From the NCBI RefSeq assembly GCF_963506605.1, contig NC_083278.1:90644001-90708000 (forward strand): a DNA stretch of 64,000 bases, in the 5' to 3' direction. Of this stretch, positions 1-64,000 are shown piece by piece. The notes below the pieces were generated by a model that ran no database searches, was not told the origin of the DNA, and saw only the letters and a program-made list of their open reading frames with translations. The position numbers were made by a program, and so were the translations under genes. This stretch comes from Zootoca vivipara (lineage: Eukaryota). Position 1 is the first letter of the stretch; every line of letters starts with the position of its first letter.

Positions 1-94
1 AGTACTCTGTGACAAGCAAGACTTTAGTAATTATCAAAGACAAGAACACGAAGTTTCACATTTAGTCTTATGAAAATTTGATATCTGTACTTAC

Positions 95-192
95 TCTCAT
101 ATTATCCACATTGCACATTGATTTTATTGCAGGTAAATTCCACAAGTTATTTCCATCTGCTGATGTAAATACCACTCTGGAATAGCGATCAC
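95..192 (-). CDS. DISP1: DISP1 coding exon (98 nt): [32 protein letters not shown]; gene continues beyond the left edge
   Basis: Acceptor tatttcag and donor AGA|GTAAGT; translation matches DISP1; phase consistent. Confidence 0.95.
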
Positions 193-1304
193 CTGAAATA
201 AGATTGACATATCAAGAAGGTTTCTGATGTTATAGACCTTGAGAGTTAAAGTGTAGGGTATGTTCTCAGTTCAGTAGCACCCTGGGACTCTGTCTTAGTC
301 TAACCTACCTCAAAAGGTTGTTGTGGGAATAGGATGGGTGTGGAGAAGCATTTACGCAGTCTTGAACTTCATGGAGGAAAGGCGGAATTATAACATAATG
401 AATAAAATATATAGCCAAATACAACCTAGCTAAATCGGTGTGCCTGAAACATATTCTGTACTATATTAACATACAGAAACTAATTGCCAAGAAAAGCAGC
501 ACATATAAGCTCTGGGGGGGGGGTGTGTTTTATAAAGTTACCATTCATTTTCAGAAATGTTGAGTTTGTAATAATCAGTTGCTAGAGTGAAGTGTCTTAT
601 TTTACTGCATATACTTTCAGTATCGATATACTTTGAAAAATAGCGCCAGAGTGATCAATGTGTTATTGGTGTGAGTGTGGTTGGGCTGAAAGAAGCAGCA
701 GGAGGATTTACACCTCTCCCATTTGTTCTAGCAGCAAGGAGAAGCAAGCATTCAGCTATCCATTTACTTCCAGCGGTGAGAAAGGAGGACATGCAAAATG
801 CCATTTCTTCCCACACCACAAACTTCACAGAGCTGCAGTTAGTAAGGAAGTAAAAAGTTGATTTCCTGGAAATATCGTGCAGGATTCATCTAATGAACCC
901 CGATAGCAGAAGCCATGCGCAGGACTTCTGGTTGTGTGACGTCTCCTTCCCGTGTGCCCCCCACAATGGGCTTGGGGTGTGTGTATCTGGAGACTCCCCA
1001 GTGACTGCAGAGGGGAGAGAGGATTGTTCTGTCTGATATGCTTGTGTAGACCCACTGTTTCTAGTACCAGGACTGTTTCTAGTACCCATGCACATTTTCA
1101 TATCTCTAATGGGGAGGGAAACAAGTGCATGTTAAATGCCAGTACAGTGGTGATAATCTCTAAATGTAGTAAGAACTTGCAGCTTGGTAATCACCCCTTG
1201 CTTTTCACAAACTGAAAAGAACATTTCCTAGGAAATTGAAAAGGCCAATAGATAGCACCAACTGTAAGCAAAAGATTAGTTCATCTTCCTCACATGCTTT
1301 AGAT

Positions 1305-1421
1305 CAGGCATAGGCAAACACGGCCCTCCAGATGTTTTGGGATTACAACTCCCATCATCCCTAGCTAACAGGACCAGTTGTAGTCCCAAAACATCTGGAG
1401 GGCCGAGTTTGCCTATGCCTG
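1305..1421. mobile_element. Palindromic hAT MITE (CAGGCATAGGCAAAC TIR)
   Basis: TIRs plus perfect TSD CTTTAGAT. Confidence 0.9.
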
Positions 1422-1473
1422 CTTTAGATTCATTTCCTAACATTTTTTGCACACTTAACACTAATCAACTCAC

Positions 1474-1571
1474 TTGGAATGTCGCAGAAAAAGCTGTCCT
1501 TGTGGAAATTCCAGTCTGCTTCCCTCTTCTCTCTTTCATAGTGATCATCTGAATATCGGTTATCTCGATGG
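1474..1571 (-). CDS. DISP1: DISP1 coding exon (98 nt): [32 protein letters not shown], includes the REKR furin-type site
   Basis: Acceptor gttctctcttag and donor A|GTGAGT; translation matches the DISP1 first extracellular loop. Confidence 0.95.
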
Positions 1572-1632
1572 CTAAGAGAGAACAATTTTTCATCTTAAAA
1601 AATATAGCATTTGAACAGCTTACACTTTTAAC

Positions 1633-1768
1633 CAGGCACCCCCAAACTGCAGCCCTCCAGATGTTTTGGCCTACAACTCCCATGATCCCAAGCTAACAGG
1701 ACCAGTGGTCAGGGAAGATGGGAACTGTAGTCCTAAACATCTGGAGGGCCGAAGTTTGGGGGTGCCTG
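1633..1768. mobile_element. Palindromic hAT MITE (CAGGCACCCCCAAAC TIR)
   Basis: TIRs plus perfect TSD CTTTTAAC. Confidence 0.9.
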
Positions 1769-2563
1769 CTTTTAACAGTTATCTTTGTTTCAATAGTAAC
1801 TGCACAAAAAGGCAGCAGCAGCGGGGGGGGGGAGTGCCATGAAGATACATGTGCTCCAAGTGCCATGAAGATACATGTACTCCAATGTTTGGGAGTTCTT
1901 GAGGGTGTCACTGGTTAGAGTCAGGAAAATCTGGTTGGCAGAACAGTATTTGGCAGGGATGGGAAACTTATGTCTCCCACTACCTGCAGGATAACTCTGA
2001 CAAGTGCGTGGAGCAACCCACCCACGAATCACTTAAAAATAAATAAATTAAATGGTAGCTGAATGCAGGGGCGGGTGAATACCTACCCACAACCAAACAA
2101 AGAACAAGCTGCTACTACATGATTTTCAAGAACAGTTCTATCCTTAAAAGAACACTAACATAAAACAGGGTCAACAACATCATTACTCTGTGTTCTCTGC
2201 TTTTTATACTAATATGGGCATACTGCCCCATTACACATTTTCGGCTGTGACCGCTGGAGAAAGTAAGAATTCCCTAGGAAAATAAATCAAGTTTCACATG
2301 ACTTCCAGGGTTTAAGAATTCAAATATTCAAAATAGTTTTTTATATCACTGTAAATGTTTGTTAGCATGCCACCTTGTTATTAACACTGAACAGGGCTTA
2401 TGATTAAGAGAGCCAGATGTTAAAAGTGTGCAGTGCTGTTTTTGTTGTATGGTGTGTGGGGAAGGGGGAAAGGAGAGGTTTAAAATAAGTTCCCACATTT
2501 CGTTTCATACGATATGTAAGTGGCAAACAACAGCAGAAGAGAACATGGTTGAAAAGCTCTTAC

Positions 2564-2691
2564 CTCTTAGCCTGCTCATCTGCATATTTGAAAGGATAGT
2601 TTGCTAAGGTTGCTTTGTAGCCTGTGTTTTTCACCATATTATTCCAGGTAACCAGCCGCTGTCCTATTGCAGTTCCTCTTGGCTCAAAACC
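2564..2691 (-). CDS. DISP1: DISP1 coding exon (128 nt): [42 protein letters not shown]
   Basis: Acceptor tttgccatag and donor AG|GTAAGA; translation matches DISP1; phase consistent. Confidence 0.96.
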
Positions 2692-3064
2692 CTATGGCAA
2701 AACAGAGAGCTTCTTTAGCGCATGCCATCCTTTTATTTGAAAAGGATGTTAGCAAGTCCAATTGATGAGAAACCTTCATTAGAAAGCCCTCTCTCTGTAG
2801 TCCTATGCAACAAATTCCTATGCAACAAATTCACTACCACCAAGTAAACAGTCTTGCTCTTCCATAGGCCAAGGTAGACACAGATTGAGCATTCTGGGGA
2901 CCAGTGGATAGAAATGTTTAATTATTCTCCACCCTTCCCTCTCGATCCCCACCATGGGCCTTGCAAAGGTCATCTTTGGGAAGCTGCACTGAAAGGGAAG
3001 CTCCCATAGGTGACAATGGAAATTTCACTTGAAACTTCAGAGGGATTATTTTTGTTGGGATTGT

Positions 3065-3067
<3 letters not shown>

Positions 3068-3116
<49 letters not shown>
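3068..3116. repeat. (GA)n microsatellite
   Basis: Direct read. Confidence 0.95.
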
Positions 3117-3122
<6 letters not shown>

Positions 3123-4233
3123 GAGTGAAACTTCTCCAGTCCAAGGTCCCTAGGCTGCTCGTTTACACCATTCATGCAATAATGGTGTGCCTAACATGGT
3201 TCTTAGTTGTTTGAGTTTTCCTACAATGTATTCAATCCCTATGGTAGTCCAAGAGGGAAAATATAGCTGCTCATGTAATAAGCCTACAAACTGTGATGTC
3301 TAGACCCTGACTGAAATATAGCTTTAGGTGTGCCTGCAATAAAATGAAACTGTCTAAAGCTTGCCAACTGTTGTTTCTTTAAAAATAAAATAAAATTAGA
3401 GGGCTTGGACTCATATCCTTGCCATACCCTTGCCTTGTTTAACCGTTTATGGATTCTTATGTCTATGCCAACAGTGGCACATTTAATGTCTAATGAGGAG
3501 CACACTACAGCCGACTTCACCTAAATAGTTCAAACAGATGGTTCCGCAACAACTTTTAATAGTGCAGTTATTCTCTCCCCCTTCTCCCAGCCTAGAAGAG
3601 TCTCAGTACCTTTGATGGCTTGTTTTTTATTGTTAGCAAAGCTGATTACAAACCAAATATTCCTCTTTCATCTTCACGCTGCCATTGTTTGCATGCTCTG
3701 TTGTCTCTGTCTCGAGAGACCACCCAATTCCCATATTGCTCACAATGGGCTTTGAAATGTATGAAGCTGTTCTCCAATAACCTAAGTATGTGTAGACGTG
3801 CTCCAAATGAAAAACAACAACCCTGAGACCATGCAAAGCCAACTCCATAATACATGCAGCGATCCATCAGTACGAAGTGCCCCACTACTGGCTGCCATCA
3901 TCTGGTTTGTCTCCATGTGACTGTAAAAACACCCTATCAGAGTTTCATTGCAGTACAGAGAGAAACTGACAGCATTCAATACATGTGCAAAAATTTGTAT
4001 GCAGTAGTTTGCTGCATGAGCAGCTAAGTTATGCAGTCATGGCAGGGTGGGGTGGGGATTGTGTTAAGCAGGCTGTGATTTCCACAACTCCTTGATCATT
4101 GTTGTATTGCCGCTGTGGTCCTCTTTACTGTCTCCAATTACCAAAATGCCTGACCACTGAGGCTAAATGGCAGACAAGAACAGAAGACTGCAACAATTTC
4201 TTCTTGTGTTTTTAAGATAGACTGAGAGTTGGT

Positions 4234-4430
4234 CCAGTGTGGTGCAGTAGTAGAGGGTGTTGGATTTGTACCTGAGAGACCAGGGATCAAATCCCCACCC
4301 AGCCATGAACCTCACTGGGTGATCTTGGGCCAGTTTAGCCTGACCTACCTCACAGGGTTGCTGTGAAGAGAAAATGTGGGGGAAGAGACGTGTACCTTCT
4401 TGAAGGAAAAGTGTGATATAAATGTAACAT
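4234..4430 (+). mobile_element. Squam3/MIR-like tRNA-derived SINE
   Basis: A/B-box head, CTCACTGGGTGA.CTTGGGCCAG and ACCTACCTCACAGGGTTG core; similar to 41288-41501. Confidence 0.75.
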
Positions 4431-4499
4431 AAAAAACCCCACTGGGTGATGACCCCACGGGTCATCTAGTTCACCCCACTGCAATGCAGGAATCTAAAC

Positions 4500-4890
4500 C
4501 AAAGATGTTATTGGACCAGAGTTGGAAAGATGACAAAGACAAAGTTGATGGACTATGCCGAGATGGCAAAGCTGACTGGAAAACTCAGAAACCAAGAGGA
4601 TTAAAACTTTACAAAAGAATGGGGAAAATTTACAAGTTATTTAGGAGACCACTGCAAGCTGATGGAAACAAGAGCAGGATTTTGACACATTTGTAGTGTA
4701 AAAAACATTGTGGATAATATGGTTTGATATAAAAACTGGAGTACAGATTAATATGCAGTTGTAGATGTTCAAAATAAGACTCCATGGACGGGACTGGGGG
4801 AAGTCGCAAGATTCAGATAATCTCCACATACAGTATTACTCTACTGATGTGAGTCTATTTGTACTTTTCATTTGTAAAATTAATAAAATG
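4500..4890 (+). mobile_element. L1-like LINE 3' fragment
   Basis: Degenerate LMDYAEMAKLTGKLRNQED..KEW.KF C-terminal peptide followed by a 3'UTR with AATAAA. Confidence 0.5.
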
Positions 4891-5549
4891 TCTTTTAAAA
4901 ACACAAAAACTAAAGATACTCAGGAGTTCTTCACAAAGCCCCCCCCCCCGCTTAAACTGCATCCTCCCAAAATTGCCTCAGGAGGGGTCAGCAAGCAGGA
5001 GGAAGGGGATTGCTCCATTGAGTGAGCTGTTATGCTTACACAGACAGAATGTTTCTAATAGTGTAATGTTGAACTCCACCCATTGACTTCAATGCGTCTG
5101 CTCCAAATATGATTACACAGTACTTTTGGTAAACTCATTTTAAAATTTAACAGGATAGATATTCCATGTACGTTTCACAACACTGATGGTGTTAGACTCT
5201 ATAATCTAGTCATTACCATCTAATAAACCCATAATCTTCCTTTTACTGGAGTTGCCTTCTATACAGCACATTCAAAACTGAAATTATTTTCAGAGGTGCT
5301 GCTGGAAGAAATCTTTTCAATTTGTGTGTTATTGATTAAAACGTTCGGCAGCTGCGCAGACATATTTGAAGACATCTGGGCTCAACTACCAAACTTCATA
5401 AATATTCAGATTTGGCGTTTTGATTTGCGCACATCTGTATTTGAAAGCAATATAATACGTTCGCAGAGAATTCTTACAGCTCTCTGCTTACCATTACTGC
5501 TGGAAATAACACAACGATTTGACAGCACAAGATGATAATGTTTACTTAC

Positions 5550-5673
5550 CAATAATGGATCAGAGAAGTCTGGAAGATCTGGGACTAGTATTCCAACCAA
5601 TGCACACACCACAATTAACACAGTACACATGCCTAAAACCACCACCGGCCAGTCAGCTATCAGAGCTGCATAG
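5550..5673 (-). CDS. DISP1: DISP1 coding exon (124 nt) encoding TM1: [42 protein letters not shown]
   Basis: Acceptor ttttcttctag and donor TTG|GTAAGT; near-identical to recalled DISP1 TM1. Confidence 0.96.
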
Positions 5674-7871
5674 CTAGAAGAAAATGGAAAATAACTATTT
5701 AAAGGGGGAAGGTTCATGTGTGAGAGAAGATAAATTTTACTTTAAATCTGCTTTTAATTCATGATGCTTACCACAATGTTTGTGGCAATTTAGAAGTGGC
5801 ACTTCCAAAATACAGGACTACTTCTTCCTCTCATTCTACCTGCAGCCTCCCCTGTGTCCCCTAAATCTGCTCCAGGGGATTGTGAGATTTTTTTAAACTT
5901 CTTCCTCAAGTTCATGTTTTTGGTCTGGTCAGAATATTTCCAAATTCAATACCAAAAGTAAACCCCATACAATGTTAGAACATGAGAAGGACTGGGCTCC
6001 AGCTCCTCTGTAAAGGGTTTCAGGGATTTAATGTAATTATATTGCAAAACTTGGAAATGTAATCTTGGGCCCAGCTAACGCAAACACGGTGGCTTGGACA
6101 TAAAATAAAACAGTACTGCATTACTCTGTGCTTGAAGTGTTATATCCAGTTTTAAGGCTAGCACCAACAAACTGAAGAAGATTTATCTGGTATGCAAGGC
6201 ACAATTAAAAGGTAAAAGACTGGCCAAATTTACTTAAAGGAAAGAAGGCTGAAGAGGGCCAAATAAGTAGACCATTGCCATGACAAAGAGGTCACATGCT
6301 TACCAGATGTACCAAGAAAAGGACAAAAAACATGGATTCAAATTGCAGTAAAGCAGATTTAAGCTAGATATCAGAAAGGATTTTCTAACTGTAAGAATTT
6401 TAGGGCAGTTACCCAGAGACGCTGCAGCCATAAAGATTATTAGAATACCGATCAGATGTTGGTTCTGTCTAAGGAATCTTGCATTTATTGGGACTGGTGT
6501 GGGTCCATGCTGAGAGTTAATTCCAACAATATGTTCTGACAATATTGAGTTGATGTGAGATTTCAACTGCTCTTTTGTAAACTGGAACATTCCAACTTGC
6601 AAGGGGCAATCTTAGAAGAATTAGCTGCTCTGTTGCACTGCTCACAAAAGTAGGCAACTCAGACAAACCCTTATTTTATTTAACACAAAAAAATATGCCA
6701 ACAGTGTATTGTTAGACATCAGTATGACTGTTTTGGGCATCTTGGGCAATGTTTGGGAATGCCTGCTCCAGCAAGTTTCTCTTTTCACTTAACATATTTC
6801 TCTTTAACATAAGCTGTAAGGCAGAATGCTTTAACTGTCTTTGCAGGCAGTTATCCTCCTCAACTAAGGAAATGTGAATTCAGCAAAAGGGGAAGAGATG
6901 CCAACTGCTACTCTCAGCAAAAGTTTGCTGCCTAAGGACATAAGCATGTGTTGTTTTGTGTCTGCTAGCAACTCTTATGGCTTCTTGCTTTTGTTTTTCT
7001 TATTAACAAACTGGGAAGAAAAAGCAAATGTTTTGAACGGTCTTCATGAGCGAGTCACTACGAAGATGCACAATCAATTTCACCAGAAAAAAGGAGATAA
7101 ACTAGGAAGGATTAGAAACAGGGACAATACCACCACCACCCCTTACAAATGAGCTGAATCTATTCTGCAATCTGCTGCTGATAAATGTTTGCTACAAAAA
7201 TAAAATAAAAATAAAACAACATTTAAACAAAAACTGATAAAAGGTGGGTGATGTCAACCTTTCCCTAGCATGTGTGTGAGATGAGCAGATTTGTGTATTA
7301 TAACCAAGGCAGAGAAAATTAACAGTGGGAAAGGTAACGATAAAACACTTGTCAGAGGTCCCTACCTACACTGTTTGATACAAACTTTGTTTAGATTTTT
7401 TTTTATAAAAAGAAACATTTATTCAAAAGTTACAATATAGCTTTGTCCACTGCCATATCACAGAATGATCACTTCAAACTTTGTTTAGATGAGGATTGTT
7501 GGTTGAGAGGTTGTTTGATAGAAATTTAGTCTTCAGCTTATAATACAATCGTCTCTTGCTTGTGGCTTGTTTTGGATTAATTTTGTATTCTTATGATCAT
7601 TAGTCACCCTGCACACCAAATTCATATATAAATTTGTCACATCAGGTGTTGATGTGGTCAAGTCTATGAAGGTATCCTCCGGGATGCCCCTCAGCCCCTG
7701 CTGCCCGCAGGATTCTTGCCAAGCTAGATCACAGTACTTACACTTATTTGGCTTCCTCATTACTTGAGTCCTGCGCTAGATTGGACTAGTACACAAAAGA
7801 TGTTTCCATGAATAAAAACCACAGAAGAGAATATAAAGCATGGAAATAATTCACAGGAAACTACATCTTAC

Positions 7872-7901
7872 CTTTTTGGCCACGTTAATGTTCTGGCTGG
7901 C
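7872..7901 (-). CDS. DISP1: DISP1 30-nt coding microexon, (R)PARTLTWPK(S)
   Basis: Acceptor ttttctttttgattttcag and donor AG|GTAAGA. Phase 2-2 joins IANIR to SYAALIADW. Aligns with recalled human RPSRPFKLPKS. Confidence 0.88.
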
Positions 7902-8068
7902 CTGAAAATCAAAAAGAAAAATAATCTTAGATAGATAACATATATACCAATGCCCAATAATTCCCCTCCCCTCAACATATTTATGGAGATCAGCAAGAGG
8001 CAGCGAAGGGATTAAACTAATAAGTTTGCTTTTCAAGGATCTATACTGTGCTAGTATTTTGATGCAGA

Positions 8069-8306
8069 TAGCTCCTGCCAACCTAGCAGTTCGAAAGCAC
8101 GTCAAAATGCAAGTAGATAAATAGGAACCGCTACAGCGGGAAGGTAAACGGCGTTCCCATGTGCTGCTCTGGTTTGCCAGAAGCGGCTTTGTCATGCTGG
8201 CCACATGACCTGGAAGCTATACGCCGGCTCCCTCGGCCAATAATGCGAGATGAGCGCACAACCCCGGAGTCGGTCACGACTGGACCTAATGGTCAGTGGT
8301 CCCTTT
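8069..8306 (+). mobile_element. Sauria SINE, 5'-truncated
   Basis: GCTCCTGCCAACCTAGCAGTTCGAAAGCAC...GAGTCGGTCACGACTGGACC body shared with other copies in the window. Confidence 0.9.
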
Positions 8307-10222
8307 ATATCAGATGTACTTTGTCATTAAGAGCTTGCAAAACCAAGGCAAATTTTACAAGTTAAAATAGAAAAGGGGGGGAGGGGGCGATGATCCATAG
8401 TACTTCCTTTCCTTTCTACAGAATCTATTCTGGAAATGTTTCCCAAGTCGATTTCCAAAGTCAAGATCATACCTAAGACAACACTGATTTTCGTGGCTAA
8501 CAGGAAAGAAACAAACAGGAAATAAAAAACCTCTATTCTTAGATGTTAGAAAGCAGCTTGCTTTTAAACTGATATGCATTAAATATGAAAATATCTCATG
8601 TACACACCAAAATACAATACACATTTTCTTTACTTGGATGCCTAAGTACAAATATGCTAATATTACTGTAGTAAGAGAATGTGGCCAAGAGTTCTGAGCT
8701 GTTTGCTCCCTTCAAACAAGCAAGCAAGCAAGAAAACAAACAAACAAGAGGTCGTGCTCTGATTTAGAAAAAGCAATTCAAGTTTTGGTTTCCAAACTCT
8801 AATCAGATGGCTAAAAAAGGGCCCCCTGGGAAAGCTGAAAATCCTCTGAAAAATGTCAGATATATGGACATGACAAACATAACAAACAGATGTTCAGAAG
8901 TAACTTAAGCCATGGCTTCAGGTAAAAAAGAAAAAAGAAAGGTTACTTCACATTCAAGGTCAACTCAAAAAGGTGCTTCTGTTTGCTCCTAAGCTACTGA
9001 GTTGGTGGATACGGTAGTTTTTTCCAATAAAAGTTCATTTGAAGGAAGGTATTATGTTTCTAGTTTTGAAAGAAGAGTTTTCAAAATTGCTATATAATAA
9101 TGCTATTTATGAAACTATGAAAAGCAACTATGAATTCAAAGACCATCACAATAGACATAGTGGCCCACTTTTGACAATGCAACCAACAGCAGTGTGTTCT
9201 TAAACACATGAGCCTCAGTCTTATGCACTCCATCTTCTTCAGTCTTTAATATACACATTTCTCCAGTATGTACGGTAACAGAAAATGCCTACACTTGGAT
9301 CTAGGGCAAGGCATGTGGGGACCTAGTCATGCTTTATCACTGCTTTAATTAGGCATTCTATAGAATTGATTATACTGCAATGTTGTACCAAGCCCTGCTT
9401 GGAATGCACTTTTTGATAACATTTGGATAATGTGTGGATAAATTGCATTAACCCCCAACTTATGAGGAGTCAGGAGTGTTTCCCCTTCTCCACAAAGCAG
9501 TTTGGGGAAGGTGTTCTTGACAAACCAAAAGTGGAGCATAAAAAAAAACTTTTAAAACTCTGCATATCATCCATTAACGCAGCGCGAAAATTCTATTTTG
9601 CTATGCCTTTCTATGTTTTGGCATAACAGAAAAGACTGTTGAAGTCAAAGATGGATAATGTTCCTAAACAACATAATAAAGTCGTCATAAAACAGCTGCA
9701 ACGTATTGGTTACAGTGCAGGGCTTCATTTTGGTGCACAGCTTTTGGAAACAAAACAGTTTGATAGCAGGTGTGACCTTTAACATTTCATACTTGAAGGA
9801 CTTAATCATCGCTTTTGTGCAGCTCGAATATGCTTAAAGCCACTGAGTTGGTAGAAAAGGGAACATAGATGCAAGCTGGGATCACTCCAGAACAATTTTG
9901 GGCATATCCAGAGAGAGAAAGGTTTGTTTTTTAAAAAAAACACTTTCAGCATGCCATGTCACCAAAAGCTTTTCAAACTTTTTTTTTAAGAGTGGCTTGC
10001 TTTGAAGTATTGCTGGGGAAAGGTAAGGGTGGTTCCTGCTTTTTGAAAACAAAATGCAGTGCTGCAATTATTCAGATTCATGTCTTTGTTTCCCAGAAAG
10101 ATGTGTGAATTATTTTTAAATGCTATATCAAATAAAATCATACTCAGCATAGGCCCATTGAAATCAGTGGACTTAAGTCCATTCGTTTCAGAGGGTCTCC
10201 TCCAAGTATGGCATAAGAAATA

Positions 10223-10403
10223 CTGTATATTCCTGCATATAAGACTATTTTTTAACCCAGGAAAATCTTCTCAAAAGTCGGGGGTCGTCTTATACGCCAG
10301 GTCGTATTTCTTATACGGCGAGTATATCCCAAACTCTATATTTTAGCTGGAAAAGTTGGGGGTCGTCATTACGCCCAGTCGTCTTATACGCCGGAATATA
10401 CGG
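10223..10403. mobile_element. Tc1/mariner-type MITE
   Basis: TIRs CTGTATATTCC..TATAAGAC / GTCTTATACGCCGGAATATACGG, flanked by TA. Confidence 0.8.
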
Positions 10404-12370
10404 TAAATACTGGCATAGATATTCACTGATAGCTTATGGTCTCTGAAGAAATCCATTTAATTTGCTCAAGAACAGAAGTTGGGTCTCTGGCTCTGCTTAA
10501 TAAATTCACTCTCTAAATTATATGCTATGAAGAGAGTTCAAGGTTAAGTTAGTAAACCAACTCAACATTCAGAATGATGAGAGAGAAGACTGCTTTGGCA
10601 AAACATCATTTTCAAGATGAAGTAAAAGGGAAATTGTATTATTTGCAGAGCAGCCATTTCCTGACCAACTTAGATGTTGGTGAAAATGAATTCAGGGTGT
10701 TTTTTTTGTGGGGGGGGGGAGAAGCTTCACATTTAAACACTTGTATTCAGACTAACCTGTCTGCCCTGTAGTAGATGTAAACAAACTGACTGATAAACTA
10801 TTGGAAAAGGAAAGCAGAGCATGCCAACACAGAAAGGCTCCATGTCACAGATCTGAAAAGGATACCGAAAGAGATCACCCCCATAGAAGCATCACTCTGG
10901 GAGAACAATCCGCCAGAAGAAGATGCTAAAACTTCCCTTTCTATGGGAGCTCTATGCTTTTGATTTTGAACAGGAACTCATCCTGGACGGTAGGCAATGC
11001 AGCATTTTACAGTATTTACTGTATTATGATTTTCGATTATTTACCATATTGTATTCATCCTTTATAAATAAACCCTACAGGACATTTATTAAAACAGGAA
11101 CAATCTGTATTTCCATTTGCAGATACTGAACTGACTTGCCCAGGACAGTTGGAGTAAAAAAATAAAGGTTGATACTACTATAGATATAATTTAAGTCATG
11201 AGTGCATATTAAGCTGATACATGAACTTTAAGTACTTACAGTTCAATACAGATGATTATTTCAGGATGCTGGCCTTCTGACAAATGCAGAACAAATGTTC
11301 TCTTCTAAATGTATACAGTGCCACAGTTAAAGCTTCATATGCTTGGCTAGTAGTTCTGAGAGAAAGCATCCAATTTTATTGCGCCCCTCGGCTCTGCCTA
11401 AAGGATGGACATGACTTTTCTTCTCACCTTGTGTCTTGTCACTCATAAATAGGCCTGTATTTCTTCAAGGTTCTGCTGATTGGGTTCAAGTATACATAGA
11501 GCACAAAATTGGTACAGGATGCTATAGCTTGCTTAATAATGGGTGCATATTTGGGGTGCATATTAACAGAAGCTTTCCTGTCAGTCATGTTGGCTTCAAA
11601 TGATTTCTAACTTTGTCTTTTGCTCCAGTATGTTGAAGTCAGTGAAAGTAATGGAAATCCAAAATAAATTGTTATAATTGAAGCTTTATATTTATGGTCT
11701 CATGTTGGAAAGAGGTTTGGGAAGTGTCAACTCTATTATATTCCATTCGTTAACAGTGACATTCTGCAATAGTTTCAAGCTATTTTACATTTCCCTAAGC
11801 ACAACACTGTTACTCACATTGCACCAGTGTTCATCAATATGATTAATTGGTTCAAAATGAGTTTCTACTGTAGCTAAGAGTTCATGGAAGGTGAACACGT
11901 AGCCTTCAAGATGTTATTGGGCTCCAACTCCCCATAAGACCCAGATAGCATGGCCAACGGAGGGGGAAAATGGGAGCTGTAGCCCAATAATATGCGGGAT
12001 GGGGGGAGGTACTTCCATCTCTGGTTGAACAGAATGTGAAAAATCCCAGTATTTGAAGGTCCTTGGATATATACAGCATGGAAGAGGGAAATCTTGCTGT
12101 AATTAAAGAAAAGTAGCTCTCATTATGACAAACCTTTGGAGCAGAGGGAGCCTGACTCGCACCAAGTGGGCAATATAGATAGTCAATTGCAGGAAAGTTA
12201 CAGGGAAAAGCACTCATTTTCATTTTCACCCAATAAAAACAATGAAAAACTCAAGACAAATGTGTATCAAAGTGCCATTCATTGTCAATTTGATCCTGCC
12301 ACTCTGTCTTTCAATATCATTGCAAAGTCCCTAATTTTCAAGTTACGGTATTTCTTAAATTTGCCTGCCA

Positions 12371-12731
12371 CACGGGTGGCGCTGTGGTTTAAACCACTGT
12401 ACCACTTGGACTTGCTGATCAGAAGGTCAGCGGTTCGAAGCCCTACGACAGGGTGAGCACCCATTGTTTGGTCCCAGCTTCTGCCCACCTAGCAGTTCCA
12501 AAGCACGCAGTGCAAGTAGATAAATAGGTACTGCTCCGGCGGGAAGGTAAACAGCGTTTCAGTGCGCTGCTCTGGTTTCGCCAGAAGCGGCTTAGTCATG
12601 CATGACCCAGAAAAACTGTCTGTGGACAGACATCGGCTCCCTTGGCCAGTAAAGTGAGATGAGCGCCGCAACCCCAGAGTCGTTTGCAACTGGACTTAAC
12701 TGCCGGGGTACCTTTAGCTTTAGCTTTACCT
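12371..12731 (+). mobile_element. Sauria SINE, near full length
   Basis: tRNA-like head with A/B boxes, conserved body and (CTTTA)n-type tail. Confidence 0.9.
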
Positions 12732-14451
12732 ACGCTAATAGAAAACCACCAGTGCAGTCAAATATATAGTGAAACGTGACTACAGTAGCCTAATCTAGAA
12801 ACTGGTACATTGGTTGTGCTAGTAAAAATGATACTGGGATTTGTATCTTAGACCAGCTTGCATTGCCTCTAGCCTTACCTAAGATTTTACTAATGTTCCC
12901 TTCCCTGTATCATATTTTGGTAATGGGTCTGCATTCTTTACTCTCTTAGAGACTGATGGTTAAACCAGATCCCCTTTCCCTACTCCCTCCCTAGCACTGA
13001 AGCTAAATGTTGGAGATCTATGCATTACTATATCATCCAAATACTGTAGACTGTTACAAAGTCCTGGCAGCCTTTGAACACTAGGGCTATTCGTCTCTGG
13101 CACGAAAATCAAAGGAACTGACTATAAATGGATGAGGTCTTGCTGGGATCCAAAATGGTGTTTAAGCTTTGGATTTTGGAACAAATGGAATTTACTAGAA
13201 ATGATTTACAGATCGCCGTTTTTCCAGCTGTCACTACATTTCATATTTTTAAAAGGGGGGGGGGAATCAGATACTGCAATTGAAAGGATTGTGCATCTTT
13301 ATTTTTCCTTGAGCATTGCCCACTGCAATTATTTTTTTCTGACATTCTCTGTCTTCAGTTTTGGAACCAGCAGGTATATATGGTATTTCAAGAGAGGTAA
13401 CAGCTATTTAAAATAATGTAAGGCAAGATAAAAGTAATTAGAAGATAGAACTACCAATATCCCTCACATCTATCCCAGCACAGGAATTATACGTCAAATG
13501 CTTGGCAGAAAAGGAAGGTGTTCATCTTTTTACTTGCAACTTTTCCACCTCCTCAACTGCTTTTCCCTCTAGCAATTACAGGTGCACATTTGTGAGAGTA
13601 AATGCACACATCTGGAAGTCTGCAGGAGGAAAGCAGCCAGCGTAGAAAGAAAGGGCCTTCTTGGCTCTTCTCTCGTCCAAATCAACCCTGCCCAAATCTG
13701 CTTTACCCTAACAGACATAACACCTTTTGGTGCACACATTTCTGCATATAATGTTCTCCCCCAACCCCACTTTCAGGCCTCTCATGAAAAGATACCGTTT
13801 GCTGGGCTAGCTAAATAAAAGGTTCTGAAATATTCAAAGACAATAAAAGTTTAATATCACTGTGAGTCACAATTTGAGAACAGGCCAACATCTAATTTGG
13901 AGCAGGCATTTTACTACTAAATACTTCATAAGATGAAATTCTTTTGTGCTGCCTTGTCCACATCCTTTCCACAACCGAAATGAAATTGAATAATAGTTGG
14001 CTTAAATGATGACCAAGTGGCTTTCAGCAGCATTTTTGGCACATAGTTGCTTCCACAACACACTTTATTTTTATACTTTCATTACACCTCCTATTTCAAG
14101 CAGCATCACAAGGTTAAGGTCACTAATATCTTTGAGAGGAAACTGAAACAATTCAGCAAAAATCACACTAGACAAAAACTGCACAAGAGGAGAGACATGA
14201 AGGGTGAATATTGATAGTCATATGCATGATTATAGTTGCTCATTAAAAACACTAATTCTCTCTTTACTGTATCCAAACTACAGTTTTGAAAACTCAACGC
14301 AAGCTGCGTGTTTCCTAGTACTGTATCCCTTAAATGTTTTTATGATGATGCAGAGACCTTCCAAAAGATAACACATGCACTTACACATAAACTCTCAAGA
14401 TATTTGTGAAAAAATGCCAAATATTACAAATGTTTGTCATAGCATCTAAGG

Positions 14452-14587
14452 CAGGCATCCCCAAACTTCGGCCCTCCAGATGTTTTGGACTACAATTCCC
14501 ATCTTCCCTGACCACTGGTCCTGTTAGCTAGGGGTCATGGGAGTTGTAGGCCAAAACATCTGGAGGGCCGCAGTTTGGGGGTGCCTG
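14452..14587. mobile_element. Palindromic hAT MITE
   Basis: TIRs; TSD ATCTAAGG/GTCTAAGG. Confidence 0.9.
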
Positions 14588-14649
14588 GTCTAAGGCTTTC
14601 AAAAGGCCACTCATGCATTATGGATCAGTGGGGGGCGGGGTTTGATGTA

Positions 14650-14933
14650 CAGTGGTGCCTCACTAGACGAATTTAATTCGTTCCACGGGTCTATTCTTAT
14701 AACGAAAAATTTGTCTAGCGAATCCCATAGGAACGCATTGAATTTTTTTTTAAAAAAAATTGCCCATAGGAACGCATTAATTGAATTTCAATGCATTCCT
14801 ATGGGAAACCGCGATTCGCTAGACGAATTTTTTGTAAAACGAATTTGTCTAGCGAGGCAACCTCTGCTAGAAAAATCCTTTCTTTAAGCGAAAATTTTGT
14901 CTTACGGGGCGTTTGTTAAGCGAGGCACCACTG
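14650..14933. mobile_element. Tc1/mariner (Tigger-like) MITE
   Basis: TA|CAGTGGTGCCTC ... GAGGCACCACTG|TA. Confidence 0.85.
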
Positions 14934-14939
14934 TATGTA

Positions 14940-15174
14940 CCCTGTTTCTCATATTTTAAGACATACCCATAAAATAAGCCATAGCAGGATTTCTAAGCAT
15001 TCAAGGAATATAAGACATACCCCGAAAATAAGGCATAGTGATAGGCACAGCAGCAATGCCAGCCGCGGCAGGAGGAGAAGGAAAAAAATAAGACATCCCT
15101 TGAAAATAAGCCATAGTGTGTTTTTTTGAGGAAAAAATAAATATAAGACATGTCTTATAATATGAGAAACACGG
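14940..15174. mobile_element. Tc1/mariner-type MITE adjacent to the previous one
   Basis: TA|CCCTGTTTCTCATATT.TAAGAC ... GTCTTATAATATGAGAAACACGG|TA. Confidence 0.82.
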
Positions 15175-15555
15175 TATACACATATTTTTATCCCATATTT
15201 TTCTAGTGCTCATGCACCTAACTATTAAAAACACAATATAAAAACCGAGGCAATATAACAAACCAGATGGGTACACAGGAGACAAACCAAAAGCATCAGA
15301 TAAAAAGGGTACTGAATAAATAATTTAAAAAGCCTGCTTAAACAGAAAGATTTTGAACATAGAGGAGACCAACCATGCCTCATGGAGCAAAGAGTTCACA
15401 TATATTAGATGCAGCCACGAAGAAGGTCTTTCTTCCATTCCCACCAGTCAAGGTTCAATAGTTGGAACATAGAGAAGGGGGCCCTCTGTAAGAGCATAGG
15501 GAATGGAAAGGGTCATGTTGGATGTGGTGATTTGCAAGGTCACCTGGATCTAAGC

Positions 15556-16042
15556 CAGGGGTCGCCAACCTTTTTGGGTCATTTCAAATTTTGAGAGAGT
15601 GCTTGGGGCACCAGTCACATAACAGCTGTTGGTGTGTGTGAGAGAGAGTGTGTGTGTTATGTGTGTGGTACAACACAAAATTAGAGAGGCAGCCACCCCT
15701 GGCAGCCTTATGTGAAACCATAGGAAGTCAGCTTTGCCCTACTGGTCCCAATTGTGGCGATCACGATCACACTCACTCACTCCCTGATATTATTGCTATC
15801 TAATAGCAACAGGCCACATTCCTAAGTACCAGGAAAAATATACAAGGTGGCCACAGTACTCACTCTCATTTCACAGAAATCAGTTAAATGATACCTGCAC
15901 TTTTTGCCCCACAACTTTCTTTCTTCAAGGGCTAGAAATATTTTCAAAAAGAAATAATTAAAGCTTAGAGTCTGCAGCATCTGCCCAGGGGCACCAGTAA
16001 AAAGCCTTTGCAGCTGTCTATGGCACCAGCTTGCAACCCCTG
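15556..16042. mobile_element. Older non-autonomous hAT element
   Basis: Ends CAGGGGTCGCCAAC / GCTTGCAACCCCTG; TSD ATCTAAGC/ACATAAGC. Confidence 0.6.
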
Positions 16043-16688
16043 ACATAAGCCATTTTATAGTTTGCTGCTTTGCCTTGTCTTGGATTTTAAAAATGAATCA
16101 AGTAGTTCAGCTTTGGAACATTGCTATTTAAGAGATGGAATTTAGAAACAGCCTGAAGGATGTTAGCTAAATCTATACCTTGTACAAAGCAACTCCCCTA
16201 CAAACACACATACCCCTTCAAAAGAGTTTGCAATCCTAATTTTGGACATTTTACTCTTTGGGCCTAAGTCAACAAAATCATCATAAAGTAGTATTTGTAC
16301 TCTCCAAACATATCTGAATGACTTAGATGTCACTTAGGTCATTTGGAAAATTTGGGTTGTGCTGTATTTGCTCATATAATTATACATCCCTCCCTCTTTT
16401 TCTACTGCTATTTCTCTCTCAGTTTTCATAGGAACTACCGTAGGAACCCAACATCAACATTAAGGAGATCTAGATTCTACTAGTAGTTTTTACCAAGCAT
16501 GTGCAATGCTTAGCCACAAACAGTATTAAAAAGTCTGTTGCTTATAAATTCAGTAATGGGGGTTGACTCACTCCTGACACACCTAGCTATTAAATTTCTT
16601 TAGCTAGTTTAGACACCTACTTTCTTTGCTTAGGGGGGAAAAACACCTCTATTTCCTTTAATCTGGTGTCTTCATTAAGACAAAAATG

Positions 16689-16870
16689 AAATAAAAAAAT
16701 TCCTTCAGTAGCACCTTAAAGACCAACTAAGTTTTTATTTTGGTATGAGCTTTCGTGTGCATGCACACGAAAGCTCATACCAAAATAAAAACTTAGTTGG
16801 TCTTTAAGCTGCTACTGAAGGAATTTTTTTATTTTACTTCGACCCAGACCAACACGGCTACCTACCTGTA
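16689..16870. mobile_element. Penelope-like element remnant forming a 146-bp palindrome (16689-16834)
   Basis: GTAGCACCTTAAAGACCAAC...GAGCTTTCGTGTGCATGCACACGAAAGCTC...AGACCAACACGGCTAC resembles recalled sauropsid Penelope termini. 12-bp TSD ACAAAAATGAAA at 16680-16691 and 16871-16882. Confidence 0.8.
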
Positions 16871-17274
16871 ACAAAAATGAAAGAAAGATTTGAGGCTACG
16901 TCCAAAGAAAATGCCAGTTAGTTCAGCATTTGATTTTATGTGTGGGGAAAGAACCAAAATAAAATAAAAATACGGAGAGCAAGTGATCAGAAGTGGGATA
17001 AAATTCAATAGCATTAAAGTGCATACTTAGCAGTCAAATGGAAGGGAGATTTGCACACAGAATTGTTTTTAATCTTTTAAAGCAAAAGTTGAAGATTTAG
17101 AGAACTACCAGATACAAACACAGTAGTATTTATTTACATTTATTTACATTTCTGTGCCATTCCAAAAGGCTTGGGACAAAGAACACAGAAGAGAACTAAG
17201 AAAATGCCCTCAAAGGATTTTTTAAAACTACTCCAGGGACATGCTGGAGAAGCCCCCAAGTCAACAGGGCTGGG

Positions 17275-17500
17275 CAGTAGGACCTTGGGTTACAGGCGCT
17301 TCAGGTTACAGACTCCGCTAACCTGGAAGTAGTACCTCAGGTTAAGAACTTTGCTTCAGGATGAGAACAGAAATCACGCAGTGGCGGTGCGGTGGCAGCA
17401 GGAGGCCCCATTAGCTAAAGTGGTACCTCAGATTAATAACAGTTTCAGGTTAAGAACGGACCTCTGGAACGAATTAAGTTCTTAACCCAAGGTACCACTG
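17275..17500. mobile_element. Tc1/mariner (Tigger-like) MITE
   Basis: CAGTAGGACCTTGGGTTA ... TAACCCAAGGTACCACTG|TA. Confidence 0.78.
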
Positions 17501-20227
17501 TATCAGCTTTTCAACATTGGGGTATATCACCAGCCAAAACATCAGAGTCTGGCGATATACCGCGATGTTGGGGGAAAAGCTGCATTGGCCTCAGCTTGCG
17601 GGGCGCCAGGTGAAATTGCCGCAGCTCTCACTGTGGGAGCCAAGGTAGTTTCGCCCCAGCACCTAGTGGGAGCCTGTTTGTACAGTTCAGCCAGGGCACG
17701 GGAGGGTGGAAAGAAAACAAGGCCATGTTTGACATGATAGAAGGGAGTGAATGAGTTATGTTACAGATAAGACAGCATATTGGAGCCATCAGGAGATGGG
17801 AGAATGCAACAAATCATGCTACAGAAGCTTCAAAGAGAATGGAAGATTGAGCACTTATGCATAGCTGATGGTGTAAAACAGGGTAGTAACAAAGGAGACT
17901 AACAGCATATCTAATTAAGTCAGCATGGCTGAAATAATGTTTTAATTAGTCAGTGTTGCTGAAATGATGCTTTGAGACTGTGCTGAACTAGCAGTGATTT
18001 TTCTCCTGGTATGGGTTTCTTCTGGAGTCTCAGAAGAGGAACAATAGTTGGTGAATTGCGGAGTGAAATGTAGTACTAGAGAGGAGTGGAGTGTTCAGCT
18101 TTCAACTCAACTGCCCACCCCCACCCCCCAAAGTTCAAATCTCCTACATACATTTACATTTTATTTATTACATGTATATCCCACCTTTTGTCCAAGAAGC
18201 CCCCCCCTTCATTTTATCCTTGGAGTAACCCTTTGAGGTAGGTTAGTCTGAGAAACTGCAAATGGTGCAAAGTTGCCCCACGAGCTTCACAGATGAGTGG
18301 GGATTCAAACTCTGGCCTGCTGCCACCATGTCTATTTTGTCCTGAAGGCAGACCGTTGTATTTTTTAAAAACTAGAACAAGCCAACAACAGTGGCTGGGT
18401 CCTTGCATGTTCTACTCACATTTATAGTGGAACACAATTATTTCAAGCATCATAGGAACAAATTTCATAGCGCCACTGTGTTAGAAGTTCATTCGGTAAA
18501 ATGCAATTGGTTTATGATTAGTTGAGAAATTAGCATGTAAACTTCTAAAATTATATGCAGTCATGCTAAGAGCCCTTAAGTAAAGGAGGGCGATCAGAGG
18601 AAGCTATAGTCTCGGAAGACTTGTAGATTATCCATTAGAGAGAGAGAAATCCTAGATCTATAGTAAAGTAATGCCTCTATTAGAACCAACCAAAATGTCA
18701 TGAAGTCATGAGTAACCTTTCTAATTCCCAATATACATCTGAAACTATGCAAATATTTGACATTCATGTTCCATAAATAAACTTCAGAAAAATAAAAAGT
18801 TCAGCACTTGCACACATTCAAGAATGTTGAAAAGCAGACACCCTTGTTGAGTCTGGACTCTAATTATCCTGATTCTTTTAAAGAATTGGGGTCTTGCTGC
18901 TTAAGTGTTTTGAAAGCTATTCATCTACGTCCCAAAATAACTCAGGCTTTTTGTCCGTGAATTAAGACACTCACAGTTCATTCAGGGTACATTTTGAGCA
19001 CTATCAAGCATAGCTTGTTCATAACTTGCTGCAAGCTTTAAAATGGACTGAAATAGTACTGTTCATAATTAACAGTGGGATGGAGGTAAATTCTTGTTAT
19101 ATGAATTATCTCATTTGCACGCTACAGTTCAAAGGACTAACAGATTACTAGGTTAAGTACTGAATATTCTTCTGTTTCTTAGAAGGTGAGGGAAGAAGGG
19201 CATGGGAAATGAGTTTTCAAACATTTTGTTGCTACCATTTGCAAATGCCAGATTCTAAAGGTCAAAAGACGTAACTACTCTGGGATTGTGGAGCAGAGGC
19301 CAAAGCAAGAATTTACAAAACCCTTTTGGAAACTGCAAAGAACTCTGGTTCTAAAAAGACAGTAATTACAACAAAGCCTTAGGTTGACTATGTAATGTGC
19401 TATCTTATTAAACTAAGAAAATTTAGCCTCTACAGACTGTATGTAGACATTAACTTGCCAGACATTAACTTTGAAATGGTTTTCAATACAGTGTGGTATA
19501 TTTGCATAGAACCTAAGGCAATGGGGAACACTTTAATGAAACTACAGCATATTGCTTTCATATGCACACTAAATAAGCAAAATGGGATCTGTGGAAAGAT
19601 ATTAATAAAGCCTGAACAAACTTTCTAAATTAATGTTGACTGCGACTAATTTATTTGAGCAAAGAGCTAGGCAGGCCTAGCAAGTGTCACTGATGCACTG
19701 ACATTCCAGAGAACCCATAGATCAGAAGTTTCTGGAGTACAAAATGTGTCATTCTGAAGGCATCTGAGATACTGGAAAACCTGTTCCAATCTTGTGTGGA
19801 CAAGGGGAAACATAGGATTGTATCCAGTGTTGCCATTACACCTGTGCAATGGAACTTCCCTCTCATCTCTCTGCTGAAACTCCTTGTGCACCCTCAAAAT
19901 CTGCTGAAGGGGGTTGCAGGATTCTCTGGAGTGGTTTTGGGGCACATGTGGAGAGGAGAGAGGAGAGGAGAAGTCATCCTCTCGTACAAGCAAAAACACT
20001 GCTTGCACAGCACTGCATACAAACAACCCACAGCTTTTATGGGCATTAGTTTCTTGGGCAGTCCCCTTTTTACTTTGTCCGTAGAGGGGGAGGGGAATGG
20101 CAAGACAATGTGAAATGAGAGTGGGTGTAGAAACAAATACTATTTTGCAGAACACTATACCTCCATTCCAAAGCAAGCAGCTTTTGCACTTCTTTGAATA
20201 GCATTCATGCAGTGATGTACATACTGC

Positions 20228-20420
20228 AACAGTGGTCAGGCTACCACAGTCCTGAAACTGCCATAGCTGTCTCACCAGCCAAATATGGTAAAAGACACTC
20301 CTGGCAACTGAGGTCACCTGGGCCTCTAGCAACAGAGATGCATCCAGAAGCACTGCCAGACTATCACCAGAAGGCAATTGACCAATTGAGTGGCCTTGAG
20401 AACCACTCACATACTCCATC
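20228..20420 (-). mobile_element. L2 LINE ORF2 fragment
   Basis: LAVLLDASLLLEAQVTSVARSVFYHIWLVRQL resembles the L2 post-RT motif LGV.LD..L..E.QV..VA..AF..L. Confidence 0.65.
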
Positions 20421-21370
20421 TTATCAGAATTCAGAATCAGTTTGGGTTTCTACGGCCTTTCCCGCTTCAAATGTTACGGAGAAATAGAAGTTCCATTGAT
20501 TACATGCTGATGACACCTCACCAGAATCTCCGAATGACCATTCCCAACACCTTCCCAACACTGCAAGCTGCGTGTGCAGTTAGTACAATTCTTTTATGAC
20601 TAGAGTAACAGCTGAGGCTGTTTGGGAGAGTAGATGTGAGCTCTGAAATTTTGTTTGTTCCTGTTTGGGGGCCATTGTACCAAAGGGATTATAAGATTAT
20701 ATACTTTTGGTAAAAATATATGGCCAGCTTCAATGTCATGCCAGCAGATACAAAGGGACTCCCTTACCCCAATTCCCCTTGTGCCTCACCAGTCTGCTCT
20801 GGAGGGTCCTCCAACTATCTAGAGCAGATTTGGGGGGCATGGGGGGAGGAGAGGAAGGAAAAGTTCCCTTGTAAGTGGAAGTCTGTTGCAGAAGTAGAAT
20901 GCCACAATTGTTGCTAGACCCATTGTTTTATTACAGGAACAAACAAATACAATTTAAAAGGGTCCCAAATCCATTACACCAATTGTTTAGCCCTTTTGTG
21001 AACTTATCAAGTATGAGCTTCTGGTTAAACACAACTAAATTACATGGGGAGAAAGAAGGCCTCAAGCAATTGTGCTGGAAGTTCTGTAGCCGAGGTGAGA
21101 ACCCTAAGGAACTTAGGACAATGTGGTGTGCGTGTGTGTTTTGCACGCATGGGCAAGAAGCGGCTGCTTGAAACAGAACTGCAGTCCCTTCTCCTTCCTT
21201 TTAAAACAAACAAACAAAAAACTCATCTGGGGGACTGGTTGGAAATCCTGAAGTGCCTATAGGATGGGGAACAAAATCTTAACTCACTTTCTCCCCCCCT
21301 TCTCCTTCAGCTTCTGTGTTTGTTTTTTTGTTTGTTTGTTTTGAAAGTGTGGTGTTTTAATAAGGTATAT

Positions 21371-21616
21371 TCCCAGCTCCTGCCAACCTAGCAGTTCGAA
21401 AGCACATCAAAATGCAAGTAGATAAATAGGAACCGCTATAGCGGGAAGGTAAACGGCGTTTCCGTGTGCTGCTCTGGTTTGCCAGAAGCAGCTTTGTCAT
21501 GCTGGCCACATGACCTGGAAGCTATATGCCGGCTCCCTCGGCCAATAATGCGAGATGAGCGCGCAACCGCAGAGTCGGTCACGACTGGACCTAATGGTCA
21601 GGGGTCCCTTTACCTT
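21371..21616 (+). mobile_element. Sauria SINE, 5'-truncated, TSD TATTCCCAGC
   Basis: Body match; direct repeat at 21368-21377 and 21617-21626. Confidence 0.9.
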
Positions 21617-22902
21617 TATTCCCAGCCCTAATCTGCCAGAACCTGAAGGATAAGAAACATGCAATAAACACCACCACCACCACCACCATCTTTGAAAGCG
21701 AGATGAAGAAAAAGAGAGGAAGGGGGTATTTTTATTTTTTCATTTGGGGAAAAAACCCACCCTTTCACCAGGGTTGCCTTTTTTCAAAAAACAAAGCAAA
21801 GTCAAAGTTTTTTTCTTTTGGCAAGCTGCTAGGACCTGGTAAATTGAGCTGGCATGGGGAATGTGAGCTCTGGCCAGTGGGCTGTAGAAGCGACAGTGGG
21901 CGCTTCGCATGTTGGGAATCAATGCTGCGATCGGCCACAGCTCTGGGAGCCCCTCTCCGATGCTGAGATCGGCTGTAGGTTGTCCAGGCGCAGCATCTCC
22001 AATGTTTCTGTCCCGGAACTGCGGTTAATCACAGCATCATCCACAGCATCATTGAAGACGGGTACCGGCATCTGGGCTCCAGTGGATGAGCCCGCCCCAC
22101 CCCCAGCCCGCCCCATCCCCTGGTGCATGTGCCCACCCAGGGCAGCAAACAGGGACACAATGTCCCTGCTGTCTACTACTCCATAATATAACAAAGCAAA
22201 AAAGTTAGTGAGTTATTGAGATCAAGCTTTGTAGTGTCCGCTTTACTTTTCGAAACAAAACCGACTACATTTATTTGAGTGTACATAGTTATTTCAAATT
22301 CATTAGTGTTTCTGTAATTCAAAGATAAATCCTATGCCAAATTCAATTCAGCTGAAAAACAGCAAGAGCAATTCTTCACTTTTTAAAAACTGATTTAAAC
22401 GAACACTTCATCAACACGAAGAATCAACACTTCATTCTTTTAATGTTAGGTCACTGACAAATGCTAAGCTCTAGAAGGTTTGAAAAACCTGCTATGACCT
22501 GCTGTGCCAAACTGGTTACTTGCCAAGTCTCAATTTTTCCTTAAATTTGTAGAGAGATCTTTCTTCTGTAATAATATTGCTCCCCGCCCCCCTTTTCAAT
22601 TCCCAATTAAAGTTAACAATATGGAGATATACAGTAATGAAAGCTGCTTTCATTATACACTAAATTTAATTAATGTGTCATACAAAAATGGAAGGACACC
22701 TGCGTTTAATATTACACTGTCAGAACATGCACACTGCAGTTCTGGATGACTTCCAACTAGGGCTGTTCTACACACTTTTTAAAAAAATTGCCTTCCCAGC
22801 TTTTGTACCCAGGACAAAACCGAGGTCCGTATGCTCTGTGCAGGGCAATGTGCACATTTAAAAATGGAAATAAACATAAAAACCTTAGATTTTTTTCTAT
22901 GT

Positions 22903-23038
22903 AAGGAACCCCCAAACTTCAGCCCTCCAGATGTTTTGGACTACAATTCCCATCTTCCCTGACCGCTGGTCCGGTTAGCTAGGGATCATGGGAGCTGTAG
23001 GCCAAAACATCTGGAGGGCCGCAGTTTGGGGATGCCTG
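22903..23038. mobile_element. Palindromic hAT MITE
   Basis: Same family core; left TIR and TSD degenerate. Confidence 0.85.
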
Positions 23039-24100
23039 ATCTGCGTTAATGCAATGGGGGAAAGTCAATTTCATGTCCATTTTTGAAATATAGCACCATT
23101 TAATAAATCTGAGGTTTAAAAATAAGAGAAGATGGGGATATTTATAGAACAACACACAATGTTCAACTTCCAAACCAAGGATGCTTAATTTAACTATAAC
23201 TTACACGGGGTGGGGGTGGGGGCACTACCAGAAAAGTAGATTCGATTCCGTCTGCATACTAAAAGAAAGCCAAGCAGGCTGGGTATAGAGAAGAAGAACA
23301 GAAACTGAGATATAGGAGAGCTTGCCAAAGTACCAGAAAAAGTTTGAAAAGGCTATGCCAGCACCAAATTATAAAATAGCTAAGCAGGTGGCAGAGCCAG
23401 ATGCCACGGTGCAATGTTGGTTTGGGCTGGACCACTAAAAGAATTGGGCAGATGGATCAGAGCCTGTTGCTCAGTCCTGGTGCACCGTCTAAAGAGGAAT
23501 CAAGTATTCTGCTCAAAAAACTTTCCAGTAACGTCCACAATGGAGATAAAATTTTGACATTACGTATTTCGTGTGTATTTTCTTATAGAGTTCATTCCAA
23601 AAACACCTTATACCTAATGCATGTGGGGATCAAAGTGCTGTCCATTTTGGTTATGAAAATGCCATTTCCTACCAATACCAAGTGTTTGGTGTTGTTGTTG
23701 TTGTTTTTAAAAAAAACTCTTTAGGATCGTCATACTGAAGAGTACAAAGAATCAAAAAAGTTAAAATCCACAGATCACAATCCTTGTAAACACAGATCTA
23801 ACTGCATTTAGTTTAGCTCAACTCAAAAGGGTTTGACATGAAAGATGTTGCTGAAGAACAACAATTCTCATTACAATTTTATATTCTGTGTATTTTAACA
23901 AACGCCAAGAGATCGTCTGAGGCAACTAACTGTCAGCTAGTCAAGAGAAAAACCTCCACCTTGCAGTAATCTGAAAGATACATATATGCAGATAGACACA
24001 GCTTGCCTACTGTCCTGGTCAGATGTTCAATTTGATTTGTCTTCAGCCACACTATAAGATATTACATATATATGATTAACAATGAAATACTGTGTGTCTA

Positions 24101-24216
24101 GGGACGCGGGTGGCACTGTGGGTTAAACCACTGAGCCTTGGGCTTGCCGATCAGAAGGCCAGCGGTTTGAATCCCCGCAACAGGGTGAGCTCCCATTGCT
24201 CGGTCCCAGCTCCTGG
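24101..24216 (+). mobile_element. Sauria SINE 5' head only (3'-deleted)
   Basis: GGGACGCGGGTGGCACTGTGGGTTAAACC...CGGTCCCAGCTCCTG. Confidence 0.85.
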
Positions 24217-25121
24217 CATGTCTTAATGTGAAAATATTTAAGATAGAAATAGTTTTAGATCATGTGTAGCAGATGTTGGGGTGATAAGTAATAAAATACT
24301 ATTTTTGTAGTGAAATAATATGCTGTGTTGACTTTATTACTACAAAATTTAGTAACTTCAAAACTTTAAAACTGAAAGTGGATTGCACTTGGATTATTCC
24401 AAGATGATTAAACTTGCCTTATCAACACAAAAGAAGGCTTCATACATAAATGAGAGACTGCACTTCAGCCAGACAATTATGTACAGTAGTCTGTAGGGTT
24501 AAATAGTCTGATGATTTTAGTTTTATTCTTTATTGTAAACTGCTTTGTTTTACTACAATCAAGCTTTGTGAGATAAACAAATAGTGATCCTTATTATCCC
24601 TGTTCAGAGGGGCACCAACAATCCCAACCAACTAACTTGGGTCAATTTGGAATTCTGCTACCCCAACATCTTGCCAATCAATCATTAAGACTTACAATTT
24701 TTGGATATGCCATGACTTATGTAAGGTATCTAAAATAACCAAACCTCCTTCTCATCTATCTTTAATTCAACATGGGCTACGGGAGCATAAGTTTGCACAT
24801 ACTTCTAGATGAAACATGTCTGATGCACTAGAACTATAGTGGGAAGGATTCAACTCACTATAGGCTTGCTTTAAAACCTCTTATCTACATTGTGAAACAA
24901 GTAGAAAGCATATAAAAATAACAATTCATACACTATAGGAAAGAACCACTGTCCTCCTAGTGGTGCAGCAATAAAACTGCTAGCACATTTGCAAAGCTAA
25001 GCAGGGTGCGGTATGGTTTCAAATTGGATGGGAAACCATATGTTGAGATTCCTGCATTGCAGGGCGATGGACTAGACGACCCTTGTAATCCCTTCCAACT
25101 CTACAATTCGAATATACTTAC

Positions 25122-25633
25122 CGTATATTGGCTATATGTTGTTGCACAGGCTGATGCTGAAAATGTTCAGGCCACTGATGATGTAGACAGAATGAGGGCG
25201 AGGACTGAAGACAGCAGGCAGTCTGATACAAGGGTGTATGTTTTTGGCAAGCGGATGCTGAATATTCTGTATGAAGGTTTGGGCAGCAGGAAGTTAATGG
25301 AGATGGCGCCGCATTGCCAGACAGTGAAAGGCATTCTTGCTGATTACAATGGTGATTTAGAGGCTGATGATGGTATGGGCAAGGGCGACAACACTGTGAT
25401 AATACCTGTGGAGTTCTTTGGTCATCTACAGGCAGAAACGATGGTTTTAGCATGCCATTAAGTTGAAGGCACCCATTTGCACTCACTTTTCTTCTTGTGG
25501 TTTCCTTGGATGGGAGGTTTTGGACGGCAACATTGCCATCACTGGTTGCAAGGAGATCAGGACTAGTTCCATTGGTCGGGATGTTACCATTGCTCAGAAC
25601 TACAAAGTCATTGCTCCCATTGCTTGTAGCCAT
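25122..25633 (-). CDS. DISP1: DISP1 first coding exon (N-terminal Cys/His-rich cytoplasmic region), ATG at 25633, ends in phase 2
   Basis: Translation MATSNGSNDFVVLSN...GCLQLNG...CCRPCPYHH...SPSFCLHHQWPEHFQHQPVQQHIANIR matches the recalled vertebrate DISP1 N-terminus. Donor CG|GTAAGT at 25121. Polypyrimidine tract and TAG/AAG acceptor near 25664-25690. Confidence 0.96.
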
Positions 25634-25920
25634 GCTCCAAAGTTCTGGTGGTCTGCAATGCTTCTAGAAGGGAGGAAAAGAAAGAAAAAGTTTAAAATGA
25701 AAAAGGCACAATTTTGTCCATAATATACTGGTCTCAGTGTTCTACATGATCTGCCGAATAAAAATAAACCTGGATTAAGGATGCACCAAGTATCTGTACA
25801 GTTACAATTACGGCTGCGCAATAGCTGGTTTTTCACCATCTCGATATATCGCCAGGTAAACATCACGGTATACCGATATATCACAATGTCTGAAATAAGG
25901 ATGGAGCTAAGTACAGTACA

Positions 25921-26240
25921 GGGACGTGGGTGGCACTGTGGTCTAAACCACTGAGCCTAGGGCTTGCCAATCGGAAGGTCAGCGGTTCGAATCCCTGCAA
26001 CGGGATGAGCTCCCATTGCTTGGTCCCAGCTCCTGCCAACCTAGCAGTTCGAAAGCACATCAAAGTGCAAGTAGGTAGGGAAGGTAAACGGTGTTTCCGT
26101 GCGCTGCTCTAGTTTCGCCAAAAGCGGCTTAGTCATGCTGGCCACATGACCTGGAAGCTGTCTGCGGACAAATGCAGGTTCCCTCGGCTGGTAAAGCGAG
26201 AGTCGTTCGCAACTGGACTTAACTGTCAGGGGTCCTTAAT
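25921..26240 (+). mobile_element. Sauria SINE, full length with internal deletions
   Basis: GGGACGTGGGTGGCACTGTGG head and conserved body; degenerate TAAGTA..CAGTA flanks. Confidence 0.9.
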
Positions 26241-27277
26241 CTTTTTAAGTATACAGTATAGACATTGGCTGGCTTCATGTTTTCCCCGCATCATGACTTC
26301 TGCATTGTCCTTGACCACTGACCAAGCTAACTACAAATGAATTTGTGTTCAACAACACTGGGGTGAGCGTGGGCTCAAAGGTTAGTCACCCTGATCTAGA
26401 AGAAGGGACTGCTATCAGTGATTTAACATCTTTATAATGTACATAACATTAAAGCTTTGTGATTGTTAATAGCTTGCTAAGATTCTGTTTGCTCCACAGG
26501 GACCCATAAACATTAATTTTCTCTTTCTTATCTACTACTGAGCTGTTAAGAGTGCCTGAAACTGTACAGCCAGCCAAGCTATTTAATTGGTTCATCACTA
26601 ATATCGAACAGAAGGTGCTATGCACAATGGAATGCTGCCCATAGCAACCCCGGATGCTGATTCTCAGAGCCATTTGGGTTTGGAATCCTCAATGCCTAAA
26701 GCTAAAGCGGGGGGGGGGGGGGGGGAAGAGTCTTGAATAATGTAACTTAAAACTATTTATTCTGTTATACTCAGACACTCTGCAAAGTTAATACCAAACG
26801 GCAACCAGTCAAAACTTGACAGCATTTTCTAGACAGGAATATTTTCCTTCAGAATCCAATTCCTCGCATTCCTATGTTTAATATTCTTTCCCGACCCACT
26901 GCACCCTAAACCAGTAGACCCCATTAAAAAGTTACTGAACACACACTTGCCAAGTTTAAATTTAAGCAGTTGAATGAAGTTGGTTGCTGTCTGAAAACAT
27001 TTAATTTTTAAAATACTGTATGGCTGAAGTTAGGGTAGTTTACTCATGGATTGCATGGCAATTTCAGAATGGCTACAAAAAGTAATGTAACAATAAACAC
27101 ACAATTAAAAAGAAGAATATCCCCCCCTTAAAGAGACATCTGTACACTTTTCCTTTTGTGCAATAGATTCAGAAGCACGTTGACATGCTGGAGAATCACT
27201 ATCTTCTGAACAGGAAATTCAAGCATCCAAGACAACCAACAGCTTCTTCCATATTTTCATTAGAATTTCTAAGGCAT

Positions 27278-27529
27278 AAGGGGTCAGCAAACTTTTTCAC
27301 CAGGGGGCTGGTCCACTGTCCCTCAGACCTTGTGGGGGGCCAGACTATATTTTTTTGGGGGGAAATGAACGAATTCCTATGCCCCACAAATAACCCAGAG
27401 ATGCATTTTAAATAAAAAGACATATTCTACTCATGTAAAAACATGCTGATTCCTGGACTGTCCGTGGGCCAGATTTAGACGGTGATTGGGCCGCATTTGG
27501 CCCCCGGGCCTTAGTTTGGGGACCCCCTG
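27278..27529. mobile_element. Non-autonomous hAT (Charlie-like) element
   Basis: Ends AGGGGTCAGCAAAC / GTTTGGGGACCCCCTG with GGCCC-rich subterminal motifs. Confidence 0.7.
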
Positions 27530-28772
27530 GAATAAACATTTATTGATCTGAACTCTGGGCAACCCAAAAAAGTCATGACTGGGACAAGGCAGACCAATTC
27601 CTTTGCTGTTAGGATGCAAATACACAAAAAGGCAGCTGAAAAATGACTATGACCTACCAAGTCTACAGAGAACATTTTGTGGTTTCTTTGTTCTCTATGA
27701 TGAGAGGGCAAAGATGAGTGGGTTCCCGGCTGCTCATGATAAGAGACAAGAGCCGCAGTACACACACACACACACACAAAAAAAATCAGCAATAAAAGAG
27801 CAGCAAGCTAGCAACAAAAAGCACAGTGAAACCCATGTGAAAGGGAAAGTGTCAAACTGTGGAAGGCTATTCCACAGAACCTGGTGGCGAAAGAGGTCCT
27901 GCTTCTCATGGGGCTCCTTCAGCAAGCTGTTGTCCCAAAGAGAAGAACAGACAGCGGAGAAGGTTGAAAATTGTAGTTCTGGTGTTAAGAACGGAGAGGG
28001 GGCTGCCAGGGTACCATTTGGAGAACTGGTTTACCAGGCTTCAGCAGGCTTGTCTGAATTTGTTCTGAGTCTGGCACTATGACCAAAATAAAAGAAGCAA
28101 AGGTGTATATGGCTAAGGTAGCAGTTTATTACAGAACTCCAGAAGAAAAAAGCTCTGTTCCTTCTCTTTTTAATCCTACAACAGATTCTCCATTCTGGGG
28201 GGTTCTCTTTCTGCTAAGACAACCACTCAAGTACAGGATTTACCTTGGTATGGGATGGTTAGCACATCAGCCACGGCAATATCTTTCTCTTTTCTCCCAC
28301 CCACCCCTTTTTTGTTTTCATTTGGTGTCCTCTGCTCAGGGCCAATTTTGGAGTCCAAGGATTACACACACATGAAGGCGGTGGGTGAATGGAAGGACAC
28401 TGGGTGAGTGGCAGGGGAAGTAAAACCTCCCAGGATGAGAGATTGGGATAAGAAAGGAAAGTTCCCAGGTGAGAGCTGGGAGGGTCCACCACTTTCTGGG
28501 TGAGACAAGGGTTAAGAGCTACCTTTGAGACAGGACTCTGTTTTCTTCTCTCTCTGTTTTTATTTATACCAATTTCTTTTATCTTATTGTATTATGGAAA
28601 AGTTTTAATAGTTTTTTTAAAAAGAATTTTTTATCTGTAAAAATGATTCTGATATTATGTCAAGGTGCAGGAATATCGTTCATCTGAGTTTTGAGACTAC
28701 AGACAGAAAACTCATGACCATCAGGTTTAATTTCAAAAGCATCAGTAATGTACTTTGGAATCAGTATTAAAT

Positions 28773-29129
28773 GAAGGTAAAGGTAAAGGGACCCCTGACC
28801 ATTAGGTCCAGTCATAACCGACTCTGGGGTTGCGGCGCTCATCTCGCGTTATTGGCCGAGGGAGCCAGCGTACAGCTTCCAGGTCATGTGGCCAACATGA
28901 CTAAGCTGCTTCTGGCGAACCAGAGCAGTGCACGGAAACACCGTTTACCTTCCCGCCGGAGCGGTACCTATTTATCTACTTGCACTTTGACATACCTTCG
29001 AACTGTTAGGTTGGCAGGAGCAGGGACCGAGCAATGGAAGCTCACCCCGTTGCGGGGATTCGAACCGCCGACCTTCTGATCGGCAAGCCCTAGGCTCTGT
29101 GGTTTAACCCACAGCACTACCCGCGTCCC
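28773..29129 (-). mobile_element. Sauria SINE, full length
   Basis: 12-bp TSD TCAGTATTAAAT at 28761-28772 and 29130-29141; complete head and tail. Confidence 0.93.
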
Positions 29130-29234
29130 TCAGTATTAAATATCAAACTGCAAAAAAACAAAAAACAATAGCAACTTCAATCTCTACCGACAGTTGCACA
29201 GAAGGCAATGTGACTCCCAAAAGTTCCTCTAGAT

Positions 29235-29370
29235 CAGGCATAGGCAAACTCGGGCCTCCAGATGTTTTGGGACTACAATTCCCATCAACCCTGACCACTG
29301 GTCCTGTTAGCTAGGGATGATGGGAGTTGTAGTCCCAAAACATCTGGAGGGCCAAGTTTGTGTATGCCTG
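29235..29370. mobile_element. Palindromic hAT MITE
   Basis: TIRs; perfect TSD CTCTAGAT. Confidence 0.9.
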
Positions 29371-30262
29371 CTCTAGATAGTCAGAACCCATACCCATATC
29401 CGCAAGCCGAACCAAGTGAAAGTGATCCCACAAACCTGGACCAGACAGTACTCAAGGAGCCTCCCTGAGATCTGCTTCAACAGTAGCATCAAATTAGGAA
29501 TGGAAATGAGTGACTTTGCCCTCAAAGTGCTTCACAAAACTAATACAGTGGGCTACTCAGTGATCTGTTGCTACATCTGCTGGGCTGATACTAACCAGGC
29601 CCTTCAGCTTTAGGAAAAGTTTCCCTGGGTAGTACACAGAGTATGCAATTGTGGCTATAAAGTGAGCAGTCTCTGATGCCATCACCTTCACATAGACTCT
29701 CACCTGTGTTTGGTCCAAGACTTTGAGGAAGAACTGTAATGCTGTACTGTACTCAGACATGTGTGCAGGATTTTGTGTTCGCTCAAGTGAATATTAATTT
29801 TAGATGTGGGTAAACCTCTCCCATTCCTTCAGGCCAAGATGACGTATTTCATTACTCTGAAGAGGTTTTTTATGTTATTATTAAGAAAGGGTGCGGGGGT
29901 GGGAGAAGGAGGCTTAAAAAAACATTGGTTCAAGAAACGCCATCTGGACTAACACCACTTACTATTGAAAAAGACAAGTGCAAAATCAGGTGGGAATGAA
30001 GTACTGGAAATGTGGTTTCATTTGCTATTTAGTGCAGAGCATTATAAATCTTTAGATCGCCTTAGGAACCAGCTAATTAGCTATTGAACCATTCATCCCC
30101 AGCCTCTCCTAAATCCAACAAAAACTCAACTTAAAAAAAAGACGACAGTTCTATAACATTTAGCCTAGATTCTACTTGCACATGAAATTATTTCATATAT
30201 AAGCTGAAAAAGAAAGCTCCCAAGCAAACAATCCTGGTTTAGAGGGGTTGTGCTGTTTAAAT

Positions 30263-30389
30263 CAGGCATAGGCACACTCAGCACTCCAGATGTTTGGGGA
30301 CTACAGCTCCCATCATCCCTGACCACTAGCTAGGGGTGATGGGAGTTGTAGTACCAAAACAGCTAGAGGGCCGAGTTTGCCTAGGTCTG
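30263..30389. mobile_element. Palindromic hAT MITE
   Basis: TIRs; perfect TSD GTTTAAAT. Confidence 0.88.
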
Positions 30390-30780
30390 GTTTAAATCAT
30401 TGAATTCCTGCCAGATAAAGAGATTGCAGTATGCTAGTTGATGGAAATATGCATTCTCATTCTAAAGTTTCCATTAAGGTGTTTTCCTTAAATGGTGCAA
30501 GACAGACAAACTGAGCAATAATCATAGCTGTCAATTTCTCCCTTTTTTTAAGGGAAATTCCCTTATGCTGAATAGGCTTCCTCACGAGGAAAGGGAAAAC
30601 TTGACAGCTATGCAATATGCAACAGAGTGACATGCAACAACCTGTATAATTATTAAAATAAATTCTATCATTTTCTACAGAATGTTTATACAGCAAGCCT
30701 GCACCCTTCTCAGTCATGACACATTCACATCCAACATCATACCAAGAGTTTCTACTTTAGTTTTACAACAAAATTATGTG

Positions 30781-30788
<8 letters not shown>

Positions 30789-30833
<45 letters not shown>
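30789..30833. repeat. (GT)n(GA)n compound microsatellite
   Basis: Direct read. Confidence 0.95.
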
Positions 30834-30834
<1 letters not shown>

Positions 30835-30936
30835 GGGGGGCGGCTCTTGATATTTGGATTTTCTATCTATCTCTCAAGCCCATATTCCTAAGGCAATTAA
30901 GGAGATTTTAAAATGCTTAATATCGTTGATCCTAGC

Positions 30937-31088
30937 CAGTGCTTTTTTTCTTAAAAAATGTTTTAAGTGTACAGTACTCTCATTTTCCTACTCATTTTTA
31001 AAATACTGCCCCTCAATGAGGTCAAACTTAGATTCACAGAATGTTTAGGGGTATGTGTACCCCTGCGTCCCCCAGAAAAAAAGCACTG
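30937..31088. mobile_element. hAT-type MITE (CAGTGCTTTTTTTC TIR)
   Basis: TIRs; TSD ATCCTAGC/ATCTTAGC. Confidence 0.8.
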
Positions 31089-32041
31089 ATCTTAGCTTCT
31101 GGCTCTCAGCTAGACATTTTTGAAATTCCCTAGTACCTTTGCTATTCACAGGCCAAGGGAGTCTCCCACAGTTTCCTGGCACTTGCTTTTTATTTTGTTT
31201 ATAGGCCGCTAGCTATACACTGAACATTCTTCTTTAACTATGATAACTTACTCCTCGAGGAAGCTCTGTTTCTGCAGAATGTCATTCCCTAAGCAAAGTA
31301 GTTTAGGTCTACTTTAATGTGTACAAAGAAAATGTGTGTGTGTGTGTGCGTGTGTGTGTTAAATCCAACAAGCTTGCGGTAATGAGTATTAATAAGTATT
31401 TTAACTCCTTTCCTTCAAACAAAGGTGGAGGCATATGCTTGCAAAGCCCTCTTCCCTTGATCACCACCTGACCACCTCCCTTTCCTGTCTCCTCCTAATA
31501 GGAGCTTGGAGCTGAGAGCACTCATTATGTGTTAAGAAGGATGCCCATTATCTGATTCTTCACCCCTGAAGCTTGGATGTGGATGTTTCCTCAGCAACGT
31601 TTTGCACAGGCAATGGCTTTCATTTATGTACAGGTGTAAGTATATGTTATTGCAGATACTACTTAAAATTTACATCCTTCTTAAACCTAAATCAATCATT
31701 AATGCATAGCGTTTGCTCACAATACATGAATTCAGAGGTACTGGGGTCACTCAGCTGATTGTTGCAAATATCATTTGCTAAAATCCTCTTATACTGGTAC
31801 TGCCTTTCATCATTCTTGACCCTAGGGTGTGTTACAAACATATAAAGTAGATAAAGCCAATTCTCAAATCAATTATTTATTCATTTTTGGAAAATGCTAT
31901 GGATGTCTTATATAATATCAACACCTATGAAGGCTGGGGAAGTATGTAATCCACCAAAAGAATGGCCGGGGAAACCCAGCCAGATGGCAGGGTGTGTTTG
32001 TTTGTTTGTTTATTGCTACTACTACTATACCACTGTAGGTG

Positions 32042-33393
32042 TTGTTGTTGTTTAGTCGTTTAGTCGTGTCCGACTCTTCGTGACCCCATGGACCATAGCA
32101 CGCCAGGCACTCCTGTCTTGCACTGCCTCCCGCAGTTTGGTCAAACTCATGTTCGTAGCTTCGAGAACACTGTCCAACCATCTTGTCCTCTGACGTCCCC
32201 TTCTCCTAGTGCCCTCAATCTTTCCCAACATCAGGGTCTTTTCCAAGGATTCTTCTCTTCTCATGAGGTGGCCAAAGTATTGGAGCCTCAGCTTCACGAT
32301 CTGTCCTTCCAGGGAGCACTCAGGGCTGATTTCCTTAAGAATGGATAGGTTTGATCTTCTTGCAGTCCATGGGACTCTCAAGAGTCTCCTCCAGCACCAT
32401 AATTCAAAAGCATCAATTCTTCGGCGATCAGCCTTCTTTATGGTCCAGCTCTCACTTCCATACATCACTACTGGGAAAACCATAGCTTTAACTATACGGA
32501 CCTTTGTCGGCAAGGTGATGTCTCTGCTTTTTAAGATGCTGTCTAGGTTTGTCAATGCTTTTCTCCCAAGAAGCAGGCGTCTTTTAATTTCGTGACTGCT
32601 GTCACCATCTGCAGTGATCAAGGAGCCCAAGAAGGTGAAATCTCTCACTGCCTCCATTTCTTCCCCTTCTATTTGCCAGGAGGTGATGGGACCAGTGGCC
32701 ATGATCTTGGTTTTTTTGATGTTGAGCTTCAGACCATATTTTGCGCTCTTCTCTTTCACCCTCATTAAAAGGTTCTTTAATTCCTCCTCGCTTTCTGCCA
32801 TCAAGGTTGTGTCATCTGCATATCTGAGGTTGTTGATATTTCTTCCGGCAATCTTAATTCCGGCTTGGGATTCATCTAGTCCAGCCTTTCGCATGATGAA
32901 TTCTGCATATAAGTTAAATAAGCAGGGAGACAATATACAACCTTGTTGTACTCCTTTCCCAATTTTGAACCACTCAGTTGTTCCATATCCAGTTCTAACT
33001 GTAGCTTCTTGTCCCACATATCGAGATTTCTCAGGAGACAGATGAGGTGATCAGGCACTCCCATTTCTTTAAGAACTTGCCATAGTTTGCTGTGGTCGAC
33101 ACAGTCAAAGGCTTTTGCATAGTCAATGAAGCAGAAGTAGACGTTTTTCTGGAACTCTCTAGCTTTCTCCATAATCCAGCGCATGTTTGCTATTTGGTCT
33201 CTGGTTCCTCTGCCCTTTCGAAATCCAGCTTGCACTTCTGGGAGTTCTCGGTCCACATACTGCCTTAGCCTGCCTTGTAGAATTTTAAGCATAACCTTGC
33301 TAGCGTGTGAAATGAGCGCAATTGTGCGGTAGGTGGAGCATTCTTTGGCACTGCCCTTCTTTGGAATTGGGATGTAGACTGATCTTCTCCAAT
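32042..33393 (-). mobile_element. BovB (RTE) LINE, 5'-truncated, RT C-terminal part, one frameshift
   Basis: ORFs contain FIDYAKAFDCVDH, QGCILSPCLFNLY and LRYADD. (CAA)n tail. 12-bp TSD CCACTGTAGGTG at 32030-32041 and 33394-33405. 2-nt insertion at about 33021 relative to the second copy. Confidence 0.95.
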
Positions 33394-35437
33394 CCACTGT
33401 AGGTGCCACTAGCCAAACATCCAAGGGGAGGATGTTTCACATTTGGGTCTCTACCGTCCTATTCTTCTCCTTCTTTGGTGATCATTTGTAGCAGAGTAAG
33501 ATTGTCTTCCATGAACAGGGCCTTAAGGAGAAAGCTGGTTCTTGTGTCACAACATAATCCACCAATTCTTCATAAAGAGCTAAATTGATCCATCACATTA
33601 TTCAACACCTTCCAAGTCACGAAACATTTTTAAGATTAATCTTCTCCTCTCCTATTTAAGTGTTTTGTTGCATTACTGCCAATCCACATCCCAAAAGACT
33701 TGATGTGTCTGCCCTGACCTTGAGAAATTATTGCATTTCCTGGGCTGAAGGCTGGGCTAGGAATTGCAATTCCACTGACAGGGATTTTCCAGATATCACC
33801 ATGCCAAGGTAATAAAAATTGCTTTACAGATAGGCACAGAGAATGCACATTAATTCAGTATTGGCAGCAATAGAGTGAAGGAATGACTGCTGGGAATAGC
33901 AGTAAGGTTGGAGAGAAGAAATTAAAAGCCTTATTTTTTTTTTAAAAAAAATCTATCAACAGGTTAATTTACCTAAAGGTAAAGATTAAATGCAAGTGCA
34001 AGAACAATCCACTTAATGGGTTCTTGCCTTCATTGGGATGGTGCCAAACTATCTAGAAGGGACTTTAATATACAATTGTAGTTTCTGTTTAGAACAACGT
34101 ATTGTGCAACTTAAAAGTAAATCGGGTTGAAATAATTAAATGTATTAGGTAACTTGAGGAACTGGCAGAACTCTTAGTTAAATATGTCAATAGCTTCTTC
34201 ACCTCACAAACAGCAAAAGAGCCATTTTTAAGAGTTAGGTAAATTTACAAATAACATTTTAGACTAGAAATTACTGGTATATGCTTGCAAGACTTCCCTG
34301 TATCAAGCAAAGAAAGCTGTGCACTCTTACGGTAGCACTATGCAAAAAGGATTCTAAGAATTGTAATGCAATAAGTTTAAATCATACACTCTACAATTTT
34401 AAGCACCGTCTTTGCACTAAAACTTATATACACAGCTTAATGACTTTTCATTGCTATGTAAAGGCTAGCTTTCATTATGATAAATCCCTTATGCTTACAA
34501 TAATGCTACACACACACACAGTGTGATATGCTATTTTTCAGCTGAAAACGGAAGTAACTTGAACTGAAACTTGTACAGGAACTCACAATAAATTATGTAA
34601 ACAGGGAATGTCAATATTTAGAGTAACCCACAGCAGTAGAAAATCCTGTTAAGATAATGCACAACTGTAAAAGAATTGTTCTGCTACATGCATTTGAAAG
34701 GCAAATAACACAATAAGTTTGAAACCAATTTTGGATAATGTGTATTATCTAGAACCATCCAGTGTGCTGTGCTAACAGAAGTTGCAAAGCTGAATTAAAT
34801 TAAACTGGCTTTGACACACAGGAATCGTTAAGGACAGCTGAGCTATAATTTTAGCATATAACTGGTTAAAAGCTTTTGTACCTAAACATGCGCACACTTT
34901 TCAAACTGACAAGATACCTTTAGACTTCTGCACTTAATAGCTGTGTTTTGTTTAAAAAAAGGGGGTCATAAAACCATACAATATTTTAGTATTCTAAATA
35001 GCCATACAATGAACATGTTATAAATGACATTCAGTGCAGGTTTCCTAATCTGTTTATCAGATAAGAAAATTGCTTGTTGTACATGCATATCCCCAAGTAA
35101 ATTTAAGATACCAATCAAGTTTAATTGTTGAATGCCTTCTGCCAGTTTTGCAGGCACGTTCTGCTTCCTTAAAAACAATACCTACTTACATTTGTTCTCT
35201 TCAATCACTATAAAAGCATTTTGCCTTCTGTTGGGTCAGAACAAAACCAGGAAAATCTCTTACTTTAGACACGTTCCCTGGCAGCCTTTAAGTTTTGCCA
35301 CACTTATTTTCAGGCTTCTTAAGTCTCCCCCTTCAACTGCAGTCCCATTGTAAGTCAACAATCATATGCATACTTAACACAGCTTTGCAAAAACAAATAA
35401 ACAAACCCGTAAGTTCTTAATACTTGCATTAACTCAC

Positions 35438-35579
35438 CCAATTATTCTGAAATTCCTGGCTTAAGCCGCATCAAAAAATGTAGTGCAGAAACTAGAGATA
35501 AATATTGCGGGGGGGAATCTCTCCTTGATTGCCAAATAAAAACAGTGTTGAAGAATTAAAATCGTTATCTTGAAATGAA
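35438..35579 (-). other. DISP1: Candidate non-coding 5'UTR exon of DISP1 (142 nt) containing uORF MRLKPGISE*
   Basis: Acceptor gagttttctttag and donor TGG|GTGAGT in non-repetitive sequence upstream of the ATG exon. Human DISP1 is recalled to have a similar-sized non-coding exon here (unverified). Confidence 0.55.
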
Positions 35580-36563
35580 CTAAAGAAAACTCAAAGCTAT
35601 ATGCACGATCTTTTAAGAAGCCTCCATGGCAAAAGCTGTTGGTTAACTGCTCAGAACAGCAGAGACAAAATAGCTGCTTCAGGCTGCTCTGCAATACTGC
35701 AAAGAGCAGTCTGTATGACACGCACATGCAAATTGCCTTAAATCAGGCTTGTTGGGGGCTGGAATTTCTAGCTCTCTTTCTCCTATTGGACAGTCGAATT
35801 TCCCTCCTAATGAGCCTCAAGGGACAAGGGCTCAGTGGTAACAGCTGGTATGGCAAAGGCTTGATTTCCATGCAAGGTTAGAAAGGCAGGATATTACCAT
35901 TAACATGGCTCTCTCCCTCCCCCCCCCCTTTCTGCAGGAGACGCTCAAATACAGTATTGCTGCTAAACATATCTGTGTTTTTGCTTTTAAACTGAACTAC
36001 TCGCTAGATTAAGACCCTTTCAGATGGCCTTATTTGGTTTGCTATTTTAGAGAAACTTTAAACTCCAGCGTCCAGGTACCTCATTTGTAAGATCTATCAC
36101 ATACTGTATATGGATTTTTCACTACACTTTGCAAACATAGGCCCACACTACACTAAGAACAGCAGAGAAGCACGGCTGGGTCAGTCCAAAAAGAATCTAC
36201 CAACTCCAACATTCAGCTACCAACAGAGGCCAGGCCAGTCAAATGCATCTGGGAAGTTCACAAGCAGGGAATAAAGGCAATAACCCTCTCCCATTATTAT
36301 CCAGATCCCGGCAACTGGTATGCAGAGGCATTCCGTCTCTGAACCTGGAAGGTTCTATTTAGGTATAATGTCGAATAGATCTATCCTCCACAAACTTGTC
36401 TACCCTATTAAAAGACATTTAAGTCTGGAGATGCCACTGCCGCCAAATCTTGTGGCAGTGGGTTTAATAAATGAATCACTTTCTTTTATGTCTCCTGAAT
36501 CTGTGGTCAAACAATTTATGTGTCCGGAATCTGAGGTCAAAAGGTGTGCAAAAGGAGGAAAAA

Positions 36564-36702
36564 CATAGAATTGTAGAGTTGGAAGGCATCCGTAGGATCA
36601 TTTATTCCACCCCCTGCAACGCAGGAATATGCAGCTGTCCGATACGGGGATTGAACCTGCAACCTTGGCGTTATCAGCACTACGCTCTAACCAACAAAAG
36701 CT
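36564..36702 (-). mobile_element. tRNA-Ile-derived SINE with CR1-type tail
   Basis: Minus strand GTTGGTTAGAGCGTAGTGCTGATAACGCCAAGGTTGCAGGTTCAATCCCCGTA, then CCTTCCAACTCTACAATTCTATG. Confidence 0.8.
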
Positions 36703-37323
36703 GAATGAATTTGTTGCATCTTTACTGAAGAAGATGCAGGACAGATCCCAGTCCCTGAACTAACTTTCTCAGGAAGGAAGTTTGGGAAACCGAGGTAAGC
36801 AGTTGTGACAAGAGATGAAAATCTAGGTCTTGCTGACAAAATAAAAAACAATACATCATCACATCCAGATGGCATCCACCCAAGAGATTTCAAATGTGAA
36901 ATTGCTTATCTTCTAACAAAAATTTGTAACTTGAAAGATCAGCCTCCATTACGGAAGGCTGAAAATTGGACAGTGTAACAGCTATTTTTATAAAGGGATA
37001 GAGGGCAGGAAGATCTAGAAAATTACATGTCCGTTCTGGGAAAACTGAAAGAAAGCAATAATGATGATGAAGCTAGAATTACCAAGCACTTAGAAGAATA
37101 GTTCTTTGTGAAAAGAAACCCTGCCTGTATGACCTTTTTAGAGTTTATTTATTTGGATTATTTTTATAGACCACTTATATTTAAACAAATCCACTTGAAG
37201 CTGTTTTGTTCTTCGAGTGTGAAAAAGCATGTGGATAGGGGTGATCTAGATGGCACTGCATACTCTGACTTTCAAAAAGCTCTTGGCAAAGTCCCTCATC
37301 AAAGAGGAAGCTAAGCCAAGCTT

Positions 37324-37375
37324 GTCATGGGGTCACGAAGAGTCGGACACGACTAAACGACTAAACAACAACAAC
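37324..37375 (+). mobile_element. 52-bp BovB 3' tip inserted into a CR1 fragment
   Basis: GGGGTCACGAAGAGTCGGACACGACTAAACGACTAAAC(AAC)n. TSD AAGCCAAGCTT at 37313-37323 and 37376-37386. Confidence 0.9.
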
Positions 37376-37896
37376 AAGCCAAGCTTACTCATAATGTAAG
37401 AGGGCAGGTCCTCTTATGGATCAGTAGTGGGTTAAAGAACAGGAAGCAGACGGTAAAAAAAACAAAAAACAAAGACAGTTCTCACAATGTAAGGATGTAA
37501 GAAGTAGGGTCTCTCAGGATCTATATTGGGAACTGAGCTTTTAAACTTGTTCATAAGTGATCTAGAGTTAGGAATGAATAGTGAGAGAGCAAAGTGTGCT
37601 GGTGACAACAAATGGTCAAAACAAAAAGGCACTGAGAGGAGTTTGAAAAGGATCTACCCAAACCTGATAAATGGGCAGTAAAATTGCAAAGGCAAAACAA
37701 TCGAGCGGAAAGCAATGCACATTGGGGCAAAAATTAAAAATAAATTAAAATCTAGCCTCACATACCGGTATATATGGTGCCTGAACTGGCAGTGACCAAC
37801 AAGGAAAGAAATCCTGTGGTTGTTTTGGATGGTTGGTTGAAGATGCTGACCCAGCTATGGCAAAAGCACATTGCAGGCTAGGGAGCACAAATAGGA

Positions 37897-38034
37897 AGAA
37901 TCATACGATTGTAGAGTTGGAAGGGACTCTGAGGATCATCTAGTCCAATCCCCTGCAATGCAACTGTCCCATATGGGAATCGAACCTGCAACCTTGGTTC
38001 TATCAGCACCACACTCTAATCAACTGAGCTATCC
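37897..38034 (-). mobile_element. tRNA-Ile-derived SINE with CR1-type tail (second copy)
   Basis: Similar to 36564-36702. Confidence 0.78.
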
Positions 38035-38559
38035 ATTCACATATTGTGCTCATGCAGACTTCCCATAGCATCACTGTGAGAACATGATGCTGGCCTAGAT
38101 GGCCAGTTGGTCTGATCCAGAGGGCTCTTATGTTCTTAAATCAGCGTTTTTACTTGTTGATTTAAATCCCTGAAATAAAGTATCTCTCCACTGCGATTCA
38201 TAGCATTGCAGTAATTAATCCAGAAAGGAACATACCATAGTGCTCAAATCACCATCTTCCAGGAAGGCATATTACATTTTACTTTACCTTTTTTTATTAC
38301 ACTATATCAGAAGAGGTGGATGACACTCCTGGGTACAACTGTCAACTAAGCATCTGGGAGCAAAGATGAGGCAGAAAGAATTCCCAAGTTATGCAATTGC
38401 TCCTTCAAAAGTAACTGGAACCACATCCTTCCACAAATGACATGTACCCTGGGAAAGCTACAATGGTCAAGGGCTGCAAAAAAGATTCTATACAGTGGAA
38501 CATCATTCCTTAGGTTTTATATGCAATACTCTGGCCTTTACCTCCTTGAAGGTGTTATT

Positions 38560-38695
38560 CAGGCATCCCCAAACTGCGGCCCTCCAGATGTTTTGGCCTA
38601 CAACTCCCATGATCCCTAGCTAACAGGACCAGTGGTCGGGGAAGATGGGAATTGTAGTCCAAAACATCTGGAGGGCTGGAGTTTGGGGATGCCTG
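38560..38695. mobile_element. Palindromic hAT MITE
   Basis: TIRs; perfect TSD GTGTTATT. Confidence 0.9.
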
Positions 38696-40964
38696 GTGTT
38701 ATTAGTGAGCAAGAGCTCGTGCAAAGGGGTTAAGTTGTATAGCCCTAGACAATACAGACCCAGACATGAATTACTGTCAAATCAGAGACTTGCACATATT
38801 ACTCAGCTCAGCATTATGCAGGTTCCTAGTAGCCAGAGAAATGTTGAAGAAAGACGTAGCCAAACTCTCACAAATAAGAACAAGCATTTTGTTAGCATGT
38901 GAAGACAGGCTGAAAGCCAATGGAAGATTACAGAAATGCAACTGGCCTCTATGGCAGCCACTTCTTATTAAACACCTATGAAAAGCAGTAAGATGCCTAG
39001 TTGAAGTCACAGCAGTAAGATGCCTAGCTGTGAAGTCACAATTTATGAACAGTAGAAATCTGTCTGTTTTGTTTCTATGGCTAGTGATGATCATTTCCAC
39101 AAGCATGATTTTATTGGCCAATGCCCTGCTACCTACTGCTTTTCAGACACATAAATAGGCGTGGTTGTGATAGAGACATGTAGTGAAGACAGGCATTTAA
39201 GTAAAGAAACCAAAAGGGTTCTGTACAATAGAGGCCGACTAATAACCTCAGCAGGCATGCTTTAATTTCAATTCTTTATGGATAAGCTAACCAACAATAT
39301 AAGCTCTTGAGTTCAAAAGGAACACTACACACACCTGTGGAGTTTCAATCAAAGCACAAAATCTGTTAAACAGGCTGATCTCCGCTACACACAATCAGCT
39401 GGTTATAAGCAAAGGAATGTGTGACATTGGTGGAGTTGGGTCATATGTATCTTACCTTAGCAGCTTAAAAGCTCTGGTGGCGTATTATGAGGTATGATAG
39501 CTGGCCCTATGCCAACCTTAATAGCACTTATGGACCTATAAACATAAGAATGCATACATGCATATTATATTCTGCAAATATGCAAGAATAAGTCCAAAAA
39601 AATTAAATAAGTACAGTCTGACTTGCTTTTTCCCTTCTTCTGACTTTCCCTTTTTCCCTTCCCTTCAGAATAAGTATAAAAATGTAATTATTCAAATTTT
39701 AAAAGTCACAACACAAACAAATCATGCAGATCGGTTCAGTTTCCCCCCATCATACACCATAAAGGCTTGTTAAACAACTGATGTAAACAAACAATTATTG
39801 AAAGAAATCAAACAACTACAGCGTATGGTTTAAAATATTAAAAAGTGCAAAAATTTGCATGTTTCTAATAACATTCAAAATGTGTACCTTTCTCAAAATG
39901 TATAAAATTGGATGAGGAAATTAAATTGTTTCAACAGTCATAAAAGCTTGACTTTCTAAAGCAGAGTTTAACACGCCTGTTTGTAACTTCAAGTAAGTTG
40001 CATGATCTGACAAACATGCACCAATAATAAATGACTTACACTGGAGTGCAGCTGTACTAACATTTATACAAAGTTACACAGTCATATGCATTCCATTATC
40101 ACAGGTGTTGGCTTTCCACTATGAGTTACAACTAATAGGAAACTTGAACAAGTATACGCAAACCCCCAGACTGGGCTATTTTTACAAGCAGCCAAGGCAG
40201 GAGATGATATGAGTCCATCACCCGTAAACATAACAAATGATGCAAAAAGCCACATGCAGCACTTCATAAATTGGACAAGGTTGGTACTTTAGAAATCCCA
40301 CCATCTTGATGATATACACTGATTACATTGCTTGGCAGGCATCTAGAGAAGACACCACCTGTCCATTTGTGTACAATGCTGTTAGAACAAAAAGGAAGTA
40401 TTCTCAATTCTACCTTGTGAGAATTAAGACAAGGTGAAAAGCAGAGCCACCATATTGGAGCTAGCTGTCTAACTGCACTCACCCACACCCTGGTCAACTC
40501 TTACATGTTTGGAAGCCGCACAGTATTCAAGGGAAACCATTCAATGGAAACCCAGCCAGATGGGTGGGGTATGTATTAATTATTAGTAGTATCATGAAGA
40601 ATCCTGGCAATCTCTATCGTTACTCGTTTCAGGAGAATTACTAACAATAGATCTCTCAGCTTTCAGTATCATCACTCATGGAATTCTGGAGCAGCGGTCC
40701 AAGCTTGAGTGGAGACAACACTGGGTTGTAATGATTCTGCTTACATGTGGGTAGCTGGTTCCAGGTGATGCTGAACCTCATAGCATTGACGTCTCAGGGT
40801 CTTGCAGCAGTGTTCAAAATTTCCCCAGTGCCAGGCGTGTTTTGCTACTGGCACGGGTCCAATTATTATTCATTTCAACTCTATACCGCTTTACATTTTA
40901 AAGGGGGGAAAACCTCAAAGCGGTTTACAACACATTTAAGCATCAAATACCGGTACATCAAATA

Positions 40965-41152
40965 CAGTGGTACCTCGGTTTAAGTACACAATTGGTTCTG
41001 GAAGTTTATACTTAACCTGAAGCGTACTTAAGCTGAAGTGAACTTTCCCATTGAAAGTAATGGAAAGTGGATTAATCCGTTCCAGACAGGTCTGTGGAGT
41101 ACTTAAACTGAAAGTACTCAAACCGAAGCGTACTTAAACCGAGGTATGACTG
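40965..41152. mobile_element. Tc1/mariner (Tigger-like) MITE
   Basis: TA|CAGTGGTACCTCGGTTTAAGTAC ... GTACTTAAACCGAGGTATGACTG|TA. Confidence 0.85.
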
Positions 41153-41287
41153 TACAACAATGCAGAATAAAACAAATTCAAGCTTCAAGGAAAATATTTC
41201 AGATCCTTCTCTAAGTGACATTTTGCTTTCTTCATATTTATTTACCTACTTAATTTATATAGCTGCCCCATAGCAGAAGTACTCTAG

Positions 41288-41501
41288 GAAGCCAGTGTGG
41301 TGTGGTGGTTAGAGTGTTGGACTAGGCTCTGGGAAAACAGGGTTCAAATCCCCACTCAGTCATGAAGCTCACTGGGTGACCTTGCGCCAGTCGCTGCCTC
41401 TCAACCTAGCCTACCTCACAAGGGTGTTATGTGGATTAACTGAGGAGTGGAGGAACCATGTACTCCTTGTAGAAAAAGGTGGGATGTAAATACAGTAAAT
41501 A
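41288..41501 (+). mobile_element. Squam3/MIR-like tRNA-derived SINE
   Basis: GCCAGTGTGGTGTGGTGGTTAGAGTGTTGGACT..GGTTCAAATCCC head, core and AT-rich tail. Confidence 0.8.
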
Positions 41502-43788
41502 AGCTCTTCTGCTTGCCTGCTTAAGAAAGCTGGAGGGGCCAGCTAGATGGAGACGTCCATTGCCAACCTGGCACCCAGAGATTTCCACATGGTTGCCAGT
41601 CGCAAAATTCACCCGGCTAATTTAGAATACTACCTTTCATTATTAACTATCATTATGCAAGACTGTTATTGATATTTTATGTCTGTTTTCATCATGGCTA
41701 TGTTTTTAAGCTTCATGAGATGATATCAACTCTTCACATGGCTAGATGAATCGGAGTGCAGCCATTAATTTTTTTTAATGCTGCTCTGCATCTTATGATG
41801 GCTCGTTTGGTTTACTCGATTTGTGTTTTTTTGGCATTTAACAAATGAATATTCTATAACACTGTACAGTATTACATTCTCTGAAAGCTTCTGGAATCTG
41901 CCTGTGCTAAAGTTTTTCCATACACAAAGGGGGAGGCTGTGAATGTTCAATTAGGGACAACTATATGGCTCTCATAAATGTTTCTTTTATCAAATGAACA
42001 GTTATGGCATCAACCTGGGAGGTTGATCCTTAAGACTCTAATAGCTGCCTTTATTCAGCACTTACACTTTTTCCTGCTTAGGGTAATGAAATAAGTATTA
42101 GACTACAGGGTTTTTTTCTTTACAAAAGAGGTCCAAGTGATTTGAGTAAAAGGACATTGCAACAGCTCATACAGAAGGTTTTATCTGATCGGAGATTTGC
42201 TGACACACTAATGAAGGCTGAAGCAGACAAGGCAAGAGAAAATGTTGTTTGAGCACAAATTTAAATGTTTATTCACCAGGCTGCTTGGGTTTGAGAGCAC
42301 TGCCCAAACACAGCTCTTCCAATGCGGAGACAATATTTTCTAGTTGTCTGTTGGCAAAGAGATGGGAGCCTGGGAATTCCTCTTGCATGCAGATAAATCA
42401 ATGGCCGGGCTTTGAGAGAGCTAACCTTCAGTGCCTTCAGAAGCATGTGTTAAATGCCTCTGGGATGCTCCAGTTTTGCATAGCTCACACTAAATGAAAA
42501 CCACCAGCTCTAATTATAAGCTGGTAACTTTTAAAAATGGATTAGTTCAACAACAAAATGGATTAGTTCAACAAATATTTGAAAATATATGTTTTCAAAT
42601 ATTATTCGAAAACAATGCATAAATTCAACTATTTTCTTCAAACCAGAGGCCCAAATTCAACATTTTTTGGACTGTCAGTGCAAGGGCTGTTGCAGTAGCA
42701 TTAAGCACAAGAATAATGGCTGCATAATAAGAAATCCTTCTCAACACTAGCGGAAACTTGTTATGCAACAAGTATCAGGGATACCATAATCTGTTGCACA
42801 ACCAGCAACAATAACTGTTCTGCTTTCCTGCCCGTCTCCTGTGCAAGCCATTCCACTAGCACAACTAGTACACCACTAAGGAACTTTAACTTACTGTGAC
42901 TTATTTAATAAAGTTATCATTAATTTCAGGGCAATAAGTCATAGAAATTGCTAATCATCATGTGCATTTAAGATTATTTGCACATGTGTTGGCTCACTCT
43001 CGCAAGTACACCATTTTGGGCGTAGTGGGAAACCCAGCCAGATGGGTGGGGTGGTAATAATAATAATACCCTCATACCTTCATTTTTTAAAAAAAGCACT
43101 GACATTACATCGATTTGACAGTCTCTGAAGAGACAGAAGGATCCATTGTGCCTCCTTGCCACAAATTTATCAGGGCCCCTTTCCAAACTCACCAAGGCTA
43201 TATGGGAAAGGTTCAACCCATTTACTGTTGCACCAGCGTAACATTCAAAAAACCTAAATCTTGGGCAATGAAGGAGGTATATGCTCCCACTGCACAGCTT
43301 TCCGTAGCCCTTAAATTAATGCAAGATTTGTCAGCATCCTCACTGTTATTCACAAGTAAGAAACTATAGTTGAATGATGATCAATTATATATCTACAATA
43401 TATATCCTAGCTGTTTTTAAGAAGCTCTATATGTGAAGGAGCTTCAGGCTCCATCTCCACCAACAGCAATGAGTGAAGAGCTGTACTTGCAGAAAAGCTA
43501 ATGTTATGCATATGAGACTGGTTCGCTCCCCGCACCCATGACAACCAAGTGCGGGGGGGGGGGGGGAGAAACCCACCTGTAATTCTCAGTGTTATTTTAC
43601 TTTTAAAAGTGTGTGGTAATGAGTGTTTTAACACTTCGTTCCAAATAAACTTTGTCAGCCTTTGCATTCTACAGGCTCTCAATATCTGTAATACCAGTGA
43701 AAAGGGAATCTGTTCCAAAAATTACTGATGGGGACAAATTCCACACAACATATGAGCCTGCCAATTAATTCCATGCCAACCACAGCAC

Positions 43789-43819
<31 letters not shown>

Positions 43820-44102
43820 GTGCAAGCCTCAGACTCCGTCTTCAACAGTCTAAAACAACGTTCTTTCTTCTCACATTCCCAAGTCCCTAAAACCTGTAGC
43901 CAAGCCAGAAAGTTATGAGGACAGAGCCCACATACTGTATATGGCTGGGCAAGTTGGAACTGTTGTAAAACTAGACCTATGTAAAACTTTGAAAGTGCAG
44001 TACAGTACACCGATATTCCAATAGTGTTCATATTAATTTGTGTATAGTTTCATGGTAAGGAACAGAAAGTTAAGAATCAAGGGTTATTATATAACTGGTA
44101 TA

Positions 44103-44170
44103 AAAAGTGTTCTCTTTTTAAGAAGACTTTTGGTATAAACCAAGAGTCTTCTTAAAAAGAGAACACTTTT
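44103..44170. repeat. 68-bp inverted repeat (32-bp arms, one G:T pair, 4-nt loop)
   Basis: AAAAGTGTTCTCTTTTTAAGAAGACTTTTGGT-ATAA-ACCAAGAGTCTTCTTAAAAAGAGAACACTTTT. Confidence 0.9.
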
Positions 44171-45737
44171 AGAGCTTAGAGAAAGCTTAACTCCTCTTCA
44201 AAGTACAAAATCTCCTAACCCCTGTTTAAATACACTACACATGCACCATGACTCTTCAAAAATGGTGTGTGTGTTTTTTTAATCTTCCCTGGGGGGAAAG
44301 AGGCCTAGCTCATAATTTCTGTATTAAAACTCTGTACTATTAGCTAAGGAATGGAATTATTAGTGACAGGTTCACTGAATTACTTGAGAGGTCACTAGAG
44401 CTTCCTCAAAATCTAAAACTGCCACCATAAATTTAACTAATGACAAGTGATTTTGTAAGCTACCAGAAGGAGATGTACACAGGATAAGAACTCTTCCAAA
44501 CACCAAGTTAGGCACTGCACAACAGACTTCTACAGCAATGACAGAGGCATATAAATTGAAATGCATCAACGCTAGTTTAGATGCTGCTTTCACAATTATG
44601 CTATAACTATAACATTTACAATCCACACAGTAAAGATGAGAAGCCAAGGACAAAAATATAATTGATGATGGCAATCCCATGCACTTAAACATGAACTTCC
44701 CCAATCAATCAAGAATATTTGCAGAGAAGGATCTGATTCTGAAGCCAAAAAGAGTTCACAGATGAAAAGGACAAAACTATCCCATCACCTACAGCTTTTC
44801 TTCCCAAAGTGTTTTGCCAATGCACAGCAGAAGAGTGGGGGCTGCAGGGAAGGAGGCTTTGAATTTCATCTGTATGCCCCTTTTTGTCTTAACTTGGACC
44901 CTGCTCTAAGTTCCCGGGGCAATTCTTGTTTAAGCACGTGGAAGTGCCATAATCAAATCTAGTTTGGAATCAAATCAGAAGCTGATTCCTGATCAATACA
45001 CTTGAGGGCAATTTCATTTCCCCATAAGTCAACCTGTGTAAAGTAACTGACCATGACACAGTCATCAATTTTGAGAAAACAGAAAGACTATTCTCCTGGT
45101 GTTGATACAAACATATCAAAGATGAAATGAAGGCGCTGCTCTCAAACAGAAAGTTTTGTCATGAACTAAACATTTGTTTAGCACCAATTAGGTGCTGGTC
45201 TGATCTCTCACTCACACACAAATAAAATTAGCCTACTAGAGGCACCTCTGCCTTGAAGTGAAAATTATCTGAAAGCCACAGGGATGAGTGTGCATTACAA
45301 AGAAGCAGCCAACTTCTCAAGTGGGTAAGAGATCCATCCCAATTTTCAAACAACCCATCTGCGAAACCCAACTTCTCCCTGAGCCTTCCCCAATGGTAGG
45401 GAAACAAAGACCGATATAATGATTCTATAGTAGGACCCTGAAAACTGTCAAAATGAAAAATCCTACAATATCTGGAAGGGCATTCCAGGGGCTGCAAGTT
45501 AGGTCAAATCTACCCCTCCAATGTCAGAGATCTGATATCACAGACTCCCTCCTTAAGGCTGGTTATTAAAAGCCAACAGATGTTAGAGTTCCATAATCTG
45601 CAGAAGCAGAAGGGGGCTATCTTGAGATGTGGCTTGGGTCCAAAGTCCTCCTGGCACTCTGACAGGCCACAAACCAGAGTGAAATTTAAATAAACTTATG
45701 AGCATGTCTAAATCTCTCCTTCCCCTTTCCTCTACCT

Positions 45738-46083
45738 GAGACGTCGGCAACGTTTTCTGCCCGTGGGCAGGAGGATTCCCACAGACTATCGTCCGTGGGC
45801 CTGATATGGACCGCACAGGCGCAGACGTAATTTCCGGTGCCGCGCTGCCCATATTCCAGAACACCGGAAATGGCTTCTGCGCATGTCCGCGGCTGTGCAG
45901 AAGCGATTTCTGGTGCTGGGCTGGCCATTTCCAAAATGTCCACAGCGCCAGAAATCGCTTCTGCGGCTGCGTAGATGCAGTTTTCGGCGCTGCTCAGCAA
46001 GTCCCCACGCCGCACCGGTTTACCGCAGTATGCGGGGGACTTGCTGAGCGGGCGGCTCATGGGCCGGAGGTTGCCGATGCCTG
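45738..46083. mobile_element. CpG-rich non-autonomous hAT element
   Basis: Imperfect TIRs (..TCGGCAAC / GTTGCCGATGCCTG); perfect TSD CTCTACCT at 45730-45737 and 46084-46091. Confidence 0.85.
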
Positions 46084-47479
46084 CTCTACCTCATGGTAGA
46101 CCACATGTTTTGTATGGAAAAGATCCCAGGATCAATCTTTGGTATCTCCAGGTGGGGATGAGAAAGACTCCTGTCTGAAAAGCCACTGCCAGTAAAGGGC
46201 AAAGGGAAAGCATTAAGAGTACAGTTGTTGTTGGAAGCTTGCATATAGGCCCAGCCAGGTGCAGGATAAAGCAGTTCAAATGCCTTCAGTTCCGCTCCCT
46301 TGCAACCTTAGGAATGCAGCCTTAATATTGAAATAAATGTTTGGGTTGTATGATCTTAATCAAAGTGATCTCAAATAACCTTAGTAAAATTGGAGTAACT
46401 ATATATAAAAAGTAACAACCAACGGTACATAAAATGCAAAATAACAAGTTTCACATTTTCCTTTAAATAGACCCTTCCTTTTCCCTCTCTCCAAGATATA
46501 CTTGTTAAAGTGTCATCATGTCCAATCTCAGGGCTGAATTGCACAAGGCTTTTCTTGTATATTTGCCCCCCTTGTAAAAGCAACATGTGCAATGATCATG
46601 ACATCACCCTCCAAAACCAAAGGTTTCTGACAAGCATTCTCAGTAATCTGAAGGCTAATTAAAAAAGTGTTTGGATTGGCTCCACCCCTATAATTTCTCA
46701 GAAGGGCTGGTGTGCTGTATCACACTTCTACTCAACAATACAGGCTACAGTTCAGGTCAGGGAAAATTATGCACAGTACACTGAGAATACCATCAATGGT
46801 CGTTCACTCTCTGCTCATCATCAGTTGCTCGTGAAGACCAGAAACAAAAGCACTTTAAAGTAGGCAAGTATGGAAAAAGAAAAAGAAGGCAAGCAGATAC
46901 TGACATTGCTAGCTACCAAACTGTTCTGACAAAAAACATCAACTTTCATTTGGTCTAATTGAATGCAAATAGTTAAGCAATTTAGAATGTGCTAAACCCA
47001 TGGACCAGTAATTTTAATGTGATTTTTAATGTGATCGTTCTTTTAACATTCACAGATATGTTAAATAAGCAGCCAGCCATACAACAGGCTCTGCTAAAAT
47101 CTACTAAGAGCAGAACCATGATTTTGTACTGCTTCTCATAATTAAATACTGTAATCTGGCTAAACCTTATAGCAAATTTGTGCCGAGTCCAGAACCGAGT
47201 CCAGAGTGAAAATGAAATTCTGATAATACTTTAATGCTAACCAACTGAACAAGAACAGTATATAATCTGATGAGAAATTAACAGGGGAAGGGATGTCTTT
47301 GTTACGTCAAGCCTACAAAAGGAGGAAACTGCCTTCAGAACCACTTTCCCCTCCAACTCCTCCATTACTCAAATCTCAATCTTCCTCCTCACTCACAGCC
47401 GAAACCCAACAGACTAGAACCTCCAGCCAATTAAGTCTGCTGTCAGCCACATCAATAACAGAATTAACCTCTTAATATC

Positions 47480-47617
47480 CAGTTGGTCAAGCATGAGACT
47501 CTTAATCTCAGAGTTGTGGGTTTGAGCCCCGTGTTGGGCAAAAAGATTCCTGCGTTGCAAGGGGTTGGACCAGATGACCCTTGTGATCCCTTCTAACTCT
47601 ACAATTCTATGATTCTA
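47480..47617 (+). mobile_element. tRNA-Lys(CTT)-derived SINE with CR1-type tail
   Basis: GCATGAGACTCTTAATCTCAG..GAGCCCC..GTTGGGC head, then ...CTCTACAATTCTATGATTCTA tail. Confidence 0.8.
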
Positions 47618-48873
47618 TAATTCACACACTGAATGCTCTCTGCAGCTGTAGTTCCAACAAAGACTACTAAACAAAAATCAGTTTTTCGCTTGTTACAGCT
47701 GGAGATTTGAGCTACAAGGAACTAGAAATATTTGGATGCTGGAGCCTAAAATCAGCAGTCAGAAGGTCCTGCTGTATTTCCCCTGCTTGATCAAAAGGTC
47801 AGGCTCTTATTATTTAAACCAGGCATGGCCAATCTACAGGTCACTCACTATTTAATAATTTTATATCACTCCTCTCTACATCAACTATAAACCAGCTGGG
47901 CAACCTCAGAGTCCCCAGTTCAGATACTCTGCAGAACGACAAGGCCTCAGAGTTTTCACTTTATTATGGTGGTTTTTTTTAATTAAACTGCATGTTTAAT
48001 TATTTTATTCTGGAGCATATTTATGTCAGGTGGAGCAGGTTTCTGATTATGTGCAGAATATACACAAATACTCCACAATATTGCACTGCTGTAATATTAT
48101 ACAGAGAGTTTTATTTGCTACTTCCTAATTAATTAGCAAATTAATTAATTAACAGAGGATAAATGTTTTAAGTACATTAAATAAAGGTGCAACAGCCAAG
48201 ACAAATAAAACCATTTCTACACTGATCTGAATTATAAAATAAAGCTTGTGCTACACCAATGTCTTTTTAAAAAATCAAATTAAAAAGTTGAGAAACTGTT
48301 TTAAAAACAACAAAGCAAATGCTTATTTTTGCTTTCCTGGGATGCTCTAGTTCAGCCTCCCTTTTAAAAAACTAAACCAAAGAAGGCATTTTTCTCCTTC
48401 CTGAACTTCAAGTCAAATACTATTTAGGACAAGATCCCAGCACACTTTAATTTACTTCTCCTTTTGCTATTGTTACACAGCCATTTCTAAATATTTGTCC
48501 TTCCCAGATTACCAAAATGGACTGAGATGTGATTCCTTTGTAGTGCAGATGATTTGCACAGACCTCAAGCAGTAGAGAAATTCTCACGCCTTCAAGGCAC
48601 AAACCGGATTTAGGAGGTGCTCTGCTCACATGGCAGGGTAAACTAATAATTAAAGTCAAAGAGAGCTTTCTAACTAACTTGCTCAGAGAAAAGGGTTGCA
48701 GTATTGTTGTTACTGCACTACGGAAGGGCTCTGGTTTCTAATTTTTTTCCACAAAAGCCAGAGGCCATCACAAAACACAGCTATCGCAAGTCAGTGTCTC
48801 ATAATGAATCTCTAGTTTTACAACAGGATCTCCATGAGAGGTGAAGCTTACATATCCTCTGACACCCCTACAC

Positions 48874-49005
48874 TAAGGTTACCAGATTTTTTTTCAATGA
48901 ATCTGGGGACACTTTTCAACTTCCTATTAAATAGATGGATTTTGTCAGGGGACTGATTTGTAAATCCAGAGATTGCCCGGGAAACGGGGACATCTGGTAA
49001 TCCTA
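48874..49005. mobile_element. hAT (Blackjack-like) MITE
   Basis: TIRs TAAGGTTACCAGAT / ATCTGGTAATCCTA; perfect TSD CCCTACAC. Confidence 0.82.
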
Positions 49006-49148
49006 CCCTACACAAAACCAAAATTCTTTATAACCTTCCATGAATATAATACTGTACATAACTTACTCATGCACATAATACAAGCAGTGGCAAAACTAGC
49101 CTTTATTTCACCAGGGTCAAAGTTCCAGTTTGGCACCCTCTACCTGCA

Positions 49149-49173
49149 TGTGTGTGTGTGTGTGTGTGTGTGT

Positions 49174-49220
<47 letters not shown>
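49149..49220. repeat. (TG)n(CA)n self-complementary microsatellite
   Basis: Direct read. Confidence 0.95.
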
Positions 49221-49224
<4 letters not shown>

Positions 49225-49418
49225 CAGGCAGAGAGCCTCAGGCAAAGAAATGCCAGCACACAAGGGCAGTTGGACAGGGTCCACAGACACGCACACAGGT
49301 GGGCTCTCCTTCCTCCAAGGCAGACCATCCATTGCCACCTGAGGTAGTACCTCAAAAATCACTGGCACAATCAGCCTTGCTACGCTTGTCATCACCATTT
49401 GGGGGCGACCACCTATGG

Positions 49419-49554
49419 CAGGCATCCCCAAACTTCGGCCCTCCAGATGTTTTGGACTACAATTCCCATCTTCCCCAACCCCTGGTCCTGTTAGCTAGGG
49501 ATCATGGGAATTGTAGGCCAAAACATCTGGAGGGCCGCAGTTTGGGGGTGCCTG
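49419..49554. mobile_element. Palindromic hAT MITE
   Basis: TIRs; TSD ACCTATGG/ACTTATGG. Confidence 0.9.
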
Positions 49555-50626
49555 ACTTATGGGAACCCCAACTGGAGGAAGCAGGGCAGGGAGAGGGAGG
49601 GGACAGCTGCAAATGTTTTATCTTTATTTAGCACTTTAAAACATGGTTCCCTCCCCACATAAGGGGTGCAGGAGTGGTGCGGTCCTGGTTACAGGGCTTT
49701 CTTTCCACTAGATCTTAACCTCCTCACCCTGGAGGATCTTGCTGCAGGATTTGTGCCTAGGACTTTCCCGCCCAAAATTCAACATAGTTTGTACTGGCTA
49801 ATCAGTATCAAGTTTAAAGCATGCATTAAAATTCCATTTAGAAGATGTTACAACAATGTGAAAAACATATTTAAGGGAGATGACAAGGTATGCCATAAAT
49901 CCTTCATGAGGCTTAATTAGTTTCAGACTAACCACTTAATGACTATCAAAAGACCAAAGCTGCTGTATATGCATGCCTTAATTTCCAAAGTCACTGTCTA
50001 CTTATGCAACTAAAATAGATTCAGATCCATGCGCACATCTTTGCATAGTCCTGATTCAGCAACGGCCCCTGTGATGCAAATACCTGGATGCTCAAAGGTT
50101 AGCATATCCTTCACACTTTACATGTGTCGTGTTTTTAAGTGATGACCACAATTATCACCTGAAGTATGGAGCCACACCAGTTATAACATGTGATTTTTGT
50201 GCAAAAGAGAATAATACATTGTTACTCAACACTTATGGAAAAGTCTTTCCTAGAGAAGGGCCAACTGCAACATAGTTTTTTCCTACCTCAGTTTTAAAGC
50301 AGGTAGAAAAGGCTCAAGGAGACATCATCATCATCATCATTTATTTATTTATTCCCCGCCCATCTGGCTGGGTTTCCCCAGACACTCTGGGTGGCTTCCA
50401 ACAGAACACCAATAACAGTAATAAAAAGCAACATCAAACATTAAAATATTTCCTAAACATATATTTCAAAGAGGTTACATATAACTAATACTAAATGAGC
50501 AGATCAGTTTTAGGGTGATAGGTGAAGCTGCCCAAAAGTGTAACAACAAAGATCCAGGAAAATATAAATAAAAGTTAACTTCTACATCAACTGGGGAAAG
50601 GCCATAAGCAGAGTATGGCTATCATA

Positions 50627-50923
50627 GGTAAAGGAACCACGGACGACTCTGGGGTTGCAGCGCTCATCTCGCTTTATTGGCCAAGGAAGCCGGCGTACAA
50701 CGTCCGGGTCATGTGGCCAGCATGACTAAGCCGCTTCTGGCGAAACCAGAGCAGCGTACGGAAAACCGTTTACCTTCCCGCTGGAGTGGTACCTATTTAT
50801 CTACTTGTACTTTGACGTGCTTTCGAACTGCTAGGTTGGCAGGAGCAGGGACTGAGCAATGGGGGCTCAACCCGGCACGGGGATTCGAACTGCCAACCTT
50901 CTGATTGGCGCCACCCGTGTCCC
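50627..50923 (-). mobile_element. Sauria SINE with internal deletions
   Basis: 13-bp TSD TATGGCTATCATA at 50614-50626 and 50924-50936. Confidence 0.92.
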
Positions 50924-51074
50924 TATGGCTATCATATTCAAGTGCAAAACATTTATAAAGACTTGTGTGCATCCTCCTCAGAAGCCTGAACCAATCGGGG
51001 GTTCCAGTTCCACATATGTGGGCATTTTAAGTTGTGTACATGTATGACTGCTGTTGAAAGAGACTGGTGTAGCA

Positions 51075-51109
<35 letters not shown>

Positions 51110-52279
51110 TCACATTTGCCATGTTCTGTGCTTATGAATCTGCCAAAACAGGAAATCTCTTACCACCCTGCTCATTATCATAATACAGCTATGCCAAGAA
51201 AGTAAATATCCACACAGGAATATAGTCAAACATGATAAAATCCTACACCTGCCCTGCCCCACACCACGCAGTCTGTAGCATAGTAATAGCTGGTAAAAAC
51301 AAAACCATTGATTTTAATCCTGTTAAAGAATCAACTCTCGTGTAATCTTTTTACAAAGCCATCTCTAGAGATGATGACCAGAACTTCAAAGCATTTTTAA
51401 AAAATTACTACCTCAAAAAATAAACACTGCTTTAAAGTCAAGAAGCTACGTGTACATACTATTGTGGTTCTTCAAAGGTCTTCAGCTGCTGCATTTTACA
51501 ATGGAAATTGATGAAAGGAAAACATTAACTGAACCTCTATTTTACTAGCACACATCAATCTGTTTGATGCAACGGGTTAACCCAGCTGTTAACTTGATGT
51601 GGAACATTAAAAATAGGGGTTAAACAAAAAGTATTCTAAACAAAGAAACACAAAAATCTAAGATGCGTTTTACTGTGTCTTTATGACATAATAAATAGCC
51701 AACATTTCTTACTAGAAGTGAAGACTGATTCAGCCTTCCACAAAACGTTTGATCTACCTGAAGACAAGATCTGCTTGTCAGAGCTTCAAACTTAGTGCTT
51801 CGGCAGCTAGCAGATCTGAGGCAAACATTGTGAATTAAAGCAGCACACTCAAATACATTTACAATATAAAATGGCAAGCTTATGAAAATACAATCCATAT
51901 CTACCAAGCACTGCTTGCTTTTGTAGGGATCAATCAACATTACCAAAGATAGTCATGATGTTGTTTTTTCTGTATGATTGCTTACTGAAAGCACTGAAAT
52001 TTCTGAATCAGACTGAGTACACCCATCCTATCGTCTTTAAGATACAATTATTCCAACATCTCCAAATACTGCACCCACATGCATGTATGGCAATTATGTC
52101 CTTGGCTTACAATGGCTAAGATGGTCAAGGATCACTTTAACTCAGTGTCTATAATTTATCATCACTACTATCAGAGTTATATGAAAGATGGTTTTGGCAA
52201 GTGACAAACACATCTAAGTTGCACTGGAGAAAACTCCCTTACGGTAGGTATCCCATGTATTCAAAAGTAGGCCCTAGAT

Positions 52280-53723
52280 CACGGGTGTCAAACACAAGGC
52301 CTGGGGGCCTAATCTGGCCCGCCAGACCTCGTCATGTGGCCCGCGTAGCCGCCACCGACAATAGCCGCCGACAGTAGTTCTGGAGCCTGCGATTGGCTGA
52401 GGGTCAAAACCAGGGGCGGGGCTGCAGGCGGAGGCCGGGGCGCTGGAGCCGCGCTGACGGCCTTGGCCAGGGAATTTCAATTTCGAATGAGGCTGAGGGA
52501 GGCGGTGGCACAGCCACCAGACGGGGAAGTGAGATGCAGGAGGAGGAGGAGGAAGCCCGCCAAGGAGGTAGGGAAGCCCTACAGGCGCCGCCGGCAAAGT
52601 TGGTGCCGGGACGGAGCAGCGCTGGATTTTTTTTGGGCGGGATTTGCTGTTGTCTCAGAGAGCGAGTGAGGCGGCACTGGGGAGCCGCCGCCCGCCGCTT
52701 CCCTTCCTCTCCTCGGCTGCATCCGGGAGGTGGGCGAGCGAGCGGGCGAAAGGGACGCGGAGTGAGCCTGAGGGGGAAGTAGGCGAAGCGCAACAGCCGC
52801 TCTCTTGATGGAGCCGGGTTTCTCTTCCCTCTTCCCCCGTTTTCTCCTCATAGACACTCGGGAGGGTGCCTGGCTTTTGCTCTGCCCCCCACCCCCGAGC
52901 CGCCCTTTGGCTTCTCAGTTCCGGCGGAACTGCTCCCCGGGGGGCGGCCGGGAGGGAGGCGGCGGCACGGGTTCCTGCTCTTCCCGCTCTGCCGCCGCCT
53001 CCTCTCAGCCCCTCGTGATGTAGGGCTCCAGATGGAGTCGCCTCGCGGTTTGAGTAGGTGGGAGGGGAATTTTTTTTGGGGGGGGAGGTTTTCAAGCCTC
53101 CTCTGCCTGAAGTCCGGGTAGGGAGAGGCGGCGGCGAAGACGACAACAGCGCGGGTGGGGGAAGAGCAGCTCTGAGGCGAAGATGCACGTCCGCTGGGGC
53201 TGCCGCCGCCTTCCTCCTCGGGAAGTCCGCTGCCCTCCCTCAGCGTGAGGGGAAGGGACTATGGTGCTGAGGAGGGAGGATGCAAAAGCAAAGCAGGGAG
53301 TTGGTGCTGCACCGCATGTTCCTGCCCCTCTCCAAAGCATGGCGTGGGTTGCAGCGTGTGGCATCCTGCCTAGCGGGGTTTGGGTGTGCGGAGGGCGGGA
53401 GAGGGAAGCCCTCTTTCCATCTGCAGGTTTTTAATCCCAGCAGTGGCTTTCTCCTTCCTGCCGAAGGTTTAGTTGATCCCCACCTTTTGTTCAAATTTCC
53501 CTCGTTTACATCCCCTCCCACACACGCGCCACGACGCAGGAATGTGATCCGCGTGGGGGCGGGAATGAGCTTGCATTATTACAAAAAACAGTAATAATTG
53601 AATGCAGTGACAATAATTTATGATAATAAAGAGTGGACACATAGTCCTACAGACACAACCGGCCCTTTGAGGGTGACCAAACTGCTGAAGCGGCCCCCGA
53701 TGAATTTGAGTTTGACACCCCTG
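52280..53723. mobile_element. Non-autonomous hAT (Charlie/Buster-like) element, 1444 bp, carrying a GC/CpG-rich promoter-like interior (Pack-TIR-like)
   Basis: TIRs CACGGGTGTCAAAC / GTTTGACACCCCTG (13/14 match). Identical 8-bp TSD CCCTAGAT at 52272-52279 and 53724-53731. No transposase ORF. Confidence 0.88.
52380..53560. promoter_or_regulatory. CpG-island-like segment with CCAAT box, GC box and ETS motifs, inside the hAT element
   Basis: Dense CpG against an AT-rich background. ATTGG at 52392-52396, GGGGCGGGGC at 52413-52422, GGAAGT at 52525-52530. Activity unknown. Confidence 0.5.
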
Positions 53724-53929
53724 CCCTAGATCCATAATGTGATGATTTCACATACTGTGCTGAGCTGTTAGGCTGTTGCTGATTTGGTGATATTGGACCA
53801 CCTTGTTTGCTGGGTGTATCTGGTTTATAGAAGAACTCACCATTGTTCAATGCACTATTTGAATATATAACAACTGTAAAATTGAGTTTCATTTATCTAA
53901 AATATCTGGAACTGATATTATTTAGGCAT

Positions 53930-54188
53930 TAGGTAAAGGGGGCCCTGACCATCAGGTCCAGTCGTGTCCGACTCTGGAGTTGCGGCGCTCATCTCGCTCT
54001 ATAGGCCGAGGGAACCGAGGAGCAATTGCCGGTCGACAAAATCAATCGAAAAAATGGAGAACCATGCCTCGTAAGCCGTTCGACTTCTGAGGCACATTCA
54101 AAAATGGAAGCATTCACTTCCATGTTGTCGGCGTTCGAAAGCTGAAACGTTCGACTTCTGAAGTGTTTGACAACTGAGGTTCCACTGT
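53930..54188. mobile_element. Sauria SINE 3' fragment fused to a Tc1/mariner-type MITE half ending CCACTG|TA
   Basis: AGGTAAAGGG..GTCGTGTCCGACTCTGG SINE tail on the minus strand, followed by GTTCGACTTCTGA repeats and a GAGGTTCCACTGTA terminus. Confidence 0.7.
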
Positions 54189-55119
54189 ATATACAATGCA
54201 CTTCAAGTAAATGAGAAAACAAATCAAAACTTCTTTACTGCATACCTGACAGTTTTCTAGCAAAAGGGACACAGTGAATCTGGGTAACAATGAGAGAGTT
54301 CTGTTTTCTGATGCAGGGAAAGCTAACAGGGAAGCACTTCCTTGGATTTTTTAAAAATGCATTTCAAGAGCTATTACAACAATAACAACTCCTGGTTGTA
54401 AAAATATGTGGTGTAAGAGCAAAGAAACTCCACTGCTCCACCCCCACCCCGTGGATTATGCATAGTTTTAATAGGATCAATTGGACTAAGCCATGAGGTT
54501 ATCAGAAATTTCTAACCGTATGCCAATAACTTTCTCTGCAACAGCTTAACAATCTGGAACAGTGAAGCAGAAATAATTCTGCCGGCTAATAGGAAAGTTG
54601 AGACAGAAGGCAGTAACAGCCTACTTTAATCTTTTCAGATAAAAAATAACATTAACAGGCTCTTGGAAACTTTATTTGAATTCATAATGTACACAATATC
54701 CCTAGTCCAAAAGATTATTTCTTATCAAAACTGAATATTCGACTACAGTAGAATTAAGTTCTGTGTCCTTAAATGTGTTCTTTGGCTAAGCCACTTCCTT
54801 CTATAGAGACATGGAAAGGGAATCCAGTTTCATGAAAAATACCATCTATTAGGATTTAGTCACAAGACTGTAAATGCTTGCAGAAGGATTTAACCCACTA
54901 TGAGCATTCCGTCTTACTGTGTGAGGTTTAAACCATGCGAGTATAATGTGGTCTCCATATAGCTGATTTTCCATTCTGCCTGATGCAGAGTTCAAAGTAC
55001 CATTTAGTAGCCCAAACGGGACCAGAAAGTATTTATTGCACCAAACAAAATCAGCAATAAGAAAAAAGAAAATATACCACCTTAACAATTCACTCATATT
55101 GCAGTCCGTAGATTTACAT

Positions 55120-55540
55120 TCAGATAAGTAGCCGTGTTGGTCTGACACAGTTGAAATAAAAAATAAAAATAAAAAATTGACCTGTAGCACCTTAGAGACC
55201 TTGCTGATCAGCAGGTCGGCGGTTCAAATCCCCGTGACGGGGTGAGCTCCCGTTGCTCGGTCCCAGCTCCTGGCAACCTAGCAATTCGAAAGCACGTCAA
55301 AGTGCAAGTAGATAAATAGGGACCGCTCCAGCGGGAAGGTAAATGGCATTTCCGTGTGCTGCTCTGGTTCGCCAGAAGCAGCTTTGTCATGCTAGCCACA
55401 TGGCCCGGAAGCTGTCTGCGGACAAACGCCAGCTCCCTCAGCCAATAACATGAGATGAGCGCTGCAACCCCAGAGTCGGTCACGACTGGACCTAATGGTC
55501 AGGGGTCCCTTTACCTTTACCTTTAAGGTGCTACTGGACA
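55120..55540. mobile_element. Second Penelope-like inverted remnant with its centre replaced by a Sauria SINE
   Basis: GTAGCCGTGTTGGTCTG..GTAGCACCTTAGAGACC on the left and TTAAGGTGCTACTGG on the right. 12-bp TSD GTAGATTTACAT at 55108-55119 and 55541-55552. Confidence 0.75.
55201..55521 (+). mobile_element. Sauria SINE (head truncated) lying in the centre of a Penelope-like remnant
   Basis: Body and (ACCTTT)n tail match other copies. Confidence 0.9.
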
Positions 55541-56026
55541 GTAGATTTACATGTTAGAGTCACTCTCTTCTGACTCTATGAAACTTTTTACTTTGACTTT
55601 TCCTTGGTTGGCTAATTTTGTGTTCTTTTGGAGATAATGTTACTTGGTCATTAACCCTCCATCAGCTGCAATGCTATGCATATTGATAAATCTTTAACAT
55701 TTCTTCCTCGCCCTTTGCAAATATGTTTTCACAGCTCCATTCTCATCCAGGACTGAAACATTCTCTCAGCTTTTTATGATAGCTTCCTCTGCTTTGTCTG
55801 GAGACATCAAAATGAAATACCTTGGATACCACAGTTCACTTTAAGAAGCTCTGAGCAATGCGCTGGCAAATCACTTCTTTCTCCATTCCACAACAGCTGA
55901 AGCCTGCATACTGCAAGCATCACCTGATTGACAGGTGGGCATGGTTTGGGGGGAAATGGCATGTGTCAACTGGACCCCTTGACAGGCCAGAACAGGCCCA
56001 CAGGCTGGAAGTTTCCTAACCTAAAG

Positions 56027-56152
56027 CAGGGTTTCCCAAACTTGGGTCTCCAGCTGTTTTTGCATTACAATTCCCATCATCCATGATGTCAGCTATGGAT
56101 GATGGGAGTTGTATTCCAAAAACAGCTGGGGACCCAAGTTTGAGAAACCCTG
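56027..56152. mobile_element. Palindromic hAT MITE (CAGGGTTTCCCAAAC TIR variant)
   Basis: TIRs; TSD ACCTAAAG/CTCTAAAG. Confidence 0.85.
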
Positions 56153-57777
56153 CTCTAAAGTAAGGCAACATCCAAGCCCACAATGGAGTAGCGTTGTTCT
56201 GCTGTTCTGTTTTCTAAAAACCGGACTGGATAAGTAAGTTTTCTGTTGTAGAGGAAAAGGTAATAAGTGTTTTCTTAATGGTTCCCTAATGAAATCCATT
56301 GGCTCAGCACTGCTGAGGTAATAAAGGATACATTTTAACTAGCACTGGATGGGCACACTGGAGGTACATCAAGGAAACATACAGTAGATCATCATTGTGC
56401 TGAAGCAACAGAAAAACCCCCCAAATGAAACAGAATATTACGTTTACTGGAAAAAGTATGGTAGAAGCCATTACAACTATACGTATACTGAACTTTGTTG
56501 GCTCCTCCCACAACGTATTTGTTAAAAGGTAGTAAATACACACAAAATCTAATATTACAGTTCAGATACGTAATTTTTTTGACATTGTTTCTTTCTTAGG
56601 ATGAGTTATAACAAAACACTTTTGTACCACCCCTCTCCAAAACTGGAGTTTGAATTGTTCAAAGGAAGTGCAAATAAATTGCGTAACAGAAAGAGCCACA
56701 AGAAATTCAAGAATGTATCTGAACAAATCAAAGATCTGCAATGTACTGAACTATCAAATGAACCCCCCCCCCGCCGCCCCCCCCAAAAGAGGCATGGTGC
56801 ATTGACATCAGAAGTCTTCCCTGCAGTAAAAGAGAACAGTATCAGAAGTAGAGCCTGAGGGACTTGACAGTGTGAAGATTTTAATAGGCAGCTCTTCAGC
56901 AAAGGTATTCTGACCATTTCTACATTAGCTTTGGAAGCACATTTGCCCTGTTTTGGCTGGTAAAATTGCATTAGAAGCAAAACTGGATTATTTCCATCTT
57001 GAGCATCCTTAATCTGACTTCTTAAAAGAAAAAGAAAAAGCTTCAAGTTAATATTACAACCTTTTAAAGGTTGTCAGTTCCAATTTGCTACCTTAAAGAG
57101 ACACCAATATACATCTTTTAAATTCTTCAGGCTTTCACATTCCTAAAAATTATTAAGCACATTACAGTTCAAAGGAAATGGAGTAAGCAAGTGGAAATCA
57201 AAGGATGGTTCAAGCATGCATGAAAATAATGAAACGACATGGAGAACAGATGGCTGTTTCTGCCTGGCAGTTACGCTCAGAACTTTGCCATTAAGGCCCA
57301 ATTATTTGAAGACATTTTGACATATATTGTACTTTTAAACATCAAACTGGTATGTTCACCATGAACTTTCCAAACCTAACCTTAAATCTATGAACAGTTT
57401 TGAAAGGATCATGGCCCTTTTCCTGATGTTAAAGAAACAGCCCCCCCCCCACCACCACCACCACCACCGAGATAACTCTTGTTCAAGCCAAAATAGCCAA
57501 TGAGCCACTATAAAGAAGAGCAGGGGGTATCTGATGCTGTGCACTTTGCTGACAGAAGACATAAGATAGGTGAAAGAGGGGGAGATTTTCTCTCTCCTCT
57601 GAAGCACCCTGCACCTTCAAAATCTGCTCTGGGCTCCACAACCCCCCAGAGCAAATTTAGGGAAGTTCAGGGACTGGTGGGGGGCAGTCACTAAAAATTG
57701 CATCCTTCCCTGTTCTTCTCACACCTTCCATCAGCAAAGCGACAGCACTGGATACTACACAATATATAAGACAGGTC

Positions 57778-57937
57778 NNNNNNNNNNNNNNNNNNNNNNN
57801 NNNNNNNNNNNNNNNNNNNNNNNNNNNNNNNNNNNNNNNNNNNNNNNNNNNNNNNNNNNNNNNNNNNNNNNNNNNNNNNNNNNNNNNNNNNNNNNNNNNN
57901 NNNNNNNNNNNNNNNNNNNNNNNNNNNNNNNNNNNNN
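57778..57937. other. Assembly gap (160 N)
   Basis: Run of N. Confidence 1.
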
Positions 57938-58221
57938 ACTATTCCCTCCAAGGCATAAAATACCAATTCTGCAAGCATCCACTTACATAGCAGTTCATGT
58001 GACACCAAAATAACTTATGTGATTTGAAGAATTTGAAACCTTTGCAACAAAGCAAAGAGGTCGCTGACTCTTAAGATGCTTTCGAAATGTGCTGTGTTTC
58101 TTGCCTTCGGGCAGGAGGGAGGATTTTACTGTATTATCTGGTATTGCAGTATTTTAGTTTCATTGTTTGTACACACACACACACACAATATTCTTTTTGT
58201 AAACTGCTTAGACTGTCCTGG

Positions 58222-59367
58222 TGTTGTTGTTGTTGTTTAGTTGTTTAGTCGTGTCCGACTCTTCGTGACCCCATGGACCATAGCACGCCAGGCACTCCTG
58301 TCTTCCACTGCCTCCCGCAGTTTGGTCAAACTCATGTTGGTAGCTTCGAGAACACTGTCCAACCATCTCGTCCTCTGTCGTCCCCTTCTCCTAGTGCCCT
58401 CAATCTTTCCCAACATCAGGGTCTTCTCTTCTCATGAGGTGGCCAAAGTATTGGAGCCTCAGCCTCAGGATCTGTCCTTCCAGTGAGCACTCAGGGCTGA
58501 TTTCCTTCAGAATGGATAGGTTTGATCTTCTTGCAGTCCATGGGACTCTCAAGAGTCTCCTCCAGCACCATAATTCAAAAGCATCAAATCAATTCTTCGG
58601 CGATCAGCCTTCTTTATGGTCCAGCTCTCACTTCCATACATCACTACTGGGAAAACCATAGCTTTAACTATACGGACCTTTGTTGGCAAGGTGATGTCTC
58701 TGCTTTTTAATATGCTGTCTAGGTTTGTCATTGCTTTTCTCCCAAGAAGCAGGCGTCTTTTAATTTTGTGACTGCTGTCACCATCTGCAGTGATCAAGGA
58801 GCCCAAGAAAGTAAAATCTCTCACTGTCTCCATTTCTTCTCCTTCTATTTGCCAGGAGGTGATGGGACCAGTGGCCATGATCTTGGTTTTTTTGATGTTG
58901 AGCTTCAGACCACATTTTGCGCTCTCCTCTTTCATCCTCATTAAAAGGTTCTTTAATTCCTCCTCACTTTCTGCCATCAAGGTTGTGTCATCTGCATATC
59001 TGAGGTTGTTGATATTTCTTCTGGCAATCTTAATTCTGGCTTGAGATTCATCTAGTCCAGCCTTTCGCATGATGAATTCTGTATATAAGTTAAATAAGCA
59101 GGGAGACAATATACGACCTTGTTGTACTCCTTTCCCAATTTTGAACCACTCAGTTGTTCCATATCCAGTTCTAACTGTAGCTTCTTGTCCCACATAGAGA
59201 TTTCTCAGGAGACAGATGAGGTGATCAGGCACTCCCATTTCTTTAAGAACTTGCCATAGTTTGCTGTGGTCGACACAGTCAAAGGCTTTTGCATAGTCAA
59301 TGAAGCAAAAGTAGATGTTTTTCTGGAACTCTCTAGCTTTCTCCATAATCCAGCGCATGTTTGCTAT
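58222..59367 (-). mobile_element. BovB (RTE) LINE, 5'-truncated, disrupted RT
   Basis: Same RT motifs (YADD) and very similar to the copy at 32042-33393. 5-bp duplication near 58583-58592 and a short deletion near 58424. No clear TSD. Confidence 0.95.
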
Positions 59368-59667
59368 CTTTAACTTAACACAGGTATTTATGAAAATTGC
59401 AGGTGGTGGGCACCATCTTGGAAAATGCATTATCTTTCCCTCCCCCAACACTGTTATACAAGATGCCTCTTCAAAGAGGTTGCCTGCTATAACACACATA
59501 TCCATCGCTATAACAAAAATAAGGTATATTTTCCCTCCAAACTATTGTTTTTAATTCATTTGCCAATTCTTGCAGATTTAATTAAAACTTTTTATCCAGC
59601 TAAGATTTCCTTAGTAAGATGATGACAATCCTAGTTCCTTTCATTTCAAACTAAATACTCCAAGTAG

Positions 59668-60378
59668 AATAGCAAGGACAAATCAGTCCCGAGCACATCC
59701 AGTCCCTGCTAAGGAGGACATGCAACTGGAAGTTTAGTTCTTTATTGGCAAAGCAATTGAATACATCAGCTCCTAAGTGCAAGAATCCCAAACTCTTGTT
59801 AAATAGCTAGCTGGGCATCTCCTTCCTCTGACCTGTGCTCCATCTCAGAAGTTGGGGCAACAGAGCACCATGCCTCCTCCAGACCATTTAAACCAGTGAT
59901 GGCCAAACTAGGCCCTCCAGGTTTTGGGACTACAACTCCCATCATCCCTAGCTAACAGGACCAGTGGTCAGGGGTGATGGGAATTGTAGTCCCAAAACAG
60001 CTGGAGAACCAAGTTTGGCCATCACTGATTTAAACCCTCTCTTCTGATGTGGTGTGCGCAAGCAACTTCCCCTGTGAGGCATCTCCACCTGCTCCTGTCC
60101 CCGCTTTAAGCCCCTCCTTGACCTTGGAGACTGTGGGGAGGGAATGGAGGGGGTTCTAAGGATTCAACTCTCTCTCTCTCTAAAATGTCTCTTCCACCTC
60201 TGCGCCTCCCTTCAGCTCTCCCTCTGCCTGCTTTTCTTCTGTCTCTGTCTGCCCAGCTTCTTCCTCTCCCCCTGCCTCACAGGGAGCACCAAACCCCACA
60301 AACCCCACCGGCTCCTTCCCCTGGGCCACCCTCCTGCCCTCCTCTGCCCACCCTTCAGACTCCTGCCTGTCGCTGACA
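59668..60378 (-). mobile_element. Putative degenerate solo LTR (Gypsy-like), interrupted by the MITE at 59894
   Basis: Minus strand begins TGTCA, then a purine-rich U3-like tract, TTTAAAT and AATAAA; 3' end and TSD unclear. Confidence 0.35.
59894..60027. mobile_element. Palindromic hAT MITE (CAGTGATGGCCAAAC TIR variant)
   Basis: TIRs; perfect TSD ATTTAAAC. Confidence 0.9.
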
Positions 60379-63300
60379 AAATTGCACAATGGCCAGAAGA
60401 AAGCCATCACTGCAGAAACAACTGCAAGGGTTGGTTTTGCATTTCATTATCAGTTGCCTTTTTCGCCAGTTGCTTTTGTTCTCAAGCCTCGCTTGCACCT
60501 CACCCAAATCTCTTCATATCACTACACCACACAAATGTAATCTTGTGCACGTTAAAAGTAATTTAACATCTTGCTCAGTGACAGTTTTGAGACATTGGCA
60601 TGTGGCCGACTTGCAACTGATACCACGGTTTAAATACCTTCCCAGCAAAGTTGCACATTAACTTCAAAATACTCTAGGATTAAATATGTTTTTGTTTCAG
60701 TTACAAAGCTAATGAAAACCAAATGTCTGAATTTGTTTAAGCTCATGTAATACACCAGGGATTTCACTTAAAAGAGCAAGGTTTGAATAAACTTCCATTT
60801 GCTCAGATGAACACACAGAGCCAGCACTACACTATGCACAGATACGAGACATTATCGACCAAGTTTAACACAGGGAGAAATATTTGATGTTTAAGTTCCT
60901 GGCTGAAATTGCTTCAGACACATAATATTTGAATATAAGATTTACTGAATTGTACATGTATTTCAAAACTGCAAGTTGCCCACTGCAAGAAGATTCAGAG
61001 TGCAATCCTATATACATGTATTAACCAAGGTGAAACCCAATGAGTTCACTGGGTCTTACTCCAGGGTAAATGAGTATAGACAAGTCAGTCTATTAACGTC
61101 CTAGAGAAAACACTCCACATCAAGCTGTGACAACTTTAATTTTAAGAAGTTTTGAATGTGTGCCACTTGTTTTTAAGAAGTCAGCAAGAGCTGTTGAGAA
61201 CAGTAAAATCAAAGTACTGTACATGCGACAGTACTTGTTCTAAGGAAGATACGCGAGGAATCTTTTATTTCAACATTTGTATCCCACTTTTCCACATCAA
61301 AAGATCTGCAAAGCAGCCTATAACAAAATTGAAACGTACCATTAGAGAGAGAGAAATCAAAACTAGCAGCATAACTAGTGAAACTCAAACAAAATTAAAC
61401 CATTTAGTCAAAAACAGTAAGGAAGCAGAGCTGTTAAGACAGCAAATCCACATATTGATCAAAGTAAGTTTTAACTCTGTGCCGAACAGTAAAATCCTAT
61501 ACATTATTCTACTCAAAAACAAGTCATATTGGGTTCAATGGGGTTTACTCTTAAGTAAGTAGGTACAATCAGTGTCACCTTAGTCAATGTTAAGTGCCCT
61601 CCCCTCTTGTCTAAGGAAGGCATTTCACAGACATGATGCTATGTACTACATGATGGCTATGTACTACTTCCAGGAACAGAGGCTGCATCCTTCTCAATAT
61701 GTTGCTGGGAAGCACATGTTCTCTCTCAGGTACCCAGAGAAGTAACTCTGCTAAAACCCATCACACATTCATATGGGAAACAGCAGTCCTTCAAATAATC
61801 AGGTCTCAAATGAATTGGGGTTTTAACATCAGAATTTTGAAATGTGTCCAGGAACAATTTGGTGCACTGCAGATCTTTCAAGAGTGACAAAATATGCTCA
61901 AACGGGCAAATTTAAAGTCAGGAACCCCAGCAGAATAGCATAATATATAGCACAATGGCTCAGCAGGGGAATAAATCAATAAAAATCTTTAGCTAGCCAA
62001 ACAACTTGCTCTAAAGTTTGCCTGGAATCTCAAGGCTGAAATAGATTAACCATAGGACATGTCACTGAAAAACTCACGCAAAAGTTTTGCCAGGTTTTGT
62101 TCCTGCAATAAAATTCTGCCTTCCACAACATTTTAGGATTGGCACAGCATTCCAGGCAGCTGTTGAAGATATGGAGCAGTACATATTTGGCTCATGATCT
62201 AAGGTGATGAAGAAACACATTACGGGTTTTATCCAATTCTGATGTGTTTCCAGCCTGAGCTCTTTCAGAGCTATGGCCAACATTGGTTGTGAAGGATGAT
62301 TTATAATTTTACACATGCTCTTCCACAGCAATGCTTTTATCAGTTTATACAGTGTTTCACAGTTAACCACTTGTTGTCTGAGGTTTCGGAGATGAGCAGC
62401 ACTCCGATGACTGAAGCAGTCGGGATTTTCATCTGCTGCTTGAAATACTGACATCCATAAAAGTAATCTGAGCAGACTTGACTTTACCTCAGAGTAGACA
62501 GATTGTTCTAATTTTATCCTGTACATTAAAGCAATATATATATAGGTAGAGTGTACTACTGAACAACAGCAAGCACTGGTTTTCAAATGGGTAAAAAGCA
62601 GCAGAATAAAAGTACCTTATTAAGATCAGCACTGATGAAATTTCAAAATATTTTTTAAAAATTAAAATTCAATTGGGGTTATTTTATTATTGCCTTTTAG
62701 CTGGTACTGGTAGAGAGGCTAAGACACCATCCCACAGAAGAAATTAAGCTTGTAGCTCTATTTTGGTGTGCATGAAAACAGGTATGACTTTCCAACTTCA
62801 GATAAGAAGCCACCACCTCCAAAGCCAACACAAAACTGAAATAAAGAAGACTGGGGTAAGGGTGAACACTGCTGAAAAGGGAAAGGCGAAAGCAAGCACC
62901 ACATGTGTTTTCTTCAGAACTGATCCAAAATAGTTTTCTTTACATCTTGCTAGTCACTTTCTAGAAGGCCATAAATAAATCACAGACATTTTTTAAGTAG
63001 TGCTTGAAGCCAGCTATCGGGGGGGGGGGGCAGCTTTCAAGCCATAAAAAGCACTAGAGGCAAAACAATATTCAGATGTGAATGTATGCCAAAGTGAAAA
63101 CCTATATTTTAAGAACCCTTTTGGACAAAGAAGCATGCATGATGTGCAGGCATGTCTGAAGCCAATGTGACACATTAGAAAGCAAGCAGGAACAAGTTTC
63201 TCAGACATAGCAGTCTACTTCATCAGTGGCTGGTTCCAAAAACTGTAAAGCTGCAATCTTAGGGATATTTACTAGCAAGCAACCCCCACTGAACTTGGGG

Positions 63301-63720
63301 AGGCTTACTTCCAAGTAGTGCAAGGCTCTAAACATCCACATAAAACTGTCAATGGGACATTACATTCAATACTTGCATTCAGTTTTTTTACAGACATCTT
63401 TTAGTTACCAATAGAAAAGTTTCAGAGGACTATTGTTTACGATAATGACAAACCTTGGGACAGCTTATCTTCTTAGGTAATTAAAGCATTGTGTAATCTA
63501 GCTAAATCTTTACTCCTGCAATTAAACTCCAACAATAGGAATTTTAAAATTTCTGGCAGTCTCAAGCAAAGCTTACCTAGCTAGTCATTAAGATACTATG
63601 GTGATGCAGAGCTTTAGATGTGAAGATATTAATTCAACCTTTCCATCTCCTAGGGCTGCAATCCTAGATGTACACTTATCCGAACATATATATACTTCCA
63701 AATAAACAAACCTGCTGACA

Positions 63721-63721
<1 letters not shown>

Positions 63722-63778
<57 letters not shown>
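63722..63778. repeat. (TG)n microsatellite
   Basis: Direct read. Confidence 0.95.
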
Positions 63779-63780
<2 letters not shown>

Positions 63781-63934
63781 TTACTCTCTTTTTCTTCTCA
63801 TTTTCTAAGAAAGAAGCTACAAATTATGAGAACTTATTACCACACCATGGTCATGAAAAAATGGGCTGTTGCTATGTTGTTTGCTAATACCACAATTCTT
63901 AATTAAATATGCAGTTATCTGAAGTCACACATAA

Positions 63935-64000
63935 AAGGTAAAGGTAAAGATAAAGGACCCCTGACAGTTAAGTCCAGTCGCGAACGACTCTGGGGTTGCG
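63935..64000 (-). mobile_element. Sauria SINE 3' end, cut by the window edge
   Basis: AAGGTAAAGGTAAAG..GGACCCCTGACAGTTAAGTCCAGTCGCGAACGACTCTGGGG. Confidence 0.85.

What the first reader, a model, noticed from the sequence alone, without database searches (positions are those of the whole stretch)
52272..53731. The window's only large CpG island is cargo of a hAT transposon (Pack-hAT mobile promoter candidate upstream of the DISP1 coding exons)
Seen: the ~1.2-kb GC/CpG-rich block looks at first like the DISP1 promoter, but it is enclosed by matching hAT TIRs (CACGGGTGTCAAAC ... GTTTGACACCCCTG) and an identical 8-bp TSD (CCCTAGAT). The interior has no transposase. It reads as a patchwork of promoter and 5'UTR-like pieces: CCAAT box 52392, GC box 52413, ETS site 52525, GGC/GAG runs, and plus-strand donor-like AG|GTAGGG and AG|GTGGGC. 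Known: plant Pack-MULEs preferentially capture GC-rich gene 5' ends, and Pack-TIRs are reported in animals. Inference: a lizard hAT family may capture and disperse host CpG-island fragments, here placing a ready-made promoter (antisense or alternative TSS) in a Hedgehog-pathway gene. Retained CpGs imply a young insertion or protection from methylation.
Basis: partly seen in the sequence, partly recalled or inferred. Interest (0 to 1): 0.82.

Follow-up and report, generated by a model that had tools for sequence, protein, structure and literature searches.

The report
Non-autonomous hAT transposon with CpG-rich core
A 1.4-kb cut-and-paste (hAT) transposon with no transposase gene sits upstream of the lizard DISP1 coding exons and carries 1.2 kb of CpG-rich DNA; whether that DNA is a captured host promoter could not be tested here, and an ordinary family-own core is slightly more likely.

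Summary
An identical 8-bp duplication (CCCTAGAT) brackets a 1,444-bp element at 52280-53723 with 14-nt inverted ends (13/14). Block shuffles never give such a structure.

- **Ends:** about 65 bp on the left and 150 bp on the right match hAT MITEs in vertebrate-like metagenome contigs. Those MITEs lack the 1.2-kb GC-rich core.
- **Core:** GC 0.64, CpG o/e 0.72 against 0.31 for the window. No transposase, Pfam or Rfam match, and no other copy in the window.
- **Context:** DISP1 lies on the minus strand, with its ATG exon at 25121-25633. The element is 26.6 kb upstream, and its plus-strand promoter-like features are antisense to the gene.

Capture of a host promoter is untested.

Two controls weaken the promoter reading. 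Other TEs in the window (a SINE family, a 346-bp MITE) keep CpG o/e 0.64-0.99. Only GC boxes exceed shuffles (7 vs 2.95); CCAAT does not, and the consensus ETS patterns tested are absent.

That note is unchecked. It hints at a multicopy family.

Verdict: real hAT insertion, known kind, origin of the core open.

The parts
52272..52279 (.). left target-site duplication CCCTAGAT
52280..52293 (+). left terminal inverted repeat, CACGGGTGTCAAAC. Position 3 differs from the family consensus CAG.
52280..52344 (+). family-own 5' end, alignable to the 5' ends of the MITEs in L001, L002 and L004, with conserved GGCCCG and TGTGGCCC motifs
   Evidence: alignment A1
52345..53570 (.). GC/CpG-rich core of about 1.2 kb (GC 0.64, CpG o/e about 0.72). 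No transposase, no Pfam or Rfam match, absent from the cross-species MITE relatives.
52392..52421 (.). one CCAAT (minus strand, 52392-52396) and one perfect GC box (52413-52421), 113-142 bp inside the left end
   Evidence: GC boxes 7 vs 2.95 in shuffles; CCAAT not enriched.
52955..53002 (.). GC-rich hairpin with a 13-bp perfect stem. It gives only sub-threshold miRNA-model hits.
53250..53499 (.). CpG-poor sub-block inside the core (7 CpG, o/e 0.36, TpG/CpA o/e 1.2)
53576..53723 (+). family-own AT-rich 3' subterminal region and end, alignable to the 3' part of the L001 MITE
   Evidence: alignment A2
53710..53723 (-). right terminal inverted repeat, CAGGGGTGTCAAAC on the minus strand
53724..53731 (.). 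right target-site duplication CCCTAGAT

Best explanation
This is a 1,444-bp non-autonomous hAT DNA transposon with Charlie-like ends. It inserted by cut-and-paste and duplicated the 8-bp target CCCTAGAT. The site is 26.6 kb 5' of the ATG exon of DISP1, which lies on the minus strand, so the element is in a 5'UTR intron or upstream of the gene.

The two ends, about 65 bp on the left and about 150 bp on the right, are the family backbone that a hAT transposase encoded elsewhere recognises. Between them lies a 1.2-kb GC/CpG-rich, non-coding core.

My most likely reading is that the core is the internal sequence of a lizard-lineage non-autonomous hAT family. On that reading it travels in every copy and is moved in trans. 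Its CpG richness would reflect its base composition and modest age, as for the other TEs in this window, and not shown promoter activity. Where the core came from originally is left open: an old host capture, or the parent element's own leader.

Shown: the insertion, the backbone, the lack of a transposase, and the gene context. Inferred: the multicopy family status and the absence of function.
For: - TSD plus TIR. Such a structure with at most 1 mismatch occurred 0.0 times in 100 shuffles.
- The ends align to hAT MITEs in metagenome contigs L001, L002 and L004, which are multicopy there with their own AT-rich interior.
- Nine TSD-flanked hAT-type insertions lie in this 64-kb window against 0.37 expected, so hAT mobilisation was intense in this genome.
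- No transposase or other domain in interior ORFs, and no protein relatives of two interior ORFs.
- CpG o/e 0.64-0.89 in seven or more SINE copies that are only 79-88% alike, and 0.99 in a 346-bp MITE. CpG richness therefore marks TEs in general here.
- Promoter motifs are near the shuffle expectation, apart from GC boxes at 7 vs 2.95, reached by 14 of 500 shuffles.
- Lead only, unchecked: scan note s1-848860 describes a 1,473-letter Charlie-type hAT with about 1.2 kb of CpG-island-like DNA on another piece of this genome.
Against: - No second copy was seen by me: none in the window, and the rest of the genome was out of reach.
- The core is absent from the cross-species relatives, which is also what a capture would look like.
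- The core is heterogeneous. About 900 bp of CpG-island-like DNA is followed by a 250-bp CpG-poor stretch (o/e 0.36), as in a promoter-to-intron fragment of a host gene.
- One perfect GC box and one CCAAT lie close together near the left end.
Confidence: 0.5

Rival explanations
1. Pack-hAT. A MITE-like hAT backbone acquired a host CpG-island fragment (promoter, first exon, start of intron 1) during gap repair or template switching, and then transposed into the DISP1 5' region as a single or low-copy element.
For: - The core lies exactly between backbone ends that relatives share without it.
- It meets CpG-island criteria.
- GC boxes are enriched, and a GC box and a CCAAT lie 113-142 bp inside the left end.
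- Two plus-strand donor-like sites lie downstream.
- The core shifts from CpG-rich to CpG-poor along the plus strand.
- Pack-TIRs are documented in animals: 208 of 370 are hAT, including a frog hAT-N8_XT that carried a 5'UTR fragment to three sites (PMC8277862).
Against: - No donor locus was identified.
- CCAAT, ETS, NRF1, YY1 and TATA are not above shuffles.
- No coding remnant was found.
- CpG richness is shared by ordinary TEs here.
- Pack-TIRs are rare, a few per animal genome in PMC8277862, compared with ordinary non-autonomous hATs.
- The unchecked same-size element elsewhere (s1-848860) would make a unique capture unlikely.
Confidence: 0.3
2. An internally deleted autonomous hAT, Ds-like. 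On this reading the GC-rich core is the parent element's own promoter and long untranslated leader, and the transposase ORF was lost by deletion.
For: The only CCAAT and GC-box pair sits about 110-140 bp inside one end and faces inward on the plus strand. From my own knowledge, maize Ac has a long CpG-rich leader.
Against: No trace of a BED finger or a hAT dimerisation domain in any interior ORF. Sequence just inside the 65-bp left end is unrelated to the relatives'. No autonomous relative was available for comparison.
Confidence: 0.12
3. Composite: an older short MITE into which a different GC-rich element or retrocopy later inserted.
For: Backbone ends plus a foreign middle.
Against: No TSD, poly(A) or TIR at the core's boundaries, only a 6-bp CCGCGT shared near both. 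No similarity to any other repeat in the window.
Confidence: 0.05
4. The block is the native DISP1 promoter or exon 1, and the TIR and TSD are chance.
For: It lies 5' of the ATG exon.
Against: The TIR+TSD structure is never seen in shuffles. 65 bp and about 150 bp of the ends are homologous to hAT MITEs.
Confidence: 0.02

Closest known systems
Non-autonomous hAT elements and MITEs of vertebrates (Charlie-type hAT-N families; maize Ds as the archetype)
   Same: 8-bp TSD, a short TIR beginning CAG, conserved subterminal motifs, no transposase, and interiors that differ between families sharing the same ends (Ds heterogeneity is stated in the abstract of PMC3260210).
   Different: The core is unusually long and GC/CpG-rich (64% GC, 1.2 kb). 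The other eight hAT-type insertions in this window are 117-346 bp.
Pack-TIR / Pack-hAT of animals (PMC8277862)
   Same: hAT ends around non-transposase DNA. A frog precedent carries a 5'UTR fragment and is multicopy.
   Different: Membership needs an identified parental host locus. None could be searched for here.
Pack-MULEs of rice (PMC5861414)
   Same: That paper was found but not read here.
   Different: Different superfamily (Mutator, 9-bp TSD, long TIRs) and plants. No donor was shown here.
Bat Helitrons carrying the NUBPL promoter (PMC4224331, PMC4778049)
   Different: Rolling-circle mechanism without TIR or TSD. There the donor and transcript evidence exist; here neither does.

Membership tests
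hAT superfamily, non-autonomous element | 8-bp target-site duplication | tested here: met
   CCCTAGAT on both sides
hAT superfamily, non-autonomous element | short terminal inverted repeats beginning CA(G) | tested here: met
   14 nt, 13/14. The left copy has CAC instead of CAG.
hAT superfamily, non-autonomous element | target-site preference nTnnnnAn | tested here: inconclusive
   CCCTAGAT has A at position 7 but C at position 2. The flanks of the relatives and of the other eight insertions fit nTnTAnAn.
hAT superfamily, non-autonomous element | ends homologous to those of other mobile copies | tested here: met
   5' positions 1-63 and 3' positions 1362-1444 match L001:104-679. The 5' end also matches L002 and L004.
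hAT superfamily, non-autonomous element | no transposase ORF | tested here: met
   The longest interior ORF (177 aa) and ten further ORFs of 70-129 aa have no significant Pfam match.
hAT superfamily, non-autonomous element | mobilised by a hAT transposase in trans | not testable with these tools
   inferred from the ends and the TSD only
Pack-TIR (Pack-hAT) | interior has a parental, TIR-less copy in the host genome | not testable with these tools
The other collections hold no lizard genome.
Pack-TIR (Pack-hAT) | interior is not part of the TE family's own consensus | tested here: inconclusive
   It is absent from cross-species relatives, but same-genome copies could not be examined.
Pack-TIR (Pack-hAT) | interior is recognisably genic (exon or promoter of a known gene) | tested here: inconclusive
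   No protein or Pfam hit. Only GC boxes exceed shuffles.
CpG island (Takai-Jones: at least 500 bp, GC at least 0.55, o/e at least 0.65) | sequence criteria | tested here: met
   52251-53250: GC 0.65-0.68, o/e 0.73-0.78 in 500-bp windows
CpG island (functional) | unmethylated in the germline, promoter chromatin, transcription start | not testable with these tools
   reads tools unavailable

The most novel reading that the evidence does not exclude
A lizard hAT family picked up a host CpG-island promoter, has spread it to several chromosomes as a ready-made mobile promoter, and this copy drives antisense or alternative transcripts in the 5' region of DISP1.
Probability: 0.12. Interest if true: 0.6.

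Novelty: new member of a known kind. Interest (0 to 1): 0.3.

Why it matters
If the core proves to be a host promoter carried by hAT ends and present in several copies, it would be a reptile example of a cut-and-paste transposon dispersing CpG-island promoters. So far that is documented mainly for bat Helitrons and a few frog and alligator Pack-TIRs.

If it is an ordinary hAT-N family, the lesson is practical. In this genome the CpG-rich patches inside introns are mostly TEs, so a CpG island next to a gene should not be read as its promoter without checking for TIRs and TSDs.

Tried and rejected
Nothing found:
- Other copies or fragments of the element in the window: none.
- Internal duplication of about 450 bp, suggested by two short repeats: alignment score within the shuffle range.
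- Rfam: no match at gathering scores. At E up to 1, only sub-threshold miRNA models on one GC hairpin.
- Pfam on ten interior ORFs: nothing above cut-off.
- Word-based protein search with the 177-aa and 88-aa ORFs, hoping to pull other copies or donors from public assemblies: nothing.
- Scans of prokaryotic genome contigs and viral contigs with the 5' end pattern and a 24-mer of the core: nothing, as expected.
- Paper search for the TIR string: nothing.
- The scan's own notes by sequence and by relatives: blank.

Not run:
- The large HMMER search. A first exon would be too short to detect, and the ORFs look like non-coding GC-rich translation.

Rejected readings:
- Native DISP1 promoter.
- Nested retro-insertion: no poly(A) and no inner TSD.

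Full report
**Observation.** The sequence shows CCCTAGAT at 52272-52279 and again at 53724-53731. Immediately inside are CACGGGTGTCAAAC (52280-52293) and, at 53710-53723, the reverse complement of CAGGGGTGTCAAAC, which is 13 of 14. I scanned the whole window for identical 8-mers that bracket a 14-nt inverted repeat within 6 kb. Nine such structures turned up with at most 3 mismatches, against 0.37 per block-shuffled window. With at most 1 mismatch the shuffles gave 0.0. The finding is one of the nine, so it is not chance.

**Anatomy.** One metagenome scan with the end motif returned five short vertebrate-like contigs.
- L001:104-679 is a 576-bp MITE. It shares only positions 1-63 and 1362-1444 of our element.
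- L002 and L004 carry the same 5' end and the same AT-rich interior as L001.
- Alignments A1 and A2 put the family-own backbone at 52280 to about 52344 on the left. On the right it runs from about 53576 to 53723, including an AT-rich subterminal stretch.
- Between these lies a core of about 1,225 bp (52345-53570) that the relatives lack.
- The core has no significant internal repeat and no other copy in the window. It has no Rfam family and no Pfam domain in its ORFs. Two of its ORFs have no protein relatives.
- It is therefore a non-autonomous hAT element. I call the ends Charlie-like from my memory of MER58/Charlie termini, which is a lead and not a test.

**Context.** A stop-free stretch at 25121-25633 on the minus strand matches residues 1-170 of human DISP1 (E 1e-68). 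The stretch at 5565-5693 on the minus strand matches residues 175-216 (E 1e-17).
- DISP1 therefore runs right to left. The element lies 26.6 kb 5' of the ATG exon, in a 5'UTR intron or upstream of the gene.
- The N run at 57778-57937 was left alone.

**CpG island.** The element has GC 0.62 and CpG o/e 0.72. The window has 0.41 and 0.31, and the median 1-kb background o/e is 0.24. It meets the sequence criteria for a CpG island. The controls matter, though.
- A tRNA-like SINE family with at least seven copies only 79-88% alike keeps o/e 0.64-0.89.
- A 346-bp TSD-flanked MITE at 45738-46083 has o/e 0.99.
- The hAT backbone ends themselves have o/e 0.66-0.68, on few CpGs.
- CpG richness in this window therefore marks TEs in general. 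It does not by itself indicate a host promoter or protection from methylation.
- The core is not uniform. The stretch 53250-53499 has only 7 CpGs (o/e 0.36) and a TpG/CpA excess. A promoter-to-intron fragment would look like this, but the numbers are small.

**Promoter motifs.** I compared motif counts with 500 dinucleotide shuffles of the core.
- GC boxes: 7 against 2.95 ± 1.66, reached by 14 shuffles.
- CCAAT: 1 against 1.67.
- Consensus ETS, NRF1, YY1 and TATA: none.
- Donor-like AGGTRGG: 1 against 0.21.
- The 'patchwork of promoter pieces' is thus mostly what GC-rich DNA gives. The exception is one perfect GC box next to one CCAAT, 113-142 bp inside the left end.

**What could not be done.**
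- The decisive test is to compare the core with the rest of this genome, looking for TIR-flanked copies or a TIR-less donor. That needs the assembly or its reads.
- The scans of prokaryotic and viral collections were blank, as expected.
- The scan's notebook holds an unchecked first-reader note, s1-848860. It describes a 1,473-letter Charlie-type hAT with about 1.2 kb of CpG-island-like DNA on another piece of the same genome. The near-identical size suggests the same family and the same core. I could not read that sequence, so it is a lead and not evidence.

**Reading.**
- Certain (about 0.97): a hAT-type cut-and-paste insertion of a transposase-less element.
- Open: the origin of the core.
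- I put about 0.5 on the core being the internal sequence of a multicopy non-autonomous family, of whatever ultimate origin.
- I put about 0.3 on a single or low-copy capture of a host 5' gene fragment (Pack-hAT).
- I put about 0.12 on a deletion derivative that keeps the parent's promoter and leader.
- The rest goes to a composite, or to chance.
- Promoter activity in place is possible, because long CpG-dense DNA tends to stay unmethylated in vertebrates (my own knowledge). It is unshown.
- One base of the left TIR departs from the family's CAG. This copy is therefore not pristine and may no longer move.

**Comparison with what is known.**
- Pack-TIRs are described in animals. Of 370 found in 100 genomes, 208 are hAT, and a frog hAT-N8_XT carried a 5'UTR fragment to three chromosomes (PMC8277862).
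- Bat Helitrons amplified the NUBPL promoter (PMC4224331 and PMC4778049, found; content from my own knowledge).

**In passing.** The window holds eight other TSD-flanked hAT-type MITEs. Recent hAT activity in this genome has been heavy.

Noticed in passing
window 1297-1429, 1625-1776, 29227-29378, 30255-30397, 38552-38703, 59886-60035, 48866-49013: Seven short MITE insertions (117-136 bp) with perfect 8-bp TSDs and 14-nt TIRs (CAGGCAT..., CAGTGATGGCCAAA, TAGGATTACCAGAT). With the two longer elements that makes nine such structures, against 0.37 expected from shuffles, and their TSDs fit nTnTAnAn. hAT-type MITEs have been very active in this genome.
   Followed up: partly
window 45730-46091: A 346-bp element with TSD CTCTACCT and imperfect TIRs (GAGACGTCGGCAAC / CAGGCATCGGCAAC). 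It has CpG o/e 0.99 and is built of three hairpin-forming units of about 75 bp. It is the second most CpG-rich block of the window.
   Followed up: partly
window 8070-8307, 12397-12728, 21371-21618, 25963-26185, 28774-29087, 50644-50905, 55150-55560: A tRNA-like SINE family with at least seven copies that are 79-88% alike and all keep CpG o/e 0.64-0.89. These copies account for most of the other CpG-rich patches in the window.
   Followed up: partly
window 25121-25633 (-) and 5565-5693 (-): DISP1 coding exons on the minus strand: residues 1-170 and 175-216 of the human protein.
   Followed up: yes
window 32055-33436 (-) and 58552-59541 (-): Two LINE reverse-transcriptase fragments (Pfam RVT_1) whose translations are nearly identical over long stretches.
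   Followed up: no
L001:104-679, L002, L004 (metagenome contigs Ga0308020_*): A hAT MITE family in vertebrate-like DNA within a metagenome. It shares about 65 bp of 5' end and about 150 bp of 3' end with the lizard element, at about 80% identity over the termini. This means either an old family or horizontal spread. The source organism is unknown.
   Followed up: partly
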